From NCBI GenBank assembly GCA_964560445.1, contig CAZLLT010000007.1, positions 20,255-84,254 of the forward strand: DNA of 64,000 nt, read 5' to 3'. Of this stretch, positions 1 to 64,000 are shown piece after piece; the stretch's first letter is position 1, and every line of letters starts with the position of its first letter. Source of the DNA: an uncultured Chitinophaga sp. GTDB taxonomy: Bacteria; Bacteroidota; Bacteroidia; Chitinophagales; Chitinophagaceae. Under the pieces are notes generated by a model. That model did not search any database and was not told where the DNA came from. It saw only the letters and a list, made by a program, of their open reading frames with translations. The translations under genes and the position numbers were made by a program.

Positions 1-102
1 ACTTACATTGTTGGGGCATGGTTTGTTCTTTGCTTTGCTATTAATGGATGGTTTATAGTGCAGCACCGGAAAGAAGATAAAATTGTAGCAGCAACTGCAT
101 AG
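1..102 (+). CDS. C-terminal end of a membrane protein (partial, runs in from the left edge)
   Basis: Frame 1 is open from base 1 to TAG at 100-102 and reads TYIVGAWFVLCFAINGWFIVQHRKEDKIVAATA, a hydrophobic helix plus a charged tail. Confidence 0.5.
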   Translation, partial: TYIVGAWFVLCFAINGWFIVQHRKEDKIVAATA

Positions 103-340
103 TCTTGTGGCAGCTTATTAAAACATTTCATGTCATTAAAAATTGATTGGTAAGGTCGGGTGGATTGTCCTAACGACAATACAAAATGTATAATACTAAA
201 GCATTGATTTTCAAGAATTGCTTTTTTTGTATTCTTGCGTCTTATAGCATAAACTTACGTGTTACCGGCAACCCTAAAACGACACAGCCGACAACTAACA
301 GGCATTGATTAACTTTAAAAAGAATATAAAACACATAAGG

Positions 341-1081
341 ATGATACAAAAAATAGACAAAAGCAACGTCCTTGGAAATGGACCTATTACCATTTTATAT
401 CCGGGAACTGCCGTGTCAAAAGAAGACACTGGCATTGGTAGCATTGGCAGAATTGACTATGCCGATTTTGTAAGAAACACTACCATCAAAATGCATCCTC
501 ACATCAACGATGAAATTGTTTCTTATTTCAGAAGTGGCATTTCAGAACACCGGGATTCCGAAGGCATCGTGGAAAACATCAGTAAAAACAAGTTGATGCT
601 TATGAAAGCTGGAAAATCTTTTTATCACGAAGAAAAAATTTCTGGTGCAGAAGAACCTCTACAAGGCTTGCAAATATTTATCCGTCCCGGAGTGAAGGAC
701 TTGGAACCCAAAGTGGTTTTCAAAGATTTGGAAAACATTCACAGCGAAAATGAATGGCGTCTGTTGGCATCACCCACCACCGAAACTGAATTTGAGTTCA
801 GCAGTCAATCCTGGTTGTACGATATGAAACTCCTGGGCAACAATACTACCGCTTTACCTGAATTGGCAAGAGCGGGATTGACTTGTTTGTTGTATGTTTT
901 CAAAGGGCAAGTAACCGTGAATGATTCCATACCTATGGAAAAGAAAGACAGTTTGCTGATAAAAGATGAGCCCGTTACCATAAAAGCCGATACGGACGCA
1001 GAATTGGTTTTGTTTGTAACGGACGAAAATGCAGAAATTTTTAAGGAAGGAATGTATAGCGGAAATCAATTTAAACTTTAA
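341..1081 (+). CDS. Pirin family protein (bicupin)
   Basis: Pirin metal-binding pattern MHPH...HRDS...H.E and GLQIFI. ATG at 341 preferred over TTG at 305. Confidence 0.8.
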   Translation: MIQKIDKSNVLGNGPITILYPGTAVSKEDTGIGSIGRIDYADFVRNTTIKMHPHINDEIVSYFRSGISEHRDSEGIVENISKNKLMLMKAGKSFYHEEKISGAEEPLQGLQIFIRPGVKDLEPKVVFKDLENIHSENEWRLLASPTTETEFEFSSQSWLYDMKLLGNNTTALPELARAGLTCLLYVFKGQVTVNDSIPMEKKDSLLIKDEPVTIKADTDAELVLFVTDENAEIFKEGMYSGNQFKL

Positions 1082-1101
1082 TAACCAAAGACCATAAAAT
1101 C

Positions 1102-1515
1102 ATGAAAATAGATCAATTAAGAACCGTGACCATTTCAGATACTGCTTTGGAATGGTTTAAAACAAAATATACCGCAGCCAATTCTTTTGATGCGGAAGGA
1201 TACCGTAAATTTTTGTCGGAAGATTGTCAACTGCAATTTGGAAACAATCCGATTGTAGGTTGCAACAACGAAATTATAGGCGGGTTAAAAAGTTTTTGGG
1301 AAACTATCAATGGGATGAACCATTCCTTTATCAACATTATAGGAACGGATAATTATTTTGTAGCCGAAGCGATAGTCGGCTATACCCGAAAAGACAATAA
1401 ACTGGTACAAATTCCTGCTGCTACAATTATAGAACGCAATGCAGGAGGGTTGGTTACGAGTATGAGGATTTTTATAGATATTACCCCTATTTATCATCAT
1501 CTGCCAACAAGATAG
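1102..1515 (+). CDS. Nuclear transport factor 2 / SnoaL-like protein
   Basis: 137 aa; pattern Y.AA.SFDAEGY..FLSEDC.LQFGNNP..G...I typical of SnoaL/NTF2 folds. Confidence 0.7.
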   Translation: MKIDQLRTVTISDTALEWFKTKYTAANSFDAEGYRKFLSEDCQLQFGNNPIVGCNNEIIGGLKSFWETINGMNHSFINIIGTDNYFVAEAIVGYTRKDNKLVQIPAATIIERNAGGLVTSMRIFIDITPIYHHLPTR

Positions 1516-1519
1516 TGCA

Positions 1520-1548
1520 GCCGGTAACAGCGGTCAATGTTGCACAAC
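1520..1548 (+). repeat. 29-nt post-stop repeat, copy 1 (attC inverse-core-like)
   Basis: gccggtaacagcggtcaatgttgcacaac begins 5 nt after the stop; 24/29 identical to 2207-2235. Confidence 0.6.
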
Positions 1549-1690
1549 CCTATTAAAAATTGATACATAAGTGAACTCCTGCTTCAGCTGGATGAACAAT
1601 TAATTCCCAACCTTCGCAAATATTCGAACATTGCAGGCAACCCAAAAGCAGCGTTTTCGTCATTCTAATTGTCAACATAAAAAAAGGTTC

Positions 1691-2200
1691 ATGAAAAGAC
1701 TATTCGGGCTTTATATAATTGCAACTTTATTTTTTAGTTGCCATAAAGACAATGCAACGCAAACAGGTTGTAATATGCAGCAAGTTTATGCAGACAATGC
1801 AAACAAGGTTACAATTACAAATGGCATTTGGGGGACAGTTTCTTCTATGGAAGGAGACTGTATGCCGACAGTACCGCCTTCAAATAGTAGTTGCAAAAAT
1901 TGTCCCGTACAAAGAACAATAAAAATCTATCAATATACGCTATTAAGTGATGCAATACCTTCCGGTAATTCATCAGTATTTTTTGACAGTTTTAATACCC
2001 CACTTGTTACACAAACTGATACAGATGAAAATGGCTTTTTTCAAGTTGACATTCCCGCTGGACACTACTCAATTGTAGTTGTAGAGAATGGCAAATTATA
2101 TGCAAATGGGTTAGACGGACAAGGCGGACTATGTCCATTTGCCTTTACGAGTGGGAAGCAAAATGTAAATATTGTTATGACATATAAAGCAGTATTCTAA
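1691..2200 (+). CDS. Hypothetical lipoprotein with a prealbumin/carboxypeptidase-regulatory-like beta-sandwich
   Basis: Lipobox LFFSC after MKRLFGLY; C-terminal T.TDENGFFQVDIPAGHYSI motif; Cys-rich. Confidence 0.7.
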   Translation: MKRLFGLYIIATLFFSCHKDNATQTGCNMQQVYADNANKVTITNGIWGTVSSMEGDCMPTVPPSNSSCKNCPVQRTIKIYQYTLLSDAIPSGNSSVFFDSFNTPLVTQTDTDENGFFQVDIPAGHYSIVVVENGKLYANGLDGQGGLCPFAFTSGKQNVNIVMTYKAVF

Positions 2201-2206
2201 AACCGA

Positions 2207-2235
2207 GCCGCCAACAAGGGTCAATGTTGCACGAC
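2207..2235 (+). repeat. 29-nt post-stop repeat, copy 2
   Basis: gccgccaacaagggtcaatgttgcacgac begins 7 nt after the stop; shares the core ggtcaatgttgcac with copy 1. Confidence 0.6.
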
Positions 2236-2269
2236 TTCCGCCGCCCCGGTTCGTGCCCGTAAAAAGGTT

Positions 2270-2299
2270 GCCCCGATGTGTAGAGACACACATCGGGGC
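2270..2299. repeat. Perfect 12-bp hairpin (REP-like or terminator)
   Basis: gccccgatgtgt-agagac-acacatcggggc, lying between convergent genes. Confidence 0.6.
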
Positions 2300-2533
2300 T
2301 GCAGAAAGAAAAAACTCACTTCCCCAAACAGCTCTCCAAACTCTCCTTCCACCCTTTCATTTTAATACCAAATGTTTCCTGAATTTTTGTTGTGTCCGTC
2401 GCGGCTCATGACAGTAACCAGTAAAAAAAATGCCCCGCTGCGTAGGCTGTCCCGCTGCAACTACATAATATTTTATATACAACATCAGTTTAGCACTAAG
2501 TACATATCGTTGAAGTTTACTTCAAATACAGTC

Positions 2534-3223
2534 TCACACCCTCTTCACCAAATCAATAAACAATTCCCTTCTTACCCGGAAGCCGATGGATTCATACAAT
2601 TGAATAGCAGTAGTATTGGTGTTCAGCACATGCAGAAAAGGAATAAAAGAATTGTCCACTATCAGCTTCATTACATGCAGCATCACTGCCCTGGCATAAC
2701 CTTTTCCCCTGAAATCGGGATAGGTGCAAACGGCGCTTACCTCTAAATAGGGTACGGGGTGCATACGCTGCCCCGCCATTGCCGCCAGCCTGCCATCCAC
2801 AAATATTCCGAAATAGTTGCCGAACAGGATAGTGTTTTGTAAGAAAGGGCCGGGCCTTGTCAGCGCTGTTAACTCCAGCATCTGCGGTATATGCTCGTTG
2901 CCCAGCGGTTCTATCAAGGCGCTTTGCGGAGTGGTAAAAGAAGATACCGGGGCTTCGTAAACCATCTGGCAACAAGGATACTGCAAGACCGGTTTCCATT
3001 TGTTCTCATCCAACTGTGTCCTGCCAGGAAAAGAAAGGGCAACGATACTGTCTTTCGGTAAACCAGCATACAGCCGGTCAAGGTTTTCTTCGTTCATTTC
3101 CTTCATCCCCGCAAAAGGCGCAATGTCCGGCCGGAAGCGGCCTACCTTTCCTTCCACCAAAGCTATATCCCTGTTGCCAGTGGTAATAGCGTTCCATACC
3201 ATGTTATCCAGAACATGTGCCAT
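2534..3223 (-). CDS. GNAT family N-acetyltransferase (FR47-like)
   Basis: LDN.VWNA N-terminus; EVSAVCTYPDFRGKGYA acetyl-CoA motif A; N..AIQLYESIGF. Confidence 0.9.
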   Translation of the reverse strand: MAHVLDNMVWNAITTGNRDIALVEGKVGRFRPDIAPFAGMKEMNEENLDRLYAGLPKDSIVALSFPGRTQLDENKWKPVLQYPCCQMVYEAPVSSFTTPQSALIEPLGNEHIPQMLELTALTRPGPFLQNTILFGNYFGIFVDGRLAAMAGQRMHPVPYLEVSAVCTYPDFRGKGYARAVMLHVMKLIVDNSFIPFLHVLNTNTTAIQLYESIGFRVRRELFIDLVKRV

Positions 3224-3330
3224 ACTATTGCTTTATCAATTGGAAGCGCAACTTAACTATAAAACCTGTCTGTAAAAAGTAGTAGCCACAGCCGGTTGCA
3301 GGGCGGCCTGAAATTACCCCGCCCCATAAA

Positions 3331-3377
3331 TACCCATTACCACGCATAGTAATACCCGATTTATTGATTATTTTTCG
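3331..3377 (+). promoter_or_regulatory. Putative 7-2-7 box plus -7-like element for the caspase-TPR gene
   Basis: TACCCAT-TA-CCACGCA (3331-3346), a 23-nt gap, then ATTTTTCG (3370-3377) just before ATG 3380. Further TACCC half-sites at 3315 and 3353. Confidence 0.4.
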
Positions 3378-3379
3378 GC

Positions 3380-6300
3380 ATGTTTTGTACGTTACGGAAA
3401 CTAATTACACCGCTTGCCCTCCTGCTCACCACCACTTTACAGGCGCAGACAACGGCCTTTGAGCCGTATAAAACCGATGAGTTCTTTTACCAGATAAACA
3501 AGGTAAACAGGGTAAACCCTGATTCGGCCATCGTTACCGTTAGCTATGGCAAAAAAGACGGCCTGTTTATGGGCGCTGCAGGCAATATAATGACTTCGCA
3601 CAATGCCGGGGCCAAAAGCGGCAGGGAAAATGTGGCCTATATCGGCAACGCCACCATTATTGACATTACCGACACATCCGCCACCGCTTCCGTAAAAATT
3701 TACAAGAAGAATGCCGGCGTAGAGCTATTGCCCAAAGACCTGCTGGCTATAGAAGTGCACCCGGTTACCGGCCTTGATGCGGACAGGGATTTTTTCCATT
3801 CGCTTGCCCGGAAAGACATCCTCTTTCTTGATAATAACCGAAAAGAAATTAAAACCAAACGCCAGCAGTTGCTCAATGCCAACCCGGGCTTTACGAAAGC
3901 ATTGCTGAAAGACTATGCCCAGGAAATACGGGATTTTTATCCCCTCTTAAAAGATTTTCTTGATTCCAGTTTCCTGGCCCCTTATACCAAAGGCCCGTAC
4001 AAAGGCCGCAATATGTACGACGTATTTAAAGATGCAGACGAGTATGACCTGCGCAGTTTCTTTCATTTTGTAAATAAATTTCCCGGCAAATACATGGGCG
4101 GCACCTGGAAGATCAACGAAACCTTTGCTACCTGGGTGCTGAACAATGCCCCTCCGGGCGGCAATGAAAGGGAATGGGTAATACCTGCGCTGATGGCCAT
4201 GCCTGAAAAAGATATTCCCGCTTTTGTGCAAAAGCACCGTTTCTTTATTGAATCAGACACCCTTTCTATCTGGGGCAGTCAAATATGGGATTTGCAAAGC
4301 GGCCATAAGGAAGAAGCGGCTTTTTCCCTTTGCAACAAGTTGCTACAGGTAGCACAGCTATTGAAAGATAAAAATGCGGAAAATGAATTTTATTATACCC
4401 GTTCGCAATTACTGGATGCCGGCGGCAAAACAAAAGAGGGGCTGGCCGATGCGCTGCGGGTCTACGAAGCAGACAAAACAAATATCAACTATCTATACAA
4501 CCTTGGCAACATGTATGGCAAGCTGGAAGACTTCGATAAATGCTTTACTCTCTATGATGAAATGATGAAGCTGCTGCCGGGCAATGAAACGATAATGGGC
4601 AACTACGGCTGGTATAAGATTACTGCCGGGCAAATTGATGACGCCATCCCTCTTTGCAAAGCCGCTTATGAACGCAACCCCGGCAATGTGGCTTATGCAG
4701 TAAACTATGGTCATACTTTTTTATTAAAAGGAAATACGGACAGCGCCAGGTATTATTACCAGAAAACACTGGAAAATATTTCCACTCCCACTGATTATAC
4801 AGTTGGCCCCAGAACAGATTTTGACCTTTTCTTTAAAAAAGGATGGAACCGCAAAGGAGCCGCTGAAATGGCCGATTGGATGGATAAGGAATTCAACGAA
4901 AAATATTACGCTGTTACCAATGGCAACGACCTGTGGAACGAAGCGAAAAAGAATTATAACGATAAAAACTATCCGCAGGCAGTCAGCAAATGGAGAGAAT
5001 ATATTGCCGGGTACAATGCTTCCCGTGAGCCGAATGCACTCTACATTCACAACGCTTTTACCTGGATAGGTTCTTCATACGATAAGTTTAAGAACCATGA
5101 CAGCGCCTTTGTGTATTACGACTCGGCCAGGAAAATAGCACAGAATGTACTGGTGCATGAACGCAACCTGAATACCACCAAAAGCAACGACCACTTAGTG
5201 AATGATTATGAAAGATTGTACAATCATTTCCTTACAAGTGGCAATATTGCCGAAGCCGAACGCTATAAAATGCTGTACGATGCGGAAGCGGAAAAGGTAA
5301 CCGAACTGTTTGCCAACCCGGCGCTGCACCTGATTGTGCTGAGTGCAGAAGGCGCCGCCCGGAACAAAAAATCGGCCACCGCTTTTTATGAAAATTTTGC
5401 CCAATTAAGAAAAGAAAACAAAGAAGGTTACAAAATACAGGTAAGCGGCGCTTCATTAAACAGGGACAAGCTGATGGCCATTATAGAAGAAGCGAGGAGA
5501 AAATCAAAGCCGGAAGATATTTTTGTGTTCTATTACGCCGGGGCAATACAAACAGACAATACCGGCTCTTATATCCGCTTCAATGAAAAAGATACACTGA
5601 ATGGCAGCATCTCCATTACCGAGTTGATGGACAACCTTGACTTTGTATATGCCCATAAAAAAATGATTATTACCGACCAGCCCTCCGCCCCGCTGCTGTC
5701 GCTGGTTACCAGCCGCTATATCAATGCGGGCCGCAATGCCTCCGAAGTAATCTATCTCTCCCCCGGCACGGAAACACCGGTGCAGGAAAACGGCGCTTCC
5801 CTTTTTACAACACAGCTTGTGAGCACCTTGAATGAATTAAAGCAAAACGAAAAATTCTCTGCCAAAGATTTTGTTGACAAAGCATCTTTCACACTGGGAA
5901 GAGGGCAGTATTATTTCCCTGTACTCTCCTTCAGCTTCGGTAAAGATTTTCTGCTGTATGAAACCACTGCAACCGCTACCGGCGATTCATTGACTATCAC
6001 CCGTGGCTTGAAGCCCACGGCACAGGCCCCGCGGGATGCCGATGCTGTAACCGGGCCACAAAAAAATTATGCCCTGCTGTTTGCAACAGATATTTATAAA
6101 GATGCCGGATTTGATAAACTGTCCAACCCCATCTATGATGCCTCAACCATGGCCCGTTTGTTACAGGAAGATTTCGGCTTTGAAGTAACTCTTGTAAAAA
6201 ACCCCACATTGGATGAGATAGAATCTGCCCTCAGCCGCTTCCGGGATGAAAAAAATTACGGATCCAACGACCAACTGTTTATTTTCTTTGCCGGGCATGG

Positions 6301-6844
6301 ATTGTATGATGAACGTTCAAAGATGGGCTACCTGGTAGCCACTGATTCAAAAGTGAACGACCCGAATTATAAAACCTATCTCTCCTACAGCGACCTTGGC
6401 AATAAATACCTGAAGAATATCAGTTGCAACCGCATCTTCCTTACTTTGGACGCCTGCTTTGCCGGCTCCTTCTTCGATAATAACACCGTAAGAGGAACCA
6501 TACAGGAGGCCAATGCCAAAAACCTGGCTGCGTTGCAACGCATGGCTTCCAACCAGCATTTCTATAAAGGCATCTCCTCCGGTGCCAAGCAATACGTAGA
6601 AGACGGAAAGCCCGGGCAACATTCACCTTTTGCTTCCAAATTCCTAAGCACTTTATGGAATAAAGCGATGAACAAAAGTTTTGTAACGGCTGATGAAATT
6701 ATTGCCGAGATAAAAAGCAACCCGCCCGGAGCCACGGCTATTTGTGAAGGTAATTTCCATTACAGCGACCCCTTCAGCCATTTCATATTCGAACTGAAGG
6801 ATACACAGAAAAAACCGGATATTAAAACGAAGGTGCTGAATTAG
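3380..6844 (+). CDS. Secreted TPR protein with a degenerate caspase-like domain and a C-terminal active caspase (peptidase C14) domain
   Basis: Signal peptide ending LQA-Q; TPRs (YLYNLGNMYGKLEDFDKC...). The C-terminal domain has FFAGHG and LTLDACFAG (His/Cys dyad); the middle domain has YYAGAI and ITDQPS at the equivalent positions. Confidence 0.85.
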   Translation: MFCTLRKLITPLALLLTTTLQAQTTAFEPYKTDEFFYQINKVNRVNPDSAIVTVSYGKKDGLFMGAAGNIMTSHNAGAKSGRENVAYIGNATIIDITDTSATASVKIYKKNAGVELLPKDLLAIEVHPVTGLDADRDFFHSLARKDILFLDNNRKEIKTKRQQLLNANPGFTKALLKDYAQEIRDFYPLLKDFLDSSFLAPYTKGPYKGRNMYDVFKDADEYDLRSFFHFVNKFPGKYMGGTWKINETFATWVLNNAPPGGNEREWVIPALMAMPEKDIPAFVQKHRFFIESDTLSIWGSQIWDLQSGHKEEAAFSLCNKLLQVAQLLKDKNAENEFYYTRSQLLDAGGKTKEGLADALRVYEADKTNINYLYNLGNMYGKLEDFDKCFTLYDEMMKLLPGNETIMGNYGWYKITAGQIDDAIPLCKAAYERNPGNVAYAVNYGHTFLLKGNTDSARYYYQKTLENISTPTDYTVGPRTDFDLFFKKGWNRKGAAEMADWMDKEFNEKYYAVTNGNDLWNEAKKNYNDKNYPQAVSKWREYIAGYNASREPNALYIHNAFTWIGSSYDKFKNHDSAFVYYDSARKIAQNVLVHERNLNTTKSNDHLVNDYERLYNHFLTSGNIAEAERYKMLYDAEAEKVTELFANPALHLIVLSAEGAARNKKSATAFYENFAQLRKENKEGYKIQVSGASLNRDKLMAIIEEARRKSKPEDIFVFYYAGAIQTDNTGSYIRFNEKDTLNGSISITELMDNLDFVYAHKKMIITDQPSAPLLSLVTSRYINAGRNASEVIYLSPGTETPVQENGASLFTTQLVSTLNELKQNEKFSAKDFVDKASFTLGRGQYYFPVLSFSFGKDFLLYETTATATGDSLTITRGLKPTAQAPRDADAVTGPQKNYALLFATDIYKDAGFDKLSNPIYDASTMARLLQEDFGFEVTLVKNPTLDEIESALSRFRDEKNYGSNDQLFIFFAGHGLYDERSKMGYLVATDSKVNDPNYKTYLSYSDLGNKYLKNISCNRIFLTLDACFAGSFFDNNTVRGTIQEANAKNLAALQRMASNQHFYKGISSGAKQYVEDGKPGQHSPFASKFLSTLWNKAMNKSFVTADEIIAEIKSNPPGATAICEGNFHYSDPFSHFIFELKDTQKKPDIKTKVLN

Positions 6845-6877
6845 GTTATAAGCAGAAAGCGGAATACGGAAGCCAAC

Positions 6878-8350
6878 TTACTTTTTCAATTCATCATTCA
6901 CCGTACGCCATATTCCCAGCGGGTTTTCATCTTTCAGTTCATCGGGCAACAAGTCATTGCTCCAGTTCTGAAAGGCAAGCGGTCTTGCAAAACGCTTGAT
7001 AGCATCAGCGCCAACAGCGCCAAACCTGGAATCGGTGGTGGCAGGAAAAGGTCCGCCGTGCTGCATACCCAGGCAAACTTCAACACCTGTTGGCACGCCG
7101 TTGATAATAAAACGTCCGCAAATATTTTTTACGGCTTCCACTAATTCGGTATTAGCTTTTATATCTTCTTCCGTTGCCATTAAAGTAGCCGTAAGCTGCC
7201 CTTCGATTTTTTCTGTTACTGCCAGCATTTCGCTTGCATCTTTACACCGTACAATAAGCGAAAAAGGCCCGAACACTTCCTGGTGCAGCACCGGGTTATT
7301 GATAAATGCCTGGCCACTTGCCAAAGCAATGGTAGCCGCCCCCTGTCCTTCCGATGCAGCCACTTGGGCAACCGCCACTGTTTCCACCTCCGGTTGTGCA
7401 AGAGAGGATGCTTTCTTCTCTGTATAATTTTTATAAATACCCGGGTGCAGCATGGCGGCCGGGGCAATCTTCCTTATTTCTTCGCCCAATACATTGATGA
7501 AAGTTTGCAGGTCATCATTATCAACGGCAATCAATAAGCCGGGATTGGTGCAAAACTGTCCTACGCCCAATGTGATGGAGCCTGCATATTGCTTTGCCAC
7601 ATCTGCTGCGGCAGCTTTCAGCTTTCCGGGTAGTAAAAAAACCGGGTTGATGCTGCTCATCTCGGCAAAAACGGGAATCGGTTCTTTGCGTTGATTGGCC
7701 CAATCGAATAATTGTTTTCCCCCGGAAAAGGAGCCGGTAAAGCCCACTGCTTTGGTATAAGGATGCTCCACCAAAGCTTTCCCTACATTAAACGAAACAC
7801 CGTGTACATGGGTAAATACTCCTTCAGGCATATTGCAATCAGCCGCTGCTTTCAGTATGGCTTTTGCCATCAGTTCACTCGTTGCAGCATGGGCAGGATG
7901 TGCTTTTACAATTACCGGGCAACCGGCCGCAAAAGCGGAAGCCGTATCCCCGCCCGCAGTAGAATAAGCAAAAGGGAAATTGGCGGCGCCGAATACGACT
8001 ACCGGGCCAAGCGGCACCAGCATTTTTCTTATATCAGGTTTGGGAGGGGTTTTATCCGGTATCGCCGTATCAATCCTTGCTTCCAGCCAGTCGCCCCGTT
8101 CACAGGCAGCGGCATAAGAAGTCAACTGAAACATGGTTCTTGCCCTTTCATTCCGCAACCTTGCTTCGGGCAGGTTGGTTTCCCTTCCGGCGACCTGCAG
8201 GAGTTCATCACCCAATGCTTCTATTTCCCTGGCTACGGTACACATAAAATCAGCCCGTTGCTTCAGGAAAAGTCGGCGATAAGCATAAAAAGCTTTCCAT
8301 GCCCGTCTCATCACCCCGTTTATTTCGTCAACTGTTGTATCGTTAAACAT
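6878..8350 (-). CDS. NADP-dependent aldehyde dehydrogenase (alpha-ketoglutaric semialdehyde dehydrogenase type)
   Basis: VFGAANFPFAYSTAGGDTASA, FAEMSSINP, GQFCTNPG and HQEVFGP motifs. Confidence 0.9.
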   Translation of the reverse strand: MFNDTTVDEINGVMRRAWKAFYAYRRLFLKQRADFMCTVAREIEALGDELLQVAGRETNLPEARLRNERARTMFQLTSYAAACERGDWLEARIDTAIPDKTPPKPDIRKMLVPLGPVVVFGAANFPFAYSTAGGDTASAFAAGCPVIVKAHPAHAATSELMAKAILKAAADCNMPEGVFTHVHGVSFNVGKALVEHPYTKAVGFTGSFSGGKQLFDWANQRKEPIPVFAEMSSINPVFLLPGKLKAAAADVAKQYAGSITLGVGQFCTNPGLLIAVDNDDLQTFINVLGEEIRKIAPAAMLHPGIYKNYTEKKASSLAQPEVETVAVAQVAASEGQGAATIALASGQAFINNPVLHQEVFGPFSLIVRCKDASEMLAVTEKIEGQLTATLMATEEDIKANTELVEAVKNICGRFIINGVPTGVEVCLGMQHGGPFPATTDSRFGAVGADAIKRFARPLAFQNWSNDLLPDELKDENPLGIWRTVNDELKK

Positions 8351-8364
8351 TGAATACTGTTTGA

Positions 8365-9264
8365 TTATTGAATAGCCGGTCTTGCCGCAATGCCGTTACT
8401 AATGATTTTAAGCACTCTTTCTCTTTCCTCTCCTTCCAATACAAGCCTCGGCGCCCTTACATACTCGCTTCCGATGCCTGCCTGCGCTTCAGCTAATTTG
8501 ATATACTGCACCAATTTGGGATGAATATCCAGTTCCAGCAATGGCATAAACCAGCGGTATATTTTTGCTGCTTCAGCAATCTTATTGGCCTTTACCAAAT
8601 TATAAATAGCTGTTGTTTCATGGGGAAAAGCGCAAACCAATCCTGCCACCCAGCCGTCAGCGCCAAGGCAAAGCTCTTCCATAGCCAATGTATCCACGCC
8701 GCAAAGGATTTTAAACCGGTCGCCAAAGCGGTTCCTCATTCTCGTTACGTTAGTAACATCTCTTGTGCTTTCTTTTACAGCGGTGATATTAGCAGCCGCC
8801 TGCAAATCGTCAAACATATCCAGGGTAACTTCTGTTTTATAATCTACAGGGTTATTATAGATCATAACCGGCAGGTCGGTAGAAGCTGCAATCGTTTTAA
8901 AATAGGTTACCGTTTCCCTATGGTCGCTTTTATAGCGCATAGGCGGCAACAGCATCAGGCCCTCTGCGCCCCATTGTTTTGCAAGCGCCGCCTGTCTTAA
9001 TGCCTCTTTGGTGCTGCCTTCAGCTATATTGATTATTACCGGCGCTTTCCCTTCCACTTTTTCAATGGCAAACCTTACCAGCGTTTCTTTTTCTTCTGTA
9101 CTGAGCACACTGGCTTCACCTAAGGTGCCGCCGAGTATAATACCTTCAACGCCCGCCTCTAACTGCACTTCAAGGTTTTTATGAAACAAAGGTAAATCCA
9201 GTTCATCGGCTGATGTAAATTTGGTGGTCAGCGCCGGGAAAACCCCTTTCCATTCAAATGACAT
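8365..9264 (-). CDS. Dihydrodipicolinate synthase family protein (likely pyrroline-4-hydroxy-2-carboxylate deaminase type)
   Basis: GTLGEAS, MIYNNPVDY, VKES and G..GWVAGLV motifs; adjacency to a KGSADH-like ALDH supports hydroxyproline catabolism. Confidence 0.8.
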   Translation of the reverse strand: MSFEWKGVFPALTTKFTSADELDLPLFHKNLEVQLEAGVEGIILGGTLGEASVLSTEEKETLVRFAIEKVEGKAPVIINIAEGSTKEALRQAALAKQWGAEGLMLLPPMRYKSDHRETVTYFKTIAASTDLPVMIYNNPVDYKTEVTLDMFDDLQAAANITAVKESTRDVTNVTRMRNRFGDRFKILCGVDTLAMEELCLGADGWVAGLVCAFPHETTAIYNLVKANKIAEAAKIYRWFMPLLELDIHPKLVQYIKLAEAQAGIGSEYVRAPRLVLEGEERERVLKIISNGIAARPAIQ

Positions 9265-9469
9265 AATATACGTTTTAGTTGGGGCACTAAGTTAGGTAAA
9301 TACTCAACAGGCTGAAAACCCAAATACTGTTCCGGCGCATCAATTAAAGCAATAAACTTACAGGTTACTCCCACTGGCAACCACATAGAAAATAAATAGT
9401 TGCCCCTGTAGCTATCAACAAGCCCGCATTTATAACAATATAGCAACCTTTATATAGCATAAAATTACA

Positions 9470-9477
9470 TATCTTTG
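9470..9477 (+). promoter_or_regulatory. Bacteroidota -7 promoter box
   Basis: TATCTTTG, an exact TAnnTTTG match about 270 nt upstream of the GreA-like gene. Confidence 0.55.
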
Positions 9478-9495
9478 CTCCTTTATCATATTTAC

Positions 9496-9597
9496 ATGCT
9501 ACCACGTCTGCATATATTATTACTGGGTAAGGCAAAGCACAATTGCCGTATCCATCTATTCCTGTTACTTCTTCAGTTCCGGGCCTTTATTAACTAA
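9496..9597 (+). CDS. Candidate Leu-rich leader peptide (33 aa)
   Basis: MLPRLHILLLGKAKHNCRIHLFLLLLQFRAFIN starts about 18 nt after the -7 box; a hairpin follows the stop directly. Confidence 0.3.
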   Translation: MLPRLHILLLGKAKHNCRIHLFLLLLQFRAFIN

Positions 9598-9746
9598 GCC
9601 CTTCGTTCCGTTATTTTCTTTTCGGAAACGGAGGGGAAATACCTGCAACTCTTTACAATCACATTCAAGGCATGTTACTATCCGGTTTCCCGGTAGCAAC
9701 TATCCGTTTACTATTTTTTCATTTCATCATAAAAAAAAATAATGTT

Positions 9747-10118
9747 ATGCGTCCAGTTATCTGTTTAAGCGATTACAATACATTAAAATCCCTGATTGCC
9801 AACTGCCCGCCACACTTGAAAACGAAAGAAATCGTTCAATTATCGGCAGAATTGGAAAGAGCGGAAATTACAGAAAACGATAAATCCGGCAACGATGTAA
9901 TAAAACTCAACTCCATTTTTGAGGCGGAAGAGGTAAAAAGCAAAAAAATATGGAAATTAACACTCACTTTGCCGGAGCAGGCAAATGTGAAGGAGCAGAA
10001 AATATCTGTTTTTTCCCCGCTGGGCATTGCACTGATAGGCTTTAAAAAAGGGATGACTGTAAAATGGAACATGCCCGGCGGAGAGAAGAATATTCACATC
10101 CATAATGTTATAAACTAA
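9747..10118 (+). CDS. GreA/GreB-family C-terminal domain protein (Rnk-like)
   Basis: ELERAE...VIKLNS...LTLPEQANVKEQKISVFSPLGIALIG...G..VKW.MPGG; ATG at 9747. Confidence 0.85.
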   Translation: MRPVICLSDYNTLKSLIANCPPHLKTKEIVQLSAELERAEITENDKSGNDVIKLNSIFEAEEVKSKKIWKLTLTLPEQANVKEQKISVFSPLGIALIGFKKGMTVKWNMPGGEKNIHIHNVIN

Positions 10119-10134
10119 TTTTAAATCAAAAGCT

Positions 10135-11742
10135 ATGAGGCGCAGTTTTATCCTTATCTCTACCGCATTACTGTTGGTTACATTCGGTCTGGCATTTTTT
10201 CTTAGCCCGAACTGGTATGTTCTCTTTGCTGTTGTATTGTTATTGACTTTGTTGGGGTATTATGATATGCTTCAAACAAAACATTCCATCAAGCGGATAT
10301 ACCCAGTGGTTGGCAGGCTGAGGTATGTAATGGAAGAACTTCGCCCAAAAATTTACCAGTACTTTATCGAGTCGGATATTGATGGCCGTCCTGTAAACCG
10401 GATTGACCGGTCAACCGTTTACCAACGGGCCAAAGCGGAAAACGATACCATGCCTTTTGGCACCCAGCTTGATGTGTACTCAGAAGGATATGAATGGATG
10501 TGCCATTCCATTTCACCCAAAGATTTTAATCTTCTTGACCACAATCCAAGGGTTGTTATTGGTAATAAAGATTGTAAGCAACCCTATTCCTGCAGCATTT
10601 TCAATATTTCTGCTATGAGCTTTGGTTCTTTAAGCCCCAATGCTGTAGAAGCGATGAATGCAGGCGCTAAAATCGGCGGATTTGCACATAACACCGGAGA
10701 AGGCGGCCTTAGCCCATACCATTTAAAACATGGGGGCGACATTATATGGCAGATCGGTACCGGCTACTTTGGCTGCCGCACTGCCGACGGCCATTTTAAT
10801 GGGGAACTTTTCCAGGAAAAAGCAGCGCATCCCCAGGTAAAAATGATTGAGTTGAAAATATCGCAAGGCGCTAAACCGGGGCATGGCGGTATTCTCCCTG
10901 CTGCTAAAAACACACCTGAAATTGCGGCTATCCGGAGTATAGAGCCGCATACGCTGGTAATATCCCCGCCCTACCACAGGGCTTTTGATTCGCCGCGGGG
11001 CCTTATCCGTTTCGTTCAGCAACTCAGGGAGCTTTCGGGCGGCAAGCCGGTTGGCTTTAAACTATGTATTGGCTACAAAAGCGAATTTATCAGTATCTGC
11101 AAAGCCATGATGGAGTTAAATACCTATCCTGATTTTATAACGGTAGATGGAGCTGAAGGCGGAACCGGCGCAGCACCGCAGGAATTCTCGAATTATGTTG
11201 GCGCCCCTCTCTTAGACGGCCTTGATTTTGTACACAACATTCTCAATGGCCTGGATTTGCGCAAGCACATTAAAATAATTGCTTCCGGGAAAATCACTAC
11301 CGGCTTCCATATCATCAGGGCGATGTCTCTGGGCGCCGATGCCTGCTATTCTGCAAGGGCTATGATGATGGCTGTGGGCTGCATACAGGCTTTGCTATGC
11401 AATACCAATAAATGCCCCGTAGGTGTAGCCACACAAGATCCCCGCCTTACGGTGGGGCTGGTGGTGGAAGACAAAAAAACAAGGGTAGCCAATTATCATA
11501 AAAAAACAGTAGAAAGCGTAGTAGAACTTTTAGGCGCTTCCGGGCTTGACAGTAAAGAAAATATTACCCGTTCGCATATTTACCGGCGTATCTCTTTTCA
11601 ATCCATGCTTACTTACCAGGAAATCTTTCCGACCTATGAAACCGGTTCTTTTCTGAAGGAAATACCAGCCCGGTATAAGCAGGACTGGGCTTATGCAAGC
11701 GCCGACCATTGGGGCCGCCCCGCTACCGGCAAGTGGGAATAA
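10135..11742 (+). CDS. FMN-binding glutamate synthase family protein
   Basis: SAMSFGSLS, HNTGEGG, IELKISQGAKPGHGG, DGAEGGTGAAP and CNTNKCPVGVATQD motifs; N-terminal TM segments. Confidence 0.92.
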   Translation: MRRSFILISTALLLVTFGLAFFLSPNWYVLFAVVLLLTLLGYYDMLQTKHSIKRIYPVVGRLRYVMEELRPKIYQYFIESDIDGRPVNRIDRSTVYQRAKAENDTMPFGTQLDVYSEGYEWMCHSISPKDFNLLDHNPRVVIGNKDCKQPYSCSIFNISAMSFGSLSPNAVEAMNAGAKIGGFAHNTGEGGLSPYHLKHGGDIIWQIGTGYFGCRTADGHFNGELFQEKAAHPQVKMIELKISQGAKPGHGGILPAAKNTPEIAAIRSIEPHTLVISPPYHRAFDSPRGLIRFVQQLRELSGGKPVGFKLCIGYKSEFISICKAMMELNTYPDFITVDGAEGGTGAAPQEFSNYVGAPLLDGLDFVHNILNGLDLRKHIKIIASGKITTGFHIIRAMSLGADACYSARAMMMAVGCIQALLCNTNKCPVGVATQDPRLTVGLVVEDKKTRVANYHKKTVESVVELLGASGLDSKENITRSHIYRRISFQSMLTYQEIFPTYETGSFLKEIPARYKQDWAYASADHWGRPATGKWE

Positions 11743-11755
11743 TTGGGAAAAAAGG

Positions 11756-13129
11756 TTATTGTTGATCTTTCAATATCCTTGACCCTTTGGGATAATAATT
11801 ATTTACCCGGTTAGCCAATACATTCATCCATCCCAGCGGATGGCCGGAAAAGGAAGCCAGCCGCCAGCCTTTTTTACTTTCAGGATAATTGAATTCTTTC
11901 TTTTGCAAATAAAAAATTGCTTCCTCCCTGTCCAGTTCCGTTTTTTCTGCAAGCACAATACTACCTGGCTGCATGGCCAAGGCATGATCGGGCACTAACT
12001 TATCCCGCATCAGTTCACCGACAAGCACACCGGAATAAACCACTTTAAGCTGCTGCAATAAAAAATTGAAATCGTCCAGGTGAACTTCGGGCCAACCATA
12101 AACTGTTTGCTGGTTTTTGATGAATGAAAAGCCGGGCACATTTATCCAGCTCTTCAATATGTCCAATTCCTTTTTTGAAACCGGCTCTGCTTTTTTCTTT
12201 GTTCTTATTTGTTCACCAGGCTCACCATCTTTTTTCCTGAAACAGGCAAGAAAAAAACCCTCGCCTTTGAGCTTATCAGGCCAGAAGCGGTAACCGAAGT
12301 TTCCTGAATCTGAAATTGTTTCAATAATACGCCATTCACTACTAATGTTAAGATGATAGCTGATAACTGGTAGTTCCTTTGCAATCCAATCAAGTATCAT
12401 TTCATCTTCTTCTTTTGAATAGGAACAGGTGGAATAAATCAGTATCCCGTCTTTTTTCAAAGCAGGCCACACATCAGCAATAATTCTTTGCTGTCGCTGC
12501 GAACATAATTGCACATTATTCAAACTCCATTCTTCAACAGCTTCCGGTTCCCGGCGGAACAAACCGCTGCCACTACACGGCGCATCAACAATAACAACAT
12601 CAAAATAATTTTCCAGTTTTGCAAAATCCTTCGGGTCATTATTCGTAACCATCACATTCCGGCAGCCCCATTTGATAATATTGTCTTTTAAAATACCGGC
12701 CCTTGCCCGGATTACTTCATTGCTTACCAGCAGGCTGTCTTTTGAAATAAGGGATTGAAGATGCGTTGATTTGCCTCCCGGCGCTGCACAAAGGTCCAGT
12801 ACTTTTAAGGGTTTGGCCAGGTCAACTGTTTGCTTCAATGCCTGCTCCAAGAACATACTACTTGCTTCCTGCACATAATAACAACCGGCATGAAAAAGAG
12901 GGTCGAAGGTGAAGGAAGGACGGGTTTCGAGGTAGAAGCCGGATTCAGCCCAGCCTATTCTGGATTTTGGGTTTTGGATTTCAGGTTGTTTGGAAGGATT
13001 TATCCGTATCGAAGTAACCTGTTCGCCGGAAGCATGTGTTTTTTCAAAGGCTTCTTTATTGAAGCTGGCTATTGTTTCTAAAGATTTAATTAACGGTTCA
13101 GGAAGTTTCATTGTAAAAAAATTCATCAT
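11756..13129 (-). CDS. rsmF: RsmB/NOP family rRNA m5C methyltransferase (RsmF-like)
   Basis: YYVQEASSM, DLCAAPGGKS, VDAPCSGSG, IYSTCSY and C-terminal NNYYPK; start could be 13111. Confidence 0.85.
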   Translation of the reverse strand: MMNFFTMKLPEPLIKSLETIASFNKEAFEKTHASGEQVTSIRINPSKQPEIQNPKSRIGWAESGFYLETRPSFTFDPLFHAGCYYVQEASSMFLEQALKQTVDLAKPLKVLDLCAAPGGKSTHLQSLISKDSLLVSNEVIRARAGILKDNIIKWGCRNVMVTNNDPKDFAKLENYFDVVIVDAPCSGSGLFRREPEAVEEWSLNNVQLCSQRQQRIIADVWPALKKDGILIYSTCSYSKEEDEMILDWIAKELPVISYHLNISSEWRIIETISDSGNFGYRFWPDKLKGEGFFLACFRKKDGEPGEQIRTKKKAEPVSKKELDILKSWINVPGFSFIKNQQTVYGWPEVHLDDFNFLLQQLKVVYSGVLVGELMRDKLVPDHALAMQPGSIVLAEKTELDREEAIFYLQKKEFNYPESKKGWRLASFSGHPLGWMNVLANRVNNYYPKGSRILKDQQ

Positions 13130-13564
13130 TCTTTCTCTTTACGCATCTCCCATGTTCCTGTATTAAGGTATTCAATATACCCTCCCTCATGCTTCTTTTC
13201 ACTTTCAACCATCTCCCAACTACCACTGAATTGTTCCAGCGACTCATTATATTCACCATAATAATGTATTTCGGCAGTCTTTCTGCTCTTATCCAAAGAC
13301 AACGTACCGTCATCTTCTAAAACATATGGTTGGGGATATTGCTTTATAAAACTAATAGACCCGTTATCATAAAACCCTTTTATACTCGCCACATCAGACT
13401 GACAGCCTACGCCATCAATATCAAATACCTTCCCGGTAAATTCGTTTCTATTCCCTTCAAGAAACAGCATGAAAGTAACCCGTTCTCCATGAAAATCTCC
13501 GTATTCAGGCCCATAAACAAACTCACCTTTCCATTGGCCGGAAAAAAAAAATTCTTTTTGCCAT
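13126..13564 (-). pseudogene. Hypothetical protein interrupted by a +1 frameshift in a T10 run (or a sequencing error)
   Basis: ATG at 13564, 10 nt after the pntB stop, reads MAKRIFF. With T9 instead of T10 (13542-13551) it continues SGQWKGEFVYGPEYGDFHGERVTF into the listed 114-aa ORF. Confidence 0.6.
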
Positions 13565-13574
13565 GCAATTTCGA

Positions 13575-15077
13575 TTAGAGGTTCTTTATCTCCCCTATCA
13601 AATCCTGCAACACTTTCTTTGCATCGCCGAACAACATGGAAGTTTTTGGCCGAAAGAAGAGTTCATTCTCGATGCCTGCATAACCGGGCTTCATACTTCG
13701 CTTATTGACGATAACATTTTTGGATAGTTCCACATCCAATATAGGCATTCCGTAAATCGGGGAAGAAGAATCCGTTTTGGCAGCGGGGTTCACCACATCA
13801 TTGGCGCCGAGAACCAATACTACATCTGTTGTTGAAAATTCTTCATTGGCCTGTTCCATTTCCAATAGCTTATCATAAGGCACATCTGCTTCAGCAAGTA
13901 ATACATTCATGTGGCCGGGCATACGACCCGCCACCGGGTGAATGGCATATTTTACTTCCACTCCTTTTTCTTCGAGTAATTTTTCCAGTTCATGACAGGC
14001 ATGCTGCGCCTGTGCCACGGCCAACCCATAACCGGGTACAATAAAAACTTTATTGGCATAGCTCATTACTACGGCTGCATCGCTGAGTGTAATTTCTTTG
14101 TAGCTGCCTTGTTCTTTTGCGCCACCGCTTGCTGCTTTATTGCCACCGCCAAATGAACCAATCAATACATTGGTCAATGAACGGTTCATGGCTCTGCACA
14201 TTAATACCGTAAGTAGAATACCTGCAGCGCCCACCAATATACCGCCGGCAAGAATAAATTTATTATCGTACAAAAAACCACCGGAAGCGGCCGCTACACC
14301 ACTTAACGACATTAATAAGGAAATAACTACCGGCATATCGGCGCCGCCAATCGGCATTACAAAAAATACACCATACAATAAGGCGGCAGCAAAAGTAATG
14401 TAGAACAAAACGGAAACATTTGCACCTGCTGGATTAGCAGTAATGTACCCGGCTAACCCTAAACAGCCAAATAATAAAACCAGGTTTACAATATGCTGGC
14501 CACGGAATGTTACATCTTTAAATTTTCCCATTAACTTAAAACAGGCAACAAGGCTGCCCGAAAAGGTCAAGGCCCCCAAAATCAAACCTAAAAATATGAT
14601 TATTAAACTGCCGCTTGATGGAACAGAAATACCACTCAGTAATTCTTCGGCAGTAGGCACTCTTTCTCCCGGGTAGGGAAGGTTAAACATTTCTTCCAGG
14701 TTAACAGGTCTTGTTAGCTGGTTAAATTCTAAAATTGATATTAGCGCCGCACTTCCTCCTCCCATTCCGTTAAAAAAGCTCACCAACTCCGGCATGGAAG
14801 TCATTTTTACTTTTTTGGCGGCAATCAACCCAATGATTGTACCGATAATTAAAGCGGCGAATATCCAAACTCTATTACCGAGGAAACTACCGTCAGGGCT
14901 TTTGTATAAAAAAACCGTCCCTACTATTGCAACACCCATTCCGAGCCCGGCAATACGATTTCCTTTATTGGCTGTTGCGGGATGAGATGCCATACGCAAA
15001 CCAACAATCAATGCAATAACTGCCAAAAGGTATATTACTGTTAGAATCATAAGCCCGATTTGAAGTTGTGCCAACAA
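13575..15077 (-). CDS. pntB: NAD(P)+ transhydrogenase subunit beta
   Basis: MPELVSFFNGMGG, IGGADMPVVISLL, PGYGLAVAQAQH, IHPVAGRMPGHMNVLLAEA and GANDVVNPAA. Confidence 0.97.
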   Translation of the reverse strand: MLAQLQIGLMILTVIYLLAVIALIVGLRMASHPATANKGNRIAGLGMGVAIVGTVFLYKSPDGSFLGNRVWIFAALIIGTIIGLIAAKKVKMTSMPELVSFFNGMGGGSAALISILEFNQLTRPVNLEEMFNLPYPGERVPTAEELLSGISVPSSGSLIIIFLGLILGALTFSGSLVACFKLMGKFKDVTFRGQHIVNLVLLFGCLGLAGYITANPAGANVSVLFYITFAAALLYGVFFVMPIGGADMPVVISLLMSLSGVAAASGGFLYDNKFILAGGILVGAAGILLTVLMCRAMNRSLTNVLIGSFGGGNKAASGGAKEQGSYKEITLSDAAVVMSYANKVFIVPGYGLAVAQAQHACHELEKLLEEKGVEVKYAIHPVAGRMPGHMNVLLAEADVPYDKLLEMEQANEEFSTTDVVLVLGANDVVNPAAKTDSSSPIYGMPILDVELSKNVIVNKRSMKPGYAGIENELFFRPKTSMLFGDAKKVLQDLIGEIKNL

Positions 15078-15160
15078 TTCATTTTATGTTACAACTTCCT
15101 TTATAAAATAACTATTATTCAAAAAACTCAATTAGAATGCCTGCCCCCCGCCATTCGGCA

Positions 15161-15475
15161 TCAGGAGTTTTTTTTCTTTTTAAACATTTCCAACATTCTG
15201 TCAGTTACCACAAAACCACCTACCACATTTAATGTACCCATAAGCACAGCTAAAAACCCCAAAATCAGGGCTACGTAATTATCCGAATCGGCACGGCCTA
15301 AAACTATTACTGCTCCTATAACCACTACTCCACTCACTGCATTCGCATGGCTCATTAATGGCGTATGCAAAACAGATGGCACCCTGCTGATGATTACAAA
15401 CCCTAAAAAAATCACCAGTACAAGGATGTAAACCATTTGTTCGTTATCTGCAAACCATTTTAATACTGATTCCAT
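15161..15475 (-). CDS. pntA: NAD(P)+ transhydrogenase subunit alpha, part 2 (membrane)
   Basis: VPSVLHTPLMS.ANAVSG and NVVGGFVVTDRMLEMFK. Confidence 0.95.
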   Translation of the reverse strand: MESVLKWFADNEQMVYILVLVIFLGFVIISRVPSVLHTPLMSHANAVSGVVVIGAVIVLGRADSDNYVALILGFLAVLMGTLNVVGGFVVTDRMLEMFKKKKNS

Positions 15476-15527
15476 ATTGTAAACTATTTTTCGTTCCCTT
15501 ATTGATGAACAGAGACTACCACATAAA

Positions 15528-16637
15528 TCACTTCAACCGTTCGTGTACAACAGCGCCTTCATATGCAATACAACTACCTTTTACCAACTCATCTTCCCAA
15601 TTCAGGTTTACACCTCCTTCTTTCCCGGTAATCAACTGTAAAAAGTTCAGCACATTTTTACCATACAATTTGCTTGCATCGGAAGGCATGGTGGATGGCA
15701 GGCTGGAATTGCCCACAATACTCACACCGTTATACTGCACCGTTTCATTGTTTTTTGTAAAAGGTGTATTGCCCCCGGTAGCTGCTGCAATATCAATAAT
15801 TACCGAGCCATTACGCATCCTGTTCAGCATTTCTTCGGTTATTAATACCGGCGCTTTTTTACCGGGAATCTGCGCTGTTGTAATAACAATATCGGCTTTG
15901 GCAATACTGTCTGCAATTTTTTGCTGCTGCTGCTGCTTATACTCTTCCGTTTGCTCTACGGCATACCCTCCTGCTTTGGATGCATCGGCAGCGCCTTCCA
16001 CTTCCACAAATTTTGCGCCCAGGCTCATCACTTCTTCTTTTACGGCCGGTCTTGTATCAAATACTTCCACTACGGCGCCCAGGCGTTTTGCCGTAGCAAT
16101 TGCCTGCAATCCGGCTACACCGGCGCCAAGTATCAGCACTTTTGCGGGGGCAATACTTCCTGCTGCTGTCATAAACATCGGGAAATACCGGGGATACAGA
16201 TTGGCCGCTGTCAATACGGCTTTATACCCTGCAATATTTGCCTGTGAACTCAATACATCCATCGCCTGCGCCCGGGTGGTGCGGGGCAGCATATCCAACG
16301 AAAAAACAGTAAGACCTTCCGAAGCCCATTCTTTTACCCCATCCACATTGTATAAAGGCTGATAAACGCCGACGAATATTTTTGATTTCGGGTTTTGGAT
16401 TTCGGGTTTATCTATAGCATGAATGCTTAAAATAATATCAGAAGAAGCAATTACTTCGTTGCGGCTTTTTATCTGGGCGCCTGCCTTTTCGTAATCAGCA
16501 TTGCTGCAAGAGGCCCTTTCACCGGCGCCGGTTTCTACCCCTACCGTAACCCCCTTTTTGGTGAGGGTGGCTACAGCTTCGGCCAGCAGCGATACTCTTG
16601 TTTCCGGAACAGGTTCTTTCAGGACACCAATCGTCAT
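15528..16637 (-). CDS. pntA: NAD(P)+ transhydrogenase subunit alpha, part 1 (soluble)
   Basis: Starts MTIGVLKE (ATG 16637); RAQAMDVLSSQANIAGYKAV, GAGVAGLQAIATA and DIVITTAQIPGKKAP. Confidence 0.95.
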   Translation of the reverse strand: MTIGVLKEPVPETRVSLLAEAVATLTKKGVTVGVETGAGERASCSNADYEKAGAQIKSRNEVIASSDIILSIHAIDKPEIQNPKSKIFVGVYQPLYNVDGVKEWASEGLTVFSLDMLPRTTRAQAMDVLSSQANIAGYKAVLTAANLYPRYFPMFMTAAGSIAPAKVLILGAGVAGLQAIATAKRLGAVVEVFDTRPAVKEEVMSLGAKFVEVEGAADASKAGGYAVEQTEEYKQQQQQKIADSIAKADIVITTAQIPGKKAPVLITEEMLNRMRNGSVIIDIAAATGGNTPFTKNNETVQYNGVSIVGNSSLPSTMPSDASKLYGKNVLNFLQLITGKEGGVNLNWEDELVKGSCIAYEGAVVHERLK

Positions 16638-16687
16638 AGATATTTTATTCAGTGATTGTGCCCGAAGATAGCGATTTTTAATCCCGG

Positions 16688-17485
16688 TCAAACCCGTATG
16701 ATAAAATCCTGCTTTTCAAAAAATTCTTTCCGGAAAAATACAATGCCAACAAAAAAAAGATCAACCGTACACCGGACAGAAGGATGCTTCTTAATAAAAG
16801 CCCAGGCAGCCTCCATTTCCCTGCTCCAATGTATATCATCGAAAACAAGAACAGTGTCGTTATGCGTATGCGGCAACAGGTGCTGAAAATACCTGACAGT
16901 CGGCTCTTCCCGGTGATTGCCATCAATAAAAGCGAAATCCAACGATGAAAGTTGTGCAATGGCAGGCGAAAGGGTGTCATCAAAGTTGCCTTCCAATAAC
17001 GAGTAGTTGGAAATATTCAGCTTCCTCAGGTTTTTCCTGGCAGCAGCAGCAATTTTTTTTGCCCCTTCCAATGTTATTACCTGTGCATCCGGCCGGGCAA
17101 GGCATAAATAGGAAGTGGTGATGCCCAATGAAGCGCCTAATTCAAGAATGGAAGAAGGCTGCAAACTTTTCACCATCCTGAATAATAACTGTCCGAATTT
17201 TTTGGGCTTGGCGGCATTATTGGCAATAGAGGCTACCGACCGCTGCGTTGATTTATCAGTTACAGAGCCAGCCCCGAAATCCTGAACTGTTATTATGGAT
17301 TTATCTTGTTTCAACTCAGTCCGCAGTTGCTCAACAATCTCATACTCCGGGTAGTTGTTTTTATCATTCAGTATATCCGTAATAAACCGGAACAGAAAAG
17401 GCGAATGAATGCCATGCCCCTTTCCGTTGGAAGCGGTAATATAATAATGAAGGTATTTAACAGCAAGATGAACGGGAGAGTACAT
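16688..17485 (-). CDS. Class I SAM-dependent methyltransferase (Methyltransf_24-like)
   Basis: GHGIHSPF N-terminus, ILELGASLGITT, FIDGNH and VFDDIHWS. Confidence 0.85.
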   Translation of the reverse strand: MYSPVHLAVKYLHYYITASNGKGHGIHSPFLFRFITDILNDKNNYPEYEIVEQLRTELKQDKSIITVQDFGAGSVTDKSTQRSVASIANNAAKPKKFGQLLFRMVKSLQPSSILELGASLGITTSYLCLARPDAQVITLEGAKKIAAAARKNLRKLNISNYSLLEGNFDDTLSPAIAQLSSLDFAFIDGNHREEPTVRYFQHLLPHTHNDTVLVFDDIHWSREMEAAWAFIKKHPSVRCTVDLFFVGIVFFRKEFFEKQDFIIRV

Positions 17486-17552
17486 GCAGCAAAATAAAAG
17501 ATTAGCGGTTATTCATCTTGTGCTTTCGGCTTTAAATTATTTATACCCGGCA

Positions 17553-18047
17553 TCAGCGAATCCTTTCCCATAACTGGAAAGAATGATTATAAGGGTTCTT
17601 CCCGTCCGCCTCATGATTATCCTGGCTTACGAGAAACCATTCCGAAGGCTCTATATCCGGGAAAAAAGTATCTGCTTCCGGCTCGGCATCCACACGGGTA
17701 AGGTATATCCGTTTTGCTTTGCTGAATAATGCTTTGTATATCTCACCGCCACCGATTACCATTACTTCTTTGGCATCCGTTTCATTGGCAACGAACAAGG
17801 CATCATCAAGGCTCTTTACCACAATTGTTCCTTCGTGTTTCCAGTCCGGCTGGCGGGAAATAACAATATTCTTTCTGCCGGGAAGCACTTTCCCCAGCGA
17901 TTCAAAGGTTTTACGGCCCATGATGACAGGCAGACCCCAGGTTACATTTTTGAAGTGCCGCATATCGTTGGGCAAATGCCAGGGCATGGCGCCTGATTTA
18001 CCGATGGCGTTATTGTTGGCTGCTGCTACTATTAAGCTAATATTCAA
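17553..18047 (-). CDS. folA: Dihydrofolate reductase
   Basis: IG..GAMPWHLPND, IMGRKTFES, LPGRKNIV and VIGGGEIY. Confidence 0.97.
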   Translation of the reverse strand: MNISLIVAAANNNAIGKSGAMPWHLPNDMRHFKNVTWGLPVIMGRKTFESLGKVLPGRKNIVISRQPDWKHEGTIVVKSLDDALFVANETDAKEVMVIGGGEIYKALFSKAKRIYLTRVDAEPEADTFFPDIEPSEWFLVSQDNHEADGKNPYNHSFQLWERIR

Positions 18048-18121
18048 TTTTTGGGGTTTTGATTTTTGGTTTTGGGTTTAGCGCAGAAGCAATCTAAAAT
18101 CTAAACTCCAAAATCTAAAAT
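18048..18121. repeat. Inverted cluster of 7-nt periodic repeats (AATCTAA/AATCCAA family)
   Basis: tttgatttttggttttgggttt ... aatctaaaatctaaactccaaaatctaaaat between folA and thyA. Confidence 0.7.
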
Positions 18122-18940
18122 TTACACAGCTACCGGCGCTTTGATAGCGGGATGCGACTGATAGTTTTCCAATGTAAAATCTTCAAAACTGAAATCAAAA
18201 ATATTTTTTACATCGGGGGTTAATTTCATCGTTGGCAACGGGTACGGTTCCCTTGACAGTTGCAACTGTACCTGCTCTGCGTGATTGTTGTAAATATGCG
18301 CATCGCCAAACGTATGCACAAAATCTCCCGGTTCCAGGTCGCATACCTGCGCTATCATCATTGTCAATAATGCATAGGATGCTATATTAAAAGGTACACC
18401 TAAAAATACATCGGCAGATCTTTGATACAGTTGACACGATAAACGACCCTTATCCCCCCCTTGGTGGGCTGATGGGGCCACATAAAACTGGAACATGGTA
18501 TGACAGGGCATCAACGCCATATCAGGCAAATCAGCTACATTCCAGGCGCTGATGATAAGCCGACGGCTGTCGGGGTTCTTCTTTATCTGCTGTACCAGAT
18601 CCGATACCTGGTCAATGCTTTTTCCATCGGCCCCTTCCCAGCTACGCCATTGCTTGCCGTACACCGGGCCCAGTTCCCCATTGTTATCGGCCCATTCATC
18701 CCAGATGCTTACACCATGTTCTTTTAAGTAAGCAATATTCGTTTCTCCCTTCAAAAACCAGAGCAGTTCATAAATAATACTTTTCAGGTGTACTTTCTTC
18801 GTTGTTACCAACGGAAAACCCTTTTGCAGGTCAAACCGCATCTGGTAGCCAAACACACTTTTTGTATTGATCCCGGGGCGGGATGGTTTTTCCGTACCGT
18901 TCTCTGTAATATATTTTAATAAATCAAGATACTGTTGCAT
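18122..18940 (-). CDS. thyA: Thymidylate synthase
   Basis: [29 protein letters not shown] and [19 protein letters not shown]. Confidence 0.98.
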
Positions 18941-19171
18941 GGGTGCAAGTTAGGAAAAAGGGAGTGGGAAATGGCGAATGGCAGGCAGGGTGTGGGCAAT
19001 CTGTGGATTGAGGATAAGCAGATTTTCAATAAAAGAAAGATTATCCCTCACCTGTTAAATACATAACTTTAGCCTGCTTTTGTACGAATAGGCAAAAACA
19101 AATCCCTGCCCTGCACAAATATTTTAACGACAGAGCCACAATACAGCAACCAATAAATCAACATCTCAATT

Positions 19172-19699
19172 ATGAAAAAAAATGGTTTACTTCTTTTTGT
19201 GATTACCACATCGTTCTGTTTGGGCTTCACAGTTAAAGCAATAACTACAAAACAACCAACAAACCAAACAAAATTGAAAAAAGTTACAGGCATCGGCGGC
19301 ATTTTCTTTAAATGCCAAGACCCGGAAAAAATGAAAGAATGGTACCAAAAAAACCTGGGACTAAATACCGATAAATATGGGACTGTTTTTGAATGGTGGC
19401 AGGGCGCAGACAGCAGTAAGAAAGGGTTTACCCAATGGAGCCCTTTTGCTGAAAAAACAACATACTTTGAACCCTCAACAAAAGATTTCATGATAAACTA
19501 CAGGGTCGAAGACCTGGAAGCCCTGGTAGAAGAGTTGAAAAAAAGCGGGGTAACTGTTACCGACAGTATTGAAACAGTAGAATACGGCAAATTCGTTCAT
19601 ATTCTTGACCCCGAAGGAAACAAGATAGAGCTTTGGGAGCCAAACGATATTGAATATGAGAAATTAGGCATCCAGTTGGGAAGCAAGACTACAAAATAA
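19172..19699 (+). CDS. VOC/glyoxalase family protein with an N-terminal signal or anchor
   Basis: KVTGIGGIFFK, MINYRVEDL and YGKFVHILDPEGNKIELWEP. Confidence 0.88.
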   Translation: MKKNGLLLFVITTSFCLGFTVKAITTKQPTNQTKLKKVTGIGGIFFKCQDPEKMKEWYQKNLGLNTDKYGTVFEWWQGADSSKKGFTQWSPFAEKTTYFEPSTKDFMINYRVEDLEALVEELKKSGVTVTDSIETVEYGKFVHILDPEGNKIELWEPNDIEYEKLGIQLGSKTTK

Positions 19700-19750
19700 T
19701 CCCGGAAAATTGGCCGGGGTTCATTGTGCCTTTTATTTTATAGATCACAC

Positions 19751-20971
19751 TTACTGATACACCCTGATATAATCCACGATCAGCCATTGCGGAAAGTAAG
19801 TGCTTGCATCCGGGCTGCCGGGCCAGTTGCCGCCGACTGCCAGGTTAAAGATGAAAAAGAAATCCTCATTAAAAGGATAGGTAGTACCGCCCAAATTCAA
19901 ATCTTCTTTTTTGGCCCGCCCAAATTCCACATTGTCCAAAAACCAGATGATTTCATCTTCTTTCCATTCTAAAGAATACACATGAAACTCATTGTTCAGA
20001 TTGCCGGAAGCCAATGTTTTGGAATATGTTTTAGAAGTACTTGCAGGACCGGGGCCATAATGTATGGTGCCATGTGTGGTACCCGCCTGGTGTCCTACCA
20101 TTTCCATAATATCAATTTCGCCGCTTGCAGGCCAACCGCCATACAAGTTATCCTGCGGCATCATCCAGAATGCAGGCCATATCCCTTTTCCGACAGGCAG
20201 CTTAGCCCGCATATCTATCCTGCCGAATTTGAAAAACTTTTTGCCTCTTGACACAATTTTTGACGAAGTATAGTTTCTGCCGTTGTAAGTTTCTTTCTGT
20301 GCTTCAATAATCAATTTACCATCCTGGAAAAAAAGATTAGATGGCCGCCCGGTATAATATTCCAGTTCATTGTTGCCCCATCCGCAAACAGAAGGGCAGC
20401 CATCACCCGCTTCCACCGTCCAGGCGTCTGTATCCAATGTGCCGGCATTGAATTCATCGGCCCATATCAATGTATAGCCGGGGTAAGAGGTAGCGGCTTC
20501 GTACCCTTCATTGGTAAAGGCCACCTTGGTATCATCATTACGGATAATGACTTTAGCCGTTCCTTTTTGTATGGTAGCATTGGAGGCAGATGAAATGGTA
20601 ACGGTAAAATCGTCATCCCCCTCCTTCATATCATCCGCCACAACAACAATGGGAATGTTTTTGGATGTTTCATTAACCGCAAAATTTATCGTTTGATTGA
20701 CGGCAGCCGTATAATCCTCACCGCTCCTGGCCCATCCGTTGGCAGTGGAATAGGTTACTGTTACAGGCTCTTTCGGGGCTTTGTCCAATTTCACCTGTAC
20801 ATTAAACGTTTGTGTGCCGCCATTTCCTTCAAATAAAGAAAGGTCTTCTATAGTTACTTTAGGGGGTGTATTTTCGGGCGGTGGTGTGCCGCCGCCGTTG
20901 CCGCCGCCACCTTTGCTACAGGAAAATAAAGTTAAAATACAGATAACAGCAACTATAAAACTGTTTCGCAT
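19751..20971 (-). CDS. GH16 beta-1,3-glucanase lipoprotein with a Calx-beta domain
   Basis: Lipobox LFSC; Calx-beta (VTVTYSTANG.A.SGEDY); catalytic GEIDIME; IWADEF and VDYIRVYQ. Confidence 0.9.
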   Translation of the reverse strand: MRNSFIVAVICILTLFSCSKGGGGNGGGTPPPENTPPKVTIEDLSLFEGNGGTQTFNVQVKLDKAPKEPVTVTYSTANGWARSGEDYTAAVNQTINFAVNETSKNIPIVVVADDMKEGDDDFTVTISSASNATIQKGTAKVIIRNDDTKVAFTNEGYEAATSYPGYTLIWADEFNAGTLDTDAWTVEAGDGCPSVCGWGNNELEYYTGRPSNLFFQDGKLIIEAQKETYNGRNYTSSKIVSRGKKFFKFGRIDMRAKLPVGKGIWPAFWMMPQDNLYGGWPASGEIDIMEMVGHQAGTTHGTIHYGPGPASTSKTYSKTLASGNLNNEFHVYSLEWKEDEIIWFLDNVEFGRAKKEDLNLGGTTYPFNEDFFFIFNLAVGGNWPGSPDASTYFPQWLIVDYIRVYQ

Positions 20972-20985
20972 AGGTTACTTTTTAA

Positions 20986-21768
20986 TTATTGGTACACCCT
21001 GACATAATCAATTTCCATCTTTTGGGGAAAGATGGAATCGTCCACTCCCATTTTTCCTCCCCAGTTTCCTCCTACTGCAATATTAAGCAACAGATGGAAA
21101 CGCTTGTCAAACGGCCATTCATCACTTGTCTTATGCTCGTTTTTAAACGAATAATAAGGATTGCCATCTACCAGCATCTTTATTTCATCTTTTGTCCATT
21201 CCATCGTATATACATGAAATGCGGTACTCAGGTCGGCCATCTTTACCCCGGATGTTTTATTGGTGCCAATGGCATGATTGTACGACTGTGTATGCACCGT
21301 GGCAAAAAGGGAATCCGGGTTATACCCTACATTTTCCATAATATCAATTTCACCGCTTTTGGGCCATCCGCCGTATGCCCAGTCTGTGGGCAGCATCCAT
21401 ATAGCCGGCCAAACGCCTCTTCCTGCAGGCAACTTAGCTTTCACTTCTACTTTACCATAGGTCCAGTCGCCCTTGTTTTTCGACAACAACCTTGTCGAAG
21501 TATATTGAGAACCATTGTACTCTTCTTTTAAGGCGCTAATGGTTAAAAGGCCGTTTGCCACATGCACATTTTCCGGCCTTTGATCAGTATAATGCTGTAA
21601 TTCGTTATTGCCCCATCCGTGGTTACCGGTATCATATCCCCACTTGCTGCTGTCCGGCAGCCCTGTATATTCAAACTCGTCGGCCCATACCAGTTCCCAT
21701 TCCGGCAGCTTTGTACTACTGCAGCCGGAAAGGAGTACCAGGCCTGCTATCCAACATAAAAACTTCAT
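20986..21768 (-). CDS. GH16 beta-1,3-glucanase lipoprotein
   Basis: Lipobox LSGC; LVWADEF, GWGNNELQHY, WPAIWML and GEIDIME. Confidence 0.92.
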   Translation of the reverse strand: MKFLCWIAGLVLLSGCSSTKLPEWELVWADEFEYTGLPDSSKWGYDTGNHGWGNNELQHYTDQRPENVHVANGLLTISALKEEYNGSQYTSTRLLSKNKGDWTYGKVEVKAKLPAGRGVWPAIWMLPTDWAYGGWPKSGEIDIMENVGYNPDSLFATVHTQSYNHAIGTNKTSGVKMADLSTAFHVYTMEWTKDEIKMLVDGNPYYSFKNEHKTSDEWPFDKRFHLLLNIAVGGNWGGKMGVDDSIFPQKMEIDYVRVYQ

Positions 21769-21794
21769 GCTTTTTCAGATTAAGGTGTTAATAA

Positions 21795-21821
21795 GGGGCA
21801 GGCTGACGAAAAGCCCGCCCC
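21795..21821 (-). terminator. Intra-PUL hairpin (attenuator or mRNA stabiliser)
   Basis: ggggcaggct-gacgaaa-agcccgcccc between the PKD lipoprotein and the GH16 genes; no long U-tract. Confidence 0.45.
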
Positions 21822-21901
21822 GTCTGCTAACTGCTTATTGTGCTTATGATTACTCAGTTTAAGATTCTTCCTGATAACAATCACATCATTTAATGTGTAT
21901 A

Positions 21902-22828
21902 TCAGAAAGAACGCAATACAAAGGTCCACCATGCATCTCCCCCGATATTTACGCCTACCGTTAGGATATCATACCCGGCGCCTCCTACATCCTGCTGCAT
22001 ATCAAGAATATCGTAGGTAATAGTGTTGCTTGCAGGGCCGCTGGTGGTTTCGCCGCCATTATGCACTTTTTGCAATCCGATATGTGCTCCTGTGCCATTT
22101 AATTTCAACTGCCCTTTTCCTGCAACTCCTGCCCCATCAATTACCGTATAACTGAATGTGCCTGAAGCCCAGGCCAACTGGGCGCCTGAAAGATTACTGT
22201 TAGGCTCGCACCCATGCGTAGCGGCTCCTATATAGCCATCGCCATAATAATCTCCTTTGTTATCATATTCAAATGTGCCTTCTGCATTGAAATGAAAAGT
22301 GTATTCATCATTGAACTCGCAACTGCGGCCCGTAACATCGCCTGCTCCACTGCTCCACCAGCTACCGTTATTTGGTCCCGGGCCTACCATGTAAGTACCG
22401 GCGTCCGGATTAAGCCTCCATGTTTTTTGTGTGCATCCGGCAATGAACCCGATAGGGTTGGTAGGATTACATGCTGTAGGATCGCTGATAGCCACTGTTA
22501 TTGTTTTAGTAGTGGAATCAAGGCCACCCTGTGCAGCAGCTACGAGTTTTACCTCATACGTTCCGGCAAAGATGAGTCTCAGTTGTGCAGAATCCCCTGA
22601 AAGTTTCTGTCCGGTACTGATATGCCAGAAAGGAATAGCAGGGCCACCGCTTTTATTAACCAATATAAATGTATTGGCATTAGCACCCGGCACCACTTCA
22701 AAATCAATGGATGGTATCGGCGTAAGCCCAAGATCATCTCCCCTTTTTTTACAAGCCTGCAACAATACTGCTGTTAAGGCAAGTAACAGGAGGGATGAAA
22801 ACCAGGTTTTTTTATTTATACTATACAT
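21902..22828 (-). CDS. PKD-domain surface lipoprotein (SusE/F-like glycan-binding candidate)
   Basis: Lipobox LQAC; PKD-like AGTYEVKLVAAAQGG; sits directly after susD. Confidence 0.7.
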   Translation of the reverse strand: MYSINKKTWFSSLLLLALTAVLLQACKKRGDDLGLTPIPSIDFEVVPGANANTFILVNKSGGPAIPFWHISTGQKLSGDSAQLRLIFAGTYEVKLVAAAQGGLDSTTKTITVAISDPTACNPTNPIGFIAGCTQKTWRLNPDAGTYMVGPGPNNGSWWSSGAGDVTGRSCEFNDEYTFHFNAEGTFEYDNKGDYYGDGYIGAATHGCEPNSNLSGAQLAWASGTFSYTVIDGAGVAGKGQLKLNGTGAHIGLQKVHNGGETTSGPASNTITYDILDMQQDVGGAGYDILTVGVNIGGDAWWTFVLRSF

Positions 22829-22870
22829 AAGAATTTGTTTTTAATTTTTCATACAATCGTTAGCCGTTGA

Positions 22871-24394
22871 TTAATTGTAATTCGGGTTTTGCTGAAGACC
22901 ACCGCCTGTAACATCTATTTCGCTTTGCGGAATGGGCAGCACTTCATTTTTACCGGATACAAAACCTGAGGGGCCTAATACAGAACTTGCCTGGCCAGTA
23001 CGGATCAAATCCCAGAAACGATGTCCTTCTGTTGCCAGTTCCAATTGTCTTTCCTTATAAACATTCTCCAATGTAACAGCAACCGGGGGCAGGCCTACCC
23101 TGCTGCGTACCCCTGTAAAGCTGCCTGAGCCATTTAACAGGTCGCCGGCCCTTGCAGCGCTGCCGCCGCTTCTGAGCAAGGCTTCTGCTTCGAGCAGATA
23201 AGTATCAGCAAGCCGTATCTCAATTTCATTATACGGCCAGTTCAATTCCGCTGTGCCAACCGGGGAGCGGAAGCTCTGCATGGGCGCATATTTTTTTACA
23301 AAGTAATTGGTGTTCTGATAGCGGTCATTATAGGTGGCCCCTCCCGTTCTAAGTGCATTGCCATCAATAATTGTATGCTCAAAACGGGGATCGCCGGTCA
23401 TCAACGCTACCAATTCAAGTGTAATGGGTGCAAAGCCCCATCCGGCAGAATAAGTTGGGCCATTGTAATCAGCCATTCCTATAAACTGCGGCGCCACATT
23501 ACCTTCCCCGCCGTTGATCCATCCCCAATCGCCCCATGATGCGTTGTTTGAATGGGGAATTTCCAGGATGGATTCCGCATTGAACTTATTGCCCGGGTTG
23601 AAGATATCACCGTAGCCAGACAGAAGCTGATACACATTTGAAGTATTCACTTCATTCAGCAACTGTGCAGCCTGCGCCATGCGGCTGTTATCATTCTGAT
23701 ACATGATTACCTTAGCCAATAATGCCCTGGCAGCGCCTTTTGAAAGGCGGCCCGATTCCGTTACAGGAATAGTAAGAGGTAAATCCGGGATGGCTTCCGT
23801 AAGGTCTTTTTCAATCTGTGCAAATACATCTGCGGCAGGCACCTGCTGCTGCGTGTATAATTCTGATGCAGGTATGGGGCCTGTTATCAAAGGGATATTA
23901 CCAAACCACCTGATCAGGTCAAAATAGAAATAGGCCCTCAGGGTTTTTGTTTCGGCAGTAACACGGCTTTTAAATGCCGCGGAAAGGAAATCAGCCCCTT
24001 CCATTTTTGATAACAGCAGGTTGGTCCTGAAAACACCTGTATAGTTTTTCGACCACAAGCCACCCTGCGGCCCCCTGAACGGGTCTAATGTAAAATTATC
24101 ATACGCCACCCAGGAAGGCTGGTCAGAGGCATCGCTTCCCCCGGCATGCGCTTCATCCGAAGCCACGGTAAGCAAGGGCATCTTCATGGTATAGCCGCCG
24201 GTATTGCCCCATTGCATTACATCGTATGCGGCTATCAGCCCCTGGAACACCTGTTCTTCGTTTTTGTAAAAATTATCTTCCAGTTCTGTGCCACGGGGCT
24301 TCATTTCCAGAAAATCCTTCCCGCAAGAGGCAAGCAGGGTTGTAATAAACAACGCAGGAAGTATATATGCTTTTATATTTTTTAAAAGTGCCAT
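22871..24394 (-). CDS. RagB/SusD family outer membrane lipoprotein
   Basis: Lipobox LASC; LRAYFYFDLIRWFG.IP, IRLADTYL and ERQLELATEGHRFWDLIR. Confidence 0.95.
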   Translation of the reverse strand: MALLKNIKAYILPALFITTLLASCGKDFLEMKPRGTELEDNFYKNEEQVFQGLIAAYDVMQWGNTGGYTMKMPLLTVASDEAHAGGSDASDQPSWVAYDNFTLDPFRGPQGGLWSKNYTGVFRTNLLLSKMEGADFLSAAFKSRVTAETKTLRAYFYFDLIRWFGNIPLITGPIPASELYTQQQVPAADVFAQIEKDLTEAIPDLPLTIPVTESGRLSKGAARALLAKVIMYQNDNSRMAQAAQLLNEVNTSNVYQLLSGYGDIFNPGNKFNAESILEIPHSNNASWGDWGWINGGEGNVAPQFIGMADYNGPTYSAGWGFAPITLELVALMTGDPRFEHTIIDGNALRTGGATYNDRYQNTNYFVKKYAPMQSFRSPVGTAELNWPYNEIEIRLADTYLLEAEALLRSGGSAARAGDLLNGSGSFTGVRSRVGLPPVAVTLENVYKERQLELATEGHRFWDLIRTGQASSVLGPSGFVSGKNEVLPIPQSEIDVTGGGLQQNPNYN

Positions 24395-24413
24395 AGTCTA
24401 AAGATTTTAATCA

Positions 24414-27400
24414 TTAAAAACCAAGATTGATTCCTACCATCAATGTACGGGCCTGCGGATAAATACCCCTGTCAACGCCACTGCCGCCCATTTCAGGATC
24501 GTAGCCATTGTATTTTGTAAGTGTAAACAGGTTATTGGCCATAACATACAAACGCAGTTTGTCCAGGCCTGCTTTTCTTATAGCTGCATTCTTAAATGAA
24601 TATCCTACCTGGAAAGTTTTGATGCGGAAATAATCGCCTTTCTGTACATAGAAATCAGAGCTGCGGCTGAAGTTTTGATTTTCCGCTGCGTCGTTCACAT
24701 TCAGGCGGGGATAATAATTGGATGAACCTTCACCGGTCCACCTGCCTAATGCATCGCCTGTATAATTAGCGTTTTGCAGGTCAAAGCGGCGTAACGCCTG
24801 GAATATTTCGTTGCCGCCTACACCCTGGCCGAATAATGTAACATCAACCCCTTTCCATGCAGCCGTGGCTGTAAAGCCATAACTCCATGTTGGCGTAGGA
24901 TCGCCGATAAAGGTTCTGTCGTCATTATTCAATACGCCATCGCCGTTGTAATCGATGAACCGGATATCACCCGGTTTGGCAAGCGGCTGCAACAGATCGC
25001 CATCTTTATTTACATGACTGTTTATATCTGACTGGTTCTGGAAGAGTCCATCTGTTTTAAATCCATAGAAATGATGAATGGGATAGCCGAGGGTAATACG
25101 GGCAAACTCCACTCCCTGCGGGCCAAAATTCTGGCTGTTAGGAAGGAATGTAGCGTTTCTTCCCAGGTACACTATTTCATTTTTCAGGTAAGCTACATTG
25201 CCCGCAATATTAAAATCAACATTACCCAGCCTGTTCTTATAACCCAGTTCCACTTCAAAACCTGAATTTTTCATATCACCAATATTGGCAACAGGACTTC
25301 CTGTTCCAACATATCCTGGTACAGGGTCTGTCAGCAGCAGATCATAAGTTTTCTTATTAAACCAGTCAACTGTCAGGTTGAAATTTTTAAACAGAACGGC
25401 ATCAAAGCCAATATCTATTTGTGCTGTGGTTTCCCATTTCAAATCAGGGTTGCTCATCGCATTGGGGCTGAAACCTGTGATCAATTCGCCATTGACGGTA
25501 TAGTTTCTGCCGCCACCTACAGTAGAGAGATAACGGAAGTCCCCGATACGGTCATTACCGTTTTCGCCATAAGAGGCCCGGATTTTGAGGAAACTGATCT
25601 TGTCCGAATTCCAGAAGGATTCTCTTGAAGCCACCCAGCCCACGGATACTGACGGGAACAAACCGAATTTATTATTTGAACCAAACCTGGCTGAACCATC
25701 CCGGCGAAGGATAGCCTGCACTAAGTACCTGCCATCAAAGTTGTAATTAATCCTTCCGAAGATAGAAGCCAACCGGCCCTGGTATTCACCGCCCCAGAAG
25801 TATTGATTTGTTTGCGGTACTGAAAATCCTAAGGAAGCGTCTTTCAGGTTATCTACCGGAATACCCCTCTTGGTGCCACCATTACTCTCCCCGTAATTTT
25901 TTTGTGCAGCCGTGCCTACGAGTCCTGTTATGCTGTGCATACCGGTATTATAGGTATAGGAAAGCGTATTCTCCCACATCCAGAACATGCCCCTGCTTGT
26001 TTCACGGGTATAACCGTTCAGGTCAACATTCTGGTTGATAGAATTCAGATAATAAAGCGGCTGAAAACTTTCATAACCCCAGAAGGCAAGGTCTGTACCT
26101 AACTGAGAACGGAATTTCAACCCTTTCACCGGCGAAATTTCCAGGAAGCCGTTCGCAACGATCTTATCAGACCATCCTTTGCTTTGATCAATCTTCAATG
26201 CAGCAAGCGGATTCAGTATTTCAGACGTTACCCATGTAGAAATGCCGTAAGGATTTCCATTGGCATCCCGCACTATATAAGGACTGTTTGTGTAAGGCGC
26301 CTGGCCGATTACAGAAGGGTCAGTAACTATGGCAGGAGTAAGAGGGTCTAAATTGATAGCCCTGTTTAATGGGCTGCCCCATTCCGTATTCGTACCCACA
26401 CCTACCGACCATGACCTTGTGTAGCCGATATTGGTACCGAAAGTAATGGCCTTATTAATATTATGCACTGTATTGAACCTGGCTGTAAAACGGCTCCATT
26501 TGGAATTGGAGGTTGCCACAATACCTTCCTGGTCCAGAAAACCGAACGAACCATAATAAGATGATTTTTCGTTTGAACCGGAAAGGCTTAATTCATGGTT
26601 TTGAATAAAGGCATTATCATTAAATACAAGGCTTTGCCAGTCTGTTCCAACACCCAATGCTTTGGGATCAGAAAAACGGATTGATTGTCCGCCATTCAAT
26701 AATGACTCATTTATTAATGTGGCATATTCTTCCGCATTCATCAGGTTCAGTTTACGCCAGGGGGCTTGTGTGCCTACATAACCGTTATAGCTAACTGAAA
26801 TATCACCCCGCTTTCCTTTCTTGGTAGTTATCAGTATCACCCCATTTGAAGCTTGTGTACCATAAATAGCAGCGGAAGCCGCATCCTTCAATACATCGAT
26901 TGATTCGATATCAGCCTGGTTGAGAAAATCAATGCCACCATTAATAACCACGCCATCTACCACATATATAGGATCCGTATTGGCGCCGATGCTGGAAACA
27001 CCACGAATACGAACCTGTGCAGCAGAACCCGGCTGGCCGGAATTAACTGCCACCTGCACACCGGCAATACGGCCCTGCATGGAGTTTTCTACCCGAAAAA
27101 CAGGCATGTTTTCTAAGTCCGAAGCATTTACCCGGGAAATGGCGCCGGTTACTTCACGCCTTTTTTGTGTGCCATAACCCACTACCACTACTTCTTCAAG
27201 GTCGCCGGGAAGTGCATCCAATACAAAATCGTAAGTGCCGGATTGGGTTATCAGCCTTTCCTGTGCCGTCATACCGGTATGACTGATAACAATAGTACTA
27301 CCGGCGGGAACAGACAGCGAATAGTTTCCTTTTGCATCTGTGCTAACCCCTGTAGTGGATTCTTTTACTTTAACAGAAGCCCCTACCAGGATTTCGCCGG

Positions 27401-27518
27401 TTGATTTGGAAGAAACTTTTCCTGAAATCTGGAGTTCTTGCGCAAATGCCTGTATAATAAAGCATTGCAGCATTGCAATCATGCAAATTCTGAGTAGCGT
27501 TTTCATTTTCATACGCAA
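24414..27518 (-). CDS. SusC/RagA family TonB-dependent transporter
   Basis: EEVVVVGYG, DPIYVVDG, VLKDAASAAIYG..ASNGVILITTKKG, LKWETT and terminal GINLGF. Confidence 0.97.
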   Translation of the reverse strand: MRMKMKTLLRICMIAMLQCFIIQAFAQELQISGKVSSKSTGEILVGASVKVKESTTGVSTDAKGNYSLSVPAGSTIVISHTGMTAQERLITQSGTYDFVLDALPGDLEEVVVVGYGTQKRREVTGAISRVNASDLENMPVFRVENSMQGRIAGVQVAVNSGQPGSAAQVRIRGVSSIGANTDPIYVVDGVVINGGIDFLNQADIESIDVLKDAASAAIYGTQASNGVILITTKKGKRGDISVSYNGYVGTQAPWRKLNLMNAEEYATLINESLLNGGQSIRFSDPKALGVGTDWQSLVFNDNAFIQNHELSLSGSNEKSSYYGSFGFLDQEGIVATSNSKWSRFTARFNTVHNINKAITFGTNIGYTRSWSVGVGTNTEWGSPLNRAINLDPLTPAIVTDPSVIGQAPYTNSPYIVRDANGNPYGISTWVTSEILNPLAALKIDQSKGWSDKIVANGFLEISPVKGLKFRSQLGTDLAFWGYESFQPLYYLNSINQNVDLNGYTRETSRGMFWMWENTLSYTYNTGMHSITGLVGTAAQKNYGESNGGTKRGIPVDNLKDASLGFSVPQTNQYFWGGEYQGRLASIFGRINYNFDGRYLVQAILRRDGSARFGSNNKFGLFPSVSVGWVASRESFWNSDKISFLKIRASYGENGNDRIGDFRYLSTVGGGRNYTVNGELITGFSPNAMSNPDLKWETTAQIDIGFDAVLFKNFNLTVDWFNKKTYDLLLTDPVPGYVGTGSPVANIGDMKNSGFEVELGYKNRLGNVDFNIAGNVAYLKNEIVYLGRNATFLPNSQNFGPQGVEFARITLGYPIHHFYGFKTDGLFQNQSDINSHVNKDGDLLQPLAKPGDIRFIDYNGDGVLNNDDRTFIGDPTPTWSYGFTATAAWKGVDVTLFGQGVGGNEIFQALRRFDLQNANYTGDALGRWTGEGSSNYYPRLNVNDAAENQNFSRSSDFYVQKGDYFRIKTFQVGYSFKNAAIRKAGLDKLRLYVMANNLFTLTKYNGYDPEMGGSGVDRGIYPQARTLMVGINLGF

Positions 27519-27610
27519 GCTTTGGTTTTAATAGCCAGAATGGCTGGTTTTCAAAATAGAATCGTTAAGATAAAATTAACATGAACCGGGTTCACTGACC
27601 TAAAAATACG

Positions 27611-27629
27611 CTACATCACTACTACATCA
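27611..27629. promoter_or_regulatory. Direct-repeat operator candidate for the PUL regulator
   Basis: CTACATCA at 27611-27618 and 27622-27629 (11-bp period) between divergent susC and regulator genes. Confidence 0.55.
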
Positions 27630-27714
27630 TATCACATACACAAGCTAAAAATGCCCTTTCAATAATACATCATAAGTAAAAATAGTATTACTTTGCCGGT
27701 GCGATTATTATAAA

Positions 27715-30624
27715 ATGTCAAGAATACTTTCACTTATTAGTTTTTTTACCTTCAGCAGCGCCTGTTTATGTCAAAATACTATTGGCTTGCCCGAGATAAC
27801 TAATTATCATAAACAGACTTATAAAGGAGGCTCTCAAAACTGGGATATTGCCCAGGGCAAAAACGGAATAATGTATTTCGCTAATAATGAGGGGCTTCTG
27901 AGCTTTGATGGAACTTACTGGAAATTACACCCGCTGCCGAATAAAACCATTGTACGATCGCTCCTGATTTCCGACGACGGCAAAATATACACAGGCGGGC
28001 AGGACGAGTTAGGCTATTTTCTGCCGGACAAAACGGGGAAATTAATATACCATTCTATCAAAGACCTTATTCCCCTCAAACACAGGTCTTTCACTGATGT
28101 ATGGGACATTGTGTGCCTCGGTGATGATTTTTTTTTCCGTACCACCGAAAAGATATTTCATCTGTCTAAAGAGGCTATTTCCATTTACAAAACAGATAAC
28201 TGGCTTTTTTTAGGAGAAAATAACGGCGAGGTCATTGCCCAGGACTTTCACAGGGGGTTGCTCCGGTTTAAAAAGGGTCAATGGTTGCCTGTTGACAACT
28301 CCGGCTTTAACTCTCCCAACATACTTATTACTGCAAGCCTGCCTTTTGATACCGGCGCTTCATTAATCACCACATTAAAACACGGTATTTTCCTGCTTAA
28401 AAATGACCGCCTGGAAAAATTTGAATCATCCGCCCTGAAAAAAAACCCTGATTACCACATTTACGCAGCCACTATTATCAATGAAGAGCATATTGCACTT
28501 GCCACTACCTCCCACGGGTGCATCATCATTGACAGAAGCGGCAACCAGGTACAATACTTTTCCAGGAACAACGGGCTGCAGAAAAACTCGGTTCTTTTTG
28601 CCTGCGCTGACAAAAACAAGAACCTGTGGCTGGCCCTGGACAACGGAATTGATTTCATTGCCTACAACAGCGCCATTAAAAATATATTTCCGGATAAGCA
28701 GAACGAAGGGGCCGGTTACTCGGCCATTATACACAACAACAACTTTTATGTTGCCACAACCAACGGTCTTTATTATGTGCCGCTATATAAAACGGAAGAC
28801 CTCAGTTTTGTTAAAGGTGATTTTTACCCTGTAGAACATACGACCGGACAGGTATGGAATGTATCCGAAGTAAACGGGAAGCTACTGGCCGGTCATCATG
28901 AAGGGGCTTTTATTGTTGAAGGAAATAAAGCCCGGAATATAGATAATTCAAGCGGCTACTGGTCATTTCTGCCTTATTCGGCCATACAGCCTTCCCGGAT
29001 CATGGTAGCAGGCACTTATTTCGGGATTAAGTTTTATAACTATGAAACCGGCCGTTTCAGCCATCTCCCTTCCGATGCCAACTTTGAATCATCCCGCTTT
29101 GTATCTATTGTTGATGATGAAATATGGGTGTCGCACCCCTATAAAGGCGTATTCAAAGTAACCTGGAAAGAAAATCAGCCGACTGAAATCTATTCTTATT
29201 CAAAAGGCAGCGATCCGCTTCCGAGAAACGGCAACTATATTTTTAAGATAAAAAACAGGCTTGTTGCTGCAACGGAAACAGGTATTTATGAATACAACCG
29301 TTCAAAAGACCTGTTTGAACCGGCCGCCGACCTGCAGCAAATATTCGGTAACAAGGCCATCCGGTATATGAAAGAAGACCCTTCCGGGAATGTGTGGTTT
29401 GTTTACGACAAAAACCTGGCAGTAGCTGATTTCAGCACGCCGCAGCCAACCATTATTTATATAACAGAGCTGAACCGGAAAATGGTCAGCGGGTTTGAGC
29501 AGGTGTACCCGGTAGATAGCAACAACGTATTTGTAGGATCGGAGAAAGGATATTTTCACATCAATTACTATAAGTATAAAGAAACACACCCAGGCGTATC
29601 AGTACAGATCAGTGAAGTATGGGCTATTGGTAAAACGGACAGCCTTTTGTTTGGCGGCTATTCCGGTTTTACAGAAGGCTCACAACAACAGACCTACAAA
29701 CCTTCCATCCCTTACAACTGGAACTCGTTTCATTTTGAATTCTCTTCGCCATTATACGAACAACAGGCCAATATAGAATACAGTTGCTACCTGAAAGGGT
29801 ATGACAAAAAATGGGGCGAATGGACGGATAAAACAGAAAAAGAATACACTTACCTGCCCGCCGGCAGCTATGAATTCCAGGTGAAGGCAAGAAATAATTT
29901 CAAAAATGAATCAGTTATTTACAGTTACTATTTTGTTGTAAAGCCGCCCTGGTACCAAACATGGTGGGCCTATGTACTGTATTCTCTTGCATTTGTGTAT
30001 GGCCTGTATCTTGTTTACCGGTGGCAAAAGAAAAAGTTTATCCGCCAGAAACAACAATATGAGGAAGAGCAGAAAAATATTCAGTACAGGTACCAATTGG
30101 AACTGGAAAAGAATGAAAAAGAGATAATGGCCCTTCGCAATGAAAAGCTGGAAGCCGAGATACAGCATAAAAACAAGGAAATGGCTTCGGCCACCATGCA
30201 CCTGGTAAAAAAAGGAGAGATGCTTGCGAAGATGAAAGACGAATTACAGCGCCTTTCCAAAAATGAAAACAATGAGCAGTCGCTGGATTCCCTTAAAAAA
30301 ATGATCAAAACACTGGGAGAAGAAGAAAAGATGGATAAAGACTGGGAACACTTTACCATACATTTTGACAAAGTGCATAACGACTTCTTCATTGCCCTTA
30401 AAGAAAAACATCCCAACCTGTCTGCCAACGAAATGAAGCTTTGCGCCTACCTCCGCATGAACCTTAGCACAAAAGAAATGGCGCAGCTTATGAACATTTC
30501 TGTAAGAGGGGTAGAAATAAGCAGGTACAGGCTACGAAAAAAACTGAGCATTCCCACAGAAACAAACCTTTTCACCTATTTGCTCGACTTTCATTCGCCT
30601 GTGAAGCCAATCAATCAGAACTAA
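27715..30624 (+). CDS. One-component PUL regulator: beta-propeller sensor, Y_Y_Y domain, TM helix, LuxR-type HTH
   Basis: QNWDIAQ...YFANNEGLLSFDG propeller start; YTYLPAGSYEFQVKA; PPWYQTWWAY TM; C-terminal KLCAYLRMNLSTKEMA..MNISVRGVEISRYRLRKK. Confidence 0.9.
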   Translation: MSRILSLISFFTFSSACLCQNTIGLPEITNYHKQTYKGGSQNWDIAQGKNGIMYFANNEGLLSFDGTYWKLHPLPNKTIVRSLLISDDGKIYTGGQDELGYFLPDKTGKLIYHSIKDLIPLKHRSFTDVWDIVCLGDDFFFRTTEKIFHLSKEAISIYKTDNWLFLGENNGEVIAQDFHRGLLRFKKGQWLPVDNSGFNSPNILITASLPFDTGASLITTLKHGIFLLKNDRLEKFESSALKKNPDYHIYAATIINEEHIALATTSHGCIIIDRSGNQVQYFSRNNGLQKNSVLFACADKNKNLWLALDNGIDFIAYNSAIKNIFPDKQNEGAGYSAIIHNNNFYVATTNGLYYVPLYKTEDLSFVKGDFYPVEHTTGQVWNVSEVNGKLLAGHHEGAFIVEGNKARNIDNSSGYWSFLPYSAIQPSRIMVAGTYFGIKFYNYETGRFSHLPSDANFESSRFVSIVDDEIWVSHPYKGVFKVTWKENQPTEIYSYSKGSDPLPRNGNYIFKIKNRLVAATETGIYEYNRSKDLFEPAADLQQIFGNKAIRYMKEDPSGNVWFVYDKNLAVADFSTPQPTIIYITELNRKMVSGFEQVYPVDSNNVFVGSEKGYFHINYYKYKETHPGVSVQISEVWAIGKTDSLLFGGYSGFTEGSQQQTYKPSIPYNWNSFHFEFSSPLYEQQANIEYSCYLKGYDKKWGEWTDKTEKEYTYLPAGSYEFQVKARNNFKNESVIYSYYFVVKPPWYQTWWAYVLYSLAFVYGLYLVYRWQKKKFIRQKQQYEEEQKNIQYRYQLELEKNEKEIMALRNEKLEAEIQHKNKEMASATMHLVKKGEMLAKMKDELQRLSKNENNEQSLDSLKKMIKTLGEEEKMDKDWEHFTIHFDKVHNDFFIALKEKHPNLSANEMKLCAYLRMNLSTKEMAQLMNISVRGVEISRYRLRKKLSIPTETNLFTYLLDFHSPVKPINQN

Positions 30625-30634
30625 GAATAGCATT

Positions 30635-31864
30635 TCAACCGCGGCGGCGCAAAATCTCTTTTTTAATCAACCCGAGTTCCCTCCCGGTTTGCCCTTTTAC
30701 CGAAGTATTTTCCTGCGCCCTACGCATCAGGTAAGGAATGACATCCCTGATAGGCCCGAAGGGAAGGTATTTACTTACACTGCAGCCTGCATTGGCCAGG
30801 TTGAATGTGATATTATCACTCATGCCGTACAACTGGCTCCAGTGTATATGCGGATGGCTGAATGAATACCCTTTTTGCTGAAGCAATTCTGTCGCCAGCA
30901 AATTACTGTATTCATTATGCGAAGCAACGATCAATGCAATGCGGTCAAGATGCGCTATGCAAAAGGCAACGCTTTCGTTGTAATCTTTATCCGTACTTTC
31001 TTTATCAGGCTGTATAGGCGATGGATAGCCTTTTTCCTGCGCCCTTTTTCTTTCTTTCTCCATATAAGCGCCCCGTACCAGCTTAGCCCCTAATACAAAA
31101 TCTCTTTCCCTGGCTGCCTCATAAGAATCTTTTAAAAACTGCAACCTGTCGTGCCGGTAAAGCTGAATGGTATTGTACACCACGCAGCGGCTTTTATTGA
31201 AGGTATCCATCATCAGGATGGTAAGGGCATCCACAGGGTCCTGTATCCAGGTTTCTTCCGCATCCACCAGCATACCGACATTTTGTTCGGCCGCCGCTTC
31301 GCATATACGCATCATGCGGTAACGTACACGGTGCCATTCTTCCTTTTCATTATGAGAAAGGTCGTCAATGGCTTTCAGGTATTTTTTCATCAGCGTGCCG
31401 GGGTTGGCATGCATCATTGTATCCAGTTTCTCAAGTAAGGAAAATCTTGCAAAGCCTGTAACCTTAATACTCATGAAAGGAATATTAGGTTGCGTAGAAG
31501 CATAATCAATTACCCGGATAAACTCATAGGTTGAATGTTCAAAGCCCTGCTCGCCATCATCCCCTCCTTCTACCCCATAATCCAATATCACTTTTACGTT
31601 ATACTCTCCCAGTTTGCTTGCCGCTGCCGCTGTTTCTTCCAGTGTTTCCCCACCTACAAACTGCGAAAAAATGGTATTTCGGATAATGCCGTTTATGGGC
31701 AGTCCGGCTTTAATGGCCCAGGGGGTTAAACGGGTACCCAGTTTTACCAGCCAACCCTTTCCCATAGAAGAAAAAAGGAATTTTGCTTTCTTTAGTTCTT
31801 TATCAGATTTGTATTGAAAAGCCAGTTCTGTATTATCGAAGGAGATAGGAGCATTTGTAGCCAT
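30635..31864 (-). CDS. Proline dehydrogenase (monofunctional)
   Basis: FSQFVGGET, VDAEETWIQ, KLVRGAYMEKER, QLYGMSD and YLMRRAQEN. Confidence 0.93.
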   Translation of the reverse strand: MATNAPISFDNTELAFQYKSDKELKKAKFLFSSMGKGWLVKLGTRLTPWAIKAGLPINGIIRNTIFSQFVGGETLEETAAAASKLGEYNVKVILDYGVEGGDDGEQGFEHSTYEFIRVIDYASTQPNIPFMSIKVTGFARFSLLEKLDTMMHANPGTLMKKYLKAIDDLSHNEKEEWHRVRYRMMRICEAAAEQNVGMLVDAEETWIQDPVDALTILMMDTFNKSRCVVYNTIQLYRHDRLQFLKDSYEAARERDFVLGAKLVRGAYMEKERKRAQEKGYPSPIQPDKESTDKDYNESVAFCIAHLDRIALIVASHNEYSNLLATELLQQKGYSFSHPHIHWSQLYGMSDNITFNLANAGCSVSKYLPFGPIRDVIPYLMRRAQENTSVKGQTGRELGLIKKEILRRRG

Positions 31865-32082
31865 AAAACTGAATTACAAAATATGAAAGCGAAGATAAAT
31901 AAACCGGGTTGCTTTCTGCCTAATCTTTGTCAATATCCCACAAAGGCGCCAGGAACAAAAAGCCTGCGCTATTATATGAATTTTCTCCGTGGCCTTTATC
32001 CCTTTGTGGGAAACTTTCAGGCAGAACAATTATTGATTTATTCATTGAAAGGCCCCTAAACGTATCTTCGCCAAAAAACAAT

Positions 32083-32598
32083 ATGGAGGCAAAAAAAGCC
32101 GCTGATAGTTTGACCATAATGACGGAACTGGTGCTGCCCAACGATACCAATGTATTCGGCAACCTGATGGGCGGCCGCCTGATGTACTGGATGGATATAG
32201 CTGCCGCCCTTTCGGCGCATAAACACTGTAATGCCCCTGTAGTTACTGCCTCGGTTGACAATATTTCTTTTGAAAATCCCATTAAATTAGGCAATGTGGT
32301 GCATATCCGGGCCAAAGTGTCCCGTGCTTTTAATACTTCTATGGAAGTGCATCTGCAAGTGTGGGGCGAAGACCTGACACAGCAGTACAAATACAAAAGC
32401 AACGAAGCCTACTACACTTTTGTAGCCCTTGACCCCAACCGCAACCCACGGACCGTGCCGCAACTAAGCGTTGAAACAGATGAAGAGAAAAAATTATTTG
32501 ACGGCGCCCTCCGCCGCAGACAGTTAAGGTTAGTATTGGGTGGCAAACTGAAACCGGACGATGCTACTGAGTTAAAGGCGTTGTTTTTCAAAGAATAA
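32083..32598 (+). CDS. Acyl-CoA thioesterase (hotdog fold)
   Basis: ELVLPNDTNVFGNLMGG..MYWMD and VVTASVDNISF; ATG 32083 preceded by a TATCTTCG -7-like box. Confidence 0.9.
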   Translation: MEAKKAADSLTIMTELVLPNDTNVFGNLMGGRLMYWMDIAAALSAHKHCNAPVVTASVDNISFENPIKLGNVVHIRAKVSRAFNTSMEVHLQVWGEDLTQQYKYKSNEAYYTFVALDPNRNPRTVPQLSVETDEEKKLFDGALRRRQLRLVLGGKLKPDDATELKALFFKE

Positions 32599-32602
32599 TT
32601 AC

Positions 32603-33376
32603 TCAGGCTTCAGCCTTTGCAATTGATTTATGATGCTTTCCCTTCATCATATACTCCTTGCTTTGCTCAATAGCGTCCATGATTTGTGCAGTGATCGCCT
32701 CTACAGGAGTATCAAAGTCAATATCGATCGGCTTTTTAAACCGTACTGTAAGCAGGCTGCCCTTTTTCTTGAACCGCAGCCCTTTTTTATTAAAAGCCCT
32801 CCAGAACCCGTTAATGACAACCGGCACTACTATAGGTCTTGTTTGCTTAATAATAAGCGCTGTGCCTTTTCTGCCGGGGGCAAAGGGCTTGGTGGTTCCC
32901 TGCGGGAAAGTGATGACCCAGTTTTTTTCCAATGCCCGTACAATCTTTCTTGTATCTGAAGGGTCAAGCCCTTTTCTTTTAACGGTGCTGTCGGCATTCC
33001 ATACTCTTCTTACGGTAAGCCCTCCGGCCAGTAAAAATAACCGGCTGATCCAGCTTCCTTTCATTGTTTCCTCGGCAGCCACATAGTTAACCCGTGTAAA
33101 AGGATTAAGCAAATAATAAGGGATACCCAACTTGTCTTTTTTGCCCCATTTCACAGCGCAAAAGATGTGCAGGAAAGTAATAACGTCTGCAAAATAAGTC
33201 TGGTGGTTACTTACAAATAACACCCTGTTTGGGGGCAGTTTTTCCAGGTGTTCTGTTCCTGTTATTTTCAGCTTGTTGATGATGGCAAGCCCCGGATAAG
33301 AAAACAACCCTACAAAAAAGTAAACAATTTTTCGTACCGGGTTAAAGGTCCTGATCCGTTCAAAGAAAGAAGCCAT
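32603..33376 (-). CDS. 1-acyl-sn-glycerol-3-phosphate acyltransferase family protein
   Basis: VSNHQTYFAD (HX4D) and ITFPQGTT. Confidence 0.9.
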   Translation of the reverse strand: MASFFERIRTFNPVRKIVYFFVGLFSYPGLAIINKLKITGTEHLEKLPPNRVLFVSNHQTYFADVITFLHIFCAVKWGKKDKLGIPYYLLNPFTRVNYVAAEETMKGSWISRLFLLAGGLTVRRVWNADSTVKRKGLDPSDTRKIVRALEKNWVITFPQGTTKPFAPGRKGTALIIKQTRPIVVPVVINGFWRAFNKKGLRFKKKGSLLTVRFKKPIDIDFDTPVEAITAQIMDAIEQSKEYMMKGKHHKSIAKAEA

Positions 33377-33495
33377 TCAATCGTTTTTGAGGAAACTGAT
33401 AATTGAAATTAGCAAAAATGACAAGAAAAGCCGATTAATATTTTGAGAACAGGATTGCCGGGAGTTGGCTGAAGTATTTTTAAAAATACATTCGT

Positions 33496-34091
33496 TTATT
33501 CTGTCAGCTTCACCTCTTCGTATATTTCAGCAATGGATAATGATTCATTAATGGCTTTGATATGAAGCTGCCCTTCTGCTGATTTGTATTCTTCCAGTTC
33601 CCAATGGTTGGTTTCATTCAGGCGAAACGTTTCAATATGTATGCTCCCTGAATCAACCAATATGTATTCTTTCAGTGTTGGAATATCCCTGTAAAGCATG
33701 AATTTTTCGCCCCTGTCATCGTTTTTGGTAGATGGCGAGAGCACTTCGATGATCACTGTTGGGTTTAATACGTTCCATTCATCATTATTCAGTGTTTTCA
33801 CTTTGCCGCAAACAATGGAAATATCCGGGTAAGTAAAAAGCGTATTTTCTTCAATGTGTATGCGCCGGTCGCTGCCATAAGGCCGGCATTTTTGACCTTT
33901 GAGTTTCATAGCTAAAGCAACAAGCAAATTTCTTGCGATTGTATTATGCGGCAATTTAGCGCCGGACATGGCAAATACCTCCCCCTGTAATACTCATGCT
34001 TTTCAACCGCAGCATTCTCCATTTCCAGGTATTCTTCTATGGTAAACTTTCGCTTACCATAGGCGACAGCAGGTTCCCTTACTTCTTCCAT
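33496..34091 (-). pseudogene. Uma2 family endonuclease with a -1 frameshift in a G5 run (or a sequencing error)
   Basis: ATG 34091, 4 nt after a TATATTTG box, gives MEEVREPAVAYGKRKFTIEEYL...KHEYY. G6 instead of G5 at 33981-33985 would restore RGEVFAMSG into the listed ORF ([17 protein letters not shown]). Confidence 0.75.
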
Positions 34092-34214
34092 ACTTCAAAT
34101 ATAAAAAATTATGCCTGTCTAAAAAGAACAGTAGCGTCCGGATTCGGGTGATACACTATTGAAGTACGGCGATTCATTCCGTTTTACTTTTTTATGCTAT
34201 ATTTGCCGCCCATT

Positions 34215-34288
34215 GGCCCCGTAGCTCAACTGAATAGAGCATCTGACTACGGATCAGAAGGTTTCAGGTTTGAATCCTGACGGGGTCA
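34215..34288 (+). tRNA. tRNA-Arg(ACG)
   Basis: Acceptor stem GGCCCCG/CGGGGTC, D-arm TAGCTCAACTGAATAGAGC, anticodon arm tctga-CT ACG GA-tcaga, T-loop; TATATTTG promoter at 34198-34205; CCA not encoded. Confidence 0.96.
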
Positions 34289-34300
34289 CGAAGCAACAAG

Positions 34301-34343
34301 AAACGGTCTTGTAAACGAATAGTTTATGAGGCCGTTTTTATTT
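34301..34343 (+). terminator. Hairpin terminator after the tRNA
   Basis: aaacggtcttgtaaac-gaata-gtttatgaggccgttt followed by a T-rich tract. Confidence 0.6.
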
Positions 34344-34389
34344 GGGGGGAGCAAAAGTCAACTATTCCTATTCCCATGCTGTTGGGCAT

Positions 34390-34545
34390 AAAAAAACCGC
34401 CTGCAAAGGCGGCCCGCTTATTCAAAGCCCGATACGTGGAGACACAGCACCAAAGTTGCCTCACTTCGGACATGAACCACAGCAGTAGGGTTTATATATG
34501 AAGGGCCGGAGGTGGTAAAAGGATCTGCAGGGAACTGGCACAACC
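34390..34545 (-). ncRNA. Candidate structured non-coding RNA ending in an intrinsic terminator
   Basis: On the minus strand there is a nested rod GUUCA/UGAAU, GUCCGA/UCGGGC, GUG.AGGCA/UGUCU.C.CAC, then CCGCC-UUUGCA-GGCGG-U7. No convincing ORF. Confidence 0.5.
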
Positions 34546-34566
34546 ATCAAATAACGAAGAACATTA

Positions 34567-34602
34567 AAAGAGGCTGCCCCAATTTTGGAAACAGCCCCTC
34601 TC
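34567..34602 (-). terminator. Hairpin after the T9SS gene (AGAGGCTGCCCC repeat family)
   Basis: aaagaggctgccccaattttggaaacagcccctct; the first 14 nt are identical to 51596-51609. Confidence 0.55.
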
Positions 34603-34618
34603 TGACTCTGTGAAACAA

Positions 34619-37600
34619 CTATTGCTTAATAAAGGACACGGTTTCTATTGTTCCGTCTTTCATTATTAATTGCAGGAAGTAGATGCCGCCCGGCAAAGCC
34701 GATACATCATACTGCATATCCTGCCTTACATTCAACCCTCTTACTACCCTTCCCTGTGTGTTGATGATTTGCAATAAAGAAATATCGGATGCCTTTACAT
34801 TCTTTAAACCGATGCTATTGGTTGCCGGGTTGGGCATTAGCCTTATGCTACTGGCACAATTTGTCGTTAGTCTGGCAATGGCAGAATAAGATATACGGCC
34901 ATCCATATCTACCATTTTCAGGCGGTAGAAACTTGCTCTTCCGGGTGCAAGACCCAATGTGGCGGTATAGGTATTTTCGCCATTCCTGTTTGTGGCAGGA
35001 TGCTGTTTTACAGTCATAAAGTTTACACCATCTGTACTGTATTCGATTTCAAAATGCGATACGCCGGTTTCGTCTGTTGTTTTCCATTGTATGAATGCCC
35101 GGCAGTTCTTTTCGCTTACAGTAAAGTCAATAAGAGTAAGGGGCAGCACAATTCCATCACAAACTTCTATCACAGCCGTTTCATTTATACAATTACCTGT
35201 ATTTCCTGAAATGGTACGGGTGCCTGTACCTTCTAAGTAAGCACATACACTTTCCACAGCGCAGGCACTAAGAGCGGCGTTGCCCAGGATGATGAGGTCT
35301 GTAATGCTGGCAGGGTCTATATTGGCAACACCGGTTATGGAACTGAGGGCGGCATTATTCTCAATACGCAATGTGCCGCCAATGGTTTGCACACCGGCCA
35401 ACCCGTCTATGCTTTGCAGTACGAGGTTTTCCTGTATGCGTAAAAAACGGTTTACCTCTTCCAGCACAGCGAAACCATCCAGAGCCGCCAGTTTATCATT
35501 ATTCAGGATAACAAAATCATTTACACTCTCCAGGTTAGTGAACCCTTCGATGGTTAACAGTTCCGGGTTATTGGCAATTACAAACTGGGTGGCTCCTCCG
35601 TCAGTGTTGGCCTGTTGCAGGGCCGTAAACCCATTTATACTTTCTAACAGGTTATTGTTATAGATAAGTACTGAATTAGCTATAGTGAGCAAGGCCGTAA
35701 AGCCATCAATGCTTTGCAGCGCAGCATTTTGGAAAATTGCAAAATACCCGTTAGCGGTTTCCAAAACCGGGAAGCCGTCAATGCTTTGCAACTGGCCATT
35801 ATTAGTAATTTGCAAAGGTCCGTTAATGGTTTCCAGTCCCGGGAAGCCGTCAATATTTTGCAACTGGCCGTTAGTATGAATTTGAAAATCCGTACCTACG
35901 GTTTGCAGCACAGGGAAACCATCAATGTTTTGCAACACATTATTTTGGGAAATGAGAAAATGCCCGCCAATGGTTTCCAGCCCCGGGAAGCCGTCAATGT
36001 TTTGCAACTGGCCGTTAGTATGAATTTGAAAATCCACACCTACGGTTTTCAGCACAGGGAAGCCGTCAATGTTTTGCAGTGCACTACTATTGCCAATGAT
36101 AAAGTCCCGGCCTACGGTTTCTAACTTGGCAAACCCATCAATGCTTTGCAGGGTATTATTGAAACCCAAACTTACATCCAGGCCAACGCTTACCAATTCG
36201 GGCAGGCTGATGGTTTGCAATGCAGCATTGTTGGCTACATACAGGTAGCCAACAATGCTTGTGAGTGCAGGCAAACCGGCATTTTCCAATATGGTATTGT
36301 TGTTGATGGTTACATTTCCGCCAACAGTTGTGATACCTGCCAGTCCTGTAAGGTTGGTAATGTTCGCACCACTAATGGTAAGGTTGCCCGATAAATTGAT
36401 GCAATTGGGATGTGCATTTATAAAGTCATCTATCTGCAACTGTGTGTTAAAAGTGAGATTGCCTGCTATGTCTTCGCAGGGTGGCGGTGCATCACAAGCA
36501 TCCTGCACAGCCGCTTCATCCACACAATTTCCTGTATTGCCTGAGATAGTTCGGGGGCCTGTGCCATCTAAGTAAGCACATACAGTTTCAATAGCGCAGG
36601 CGCTGAGTGCGGCGTTGTCTTGAATGATGAGGTCTGTAATGCCAGCAGGGTTAATATTGGCAATGCCGGCTATGGAACTGAGCAGTAAATTGTCAGTAAT
36701 AGTAATGCTTCCGCCAATCGTTTCCAATGCCGGAAAATCACCTATAGCTTCCAGCGCATCATTATTATTGATCCTGATATAGCCCGCAACACTTTGCAAG
36801 GAAGTGAAACCTTCAATGCCGGTTAGGGAAGGACTTCTTTCAACTATGAAATTCAGGCCAACGGTTTCAAGTGATGAAAAGCCATTGATGCTTTCCTGTG
36901 CCGTGTTATCCCGGATTATAAAGCTGCCTCCAACGGTTTGCAGGGCATTGAACCCGTCAATGCTTTGCAGCGTTGGATTGATGTCAATACTTACCACGCC
37001 GGTTATACTTTGCAGCACGGGAAATCCGTCAATATCCAACAACCCGGCATTGTTCCGGATAACTAAAGCACCCCCGATGGTATGCAATTCCGGAAAGCCG
37101 CTAATGCCTGTAAGTCCGTTATTTGATAACGTTAATTGTCCACCAACAGTTTCCAATTCAGGTGCATCAATAGTTTCCAAAACAAGGTTATTAGATATAG
37201 TTAAAAATGTACCCACACTTACCAGTGCCGGAAGACCCGGGCCTGTTAAGGCAGCGGCATCATTGATGACTAAGCTTGTACCAACAGTTTCCAACTGCGG
37301 TAAATCAATAGTTTCCAAAACAGGGTTTTCATATATATTTAAAAAGGTAGTGGTGTTTACCAGTTCCGGCAAGCTCACACTTGTTAACGATGTGTTTTGT
37401 GTGATAACTATACTTGTACTCGTAGTTATCAACTGAGGTAAAGCAATTGTTTGCAAAGCCGGATTATTATGTGCATTTAACTGTGCACCTGTACTTACCA
37501 GTGCAGGCAGGCTGGCATGTTCCAATATTGTATTGTTGTTAATGGTTACAGTTCCGCTAACCGTTGTTATCCCCGCCAGCCCGTCAAGGTTGGTGATGTT

Positions 37601-38578
37601 TGCACCACTGATGATGAGGTTGCCGGATAAATTGATACAATTAGGATGCGTATTTATAAAGTCATCTATCTGCGCCTGTGTGTTAAAAGTAAGATTGCCT
37701 GCTATGTCTTCGCAGGGTGCCGGGCCGCCGTCGTCTATGGTAAACTCCACGCTGTTGGTAATGCTCCAATTACCTTCTTCACTTAATGTACGCAGGTGCA
37801 GTGTATGCACACCATCGTCATAAGACGAGAGGTCAATATTTAATTCAATACCGGCAATGTCAATTGCATCAGTTACAGGTATAGCCGTACCGAGGCCAAA
37901 ACCGGGGTCGGTATCAATGAAATACTCAGCAGCCACTACATCACCTGCTGCTGCAGGGGCTTCGCTATAAGCAGGGTCGCTGTCTATGGTAAACTGAATG
38001 CTGTTGGTAATGCTCCAGTTACCTTCTGCACTGAGTGTACGCAGGTAAAGCCTGTGTATGCCTACAGGCAGGCCTGTGGCAGATGCGCTTAGTGGTATAT
38101 CTGTAATGTCAATCGCATCAGTTACCGGTATAGCCGTAGCGAGGCCAAAGCCGGGGTCGGTATCAATAAAATATTCGGCAGCCACCACATTGCCCGCTGC
38201 TGCGGGGGCAATGGTATAAGCAGGGTCGCCGTCTATAATAAACTTGCGGCTGTTGCTAATACTCCAAAATCCCTCAGCACTTTGGGTACGCAGGTAAAGT
38301 GTATGCACACCAACAGGCAATCCCGTAGTGGGAATATCTATTTCAATACCGGCAATATCAACACCGGTATTTATAGTTATAGCCGTGCCGAGGCCAAAGC
38401 CCGGGTCTGTGTTAATAAAATATTCGGCAGCCACCACATTGCCTGCCGCTGCGGGGGCTGGCGTGTATGACGGGTCTTCCTGCCCACGGACAAGCAGGAT
38501 GCTGCAAGCGAAGCTTATGATGAGTAGTAGCTTTTTCAAACCTGTATTTTTTGAGTGATGAGTTTTTTCATTAACCAT
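34619..38578 (-). CDS. T9SS type A-sorted protein: 3x AEYFxxTDPG Ig-like domains, 2 receptor-L-domain-like LRR solenoids, CTD
   Basis: Signal peptide; three 83-aa repeats (249-nt period); 22-24-aa repeats (L..I.G.L.I.NN..L..I.GF..L); VLPLTLIDF and LMPNPA...GGIYFLQL...SFIKQ CTD. Confidence 0.88.
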   Translation of the reverse strand: MVNEKTHHSKNTGLKKLLLIISFACSILLVRGQEDPSYTPAPAAAGNVVAAEYFINTDPGFGLGTAITINTGVDIAGIEIDIPTTGLPVGVHTLYLRTQSAEGFWSISNSRKFIIDGDPAYTIAPAAAGNVVAAEYFIDTDPGFGLATAIPVTDAIDITDIPLSASATGLPVGIHRLYLRTLSAEGNWSITNSIQFTIDSDPAYSEAPAAAGDVVAAEYFIDTDPGFGLGTAIPVTDAIDIAGIELNIDLSSYDDGVHTLHLRTLSEEGNWSITNSVEFTIDDGGPAPCEDIAGNLTFNTQAQIDDFINTHPNCINLSGNLIISGANITNLDGLAGITTVSGTVTINNNTILEHASLPALVSTGAQLNAHNNPALQTIALPQLITTSTSIVITQNTSLTSVSLPELVNTTTFLNIYENPVLETIDLPQLETVGTSLVINDAAALTGPGLPALVSVGTFLTISNNLVLETIDAPELETVGGQLTLSNNGLTGISGFPELHTIGGALVIRNNAGLLDIDGFPVLQSITGVVSIDINPTLQSIDGFNALQTVGGSFIIRDNTAQESINGFSSLETVGLNFIVERSPSLTGIEGFTSLQSVAGYIRINNNDALEAIGDFPALETIGGSITITDNLLLSSIAGIANINPAGITDLIIQDNAALSACAIETVCAYLDGTGPRTISGNTGNCVDEAAVQDACDAPPPCEDIAGNLTFNTQLQIDDFINAHPNCINLSGNLTISGANITNLTGLAGITTVGGNVTINNNTILENAGLPALTSIVGYLYVANNAALQTISLPELVSVGLDVSLGFNNTLQSIDGFAKLETVGRDFIIGNSSALQNIDGFPVLKTVGVDFQIHTNGQLQNIDGFPGLETIGGHFLISQNNVLQNIDGFPVLQTVGTDFQIHTNGQLQNIDGFPGLETINGPLQITNNGQLQSIDGFPVLETANGYFAIFQNAALQSIDGFTALLTIANSVLIYNNNLLESINGFTALQQANTDGGATQFVIANNPELLTIEGFTNLESVNDFVILNNDKLAALDGFAVLEEVNRFLRIQENLVLQSIDGLAGVQTIGGTLRIENNAALSSITGVANIDPASITDLIILGNAALSACAVESVCAYLEGTGTRTISGNTGNCINETAVIEVCDGIVLPLTLIDFTVSEKNCRAFIQWKTTDETGVSHFEIEYSTDGVNFMTVKQHPATNRNGENTYTATLGLAPGRASFYRLKMVDMDGRISYSAIARLTTNCASSIRLMPNPATNSIGLKNVKASDISLLQIINTQGRVVRGLNVRQDMQYDVSALPGGIYFLQLIMKDGTIETVSFIKQ

Positions 38579-38612
38579 TCCCTATTTTCCATTCCCTGTT
38601 CTCCTATATATA

Positions 38613-39698
38613 TCAATTATTGTTTCTTGTACTGAACGTACCCTGCAATTGCCCACCCGGCTGTACAGTAGTGGCATTGAGGTTTAGTTGGTAGATGGCA
38701 GGCACAGGCGGTATGCCCGACAGTTTATAAGGATTGGGGCCGCCATAAGCGCCGCAATCGGGTGTGATGCCACCCACAGTAACACCAGCGCCGATGGCAG
38801 GGGAACCGGAACGCAGCATCAAGCGGCTGTCAATACTGCCTGTTTCACTGATATAGCTATCTACAAATACCGTAGCCATATTCACACTTACCTGGTTATT
38901 CACCTCGCCGGCAGGCAGGGTTTGGTTTCCCTGGAAAAAATTGTGTTTTACAATACAATCGGTGAAGGTTTGCGGCTGCGGATTAGCATTGCTGGAAGCA
39001 AAAATGTTGTTGGCAACATAGCAATTTACAAATACGCTTCCCTGATGACTGGCAGGTGTATGAAACACATTGTTGCGGATGATCTTTACATCACCTTCCG
39101 TAACGGGTATATTTATTGACCTACCTACGGCGGCAAAAATATTGTTCTCTATCAGGACGTTGGTGGGTGCAAGATTATTATTCACTGTTATTCCAATGGA
39201 GGTTGACAAAAAAGAGCATTTTCGGATTGTAACGTTGTTGCTGTTCCCGCTATTAAAGGCAATTCCCATATTACCGGGATAAGCAAATTGGCAGCGTTCT
39301 ATTAAAACATCAGAAGCACCGTCATTTAGATAAAGACTCCCCCCAGCAAAATTTAACCCTAAAAGCTTGCTACCATTTGCGCCGGGATACAGGACAATAT
39401 TTTGGATTACAGGTGCTGTAGTATTGGCTTGCAGGCCTGCATTTTCTGCCAGGTAATAACCTGTGCCAATTAGAACAAGCTGTTTTGTAACATTACCAAC
39501 AGGATAGGCCGTAGCGCTTGGCTCAAAATGAATGGTATCGCCATTGACGGCGTTGCCATGAGCGGAAGCAAAGGTAGTATAGAGCAGGCCCGGTATTTGT
39601 GTGATGCCGGGGTTATTGTTTACCCTTATGATTTTGGCGTTTGTAATTTGGCATGCTACTATTAAGAATAGACCTGCAAAGAAGATTTTTTTGTTCAT
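38613..39698 (-). CDS. Secreted right-handed beta-helix (pectin-lyase-fold/NosD-like) protein
   Basis: ATG 39698 MNKKIFF signal peptide; KIIRVNNNPG, GDTIHFEPS, LVLIGTGYYL, NVLIENNIF, LRSGSPAIGAG and DCGAYGG. Confidence 0.8.
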   Translation of the reverse strand: MNKKIFFAGLFLIVACQITNAKIIRVNNNPGITQIPGLLYTTFASAHGNAVNGDTIHFEPSATAYPVGNVTKQLVLIGTGYYLAENAGLQANTTAPVIQNIVLYPGANGSKLLGLNFAGGSLYLNDGASDVLIERCQFAYPGNMGIAFNSGNSNNVTIRKCSFLSTSIGITVNNNLAPTNVLIENNIFAAVGRSINIPVTEGDVKIIRNNVFHTPASHQGSVFVNCYVANNIFASSNANPQPQTFTDCIVKHNFFQGNQTLPAGEVNNQVSVNMATVFVDSYISETGSIDSRLMLRSGSPAIGAGVTVGGITPDCGAYGGPNPYKLSGIPPVPAIYQLNLNATTVQPGGQLQGTFSTRNNN

Positions 39699-39719
39699 GG
39701 TTGTATGTTTTTGGCTGCA

Positions 39720-39829
39720 CAAACATAAAAAATCATGCACCCTGCACCTATACGCTAAATCAGGCAATTATGACCGAAAAAAATACTTAAATTCAGGTAG
39801 TTCTTTTTTAGCACCCGTATATAACTTTG
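39720..39829. promoter_or_regulatory. Divergent promoters with two 7-2-7 boxes
   Basis: Minus -7 box TATGTTTG (39720-39727); boxes at 39751-39766 and 39784-39799 (33 bp apart, both ending TCAGG(C/T)A); plus -7 box TAACTTTG (39822-39829). Confidence 0.65.
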
Positions 39830-39853
39830 CTGGTTGGTAAAAAACGGCAGCAC

Positions 39854-41851
39854 ATGCACAGCAAATCCAGGAAGTTATTGGTCACACTTTTTTTAGCAGG
39901 CAGTTTTGGCGTAGCTGCACAGCAGTATAATGAAGACAGCCTGCAACGCATTTTACATGCGGGAAAAGTAAGCGGAAAGGATATGCTTGTGTACAGGGCA
40001 TTGGGTATAAACCATTACTCAAAAGGGAATTATGACTCTGCCATCTATTATTACAAAGAAGGGCTGCAAAGAAGCCTTCAATTAAAAAATAAATATTGGG
40101 AAACCAAATATACCTTGTGGACAGGCGGTGTATATATTGCCGCTACTAAATACGACAGCGCCGAACATTATCTTTCCTTGTCTTACCCACTGGTTCAGGA
40201 AAGTAAAAACGACAGCCTGATTGCATCATACCATCAGAACACCGGAACACTGTACCTGTTTCAAAACAAACACGAAGCATCGGCAGAAGCCATGATAAAA
40301 AGCATAGATATCATGGAAAAAATGGGAGATAAAACGCCGTCGTCTTTGCTGATGGCAGCCTATGCTAATTTATCGGCCATTTTCAGCAGGTTGAATCAAC
40401 TTGACAAAGCGCTGGAATACGACAAAAAAATGCTGGCATTAAAAGAAGCCTATGCCAATACAGGGGAATATGCAAGCCTGTATTTTAATGCGGCTGTTAC
40501 CTATTTTCAACTGGAAGATTTTAAAAACATGAAATTGTATTTAGATACGGCGCTTTACTACAATAACTTATACCCCAACCCACGGGCCTTATTAAATATT
40601 ATAGGGTCATTGGGTACTTATTATGAAAATACAGGACAAAAAGATTCGGCATTAGTATATCATGAAAGAGCTATGGCTATCAGCAAAGAGGCTAAGGAGT
40701 TTTATTTTTATGCTGAAAGGGCTATCAATGCAGCAGGCGTATATTCCCAAACAGGAAACCAAACGAAAGCTGCTGCGCTACTGAAAGAAGCCATTCCCTA
40801 TGCAGAACAATTCAGCGATTACCGTATGCTTGCAGAAGCGTATAAAGGGCTAAAAGAAATTGCACAGAAAAAAGGGAACTTTAAAGACGCTTTTCAATAT
40901 GCCGAACTAAGCAACGCCTATTATGACAGTGTATCTAATGCAACCGTTAAAACCACTGTGCTTGACCTTGAAACCAAATACGAAGCCACCAAAAAAGAAA
41001 AAGAAATAGCTGACCTTACAGCATCTAACACCCAAAAAGATCTCGCCGTAGTAAAACGCAACCGTTTTTTAATCATTGGCTGTATTTCGTCAGCGGCATT
41101 GCTCCTTACACTGGGGTTGCTATATCGCAACAGCCGCCAGAAAAAATCATTGGCCGAAAAAGACAAACGGTTGAAAGAGGAAGAAGTGAAATTTTTAAAA
41201 GAACAGCAGCAGGTAATATCACTGCAAAGTATGGTGAATGGGCAGGAAACAGAACGTACCCGTATTGCCAAAGATTTGCACGATAGCCTGGGCGGTTTAT
41301 TTTCTACCATTAAAATGTACTTCAGCAGTATGCAACATGAGCATCCCGCTTTGATGCAAAACGAAATATTCAACAAAAGCCTTGATCTGGTAAACAACGC
41401 ATCGCAGGAAGTGCGGCGCATAGCCCATAATATGATGCCCGAGGTCTTGATAAAAGTAGGCTTGGTGCAAGCAGTACAAGACCTCTGTGATAATATCAAC
41501 TCATCTAAACTACTTACCATCAGCCTGCAGCATTATGGCATGGGAAAAAGACTGAATGCCTCCACTGAAGTGATGCTGTTTCGCATCATACAGGAATTGC
41601 TTAATAATATCATTAAACATGCTTCTGCCAGTAAAACCATTGTGCAATTCAACCGTATTGACAATGAACTTACCGTTACAGTGGAAGATAATGGCAAAGG
41701 GTTTAACCTGCAGGAAACCGATAACAAAACCCACGCAGGCCTGGAAACAGTTAAAAGCAGGGTAAATTACCTTAATGGTGAACTTTCCATTGATACGGAA
41801 AAGGAAGTAGGTACCACTGTTATTATGCACTTCTTAATTAATGAAGAATAA
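39854..41851 (+). CDS. Periplasmic-TPR sensor histidine kinase (HisKA_3 / NarX-like)
   Basis: Signal peptide, TPRs, LETKYEATKKE, TM, QETERTRIAKDLHDSLGG (H-box), FRIIQELLNNIIKHA and VEDNGKGF. Confidence 0.92.
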   Translation: MHSKSRKLLVTLFLAGSFGVAAQQYNEDSLQRILHAGKVSGKDMLVYRALGINHYSKGNYDSAIYYYKEGLQRSLQLKNKYWETKYTLWTGGVYIAATKYDSAEHYLSLSYPLVQESKNDSLIASYHQNTGTLYLFQNKHEASAEAMIKSIDIMEKMGDKTPSSLLMAAYANLSAIFSRLNQLDKALEYDKKMLALKEAYANTGEYASLYFNAAVTYFQLEDFKNMKLYLDTALYYNNLYPNPRALLNIIGSLGTYYENTGQKDSALVYHERAMAISKEAKEFYFYAERAINAAGVYSQTGNQTKAAALLKEAIPYAEQFSDYRMLAEAYKGLKEIAQKKGNFKDAFQYAELSNAYYDSVSNATVKTTVLDLETKYEATKKEKEIADLTASNTQKDLAVVKRNRFLIIGCISSAALLLTLGLLYRNSRQKKSLAEKDKRLKEEEVKFLKEQQQVISLQSMVNGQETERTRIAKDLHDSLGGLFSTIKMYFSSMQHEHPALMQNEIFNKSLDLVNNASQEVRRIAHNMMPEVLIKVGLVQAVQDLCDNINSSKLLTISLQHYGMGKRLNASTEVMLFRIIQELLNNIIKHASASKTIVQFNRIDNELTVTVEDNGKGFNLQETDNKTHAGLETVKSRVNYLNGELSIDTEKEVGTTVIMHFLINEE

Positions 41852-41941
41852 AGGCCACAATTATCCTGGGTGTATCATTTCTTCATTTCATAAACCCTCA
41901 AAAAATTGTATCTTCATCCAGACCAACATCTGGTACTTATT

Positions 41942-42577
41942 ATGATACAAATACTTATCATTGACGACCATCCATTGGTAGCCGATGGGATTGCCACTAT
42001 GATAAGGGATTTAAGCCACTTGCAAATAACCGGGCATTACAAAACCGGAAAAGAAGCGCTTGATTTTTTACACCATCAATCCCCAGATATAATCTTATTA
42101 GACCTTAACCTACCCGATACAAATGGAATTGAGCTTTGTGCTCAAATAAGGGGAAAAAATAAAGTATCAAAGATTATCGCCCTTACTTCCACCAATGAAA
42201 CCGGCATTATTACCCAAATACTAAGTAAAGGTGGTAATGGTTATTTACTTAAAGACATGGAAAGAAATGACCTTCTTGCAGCTATAGACACTGTGTTAGA
42301 CAACAGGGTTTACCTGAGCAAATCTGCTCATGAAAAAGTAATAGAACAATTCCTCTCTGTAAATAATGCATTGGAAAGCATCCCAAAACTCACCCGGAGA
42401 GAACAACAAATTTTGCAACTCTTCCATGAAGGGTATAATGTTCCGGAAATTGCCGAAAAAATATTCCTGAGCAGCCTTACTATTCAAACACATAAGAAAA
42501 ACCTGATGCAAAAAATGAAGGTAAATCATACCCAGCAATTGTTAAAAGTGGCAAGGGAACTGGGGTTAGTGAAGTAA
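41942..42577 (+). CDS. NarL/LuxR family response regulator
   Basis: ILIIDDHPLV, IILLDLNLPD, GYLLKD, and the LTRREQQIL...IAEKIFLSSLTIQTHKKNLMQK HTH. Confidence 0.93.
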   Translation: MIQILIIDDHPLVADGIATMIRDLSHLQITGHYKTGKEALDFLHHQSPDIILLDLNLPDTNGIELCAQIRGKNKVSKIIALTSTNETGIITQILSKGGNGYLLKDMERNDLLAAIDTVLDNRVYLSKSAHEKVIEQFLSVNNALESIPKLTRREQQILQLFHEGYNVPEIAEKIFLSSLTIQTHKKNLMQKMKVNHTQQLLKVARELGLVK

Positions 42578-42632
42578 CTGCAGGTAAGGTTATTTATAAA
42601 CATCTGTCTTTTATCTTTCAATAGAAAAAATC

Positions 42633-42748
42633 TTATACCTGCGTTTGTGATACATAAATGCCCATGCCCTTAAAAATAAATACTTTGATTGGCATGGGGC
42701 AAAGTTATAGCCGGATTACGCTATGTTGTATCACTAATTTTAGGGATA
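42633..42748 (-). pseudogene. Promoter plus truncated 20-codon ORF resembling a response-regulator start
   Basis: Palindrome 42729-42748, TAACTTTG 42700-42707, then ATG 42695 giving MPIKVFIFKGMGIYVSQTQV with stop at 42633. Confidence 0.4.
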
Positions 42749-42873
42749 GCTTTGTAAACAGCGTTTTCTTTGATGTCATAAGAAGCACTCATGGCAGGTA
42801 ATTTTTCTTGTCTTCCTCTTTTCGCAAACACGTCTGATTTTTGTTGCAGTTTGCTGGCATAGTATAAGACTTG

Positions 42874-45800
42874 CTACCTGCTTTTCCAGCCGGGCAGGTA
42901 TTTATCAAGGAGCTTCTGAAAGTCTTTGTCTTTTTTCAGGTCCATCAGGTCCGGGTCGGTAAGCAGGTCTTCTTTTCCTTTATACCCTAACTCGTATGCC
43001 CGCTGCAGGTACACAATGGCCTCTTTTGATTTTCCCTGTAAAGCATAGGTGCAGCCTAACTGGAAATACGATTTTATTCTCAACGGATCGAGCCTTGTAC
43101 TTTCTTCGAGGTAAACAATAGCCGAATCGTATTGCTGCATGGCACGGTAAGTAAGCCCCAGGTTCAGCATGGAAGTAGGAGAATTGGGGTCAAGCTCCAC
43201 CGCTTTCTTCAGGTAAACCAATGCCGAATCATTCAGGTCAATCACCAGGTAAATGCCCCCGATGCGGGAATAGCCATTGGCGTAATTCCTGTCCAGCATT
43301 ATAGCTTTCCGGAAATAAGCAATCGCCGAATCATACATTTTAAATTCATCATAATAGCCGCCTATCACTGCGTAATCCACAGGGTCAGGCTCTATCCAGC
43401 GCAGCACCTGTTTTTTATAATAATGAACGGCCGAATCATATTGCTTTTGCTGGCGGAACATATTCGCCATATTGCCGCTGTACACAGGGCTTTCCGGCGC
43501 CTGTTCTATTGCCCTGAAAAAATAGATACGGGCTGAGTCATACCTCCTCATGCCCTGGAAGGCAAGCCCGGTATTGTTCAGCAACTGCGGGTTAAAAGGT
43601 TCTTTTTCCAATCCCATTCTGAAATATTTCCTTGCCGAGTCATACTTTCTCTGGTCAAGGAATGAAAGCCCCACTTCATTCATATAAACGGAAGAACCCG
43701 GGTTCAGTGTCGTGGACTCCATCAGGAAGTTGGTAACAGAATCCAACTGGCCCAACTGCCGGAAAAGCTTTACCATATTATTGAACGCAGGTTTATAATC
43801 GGGCCGTATCTGTAAAGAACTGCGGAAATACGCTTTTGCCGAATCATAATTTTTATCCCCTGCATATACAGTGCCCACATTATTGAAAATAGCAGGGTTG
43901 CCCGGCTCTAATTGTATCGCCCTTTGAAAATGGGCATACGCCGAATCAGGCTGCTGCACTTCTTTGAATACGATGCCCAGGTTGATAAGCGAATGGGCAG
44001 AGTACGGATTGGCCCCTAATGCTCTTTTATAGTAATACCGGGCAGAGTCGTATTGTTTTAAAAGAAAACTGGCCTGCCCCAGGTTGTTAAATGCCACTTC
44101 GTATTGCGGGTCCAGTTCTACGGCATTCCGGTAATATACTTTTGCCGAATCATATTCCCCCAGGTCTCTGTAAAAATTACCGACATATACGTTCACAATT
44201 GACTTATCCGGGTAGTTGGCAAAAGCCTGCCGGTAATAAATCCGGGCAGAGTCATATTCTTTTTTATAAAAGAAAGTTTTGGCAAGGCCATTGTACGCGT
44301 TGATAAGCTTCGGGTCAATTTGAATACTCTTTTTGAAATACGGAACGGCATTATCATACTTTTTCTGATCAAGAAAAAGCCAGCCGATGTTATTGGAAGC
44401 ATATACATTGGCAGGATCAATACGCAACGCTTTTTCGTAATTCGCAATTGCCGAATCAGGCTTTGAAATAGCGTAATAGAAATGGCCCAGGTCCACATAC
44501 GCATCTGCATTGCCCGGATCGGCAGCTATGGCCCGGCGATAGTATTTTACGGCCGAATCCCTTTTGTTTAATGTTTTATAAGAATAAGCCAGCGTAACAT
44601 AAGGATACCTCCATTTGGGCGCGGTGGTAATAGCCCTTTTGGCATAATAAATGGCGCTGTCATAATTGTTATTATCCAAATGCAGGGAAGAGAGTGTATT
44701 CAGGATATAAGAAGCGTTCCTGTCTGAGGCATAAGCCGAATAAGCAAACTGAAATGCGGTTCTTATATCTATTTTCTGGCGGCTTCTTCCGAAATATCCT
44801 CTTGCTTTAAAAAAATTCATACGTCCCATAAGCGACCGGGCAAAAACAGGGTCATCGGGCATAATGTAGCTGATGGCTTTTTCAAGCATCTCCCCCACTT
44901 CATGAAATTCCTGCTGCGCCACTTTTTCCATCCGCAATAATGTACTGTTGAGGTCATCGGAATTTTCTTCTTCCGCCGCCTGCACCCGCAACCGCTGAAT
45001 AGAAGCAGCATCTTTGCAATCAAGGTAAAGATTGATCTTGGTCTGGGCAAAATTGATGAACTCCACCGCAAGTGTAGTTTGGGCGTCTATCGTATAGGCG
45101 TCGCCGGGATACTTTCTGGCCATCATGTCATAATAATATTCTGCGGAGGCCCTGCCTGTAAGCCGACTTTCACGGACTGCCTTATTAAATAAATTGTACG
45201 TATCAATCAAAAGCGTATCGGCGGCGCCTCTTCCATTCTCTTTTTTAGCCTTTGTAAAAGCGCCTGCCGAATTGCCCGGTCCTTTGTTCTCTGTCTTTTT
45301 TTCAATCAGCCATCGGCGCAGGTAGGCCGTATCCACTACGGTAATGATTTTTTCACTGTTTTCGTTGCAACAGAAATAAGGGTCCTGCTTTCGTTTAAAC
45401 ACCTGTTGGGCTATTGCAGGTACGTTTTTATGGATATATTGCTGTATTTCGGACAGGCTAACCTTGTTGTCCTTTTGCACATCCGCCTCGCCGGTCAGGC
45501 CGTTTACAAGATAATAGGTAAATAAACCGTGTCCGTTACCGATAGATTCATCCTCCAGCGACTCCTGCCCTGCCCCGGTGGCCAGCATAATGATTTCGCC
45601 GGCCCTTTTTTCGGAAATGGCGGAATTAAGAAAGTTCTGGCCCTCTTTTCCTCCCGGCAGTTCATTGGTGCGGCAGGCGTCCATTATAAAAAATACTTCT
45701 ACCCCTTTTCCCGTTTCCCGCTGTATTTTCAATTTCAGGTTATACAACTGTATCACCCCACCGGCCAGGTAATTGTTTTTATCACCGGCGGGGTTGCAAT

Positions 45801-46206
45801 CGTAGGCAATATAAAAAAACTGGTCTTCATCAATGGCATCGCCATGCCCCGCCAGGTAAATAAACAACTTATCTCCATCCCTTAGCTTTTTCGCATCCAG
45901 CCATTTAAATCCCTTGGCCCAGAACATGGTTGACAGGGCCTGCTCATTCAGGAGGCAAAAAATATTGTCCGCAGATACGCTGCCACCGGCAGGCGACATT
46001 AAAAAATCCCGGAACATTTCGGCATCTTTATCTGCATAAGAAAGGGGGCGGACATATTTATATTTTGAAATCCCCATTATCATAGCAAATGTCTGCGACC
46101 CGCTGATGGTTGTATCCCGTGGTTTGGGCGGCCCGGCCTGCGCTATAACCGGCAGGTCATGAAGAAAAAAGAAAGCGGCAAACAGTATGAGATAACAAAT
46201 CTTCAT
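42874..46206 (-). CDS. Secreted caspase (peptidase C14) domain protein with a long C-terminal TPR array
   Basis: Signal peptide; FAMIMGISKY, YLAGHG, IMDACRT and GHGLFTYYLVNGL; more than a dozen TPRs (YDSA..YY..A...P). Confidence 0.9.
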   Translation of the reverse strand: MKICYLILFAAFFFLHDLPVIAQAGPPKPRDTTISGSQTFAMIMGISKYKYVRPLSYADKDAEMFRDFLMSPAGGSVSADNIFCLLNEQALSTMFWAKGFKWLDAKKLRDGDKLFIYLAGHGDAIDEDQFFYIAYDCNPAGDKNNYLAGGVIQLYNLKLKIQRETGKGVEVFFIMDACRTNELPGGKEGQNFLNSAISEKRAGEIIMLATGAGQESLEDESIGNGHGLFTYYLVNGLTGEADVQKDNKVSLSEIQQYIHKNVPAIAQQVFKRKQDPYFCCNENSEKIITVVDTAYLRRWLIEKKTENKGPGNSAGAFTKAKKENGRGAADTLLIDTYNLFNKAVRESRLTGRASAEYYYDMMARKYPGDAYTIDAQTTLAVEFINFAQTKINLYLDCKDAASIQRLRVQAAEEENSDDLNSTLLRMEKVAQQEFHEVGEMLEKAISYIMPDDPVFARSLMGRMNFFKARGYFGRSRQKIDIRTAFQFAYSAYASDRNASYILNTLSSLHLDNNNYDSAIYYAKRAITTAPKWRYPYVTLAYSYKTLNKRDSAVKYYRRAIAADPGNADAYVDLGHFYYAISKPDSAIANYEKALRIDPANVYASNNIGWLFLDQKKYDNAVPYFKKSIQIDPKLINAYNGLAKTFFYKKEYDSARIYYRQAFANYPDKSIVNVYVGNFYRDLGEYDSAKVYYRNAVELDPQYEVAFNNLGQASFLLKQYDSARYYYKRALGANPYSAHSLINLGIVFKEVQQPDSAYAHFQRAIQLEPGNPAIFNNVGTVYAGDKNYDSAKAYFRSSLQIRPDYKPAFNNMVKLFRQLGQLDSVTNFLMESTTLNPGSSVYMNEVGLSFLDQRKYDSARKYFRMGLEKEPFNPQLLNNTGLAFQGMRRYDSARIYFFRAIEQAPESPVYSGNMANMFRQQKQYDSAVHYYKKQVLRWIEPDPVDYAVIGGYYDEFKMYDSAIAYFRKAIMLDRNYANGYSRIGGIYLVIDLNDSALVYLKKAVELDPNSPTSMLNLGLTYRAMQQYDSAIVYLEESTRLDPLRIKSYFQLGCTYALQGKSKEAIVYLQRAYELGYKGKEDLLTDPDLMDLKKDKDFQKLLDKYLPGWKSR

Positions 46207-46217
46207 AAAACAAACCT

Positions 46218-46267
46218 CTAATTTATGAATTTACCTTCGAATAAGGCATACCCGCTTTAGGGGATGC
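46218..46267 (-). promoter_or_regulatory. -7 box and 7-2-7 palindrome for the caspase-TPR gene
   Basis: Minus strand TCCCCTA-AA-GCGGGTA (46249-46264), a 23-nt gap, then TAAATTAG (46218-46225). Confidence 0.6.
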
Positions 46268-46300
46268 GGCAGCTACGCAGAAAAACGCAATAGGTTAAAC

Positions 46301-46493
46301 TACCACCTGCCAGCAGGTGGATTAAAGACTGAGCCTAAAATGTTGGCCACGAAATCACACTGATTTTCACGAAAGTGAAAATTCTTTAGTGTTCTTTTGT
46401 GTGTTTTCGTGGCAAAAAGCAGCCCTTGCTGTGCTGCATTTTTCTTACCCGGCATAACCACAGCCTCATTACCGCCCCCAAAGGCGGTGGATT
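46301..46493. repeat. Two direct hairpin repeats flanking a GCCACGAA...TTCGTGGC palindromic element
   Basis: taccacctgccagcaggtggatt (46301) and taccgcccccaaaggcggtggatt (46470); inner element at 46346-46413. Confidence 0.6.
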
Positions 46494-46582
46494 TCCAGGT
46501 CGTATTAAAATAACGTAATGTTGTAACCCGCAAAACCAGCCGAAAGTGCTTATTATTGCAAGAACAGCAAAAGACTGTTTGA

Positions 46583-47830
46583 ATGGAACCAAAAAGCCCC
46601 AAACCACCCAGCCCCAGGCCTCAAAAGAGAAAAAACCCCATTACCAAATATCTTTATGAAAAAGATACCATATTCGCTACGGTATGGGTTTTCATATTCA
46701 TCATAGTCCTCGGCTCCCTCCCCCTTAATACGTATGTGCTAAACCCCTTAAAAATGGGGTTAAAAGATTTTGACTATACCGACCTGGCTTATGCCGAACT
46801 GGGCAAAGGGGACGATTCGCTTGACAACCGCATCGTGATCATCAATATAGATACAGCGCAAAGGGATATGCTGGCCTTACTGATTGAGCAAACTGCCGCT
46901 TACGGGCCAAAGGTGATGGGGCTGGATGTGGTTTTTGACGGCCCGCGGGAGCCTTTCCAGGATTCCTTGCTCGCTGCAACCCTTAGCGCCCATAAAAACA
47001 TCATAGTAGCAACAAAATTTGACTGGCAGGATACTGCTTCTCCTTACAAGCAAGGCCATTTTGCCTTTACCGGGAACAAGCAGGGGTATGTGAACATGCT
47101 TGCCGAAGACATTGCCACCATAAGGCTATGGTCGCCGTTCTTTGAAAATGAAACCGATAAAAAAGCGCCGCCTTACAAGAGCTTCGCCGCCTCCATCGTA
47201 GAAGAGTATGATCCGGCAGCATTTAAAAAAATGCAGAAAAGAAAGAAAAAATCAGAACTGATCAATTTTACCAGGAGGGCTGGTTTTTACCAGATCATTG
47301 AACCGGAAATGCTGCTGACAGGCAATGTGGATACCAGCGCCTTAAAAGGTAAGATTGCTTTACTGGGCTATATCGGCCGTACCCCCTACGACATTGAAGA
47401 TAAAAAGTTTACACCCATGAACCCGAGATTTGCCGGTAAATCTATCCCGGATATGAACGGAATAGTGGTTCATGCCAATATAATTTCGATGATATTGGAC
47501 AAAAACTATATAAAAAAATTACCTTCGTGGGTAAACTGGCTGGTAGCCATTATCATCGGATGGCTTCACATGTCCTTCTTCGTCCGGTATTATCTTGAAA
47601 AACATATCTGGTTTCATTTAGTAGCAAAACTTGCACAGGTAATTTCTGCCATATTGTTTGCGTACCTGGCAATTTATCTTTTCGACCGGTTCAATGTAAA
47701 ACTGGATGTAAAGATGACCCTGATTGTAATTGTAATGGCCGTAGATGTTATTTATTTCTATGAAGCATGGGCTTCCTGGATGCATAAAAAATATAATTAT
47801 AAAACCATATTCAAGCCACATCATCACTAA
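46583..47830 (+). CDS. CHASE2 domain membrane protein with no cytoplasmic output domain
   Basis: N-terminal TM; IVIINID, PKVMGLDVVF, D.LLAATL, LKGKIALLGY, TPMN and MNGIVVHANII.MIL; three TM helices, then only a short tail ending KPHHH. Confidence 0.85.
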   Translation: MEPKSPKPPSPRPQKRKNPITKYLYEKDTIFATVWVFIFIIVLGSLPLNTYVLNPLKMGLKDFDYTDLAYAELGKGDDSLDNRIVIINIDTAQRDMLALLIEQTAAYGPKVMGLDVVFDGPREPFQDSLLAATLSAHKNIIVATKFDWQDTASPYKQGHFAFTGNKQGYVNMLAEDIATIRLWSPFFENETDKKAPPYKSFAASIVEEYDPAAFKKMQKRKKKSELINFTRRAGFYQIIEPEMLLTGNVDTSALKGKIALLGYIGRTPYDIEDKKFTPMNPRFAGKSIPDMNGIVVHANIISMILDKNYIKKLPSWVNWLVAIIIGWLHMSFFVRYYLEKHIWFHLVAKLAQVISAILFAYLAIYLFDRFNVKLDVKMTLIVIVMAVDVIYFYEAWASWMHKKYNYKTIFKPHHH

Positions 47831-47853
47831 TCCACCACCTAAAATTCAGCAAC

Positions 47854-48759
47854 ATGAAAAAGTTACCTGTCCTTATCCTTGTTCTTTCTTTCACCATCGG
47901 GCTGCATGCCCAGAACAACAATTTCCTTATTTACAGCTTTAAAGGGAATATATCCGTAGTGGAAGATAATACGGAAGACAAAGCAAAAGTTGGTAAACTG
48001 CTCGACAGCAAAGCCTCCGTTAAGGTAGCAGCAGGCTCGGCCCTGACGCTGATCTGTAACGAAGCAGCGATGTTCACCATCAACAAGCCGGGTACTTATG
48101 CACTCAGCAAGTTAAAAGACTCCTGCAAGATCAATAACAGTTCTGTCAGCGCCAACTATGTAAAATATGTATGGGCGCAAATGACACAGTCCAAAGGCTC
48201 TCCAGGCAGCAACCGTAAAGCATACATGAATACAGTCGGCGCTGTAAGCCGCGGCGGTATCAATAATGTTTGGATAGACCCCAGACTGGATACCGTATAT
48301 TATTACAGCGGCAGCAAGTTCCCTCTCTCCTGGAAATCCTATGCCGAAGCAAAAGAATTTGATTTCTTCTTATACGATGCAGCCAATACAGATAAACCCC
48401 TTTTCACTACTACAGTGGATAAACTTAAAATACCCATCAAGGAATTTGAAAAAAAGATCAAACCGGGCAGCAGCTACTACTGGACCTCTGCCGTAAAAGG
48501 GGAAACCAATGAGGATTTTAAACTGTTTACGTATGTAACCAAAGATACGTTCGACGCCATACTGGATATGATAAGTAAACAAGGCGAAGCATTTGAAGCT
48601 CCGGCAGAGCAGGCCTACCGCATTGCCTTTATGCTGGAAGACGCACATTACCTGGCCGAAGCGTTGGAGTATTATACAAAAGCAGCATCGCTTGACAGCA
48701 CCAATGTATTATACCGCTCTACCCTGATGTCGTTCCGAAAAGATTACGAGATAAAATAA
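47854..48759 (+). CDS. Secreted protein: FecR-like N-terminal beta domain, GAVSRG linker, DUF928-like Ig domain, helical C-terminus
   Basis: Signal peptide ending LHA-Q; SFKGNISV...VKVAAGSALTL; GAVSRGG; W..Y...F.L...IKPGSSYYWT; AFMLEDAHYLAEAL.YY. Domain names are judged by resemblance only. Confidence 0.6.
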   Translation: MKKLPVLILVLSFTIGLHAQNNNFLIYSFKGNISVVEDNTEDKAKVGKLLDSKASVKVAAGSALTLICNEAAMFTINKPGTYALSKLKDSCKINNSSVSANYVKYVWAQMTQSKGSPGSNRKAYMNTVGAVSRGGINNVWIDPRLDTVYYYSGSKFPLSWKSYAEAKEFDFFLYDAANTDKPLFTTTVDKLKIPIKEFEKKIKPGSSYYWTSAVKGETNEDFKLFTYVTKDTFDAILDMISKQGEAFEAPAEQAYRIAFMLEDAHYLAEALEYYTKAASLDSTNVLYRSTLMSFRKDYEIK

Positions 48760-48766
48760 ATTATCT

Positions 48767-48793
48767 AAAAAGCCTCCTCCGGGAGGTTTTTTT
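48767..48793 (+). terminator. Intrinsic terminator
   Basis: aaaaa-gcctcc-tccg-ggaggt-tttttt. Confidence 0.75.
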
Positions 48794-48863
48794 ATGAACG
48801 GGCATTCCGGCAAAGCCCGGTTTCCTTAGCTTTACCCCTTATCAGATACTACAAGTATTGTAT

Positions 48864-50177
48864 ATGAAAAAATTATTTATCCTTGCTTTGCTGGGTGCAG
48901 GTCTTTCGCTGCAGGCCCAGTTGAAAGCAGATGATGTAAAAACCTTCACCCTCAAAAACGGGATGAAGTTCCTGGTAGTGGAAGACAATTCCATCCCCAA
49001 TGCCAATATGTACCTGTTCTACCGGGTAGGCAGCCGCAATGAATACCAGGGCATCACAGGTCTCTCCCATTATTTTGAGCACATGATGTTCAACGGCGCC
49101 AAAAAATATGGCCCGAAAATGTTTGACCAGACGATGGAGTTCAACGGCGGCGCCAACAATGCTTATACAAGAGAAGATATTACGGCTTATACCAACTGGT
49201 TTCCCTCTTCCGCCACCGAAGTGATCTTTGACCTGGAAGCCGACCGCATCTCCAGCCTTAGCATTGACCCTAAAATGGTGGAAAGCGAAAGAGGTGTTGT
49301 ATTATCTGAGAGAAGCACCGGTCTGGAAAATTCTCCGTGGAGAATGTTGGGCGAAGCGGTGCAGGGGCAGGCCTTCCAGGAGCACCCCTATCACTGGCCG
49401 GTGATCGGGTATGAAGATGATATCAAAAACTGGAAACAAGCCGACCTCGAAAGGTATTTCAGGACCTATTATGCACCGAACAATTGCGTGGTAGTGATGT
49501 CGGGAAGCATCAAGGCGGGAGAAATAAAAAAACTTGCTGAACAATATTTAGAACCCATTCCTGCACAACCCGAGCCGCCTGCTGTACACATCAAAGAACC
49601 GCCGCAAACCGGTGAAAGAAGAATTGCCGTGCAAAAAGATGTGGCCAATCCCTATTTGCTGATCGCTTACAAAGCCCCGGAAGCCAACCATGAGGATTAT
49701 TATGCACTGAATATCTTAAGCTCTGTTTTGTCCAGCGGCCGCTCTTCCAGGTTGTATTCTTCGCTGGTGGACAAACAACAATTGGCCACGCAGGTTTTTA
49801 CCCGCTATGACGAAAGTTTTGACCCCACCCTCTTCCAGTTTTATGCCATGACCAACAGGAATGTGAATGAAGCTGACCTGGAAAAAGCCATTTATGAAGA
49901 AATAGAAAAAATAAAGAAAGACGGCATCACCGAAACGGAACTGCAAAAGATAAAAAACCAAAAGCTGATAGAATTTTACGGCCAGGTGGAAACCATCAAC
50001 GGCAAATCCAACAACCTGGGCACTTACGAAGTGTTCTTTGGGGATTATAAAAAAATGTTTGACGCCCCGGCACAATACAACAAAGTAACAGCAGAAGATG
50101 TGAAAAGAGTGGCCAATAAATATTTTACCAAAAGCAGTCGCACTGTGGGTGTTTTAAAATCAAATACGGAGGAATAA
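48864..50177 (+). CDS. M16B (pitrilysin family) zinc peptidase, catalytic subunit
   Basis: Signal peptide; VGSRNE, HYFEHMMF (HXXEH), NAYT and ERGVVLSER. Confidence 0.92.
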   Translation: MKKLFILALLGAGLSLQAQLKADDVKTFTLKNGMKFLVVEDNSIPNANMYLFYRVGSRNEYQGITGLSHYFEHMMFNGAKKYGPKMFDQTMEFNGGANNAYTREDITAYTNWFPSSATEVIFDLEADRISSLSIDPKMVESERGVVLSERSTGLENSPWRMLGEAVQGQAFQEHPYHWPVIGYEDDIKNWKQADLERYFRTYYAPNNCVVVMSGSIKAGEIKKLAEQYLEPIPAQPEPPAVHIKEPPQTGERRIAVQKDVANPYLLIAYKAPEANHEDYYALNILSSVLSSGRSSRLYSSLVDKQQLATQVFTRYDESFDPTLFQFYAMTNRNVNEADLEKAIYEEIEKIKKDGITETELQKIKNQKLIEFYGQVETINGKSNNLGTYEVFFGDYKKMFDAPAQYNKVTAEDVKRVANKYFTKSSRTVGVLKSNTEE

Positions 50178-50181
50178 TACC

Positions 50182-51582
50182 ATGAGATCAATCGCCAAAT
50201 ATATTTTCAGCGTTGCTGCTATACTTTTTGCAGCAGCAGCACCGGCGCAAACAGGATATAAACTACCGCTTTACGAAAAGTTCAAATTAAAGAACGGTCT
50301 CACTGTTTACCTGATGGAACAACATGAAGTGCCGATGATCAGCGTGTCGGTTATCTTGCCTGCAGGCGCCATTTACGATGGGAACAAAGCAGGACTTGCA
50401 TCACTCACAGCCACAGCGCTGCGTCATGGCACAAAGTCATACAGCAAGCAAAAAATGGAAGAAGAGCTTGATTTCATCGGGGCGGGCATCAATACATTCG
50501 CTTCAAAAGAATCAGCAGGTTTGACTTCAAGATTTGCCGCCAAAGACAAAAACAAAGTACTGCAGATGATCAAAGAAACGCTGATGGAACCTGTCTTTGA
50601 TGCAGCGGAATTTGACAAGGAAAAGAAAAGATTGCTGGTATCGCTGGAGCAACAAAAGGAAAGCCCCCGTTCGGTAATCGGCTCTTATTTTGATAAACTG
50701 CTCTATGGCGATCATGTGTATGGCAACATCGTGCAGGGAACCATTTCCACCGTTTCTGCACTGACGGTTGAAGATGTAAAGAAATTTTACAGCGAGAATT
50801 ACCTGCCCGAAGGTTCCGCCATTGCCATTGCCGGCGACTTCAATCCCAAAGAAATGAAAACCGTGATCAGTAACCTGCTGAATGGCTGGAAGAAAGGAAC
50901 GAAACCGCAGGTCAATCTTGCATCCAAACCCATCAGTAACCCTTCATCCAACAGGGTGCTGCTGGTGAATAAAGATGATGCAAGGGAAACGACATTTTAT
51001 ATCGGCGCTCCCGGCATCAGCCGCAACAACCCGGATTTTGTGGCCATCGAAGTGGTGAACACGTTGTTTGGCGGTCGTTTCACTTCCATGCTGAATGATG
51101 AACTGCGGGTAAATACAGGGCTTACCTACGGAGCAAGAAGCAGTTTCAGCGCATTAAAGAATGGCGGTACGTTTGCCATCAGTACTTTCACCGCCAATAC
51201 AACAACAGAGCCTGCCATTGATACAGCGTTAAAAGTTTTAAATAAGCTGCATAACAACGGCATTGATGAAACTTCCCTTGCCTCTGCTAAAAATTATGTG
51301 AAAGGACAATTTCCGCCCCGTTATGAAACAGCCGGCCAACTGGCAGGCTTGCTGACTCAAATGTTCTGGTATAATTTTGATGAATCCTTTATCAACAATT
51401 TTGAAAAAAATGTGGACGGGCTGACATTGGACAAAGCAAAAGCCATCATTGCCAAATATTTTCCGAAAGACAAACTACAGTTTGTGCTGGTGGGCAAAGC
51501 AGCCGAGATTAAAAAAATAGCCGAAAAATACGGAACGGTAACGGAAGTGCAGATCAAAGAGGAGCCGAAGAAAGCATTTTGA
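50182..51582 (+). CDS. M16B peptidase non-catalytic partner subunit
   Basis: Signal peptide; M16 fold (LKNGLTVYL, GGRFTSMLNDELRVNTGLTYGA) but no HXXEH motif. Confidence 0.88.
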   Translation: MRSIAKYIFSVAAILFAAAAPAQTGYKLPLYEKFKLKNGLTVYLMEQHEVPMISVSVILPAGAIYDGNKAGLASLTATALRHGTKSYSKQKMEEELDFIGAGINTFASKESAGLTSRFAAKDKNKVLQMIKETLMEPVFDAAEFDKEKKRLLVSLEQQKESPRSVIGSYFDKLLYGDHVYGNIVQGTISTVSALTVEDVKKFYSENYLPEGSAIAIAGDFNPKEMKTVISNLLNGWKKGTKPQVNLASKPISNPSSNRVLLVNKDDARETTFYIGAPGISRNNPDFVAIEVVNTLFGGRFTSMLNDELRVNTGLTYGARSSFSALKNGGTFAISTFTANTTTEPAIDTALKVLNKLHNNGIDETSLASAKNYVKGQFPPRYETAGQLAGLLTQMFWYNFDESFINNFEKNVDGLTLDKAKAIIAKYFPKDKLQFVLVGKAAEIKKIAEKYGTVTEVQIKEEPKKAF

Positions 51583-51595
51583 TAAAACTTCCCCG

Positions 51596-51760
51596 AAAGA
51601 GGCTGCCCCCAAAAGTGAAAAATAAAACCACGGAGTACCCGGAGTTATTTTCACGGAGGCACACAGAGTATTGATAATCAGAATGACTTACTCCGTGTAC
51701 TTTGTGCATCAACTCTGCGAATCTCTGTGTGTACAATACTTTTGAGGAACCAGTCTCTTT
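51596..51760. repeat. MITE/REP-like element with imperfect terminal inverted repeats and internal CACGGAG/CTCCGTG palindromic repeats
   Basis: Left aaagaggctgcccccaaaagt, right acttttgaggaaccagtctcttt; internal acacagag...ctctgtgt. Confidence 0.55.
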
Positions 51761-51774
51761 CTTATTTTTAACCC

Positions 51775-52248
51775 ATGAACATTTATTTGTGGTCGGTCGG
51801 CAAAAACCATGAGCCTTATGTAAAAGCAGGTGTGGAAGATTTCACCCAACGCATTGCCCGGTATTACAAAGCGGAATGGAGCATTATACCTCCACTCAAA
51901 AATGCCGCCACGCTTACTGAAGCGGAACTAAAGAAAAAGGAAGGCGAAACTATTCTTGCCCGATTGGGAAAAGACGATTACCTGGTGGCGCTGGATGAAA
52001 ACGGCAGGGAGATGAGCTCGGAGAAATTAGCCGGTTTTATACAAACAAGGAGCAATGAAAGCACCCGCAAACTCATCTTTCTCATTGGTGGCGCTTACGG
52101 TATTGACGACAATGTGTTGAAAAGAGCCAATTATACCTGGGCCCTTTCTCCACTTACATTTCCGCACCAACTGGTAAGGCTGATCCTTGCCGAGCAGGTG
52201 TACAGGGCCTGCACCATTTTAAAAAATGAAAAATACCATCATAAATAA
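51775..52248 (+). CDS. rlmH: 23S rRNA (pseudouridine1915-N3)-methyltransferase
   Basis: ALDENG...SSE.LA, FLIGGAYG and LSPLTFPHQLVRLILAEQVYRA.TI...EKYHH. Confidence 0.96.
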   Translation: MNIYLWSVGKNHEPYVKAGVEDFTQRIARYYKAEWSIIPPLKNAATLTEAELKKKEGETILARLGKDDYLVALDENGREMSSEKLAGFIQTRSNESTRKLIFLIGGAYGIDDNVLKRANYTWALSPLTFPHQLVRLILAEQVYRACTILKNEKYHHK

Positions 52249-52281
52249 TTCCCTATTTTCGGTTATACTATACGTAACGGC

Positions 52282-52932
52282 ATGGACTCTTTAACAATCA
52301 CTCTTATACTTGTCATTCTTACCGCCATTATTTCTTTCGGCGCTTTTTCCAACGAAAAATTAAAGAACGACCTTATCTTTTACCCGCCTTCCATTAACCG
52401 CGGGCAGGTGTACCGGTTCATTACGCATGGCTTTATTCATGCAGACCCCGGTCATCTTATCTTTAACATGATTGCTTTGTATTCATTCGGCGAAGCAGTG
52501 GAAACTATTTTTTCTTACCCGTTTGTGTTCGGCACTCAAGGAAAACTGTTTTATATCATTCTTTATCTGACAGCCCTCATCGTAGCATCGCTGCCTGACT
52601 ACATCAGACATAAGGATAATTATCATTATCGTTCACTCGGCGCTTCCGGCGCTGTTTCAGCAGTAGTGTTCGCCGCCATCCTGTTCAACCCGTCCGGCGG
52701 CATCGGCATTATCTTTCTGCCGGGCATTCATATTCCCGGCTATATTTTCGGGATAATTTACCTTGTTATTTCCTCTGTACTCGCCAAACGGGGCAATGAT
52801 AATATCGGGCACACCGCACACATTACAGGGGCTATTTATGGCCTGCTGTTTACCTACATTGCCACTAAATTGTTTACAAAGATTGATATACTCGATCGTT
52901 TCTGGAAGCAGGTAACGGGAAGTTTTGAATGA
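52282..52932 (+). CDS. Rhomboid family intramembrane serine protease
   Basis: RFITHGFIHAD..HLIFNM, SLGASGAVS and AHITGA. Confidence 0.92.
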   Translation: MDSLTITLILVILTAIISFGAFSNEKLKNDLIFYPPSINRGQVYRFITHGFIHADPGHLIFNMIALYSFGEAVETIFSYPFVFGTQGKLFYIILYLTALIVASLPDYIRHKDNYHYRSLGASGAVSAVVFAAILFNPSGGIGIIFLPGIHIPGYIFGIIYLVISSVLAKRGNDNIGHTAHITGAIYGLLFTYIATKLFTKIDILDRFWKQVTGSFE

Positions 52933-52947
52933 TGTTGTGCAGGTCGT

Positions 52948-54321
52948 TTAATCAATAATTAATTTCACCTGAAGTATTTCTTTTGTCCCGTCCTTTATCT
53001 TAAACCTTTCGTCAATGCGATGGCCGATAACCCATGTAATGCGTTTACCGCTTTCAATAACCCAAATATTTTCTTTTTCGGTCCTGGACAATTTCTGGTC
53101 AATAAAAAAGCGGGATAACTTTTTCTTTTTTTTCATACCCAAAGGGTAAAAATAATCGCCTGTTTTCCATTTGCGGAGCAAAAGAGGGAATTGAATGTTT
53201 TTTACATCGAGAAAAGCAATGTGGTTGCCGGTTGCTGGCTGTTGGTTGCTGATAACTTCAAGCTGTAATTTTCCTCCTGCAAAAACCACTTCTGTATCTC
53301 CGGGTTCAATAAGTATGGTTTGCGAGTCGGCTGTTTGTAACGGAGCAATGATGAGCCAATTCCTGTTTTTGATGATGCGGTGCGATGAAGATGTTACATA
53401 TTTTCCGCTTTCACTGTCCAGCAGGGCAGTTACTTCACCGGTCTGATGTGCCGTAAACCCAAAGTCTTTGATCATTTCATACACAATGCTGTGCAAAGGC
53501 GATGTTTTTTTCAGCTTCAGCGCCGGTATATGCACTTCGTTCCCTTTTTGTTCCAGCAGTTTCTTTTTATGAAGCGCAATGGCCTGCTCATATAATTCTT
53601 CTGCATCCGCAAATCGTACAGCATTATTCAGAATATTCTGCTCTGCCGCCGGGAAAAATTCTTTTACCATCGGTATTACCCGGTTGCGAAAAAAATTGCG
53701 GGTAAAATTATCTTCAAAATTGGTTTGGTCGGTTACATACTCCAACCCATTTTGTTTTGCATATTCTTCTATCTCTTTCCTCCGGGCAAACAACAGCGGA
53801 CGGACGACTTTCCCATTCTTTGGTAACATTCCCCGCATCCCTTTAATACCTGTGCCCCTGAAAAAATACATCATCACCGTTTCAATCGTATCGTCTGCAT
53901 GATGGCCTGTTAAGAGGTAAGCAGGGAGTGGCGGACGGGGAGTGGGTGTTTCACTGATACCTGTTGCCTGTTGCTTGTCGCCCATCAATTCTCCAAACCA
54001 GCCGTACCGCAGTTCCCTCGCTGCCTCTTCAATAGAGAGCTTCTTTTCTGCCGCATATTTCTTCGTATCAAACTTTTTAACCTGTACTTCCACATTATAT
54101 TTCTTCCCTAAGTTTACCACAAACCGTTCATCCCTTTCACTATCTTCTCCCCTTAATTTGAAATTGCAATGCACAATGCTGAAATCAAAACCGGCCCGGC
54201 TGCAGAGGTCGCAGAGTACGACAGAATCCACTCCCCCGCTGACGGCAAGGAGTAGCTTCTCTTTTGAATGAAAGAGTTGCTGCTGTGCAATGTAGTCTAA
54301 AAATCTGCCGGAAATATCCAT
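52948..54321 (-). CDS. tilS: tRNA(Ile)-lysidine synthetase
   Basis: AVSGGVDS, HCNFKLRGEDS, AARELRY, HHADD, RPLL and RNFFR; ATG 54321 chosen to avoid overlap with higA. Confidence 0.95.
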   Translation of the reverse strand: MDISGRFLDYIAQQQLFHSKEKLLLAVSGGVDSVVLCDLCSRAGFDFSIVHCNFKLRGEDSERDERFVVNLGKKYNVEVQVKKFDTKKYAAEKKLSIEEAARELRYGWFGELMGDKQQATGISETPTPRPPLPAYLLTGHHADDTIETVMMYFFRGTGIKGMRGMLPKNGKVVRPLLFARRKEIEEYAKQNGLEYVTDQTNFEDNFTRNFFRNRVIPMVKEFFPAAEQNILNNAVRFADAEELYEQAIALHKKKLLEQKGNEVHIPALKLKKTSPLHSIVYEMIKDFGFTAHQTGEVTALLDSESGKYVTSSSHRIIKNRNWLIIAPLQTADSQTILIEPGDTEVVFAGGKLQLEVISNQQPATGNHIAFLDVKNIQFPLLLRKWKTGDYFYPLGMKKKKKLSRFFIDQKLSRTEKENIWVIESGKRITWVIGHRIDERFKIKDGTKEILQVKLIID

Positions 54322-54328
54322 GAAATGA

Positions 54329-54628
54329 TTATGCAACCTTTAATAGCTTTCTTGCTGTGTCCAGGTCATACTGAACCTGAAGGCGCATCCATATATCCGC
54401 ATCAATGTTCAGAATTTGCTCAATCTTCAGCGCCATGATTGCAGAAATGTTCCTTTTCCCCTTTATCAACTCGTTGAAATGGGAAGGGCGCATACCTAAT
54501 TGTTCTGCAAAATCTTTTTGCAAAACACCTCTTGCAAGGAGTTCTTCCTGCAACAATTCGCCAGGGTGCAACAGTTGGTCTGTGTACACCTCTTTTCCAT
54601 TTACACCGTAAACCCGGTTGTTTTTCAT
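54329..54628 (-). CDS. higA: HigA family antitoxin (XRE HTH)
   Basis: HPGELLQEEL...Q.DFAEQLG....NELIKGKRNIS..MALKI......W.RLQ..YD. Confidence 0.9.
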   Translation of the reverse strand: MKNNRVYGVNGKEVYTDQLLHPGELLQEELLARGVLQKDFAEQLGMRPSHFNELIKGKRNISAIMALKIEQILNIDADIWMRLQVQYDLDTARKLLKVA

Positions 54629-54635
54629 TGTTACA

Positions 54636-54947
54636 TTATTTATAATGATTAGACAACTCCTCTACCAGCACTATTTCCTTTAGCGTAATAACATTCTTAT
54701 CAATGCCAAATTCAAGCCTGTATTTCAAATCTACCCGGATTGAGTAAGTTCCTTTTTTCTTCCCTTTTAAAGCCTCAAAATTCAGCCCTTTAAATTGTCG
54801 TATCTCCTTTGTATTATCTAAGCCCGCCAACAACCGGATACGCTGCCGGAACAGTTTTATTACTTTTTCATCGTACTTCGGGTTGCCGGAATTGGGCATG
54901 CCCCTGTAAAGCCTCTCCAAGTAAATATTCTTAAAATAAACTTCCAT
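54636..54947 (-). CDS. higB: HigB/RelE family toxin
   Basis: MEVYFKN.YLE.LY, LNFEALKG...G.YSIRV..KYRLEF and ELSNHY; toxin-first order. Confidence 0.88.
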   Translation of the reverse strand: MEVYFKNIYLERLYRGMPNSGNPKYDEKVIKLFRQRIRLLAGLDNTKEIRQFKGLNFEALKGKKKGTYSIRVDLKYRLEFGIDKNVITLKEIVLVEELSNHYK

Positions 54948-55010
54948 TTGTACCCAAAGGAACGATTACCAAAAATAGGGAATAAATCCAGGGTTACCAA
55001 AAAAAGGGAA

Positions 55011-55322
55011 TCAGAAAACCAGTTCCTCATACGCCCCTCTCAATTCGCCGTACGCATGGTTATCCCCCGCCTTCTTCGCTTCTTCCATGCCTTTCTCATA
55101 TACCTGCACCGCTTTATCCGTAAGCCCGGCCCTTTCCAGCAATTTGCCCAAATGATAATAGCTGCCTACATAACCCGGCTCTTTTCCCAGTATTTCCTCA
55201 AATAAAAGTTTTGCGGCGCTGTCATCGCCCAACTTAATATATTCCAATGCCAGGGCATGTTTCAGAAAACTATCCCCCGGGCTTTCCTGCAAAAAAGCTT
55301 TTAGTTTTTCTATCCTGTCCAC
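55011..55322 (-). CDS. Small TPR protein
   Basis: GTG start, (V)DRIEKLKAFL...PGDSFLKHALALEY...YVGSYYHLGKLLE. Confidence 0.85.
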   Translation of the reverse strand: MDRIEKLKAFLQESPGDSFLKHALALEYIKLGDDSAAKLLFEEILGKEPGYVGSYYHLGKLLERAGLTDKAVQVYEKGMEEAKKAGDNHAYGELRGAYEELVF

Positions 55323-55370
55323 CTTGAATATTTTATTAATCAATAATTCTTAATTATTAATTGCAACCCT

Positions 55371-55399
55371 TATCTTTGCTTAGTTGCATAAACAACTAA
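55371..55399 (+). promoter_or_regulatory. etfBA -7 box with an adjacent palindromic operator
   Basis: TATCTTTG (55371-55378), then TTAGTTG-CATAAA-CAACTAA (55380-55399), a perfect 7-bp inverted repeat over the likely start site. Confidence 0.65.
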
Positions 55400-55424
55400 T
55401 CATATAACGATTCAAAACCTCCGC

Positions 55425-56168
55425 ATGAAGATCTTAGTTTGTATCAGCAAAACGCCGGACACAACGGCAAAAATAGCCTTCACCGATAACAACACGAAAC
55501 TGGATGGCAATGGCGTACAATGGATCATCAATCCATACGATGAATGGTATTCCCTTGTTCGTGCCATCGAACTGAAGGAAGCAGACCCCTCCACTACCCT
55601 GCACCTGGTTACTGTAGGCGCAGCAGATGCAGAGCCTATCATCCGCAAGGCGCTGGCGCTGGGCGGCGATGAAGCCATCCGTGTAAATGCAGAAAGCCAT
55701 GACAGCTTTTATATCGCCTCGCAGATTGCCGAAGTGGCCAAACAAGGAGGGTACGACCTTATTTTCACCGGCAAAGAAACCATTGATTACAATGGCTCCT
55801 CCATCGGCGGCATGGTGGCCGAACTGCTCGATTACCCTTACATCTCCTTAGCCACCAAAGTTGACCTTAGCGGAACAAAAGCTACGGTAACAAGAGAAAT
55901 AGAAGGCGGAGATGAAACCGCCGAAGTGGAACTGCCCTTAGTGGTCAGTTGCCAGAAAGGCGTAGCCGAGCAGCGCATCCCCAACATGAGGGGCATTATG
56001 GCGGCCCGCACCAAACCATTGAAAGTGCTGGAGCCGGTAGCTACCGACAGTTTAACCAACATCGCCGCCTATGAACTACCCCCGGCCAAAGCAGGTGTAA
56101 AACTGGTAAACCCGGAAAATGTGGACGAACTGGTACGCCTGCTGCACGAAGAAGCAAAAGCCATTTAG
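55425..56168 (+). CDS. etfB: Electron transfer flavoprotein beta subunit
   Basis: MKILVCISKTPDT, INPYDE, ALALGGDEA and GKETIDYNG. Confidence 0.96.
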   Translation: MKILVCISKTPDTTAKIAFTDNNTKLDGNGVQWIINPYDEWYSLVRAIELKEADPSTTLHLVTVGAADAEPIIRKALALGGDEAIRVNAESHDSFYIASQIAEVAKQGGYDLIFTGKETIDYNGSSIGGMVAELLDYPYISLATKVDLSGTKATVTREIEGGDETAEVELPLVVSCQKGVAEQRIPNMRGIMAARTKPLKVLEPVATDSLTNIAAYELPPAKAGVKLVNPENVDELVRLLHEEAKAI

Positions 56169-56225
56169 TGCACAGCGTTTTAACTGATAATAAATAACTA
56201 TCCTCTAATAAATTATCATCTATCT

Positions 56226-57191
56226 ATGAGTGTTCTTATATATATCGATACAGCAGAAGGGCATATTAAAAAACCTTCTTTGGAAGCCCTTAGCTACGGC
56301 GCTAAAGTGGCGGAACAGCTTGGCGTTACTGCCGAAGCAGCGCTTTTGGGCCCTGCCACAGAAGACATTGCCGCCCTGGGCAGGTACGGCGTTAAAAAAG
56401 TATATCATGTAAAAAACGACTTGCTGAACACCCTTGATGCACAGGTGTACGCCAACGTGTTGGCACAGGTAGTTGAAAAAAGTGGCGCTAATGTGATCAT
56501 TTTTTCAAATAACGTCAATGGTAAAGCCCTTGCACCCCGCCTCGGCGCACGCCTCAAAGCAGGATTGGTTTCCGGGGCCATAGCCCTGCCCGATACATCA
56601 AACGGCTTTTCTGTAAAGAAGAATGTTTTTTCCGGGAAAGCCTACGCCAATATCGCCGTAACCTCTCCGATAAAAATCATTGCCTTAAACCCCAATGCTT
56701 ACCAGGTAACAAGCGGCGAAGGAACGGCAGAAGTAATACCTTTTGAAGCAACCGTCAATGCGCCAAAAGTAAAAATCACCGGTGTAAACAAATCCACCGG
56801 CGAAGTGCCGCTTACAGAAGCTGAAATTGTTGTAAGCGCCGGCCGCGGATTGAAAGGTCCTGAAAACTGGGGCATGGTGGAAGACCTGGCAAAAACATTA
56901 CATGCAGCGCTGGCCTGCAGCCGTCCTGTAGCCGATGCCCATTGGCGTCCGCATAACGAACACGTAGGGCAAACCGGTATTGCGATTGCCCCAAATCTTT
57001 ATATCGCTATCGGCATTTCCGGCGCTATCCAGCACCTGGCCGGTGTAAACAGGAGTAAAGTAATCGTTGTAATTAATAAAGACCCCGAAGCGCCGTTTTT
57101 TAAAGCCGCTGATTATGGAATTGTAGGCGATGCTTTTGAAGTGGTGCCCAAACTGAATGAAGCCATAAAAAAACTGAAAGCCGGTTCTTAA
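56226..57191 (+). CDS. etfA: Electron transfer flavoprotein alpha subunit
   Basis: IVVSAGRG, ACSRPVAD, VGQTG, YIAIGISGAIQHLAG and INKDPEAPFF. Confidence 0.97.
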   Translation: MSVLIYIDTAEGHIKKPSLEALSYGAKVAEQLGVTAEAALLGPATEDIAALGRYGVKKVYHVKNDLLNTLDAQVYANVLAQVVEKSGANVIIFSNNVNGKALAPRLGARLKAGLVSGAIALPDTSNGFSVKKNVFSGKAYANIAVTSPIKIIALNPNAYQVTSGEGTAEVIPFEATVNAPKVKITGVNKSTGEVPLTEAEIVVSAGRGLKGPENWGMVEDLAKTLHAALACSRPVADAHWRPHNEHVGQTGIAIAPNLYIAIGISGAIQHLAGVNRSKVIVVINKDPEAPFFKAADYGIVGDAFEVVPKLNEAIKKLKAGS

Positions 57192-57221
57192 CCCGGTAAC
57201 GGGCAACCGATTTTGTTCATC

Positions 57222-57252
57222 AGCCACAGCCCGCCGGGTTGTGGTTTTTTTT
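57222..57252 (+). terminator. Intrinsic terminator after etfA
   Basis: gccacagccc-gcc-gggttgtggt followed by a T-tract. Confidence 0.75.
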
Positions 57253-57348
57253 ATATTTTAACAGGGAAATTTTCTTCCGCCAGCCTGTGCTAAGTTGGTT
57301 TTACCCCTTTTCATTTAAGGCTAAAAACCGTAGTTTCGTGTGATTATT

Positions 57349-57963
57349 ATGAAAAAAATTGAACTGGAAATAGTGGCCTTATCGCATAGCATCACACAAA
57401 CACATTCCTATGCGGTAGTGTTAGGCGAAGTGAACGGACTAAGAAGGCTCCCCATTGTAATCGGGGGCTTTGAGGCACAGGCTATTGCTGTGGCGCTGGA
57501 AAAAATGCAGCCCAGCCGCCCCCTTACCCACGACCTGATGAAGAATTTCATGAACGCTTTTGCCATTGACCTGCATGAAATCATCATTACCGACCTGCAG
57601 GAAGGCATTTTCTATTCTAAACTGTTATGCTCAACCGAAAATGATACGGTAGAGATTGACTCCCGCACTTCGGATGCCATTGCCCTTGCCGTACGCTTTG
57701 GCTGCCCCATTTATACCTATGAAAATATTCTTGAAAACGCCGGTATTCTGATGGAGCAAACACCCGAAGCCGATACGGGTAAAAAGAAAAAGAAAAAACA
57801 GGAGGTGGCCGTAGAAAATGAAACCATTGATTCGCAGGAAGACCTCAAAACCATGTCGCTGGAAGAATTAAATACCCTTCTTGCCGAAGTGCTGGATTCC
57901 GAAGATTATATCCGTGCCATTGCCATTCGTGACGAGATCAACAACCGGAAAAAGAAGAAATAA
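57349..57963 (+). CDS. Bifunctional nuclease (DUF151) with a C-terminal UVR domain
   Basis: RRLPIVIGGFEAQAIA, RPLTHDL, IDSRTSDAIALAVR and EDY.RA..IRDEI. Confidence 0.9.
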   Translation: MKKIELEIVALSHSITQTHSYAVVLGEVNGLRRLPIVIGGFEAQAIAVALEKMQPSRPLTHDLMKNFMNAFAIDLHEIIITDLQEGIFYSKLLCSTENDTVEIDSRTSDAIALAVRFGCPIYTYENILENAGILMEQTPEADTGKKKKKKQEVAVENETIDSQEDLKTMSLEELNTLLAEVLDSEDYIRAIAIRDEINNRKKKK

Positions 57964-58005
57964 ATAACCGGGGTTTCGCCTTACACCTCATGCAAATACT
58001 TATCC

Positions 58006-58839
58006 ATGATTGTTTTTCCAAATTGCAAGGTCAATCTGGGGTTGAACATACTCAAAAAAAGGGAAGACGGTTACCATAATATTGAAACCGTTTTTTATCC
58101 TATCCCTCTGCATGATATATTTGAAGTGGTGCTGTATAACAGTAAAAACCGCACATCTTCCCTTCCTTTCAGTTTCAGCGGCATTCCGGTTAAAGGCTCT
58201 GTACGTTCCAATCTTTGCCACAAGGCTTTCTGGCTGCTGAAAAAAGATTTTCCCAACCTGCCGCATATTGCCATGCACCTGCACAAGGTTATTCCTTCCG
58301 GCGCGGGGCTGGGTGGCGGCAGCGCCAATGCCGCTTTTGCCTTAACGACTTTTAATAAACTGTTTGCATTACACTTAACGGAGCAGCAGTTAATCAGCTA
58401 CGCAGCCGAACTGGGAAGCGATTGCCCGTTCTTCATCATCAATAAACCCTGCTCCGGCAGCGGCCGCGGTGAAATACTGCAACCTGTTCAGTTGGATTTA
58501 TCCGGCTATAAAATGGTACTCGTAAATCCCGGTATTCATATCAACACAGGCGATGCTTTCCGGCAACTGGCGCCATCTGCTCCAGCCCTTCCGGTAAAAG
58601 AAGCTGTCTTGCTTCCCGTTCAGGAATGGAAAAATGCCCTGGTCAATGATTTTGAAAAAGTCATTTTTTCGCTTCACCCGGCCATCGCGGGCATTAAAGA
58701 ACAATTATATAATGCCGGGGCAATGTACGCTTCCATGAGTGGCAGCGGCAGCACAGTGTTCGGATTGTTCAATAAAGCAGATACAGTAGCGTTGCCTTTT
58801 CCATCTTCCTGGTTTGTGAAAAAGATAACAGGTCTTTAA
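58006..58839 (+). CDS. ispE: 4-(cytidine 5'-diphospho)-2-C-methyl-D-erythritol kinase
   Basis: KVNLGLNI...REDGYHNIET, KVIPSGAGLGGGS, LGSDCPFF and SMSGSGS. Confidence 0.96.
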   Translation: MIVFPNCKVNLGLNILKKREDGYHNIETVFYPIPLHDIFEVVLYNSKNRTSSLPFSFSGIPVKGSVRSNLCHKAFWLLKKDFPNLPHIAMHLHKVIPSGAGLGGGSANAAFALTTFNKLFALHLTEQQLISYAAELGSDCPFFIINKPCSGSGRGEILQPVQLDLSGYKMVLVNPGIHINTGDAFRQLAPSAPALPVKEAVLLPVQEWKNALVNDFEKVIFSLHPAIAGIKEQLYNAGAMYASMSGSGSTVFGLFNKADTVALPFPSSWFVKKITGL

Positions 58840-58865
58840 ATCCCTAACTACTCAATCCCAAATCC

Positions 58866-59354
58866 TCATCCCTCTGCCAGCCTCAACAACCCCTCCACAT
58901 CCAGTGGCTCCGTTACCATTTGCAAATTACCTTCTTTATCAAAAGGCCATTCTTCTTTAGGTCTGTCCCAATATAATTCCACGCCGTTCTTATCGGGGTC
59001 GTCAAGATATATCGCCTCGCTTACACCGTGATCGGCAGCGCCGGTAAGCGGATAGCTATGGTCTGTCAACCTTTTTACTATTACGGCAAGGTCTTTTCGG
59101 GTGGGATAAAGAATAGCCGTATGGTACAAACCTGCTGCCCGCACCGGCGCAGGTCCTGCCCCTTTGCTATGCCATATATTCAATCCGATATGATGGTGAT
59201 AGCCGCCTGCAGAAACAAAAGCAGCGCCATTGCCATATAACTGCTGCACCTCAAAGCCCAGCAGGTCGCGGTAAAATTGCAACGACCGTTCCAGGTCGGA
59301 CACTTTCAGGTGTATATGTCCTATCCTTGTGCCGGAGGGAACTATATAATCCAT
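58866..59354 (-). CDS. VOC family protein (CatE-like single domain)
   Basis: IGHIHLKVSDL, GGYHHHIGLNIW, GLYHTAIL and DHGVSEAIYLDDPDKNGVELY. Confidence 0.9.
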   Translation of the reverse strand: MDYIVPSGTRIGHIHLKVSDLERSLQFYRDLLGFEVQQLYGNGAAFVSAGGYHHHIGLNIWHSKGAGPAPVRAAGLYHTAILYPTRKDLAVIVKRLTDHSYPLTGAADHGVSEAIYLDDPDKNGVELYWDRPKEEWPFDKEGNLQMVTEPLDVEGLLRLAEG

Positions 59355-59487
59355 ATCATGTTTTATTGCAAGTTAGGGTTTTAAAAAGATGAGTTGACGG
59401 TCGGCAATCCGCAAGGTTCATATTAAATAACCTGTTGCAGGCCACCGGGTATTGGGACACCCGATAGCTACTGGTTTTTCAATTTTG

Positions 59488-59564
59488 AACCACAGAGGCA
59501 CCGGGAACACAAAGCAGCACAGAGCTAACCCTGTGAATCTCCGTGTCGTTGTGTCCCCGTGGTT
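59488..59564. repeat. AACCACAGAG...CCGTGGTT periodic palindromic REP-like element
   Basis: Several cacagag/cacaaag units mirrored by ctgtg/ccgtg units; same family as the interior of 51596-51760. Confidence 0.6.
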
Positions 59565-59796
59565 AGTTTTTTGACAAATACTATTTCAAGCTGTGCCACT
59601 ACCGGCCCGGGGCCTGCCGTCTCAACTATATTCCTTACCTTGCACTTATCAAAGGTCAATCGGCCATATCATTCCTGAAGCAGCACCTCGATCTGCTGAA
59701 CCACTGACACATGCCCTGTATGTCCGCTGCAATTCTTCTTTGCTGCGCTGCCTGTTTTATTTATCCGGTTTATTTCACCATTCCCCATTTCATTTT

Positions 59797-61014
59797 ATGA
59801 CCTACTCTACACAACATTATCTTGAGCTCGAAGAAAAATACGGCGCCCATAATTATCATCCCCTCCCTGTAGTGCTCAGTCGCGGCTGCGGGGTGTATGT
59901 ATGGGATGTGGAAGGCAAAAAATATTTTGATTTTCTCAGCGGGTACTCTGCCGTTAACCAGGGGCATTGCCATCCCGCCATTGTAAAGGCGCTTACGGAC
60001 CAGGCGCAACAACTTACACTTACCAGCCGTGCTTTTTACAACGACCAGTTGGGACATTATGAGCAGTACATTACTTCCCTGTTCGGGTACGATAAAGTAT
60101 TGCCCATGAATACCGGTGTGGAAGCAGTGGAAACCGGCCTCAAGCTATGCCGCAAATGGGCTTATGAGGTAAAAGGCGTAGAAAAAGAAAAAGCTGAGAT
60201 CATTGTATGCGAAGGCAATTTTCATGGCCGCACTTCTGCCGTTATCTCCTTCAGCAGCGATGCTTCTTCCAAAGAAAACTTCGGGCCGTACATGCCCGGC
60301 TTCCGGGTAATTCCCTACAATGATATGCCGGCATTGGAAAAAGCATTGGAGAATAAAAATGCGGCGGGCTTCCTTGTAGAACCGATACAGGGTGAAGCCG
60401 GCGTGGTGGTGCCTGATGACGGGTATCTTGCCAAAGCAAAACAGCTATGCGAAAAAGCCAATGTGCTTTTCATTGCGGATGAAATACAAACCGGCCTGGG
60501 CCGCACCGGCGCCATGCTGGCCTGCCAGTATGAAAATGTACGGCCCGATATTGTATTGCTGGGCAAAGCGCTGAGCGGCGGTATGTTGCCCGTAAGCGCC
60601 GTACTTTGCGATGATGAAATTATGCTTACCATAAAGCCAGGTGAACATGGCTCTACTTATGGCGGCAACCCGCTGGCCTGCGCCGTAGCCATCGCATCGC
60701 TGGAAGTGCTGCAACGGGAAAATATGCCGGCCAATGCAAAAGAGATGGGTGAACTACTGCGTGATGAACTGCGAAAAATTGCATCGCCCTATCTACATAT
60801 TGTAAGGGGCAGGGGATTGCTGAATGCAATAGTAATAAAACACCCCGACCCGGATGCCGCCTGGAGGCTTTGCCTTCGTTTAAAAGAAGAAGGCCTGCTT
60901 GCCAAGCCCACGCATGGCGATAAGATACGTTTTGCCCCGCCACTGGTCATCAATAAAGAGCAGGTACTGGAATGTACCGGTATAATAAAGAACAGCCTTG
61001 CAGCGCTGGATTAA
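59797..61014 (+). CDS. rocD: Ornithine--oxo-acid transaminase
   Basis: [58 protein letters not shown] and [11 protein letters not shown]. Confidence 0.95.
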
Positions 61015-61056
61015 GGCGCTGCGAAGAAAGAGTTGTCGTCCTGATGCCGGGTAGAT

Positions 61057-61092
61057 AAAAAAAGGCCGTCCCGGTAACCCGTCGGGACAGCC
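61057..61092 (-). terminator. Intrinsic terminator oriented on the minus strand
   Basis: Minus GGCTGTCCCG-loop-CGGGACGGCC-T7; may also stop rocD. Confidence 0.7.
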
Positions 61093-61442
61093 TTGAGTAT
61101 GGGTAGTTTTTCATTGATGTACTAACCGTTATGGTACAGGATTAATTTTCCTTTTCAATAATATACAAGCCGGTTTTTTGTCTTTACACAAGCAAAAAAC
61201 ACTAACAGCTAAATCGTTACGCAATAGAATAAAGGGAAACCTCGAATACCTATAAAGTCACTGATCTTTATACAGGATTGGATAAACAAGAGGAGAATGT
61301 TCCTCTAAAACGTACGCCGCAGGTTAATGGTAGAAATTAGTTACTCAAAGGGTGAAGAATCAAACGTATCGTAAATATACGATGCGAATTTGAAAATGCA
61401 AGTCCACACGAAAAAAAAATCAGATAATAATTTATTATATAT

Positions 61443-61471
61443 AAAAAAAGGCCATGATAAACATGGCCTTT
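61443..61471 (-). terminator. Terminator of the T9SS gene
   Basis: aaaaaaaggccatg-ataaa-catggccttt, 23 nt beyond the stop. Confidence 0.75.
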
Positions 61472-61494
61472 CAACTGATTGGTATTGCTATGGG

Positions 61495-64000
61495 TTACTG
61501 CACCAGCACTGCTTTTGTAAGCTGTGTATCGCTGCTGCTCAATTGCAGGTAATACATTCCTGCTTTCAGCGAAGCAGGTAACTGCATTGATTGTGTAATA
61601 AACCCGCCGCTGTGGTTGAATGCTTCTGCATATACCTGCTGGCCTCCGGCATTCACGATGCGAAGTGTATATTGTCCCTGCGCCAGTGAGGATGCCTGCA
61701 ATGATAATTGCTGACCGCCTTTAACGGGGTTGGGATATACAGCAATCTGCGTAGCTGATATATTTCTTGTATCCACCCTTACAATAATGCTGAAAGCCAC
61801 TTTGCCATCCAGTTCCACAGAACGGATGCGATAGAAATTCACACCGTTCAGCGGCGCTGCATCAAAATAATTGTAATCGGAACGGCTGCCATCATTACGC
61901 AAAGCAGTTACGGTTCCTAATGCAGTAAAGCTTCTGCCGTCTGCAGAACGTTCTACCACATAATTGTTCATATTGCTTTCTGTAAGGTTATTCCATTCCA
62001 CACGGATGCCACTGCCCTGCTCCACTGCTTTTACATATCCAAAATGAACAGGAAGGGCAATGAATAACTCACCGCCTACAGAGAAATTAGAGAAGCCTAT
62101 CAGGCCGGTACGCTGAAGAATGGCTACTTCATTGGAACCTGTAGTTGTTACATGGGTACCTTCCAATGTCCATGGCTCCCATGTTTCACTCCTTTTCAGC
62201 AGGTAGAGTTTAGTATAATCTCTGATACTGTAAAAGTTTCTTGCAGTGAAGGTGGCTGTATAAGGCGTGTTGGTAAATCCTGCAGCTATCTCCTCCTCTT
62301 TTATCTCCCAATACCCTTCATCAGCTACTGTATTGATCTCATCAGACGCATCCGGCGGATAAAGCGGCAGGCCGACAGTACCGGGATGCTCAGCTACAAA
62401 CCTTCCTTCCAGGCGGCCTCCGCTGGCAGGGTTGCTTTCAAACTCAATCAAGGCTTGCTGATACTGGGTTTCAGTACCTACCGGGAACAGGTAATCGGTT
62501 TTATCTGTTGTTATCTGTTGCACCAGCCTTCCCTCGCCATTCGTTACCACATAGCTGTCTGGTGAGCCGCCTTCTACACTATTTACAGTAAGGAAATAAT
62601 TGCCGATTGTGATTTTTCCGTTTACAAAATTTATATCTCCGCTGATTGTTTTATGCGAGGTTAATACCGTTTCTGTACCACCGTCAATAGCAAGCGGCGA
62701 ACTTAACACGATATTACCCGGACCACCTAAGACCGCATCAGCCCCGTTAATAACAAACCCGCCTGAGCTTGCGGCCTGCGTTACTGTTCCTGTGCCCCTG
62801 ATGCCGTTACGGAAGATTTTAGCGCCATTTCCGCCAAAGTTAACCGCCGTATTTGCTTCTAATACTCCTTTAACCGTCAACGCTGTACCCCCTCCGATAT
62901 TACCCGCTGGTGCAGTTGTAAAACGAAGAACCGGAACCGTTGTTTCATCTGCATCAGGAAAATAAGTAACGCCGGTAGCACCCGGTGTCGCTGTAGCATT
63001 CCACTCAAAAATGGAACCATCATCCCATATATATCTCGCTGGGGTTGTAACAAACGAATTTAGACTTCCACCGCCTAAGCCACCACCGGCACCTAACCTG
63101 ATAATACCGCCACTTTCGATTTTGATAGTTGCGCCATCATTAAGCGTCTGAAAGTTAGTATATCCCAGTCCTGATGTTATTTGATATACACCTCCATTTT
63201 TGATAATAAGATCGTTTCCGTCTCCGTCATTAAAAATTATTCTATTGCCGGAGGTAGAAGCATTAACTAATATTCCGCCAGATTCAATCACAACCTGGTC
63301 TGCAGTTACAGCGCCATTGGTCGTTACGGTATGAGATATAGTAATACCGGCTGACTCTTCTGTCGGCACCAGTGTTGATCCCTGCCATGTGTTTCCGTCT
63401 GCAGAACTTTCCCATGTGGATGGATCACCCCAGTTGCCATTTTCCTGAGAACGGAAATAATCTGTAGCCGAGCTTGCTGTCTGCGGAGTAGCATCCACTT
63501 CCACGCCATCGCTCCAGTCGGCCGCAACGTTGGAATAAGTAAATATTTTAAAATAATACTGCGTACCATTGGTCAGCCCGGTTACATTCACAGAAGCGCC
63601 GCTTCCCTTATACACTACAAAACCATTGCCTAACGCATCCCCGTCTTCAAAATTGGCATCGGCCGTATAAGCGGCAGGGCTGCCGGAAGGTGTGCCTGAG
63701 TTGGCAGCGCCTGCACTGGCAACTACCAGTACTTCATCCGCACAGGTAACAGGGATAGTCCAGGAAACAGTCGCAGTGTTAGTGCCCGGCGATGCCCCTG
63801 CGCCTGTTACATCTAACGGCTCCGTACAGGAAGGATATTCAAAATCGGCAAGGTTGCGGGGCACCAGTTGAGCAGTAGTATTAAAGATCAACACCACACC
63901 TGTTACACTGGTCAGTTCTACTGCAGGAATAGGTGTACCAATGTAATCCAGGTCGTTATAAGCCGTACGTAATACACCGTTATTGATACCATCTGTAATC
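61495..64000 (-). CDS. Large T9SS type A-sorted protein (5' end outside the window)
   Basis: The frame stays open from 63897 to the window edge (...DGINNGVLRTAYNDLDYIG...). FN3-like LTNGTQYYFKIF; DYFRSQENGNW..W; C-terminal ALPVHFG and VYPNPVKG...AGMYYLQL CTD. Confidence 0.88.
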   Translation of the reverse strand, partial: ITDGINNGVLRTAYNDLDYIGTPIPAVELTSVTGVVLIFNTTAQLVPRNLADFEYPSCTEPLDVTGAGASPGTNTATVSWTIPVTCADEVLVVASAGAANSGTPSGSPAAYTADANFEDGDALGNGFVVYKGSGASVNVTGLTNGTQYYFKIFTYSNVAADWSDGVEVDATPQTASSATDYFRSQENGNWGDPSTWESSADGNTWQGSTLVPTEESAGITISHTVTTNGAVTADQVVIESGGILVNASTSGNRIIFNDGDGNDLIIKNGGVYQITSGLGYTNFQTLNDGATIKIESGGIIRLGAGGGLGGGSLNSFVTTPARYIWDDGSIFEWNATATPGATGVTYFPDADETTVPVLRFTTAPAGNIGGGTALTVKGVLEANTAVNFGGNGAKIFRNGIRGTGTVTQAASSGGFVINGADAVLGGPGNIVLSSPLAIDGGTETVLTSHKTISGDINFVNGKITIGNYFLTVNSVEGGSPDSYVVTNGEGRLVQQITTDKTDYLFPVGTETQYQQALIEFESNPASGGRLEGRFVAEHPGTVGLPLYPPDASDEINTVADEGYWEIKEEEIAAGFTNTPYTATFTARNFYSIRDYTKLYLLKRSETWEPWTLEGTHVTTTGSNEVAILQRTGLIGFSNFSVGGELFIALPVHFGYVKAVEQGSGIRVEWNNLTESNMNNYVVERSADGRSFTALGTVTALRNDGSRSDYNYFDAAPLNGVNFYRIRSVELDGKVAFSIIVRVDTRNISATQIAVYPNPVKGGQQLSLQASSLAQGQYTLRIVNAGGQQVYAEAFNHSGGFITQSMQLPASLKAGMYYLQLSSSDTQLTKAVLVQ

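What the first reader, a model, noticed from the sequence alone, without database searches (positions are those of the whole stretch)
39720..46267. Shared promoter architecture (7-2-7 box, 23 nt, -7 box) links the adhesin operon and caspase genes to the TPR-HK/NarL pair
Seen, on the sense strands: TGCCTGA-TT-TAGCGTA +23 nt+ TATGTTTG (beta-helix operon); TCCCTAA-AA-TTAGTGA +23 nt+ TAACTTTG (42695 remnant); TCCCCTA-AA-GCGGGTA +23 nt+ TAAATTAG (caspase-TPR 46206). More weakly, TACCCAT-TA-CCACGCA +23 nt+ ATTTTTCG precedes the caspase at 3380. A second box lies 33 bp further upstream at 39784. Established: NarL/LuxR regulators bind 7-2-7 inverted heptamers, often next to the -35/-33 region. Inference: one regulon, plausibly driven by the response regulator at 41942, co-induces exported caspases and surface solenoid proteins in response to a ligand bound by the periplasmic TPRs.
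Basis: partly seen in the sequence, partly recalled or inferred. Interest (0 to 1): 0.65.

Follow-up and report, generated by a model that had tools for sequence, protein, structure and literature searches.

The report
Two NarL-type operator classes, one architecture
The 16-bp boxes placed 22-23 bases upstream of the promoter -7 box are real regulatory sites, but they are two different motifs: one is the conserved operator of the neighbouring two-component system and its secreted-protein operon, and the other marks a genus-wide set of caspase-like genes controlled by a different, still unidentified regulator.

Summary
The layout (16-bp inverted repeat, 22-23 nt, Bacteroidota -7 box) is not chance, but two motifs were merged.

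Class A, TACCTGA-NN-TCAGGTA, is the pair of boxes at 39751-39766 and 39784-39799. They lie between the TPR-HisKA_3 kinase/NarL-type regulator and the divergent secreted-protein operon. The same module, with the same spacings, occurs upstream of the orthologous kinase in all 25 species that have it. Exact copies occur only in those genomes, almost always at that locus. This points to positive autoregulation plus control of flanking secreted-protein genes, as a small local regulon.

Class B, TACCC-N6-GGGTA, includes the box before caspase-TPR (46249-46264). The weaker box before the caspase at 3380 (3331-3346) is conserved in 14 of 15 orthologues. In this genome 7 of 8 exact class B copies are intergenic, and 5 of 9 caspase/CHAT genes carry a composite site (p=4e-9). 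The motif is equally enriched in genomes that lack the two-component system, so the regulator at 41942 is very unlikely to drive the caspases.

The 42731 box is at chance level. It may be a decayed remnant. The class B regulator was not identified.

The parts
39720..39727 (-). -7 box TATGTTTG of the divergent operon promoter (genes 38613-39698 and 34619-38578)
   Evidence: A -7-like box lies 23 nt from the distal box in 22 of 25 orthologous loci.
39751..39766 (.). Distal class A box. Plus strand TACGCTAAATCAGGCA, minus strand TGCCTGATTTAGCGTA. 10/14 to TACCTGA-NN-TCAGGTA.
   Evidence: A second box lies 32-34 bp from the proximal box in all 25 species. The half-site next to the divergent promoter is the conserved one.
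39784..39799 (.). Proximal class A box TACTTAAATTCAGGTA (12/14), the main operator.
   Evidence: at least 12/14 in 25 of 25 species. Columns T1 A2 C3 T5 A7 G13 G14 T15 A16 are invariant. It is the top intergenic hit of the symmetric PWM in this genome.
39822..39829 (+). -7 box TAACTTTG of the kinase/regulator operon promoter, 22 nt after the proximal box.
   Evidence: spacing is 22 nt in 14 species, 23 in 8, 21 in 2 and 24 in 1. No TTTG -33 element.
39854..41851 (+). Sensor histidine kinase: signal-like N-terminus, TPR repeats, one TM segment (~404-425), HisKA_3, HATPase_c.
   Evidence: Pfam, hydropathy. Weak N-terminal similarity to P. gingivalis FimS.
41942..42577 (+). NarL-family response regulator (REC + GerE).
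   Evidence: Pfam. Best solved relative is E. coli NarL 1a04, E=6e-31. Recognition helix is TIQTHKKNLMQK, against T(V/I)ETHRKNLMQK in most orthologues.
34619..39698 (-). Divergent target operon: a 361-aa secreted protein of unknown family, plus a 1319-aa LRR/Recep_L protein with a T9SS C-terminal sorting domain.
   Evidence: Pfam. The 361-aa family is also the divergent partner in G022, G072 and G109.
42700..42746 (-). 'Remnant': box TCCCTAAAATTAGTGA (42746..42731), 23 nt, TAACTTTG (42707..42700). No gene follows. A stable hairpin follows at once.
   Evidence: 9/14 to class A and 5/10 to class B. No partner box at 33 bp. Hairpin z=-3.25. No protein remnant found.
46218..46264 (-). Class B box TCCCCTAAAGCGGGTA (46264..46249; 9/10 to TACCC-N6-GGGTA), 23 nt, -7 box TAAATTAG (46225..46218), upstream of caspase-TPR (42874-46206).
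   Evidence: The -7 box is conserved in 25 orthologues, but the box position is not.
3331..3376 (+). Class B-like box TACCCATTACCACGCA (3331-3346), 22 nt, TATTTTTC (3369-3376), upstream of TPR-caspase (3380-6844).
   Evidence: AAATACCC...(C/A)(G/C)G(G/T)A(T)A is conserved at the same distance in 14 of 15 orthologues.

Best explanation
Two NarL-type operator classes share one activator-dependent promoter design. In both, a 16-bp inverted repeat ends 22-23 nt upstream of the sigma-A -7 box. That places it at about -50 to -35, centred near -42/-43, where the -33 element would normally be.

Class A is TACCTGA-NN-TCAGGTA. It is the operator of the adjacent TPR-sensor kinase and NarL-family regulator. 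Two boxes lie 33 bp apart, about three helical turns, so on the same face of the DNA. They form a bidirectional cassette: the strong box serves the kinase/regulator operon (positive autoregulation), and the weaker box serves the divergent secreted-protein operon. I infer that phosphorylated regulator dimers bind both boxes cooperatively and recruit RNA polymerase. The regulon is local.

Class B is TACCC-N6-GGGTA. It is a separate, genus-wide operator that precedes most caspase/CHAT genes and some other secreted-protein genes. It includes both caspase genes named in the finding. A different, unidentified regulator binds it, probably another LuxR/NarL-type protein.

Shown: the motifs, their spacings, their conservation and their distribution across genomes. 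Inferred: which protein binds, and that the effect is activation.
For: Class A:
- The module [-7]-23 nt-[box]-33 bp-[box]-22/23 nt-[-7] is present in all 25 species that have the kinase orthologue (36-62% amino-acid identity). Their intergenic DNA is otherwise unalignable.
- Exact TACCTGANNTCAGGTA occurs 10 times in 25 TCS-plus genomes, 9 of them at the TCS locus. It occurs 0 times in 25 TCS-minus genomes.
- Extra boxed promoters, each with two boxes 33 bp apart, flank the TCS in G073, G074, G118 and G090.
- The regulator is REC+GerE and its best solved relative is NarL. The recognition helix is conserved among orthologues.
- NarL binds 7-2-7 sites as a dimer and activates napF and yeaR from sites at -40..-49 and -38..-47 (PMC4549865). 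The -7 box spans -12 to -5 (PMC9723704).
- None of the boxed promoters has a -33 TTTG: 0/25, 0/25 and 0/14, against 43/441 generic promoters.

Class B:
- 8 exact copies in this genome, 7 of them intergenic, although only 9% of the genome is intergenic. The reversed-pattern control gives 1 exact copy.
- TACCC and GGTA peak at the distances from -7 boxes expected for this layout.
- A composite site is found at 24 of 2727 genes, including 5 of 9 C14/CHAT genes (Fisher p=4e-9).
- Enrichment is the same without the TCS (82 sites vs 21 control) and with it (101 vs 23).
- In TCS-minus genomes, 9 of 34 exact sites precede caspase-like ORFs.
Against: - No binding or expression data exist.
- This genome's own class A boxes are the most degenerate of the 25 (12/14 and 10/14). 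Its regulator carries E->Q and R->K changes in the recognition helix. Its specificity could have drifted, and cross-binding to class B or to the 42731 box cannot be excluded.
- The class B box is not positionally conserved upstream of caspase-TPR orthologues.
- The class B regulator is unidentified.
- Class B might be a family-level core shared by several paralogous regulators rather than one regulon.
- A box that covers the -35 region could repress rather than activate.
Confidence: 0.68

Rival explanations
1. One reading: a single regulon. The regulator at 41942 binds all the boxes and co-induces the caspases and the secreted solenoid proteins.
For: - The layout is the same at all sites.
- Caspase-TPR is adjacent and convergent to the regulator in this genome.
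- This genome's regulator has unique recognition-helix substitutions.
- In relatives, genes on both sides of the TCS do carry class A boxes.
Against: - The caspase boxes have C at position 5 and G at position 12. All 25 class A operators have T at position 5, and 22 of 25 have A at position 12.
- Class B is equally enriched, and still caspase-linked, in genomes without the TCS.
- The caspase/TCS adjacency is unique to this genome. Here the ancestral TCS-rsmE-dnaB synteny is broken.
- No caspase is found among the boxed flanking genes in relatives.
Confidence: 0.07
2. Class A boxes are repressor sites. The regulator occludes the -35 region of both divergent promoters, and the signal relieves repression.
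For: The boxes cover the position of the -33 element. NarL represses at some promoters, such as frdA (PMC4549865).
Against: - None of 50 class A promoters has a -33 TTTG. They therefore look activator-dependent.
- The box centre near -42/-43 matches the NarL-activated napF and yeaR promoters.
- The -7 boxes are often imperfect.
Confidence: 0.13
3. The 42731-42746 box is the decayed promoter of a lost class A-regulated gene that once lay convergent to the regulator, as in G073, G074 and G118.
For: - It has the class A signature at positions 5 and 12 (T and A), a perfect TAACTTTG at exactly 23 nt, and the right place and orientation.
- The locus is rearranged in this genome.
Against: - It matches only 9/14. 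About 18 such composites are expected genome-wide by chance (a hand estimate from the 2221 -7 boxes and the background rate).
- There is no partner box at 33 bp.
- No protein-coding remnant was detected.
- A terminator-like hairpin follows immediately.
Confidence: 0.25
4. Class B is not one regulon. It is the shared outer core (TACCC...GGGTA) of several paralogous NarL-type regulators, each reading the inner bases.
For: - The inner six positions show no consensus.
- The genome encodes ten GerE proteins.
- The most NarL-like candidate regulator is present in only about 19 of 147 genomes.
Against: There is strong functional coherence: caspase/CHAT genes in this genome and in three TCS-free genomes.
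Confidence: 0.3

Closest known systems
E. coli NarX/NarL and its 7-2-7 heptamer sites (for example TACCCCTAAAGGGGTA; napF and yeaR activation)
   Same: - REC+GerE regulator paired with a HisKA_3 kinase.
- 16-bp inverted heptamers separated by 2 bp, with TACC...GGTA ends.
- Activating sites centred near -43.
- NarL is the best solved relative (E=6e-31; PMC4549865).
   Different: - The sensor is an extracytoplasmic TPR array, not a nitrate-binding four-helix bundle.
- The half-site is TACCTGA rather than TACYYMT.
- The recognition helix has E/Q-T where NarL has K188-V189.
- The promoter is the Bacteroidota sigma-A -33/-7 type.
- The regulon is local and encodes secreted proteins, not respiratory enzymes.
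Porphyromonas gingivalis FimS/FimR
   Same: - Same phylum.
- Kinase with a periplasmic domain of clustered TPR motifs and an unknown signal.
- Positively controls surface or adhesin genes (PMC11053733).
- Weak N-terminal similarity (E=2e-18).
   Different: - The score is far below the FimS equivalog cut-off (66 vs 600 bits).
- The operator and promoter geometry of FimR were not compared here.
- The targets here are T9SS cargo and unknown secreted proteins, not fimbriae.
Autoregulated NarL-family envelope systems (LiaSR/VraSR type)
   Same: HisKA_3 kinase plus NarL-type regulator, inferred positive autoregulation from an inverted repeat upstream of its own operon, and a small regulon. VraR is the second-best solved relative.
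   Different: Those systems are Firmicutes with intramembrane-sensing kinases. This one is a Bacteroidota system with a large extracytoplasmic TPR sensor and a bidirectional cassette with variable divergent cargo.
Prokaryotic caspase homologues fused to TPR/WD40/CHAT (orthocaspases; conflict-system architectures, PMC7159879, PMC3501461)
   Same: The class B targets have these domain architectures.
   Different: My searches found no shared transcriptional operator described for such genes. Here, most copies in a genome share one.

Membership tests
NarL/FixJ-family response regulator (window 41942-42577) | N-terminal receiver domain plus C-terminal GerE/LuxR helix-turn-helix | tested here: met
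   Pfam Response_reg 3e-27 and GerE 1.4e-16.
NarL/FixJ-family response regulator (window 41942-42577) | Phospho-acceptor Asp in the receiver | tested here: met
   Aligned to NarL, 'iilldlnlp' matches 'lilldlnmp', which contains D59.
NarL/FixJ-family response regulator (window 41942-42577) | Cognate kinase with a HisKA_3 dimerisation/phosphotransfer domain | tested here: met
   HisKA_3 1e-9, HATPase_c 4e-12, and the H-box 'LHDSLGG'. The gene is adjacent and co-oriented.
NarL-type 7-2-7 operator, class A | Two inverted heptamers separated by 2 bp, conserved with the regulator | tested here: met
   TACCTGA-NN-TCAGGTA at 12/14 or better in 25 of 25 species. Exact copies occur only in TCS-plus genomes.
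NarL-type 7-2-7 operator, class A | Physical binding by the phosphorylated regulator | not testable with these tools
   Needs EMSA, footprinting or DAP-seq.
Class II-like activator-dependent promoter | Activator site overlaps or replaces the -35/-33 element at a fixed distance from the -10/-7 element | tested here: met
   Spacing of 22-23 nt in 22 of 25 kinase promoters. Spacing of 23 nt in 22 of 25 divergent promoters. No TTTG at -33.
Class II-like activator-dependent promoter | Mapped transcription start and activator dependence | not testable with these tools
   The caspase boxes score -0.9 and -12.5 with the orthologue-derived PWM. They fit TACCC-N6-GGGTA instead.
   Class B is enriched and caspase-linked in TCS-minus genomes. 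The 3380-type caspase box is conserved in 14 of 15 orthologues. Only 5 of the 22 genomes with this caspase also have the TCS.
P. gingivalis FimS equivalog | Full-length match above the NCBIfam cut-off | tested here: not met
   65.7 bits against a 600-bit cut-off. Only the N-terminal TPR region matches.

The most novel reading that the evidence does not exclude
A dedicated 'caspase regulon': across this Chitinophagaceae genus, one NarL-like palindromic operator (TACCC-N6-GGGTA) sits at a fixed 22-23 nt from the -7 box. It co-regulates most caspase/CHAT-family genes (fused to TPR or WD40), together with a few secreted proteases and small secreted proteins, through one unidentified regulator. Finding that regulator and its signal would show when bacteria deploy their caspase homologues.
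Probability: 0.45. Interest if true: 0.7.

Novelty: new member of a known kind. Interest (0 to 1): 0.5.

Why it matters
1. It gives a phylogenetically footprinted operator and promoter geometry for a NarL-family two-component system in Bacteroidota. Activator sites at the unusual -33/-7 promoters of this phylum are poorly described. The conserved sensor-plus-bidirectional-promoter cassette drives different secreted cargo in different species: T9SS LRR and PKD proteins, a lipase, and a cytolysin-like protein.

2. It corrects a tempting inference from gene adjacency. The caspases are not in that regulon.

3. It uncovers a genus-wide operator shared by most caspase-like genes. The physiological role and regulation of bacterial caspase homologues are largely unknown. 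A common cis-element gives a direct way to find the regulator (DAP-seq, pull-down) and the inducing condition.

Tried and rejected
- The strict class A PWM in this genome gave 50 sites scoring at least 10. Only 3 were intergenic, so there is no distant regulon.
- The caspase-TPR paralogue on C2 (101322-103538) has no box of either class.
- I looked for a protein-coding remnant at 42578-42873 using the boxed genes of relatives. Nothing was found.
- Rfam found no RNA family in 39600-46700.
- A single-sequence AlphaFold model of the 361-aa divergent protein had mean pLDDT 38.7. It is unusable, so the 'beta-helix' call stays untested.
- Pfam and NCBIfam found no family for the 361-aa protein or for several boxed genes of relatives.
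- Candidate class B regulator: the RR at C13 25269-25919 has a NarL-like helix (TVRTHVKHIYKK) and an upstream TACCCC...GGGGGA box. It is rejected as the general regulator because orthologues exist in only about 19 of 147 genomes and are missing from motif-rich genomes.
- Literature searches for the motif, or for TPR-kinase/LuxR systems in Bacteroidota, found nothing specific beyond FimS/FimR.
- Earlier-findings look-ups by words and by relatives returned nothing.
Full report
**Setting.** The window is contig C7:20255-84254 of a 3.2-Mb, 43.5% GC genome in 40 contigs. The only close hit in the named genome collection is a Chitinophagaceae MAG. Promoters are of the Bacteroidota type. TTTG peaks 23-24 nt before TAnnTTTG boxes, which matches the known sigma-A -33/-7 design. 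The -7 box spans -12 to -5 (PMC9723704).

**Genes.**
- 38613-39698 (-): 361-aa secreted protein with no family match.
- 34619-38578 (-): 1319-aa LRR/Recep_L protein with a T9SS sorting domain.
- 39854-41851 (+): kinase with TPR repeats, HisKA_3 and HATPase_c.
- 41942-42577 (+): REC+GerE regulator.
- 42874-46206 (-): Peptidase_C14 plus TPR.
- 3380-6844 (+): TPR plus Peptidase_C14.

**Observation.** All quoted boxes and spacings exist; corrected coordinates are in the parts list. The test therefore had to come from comparative data.

**Class A operator.**
- The kinase has orthologues (36-62% identity) in 25 of 147 genomes of the genus.
- In all 25, the region upstream of the kinase contains a 16-mer matching TACCTGA-NN-TCAGGTA at 12/14 or better. 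Columns T1, A2, C3, T5, A7, G13, G14, T15 and A16 are invariant.
- That box lies 21-24 nt upstream of a TAnnTT -7-like box (22 nt in 14 species, 23 nt in 8).
- A second, weaker box lies 32-34 bp away (33 bp in 17 species).
- The second box is 23 nt from a -7-like box on the opposite strand in 22 of 25 species.
- The rest of the intergenic DNA does not align (33% mean column identity).
- In the window, the elements are -7 (39727..39720), distal box 39751-39766, proximal box 39784-39799 and -7 (39822-39829).
The 'second box' is the main operator and serves the kinase's own promoter.

**Specificity of class A.**
- Exact TACCTGANNTCAGGTA occurs 10 times in the 25 TCS-plus genomes, 9 of them at the TCS locus. 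It does not occur in 25 TCS-minus genomes of the same genus.
- Outside the locus, sites with up to one mismatch are as frequent in TCS-plus genomes (0.96 per genome) as in TCS-minus genomes (0.84). The regulon is therefore local.
- In this genome the proximal box is the best intergenic hit. Only 3 of 50 sites scoring at least 10 are intergenic.

**Extent of the local regulon.**
- In G073, G074 and G118, further boxed promoters flank the system. One drives a 341-aa (292-aa in G118) gene convergent to the regulator. Others drive a PKD protein and a 258-aa gene.
- In G090, a boxed promoter drives a 572-aa protein with a thiol-activated-cytolysin domain.
- Each of these promoters again has two boxes 33 bp apart, the proximal one 22-23 nt from a -7-like box.
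- The divergent cargo varies between species: the 361-aa family (G000, G022, G072, G109), a 405-aa family (six species), T9SS cargo, and a class-3 lipase. Most of these proteins begin with a signal-peptide-like N-terminus.
- No caspase is among them.

**Mechanism (inferred).**
- The regulator's best solved relative is E. coli NarL.
- NarL output domains bind 7-2-7 sites as dimers and activate napF and yeaR from sites at -40..-49 and -38..-47 (PMC4549865).
- With the -7 box at -12..-5, the boxes here span about -50..-35.
- None of the 50 class A promoters has a TTTG -33 element.
- I therefore read them as activator-dependent promoters. Two dimers on the same DNA face would give positive autoregulation plus induction of neighbouring secreted-protein genes.
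- The signal would be sensed by the extracytoplasmic TPR array, as proposed for P. gingivalis FimS (PMC11053733; weak similarity).
- Repression is a minority alternative.

**The caspase boxes.**
- Against the orthologue-derived class A PWM, the boxes at 46249 and 3331 score -0.9 and -12.5.
- Caspase-TPR is a core gene, present in 102 of 147 genomes at 60-77% identity.
- In every other species checked that has both genes, caspase-TPR and the kinase lie on different contigs.
- The ancestral context of the system is TCS-rsmE-dnaB. In this genome rsmE and dnaB lie on another contig.
- The adjacency in the window is therefore a lineage-specific rearrangement.

**Class B motif.**
- Orthologues of the 3380 caspase revealed a conserved box. 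AAATACCC-N6/7-(C/A)(G/C)G(G/T)A(T)A lies 22 nt upstream of a TAnnTT(T/C)(C/G) box in 14 of 15 species.
- Positional k-mer counts in this genome show TACCC enriched 38-40 nt before -7 box starts (16 observed, about 4 expected). GGTA is enriched 26-27 nt before them.
- The underlying motif is TACCC-N6-GGGTA. There are 8 exact copies, 7 of them intergenic, although only 9% of the genome is intergenic. At 9/10 or better there are 87 hits, 21 intergenic. The reversed-pattern control gives 52 hits, 2 intergenic and 1 exact.
- 11 of the 21 intergenic sites have a 5/6 -7 box at exactly 22-23 nt.
- The caspase-TPR box (TCCCCTAAAGCGGGTA, 23 nt, TAAATTAG) matches at 9/10.

**Class B targets.**
- Downstream genes are mostly caspase-like: a 749-aa C14 protein, two WD40-C14 proteins plus a C14 fragment in one cluster, a C14-TPR paralogue, a TPR-CHAT protein (box shifted by 1 nt), and both window caspases.
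- Other targets are an astacin-like protease, small secreted proteins, and a conserved site between an ECF sigma gene and a vWA gene.
- A composite site (at least 8/10, 22-24 nt spacing, -7-like box) occurs at 24 of 2727 genes, including 5 of 9 C14/CHAT genes (Fisher p=4e-9).

**Class B is independent of the two-component system.**
- Exact class B sites number 82, against 21 for the control, in 12 TCS-minus genomes. They number 101 against 23 in 9 TCS-plus genomes.
- In three TCS-minus genomes, 9 of 34 exact sites lie upstream of caspase-like ORFs, usually with a -7-like box at 22-23 nt. The ECF/vWA site recurs there.
- I could not identify that regulator. The genome has ten GerE proteins. The one with the most NarL-like helix has orthologues in only about 19 genomes.
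- Caveat: the class B box is not positionally conserved upstream of caspase-TPR orthologues. Their conserved element is ATTCCCCTGTAAATCCG followed by TAA(A/T)TTAG.

**The 42731 box.**
- It matches class A at 9/14 and class B at 5/10. It has a perfect TAACTTTG at 23 nt.
- It has no partner box at 33 bp and no downstream gene. A stable hairpin follows immediately.
- Composites of this quality are expected by chance. Among 533 promoter-like -7 boxes, 11 have at least 9/14 at spacings of 22-24 nt, against about 4 expected. Two of the 11 are the true sites.
- A decayed promoter of a lost flanking gene, like the 341-aa gene of G073/G074, remains possible (about 25%).

**Caveats.**
- Gene calls in the genome scans come from a crude ORF caller.
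- This genome's regulator has Q and K where 23 orthologues have E or D and R in the recognition helix. Its boxes are also the most degenerate. Some drift of specificity cannot be excluded.

**Verdict.** The single-regulon interpretation is wrong for the caspases. The by-product, a genus-wide operator shared by caspase-like genes, is the more interesting lead.

Noticed in passing
window 46207-46260 and loci L085-L108: Caspase-TPR orthologues in 25 species share a strongly conserved promoter block, (C)ATTCC(C/T)(C/T)TGTAAATCCG followed directly by TAA(A/T)TTAG, about 11 nt before the ATG. The block fills the -28..-13 region and is not palindromic. Its binding partner is unknown. In this genome it is diverged (TTCGAAGGTAAATTCA).
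   Followed up: partly
G000 C4:26119-26134; also G063 C2:868978, G069 C12:179696, G073 C16:88816, G074 C4:346976: The identical class B site TACCCTGATGCGGGTA recurs in at least 5 genomes. In the three genomes examined it lies between a divergent ECF sigma-70 gene and a vWA/YfbK-like gene. It is the most conserved single class B site seen.
   Followed up: partly
window 41942-42577 (residues ~180-195): The regulator's recognition helix reads TIQTHKKNLMQK. In the 23 orthologues this Q is E or D and the first K is R, with T(V/I)ETHRKNLMQK in most. This same genome has the most degenerate class A boxes, which may indicate co-drift of protein and operator.
   Followed up: no
L056 (G090) 6769-8487 with box at 8597-8612: In the closest relative, a class A box (TACCTGAATACAGGTA) precedes a secreted 572-aa protein with a thiol-activated cytolysin (PF01289) domain. 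This suggests the system can control a pore-forming-toxin-like cargo.
   Followed up: partly
window 42660-42700: An inverted repeat, GCCCATGCC...GGCATGGGC, lies between the convergent regulator and caspase-TPR genes. It folds stably (z=-3.25) and is probably a bidirectional terminator.
   Followed up: partly
window 27715-30624: A 969-aa protein with Reg_prop/Y_Y_Y propeller repeats and a C-terminal GerE helix-turn-helix (a one-component LuxR-type regulator). It is one of ten GerE proteins in the genome and an untested candidate for binding class B boxes.
   Followed up: no
G000 C26:11747-22732: A cluster of three large WD40-caspase genes plus a 94-aa caspase fragment. Class B boxes lie before the fragment, the first gene and the third gene.
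   Followed up: partly
G000 C12:43490-45295 and C20:26299-28110: Two paralogous genes of about 600 aa, each near a NarL-type regulator gene. Both carry the identical box TAACCTGTTTATGGTA, then 23 nt, then TACTTTGC. This may be a third operator class with the same geometry.
   Followed up: no
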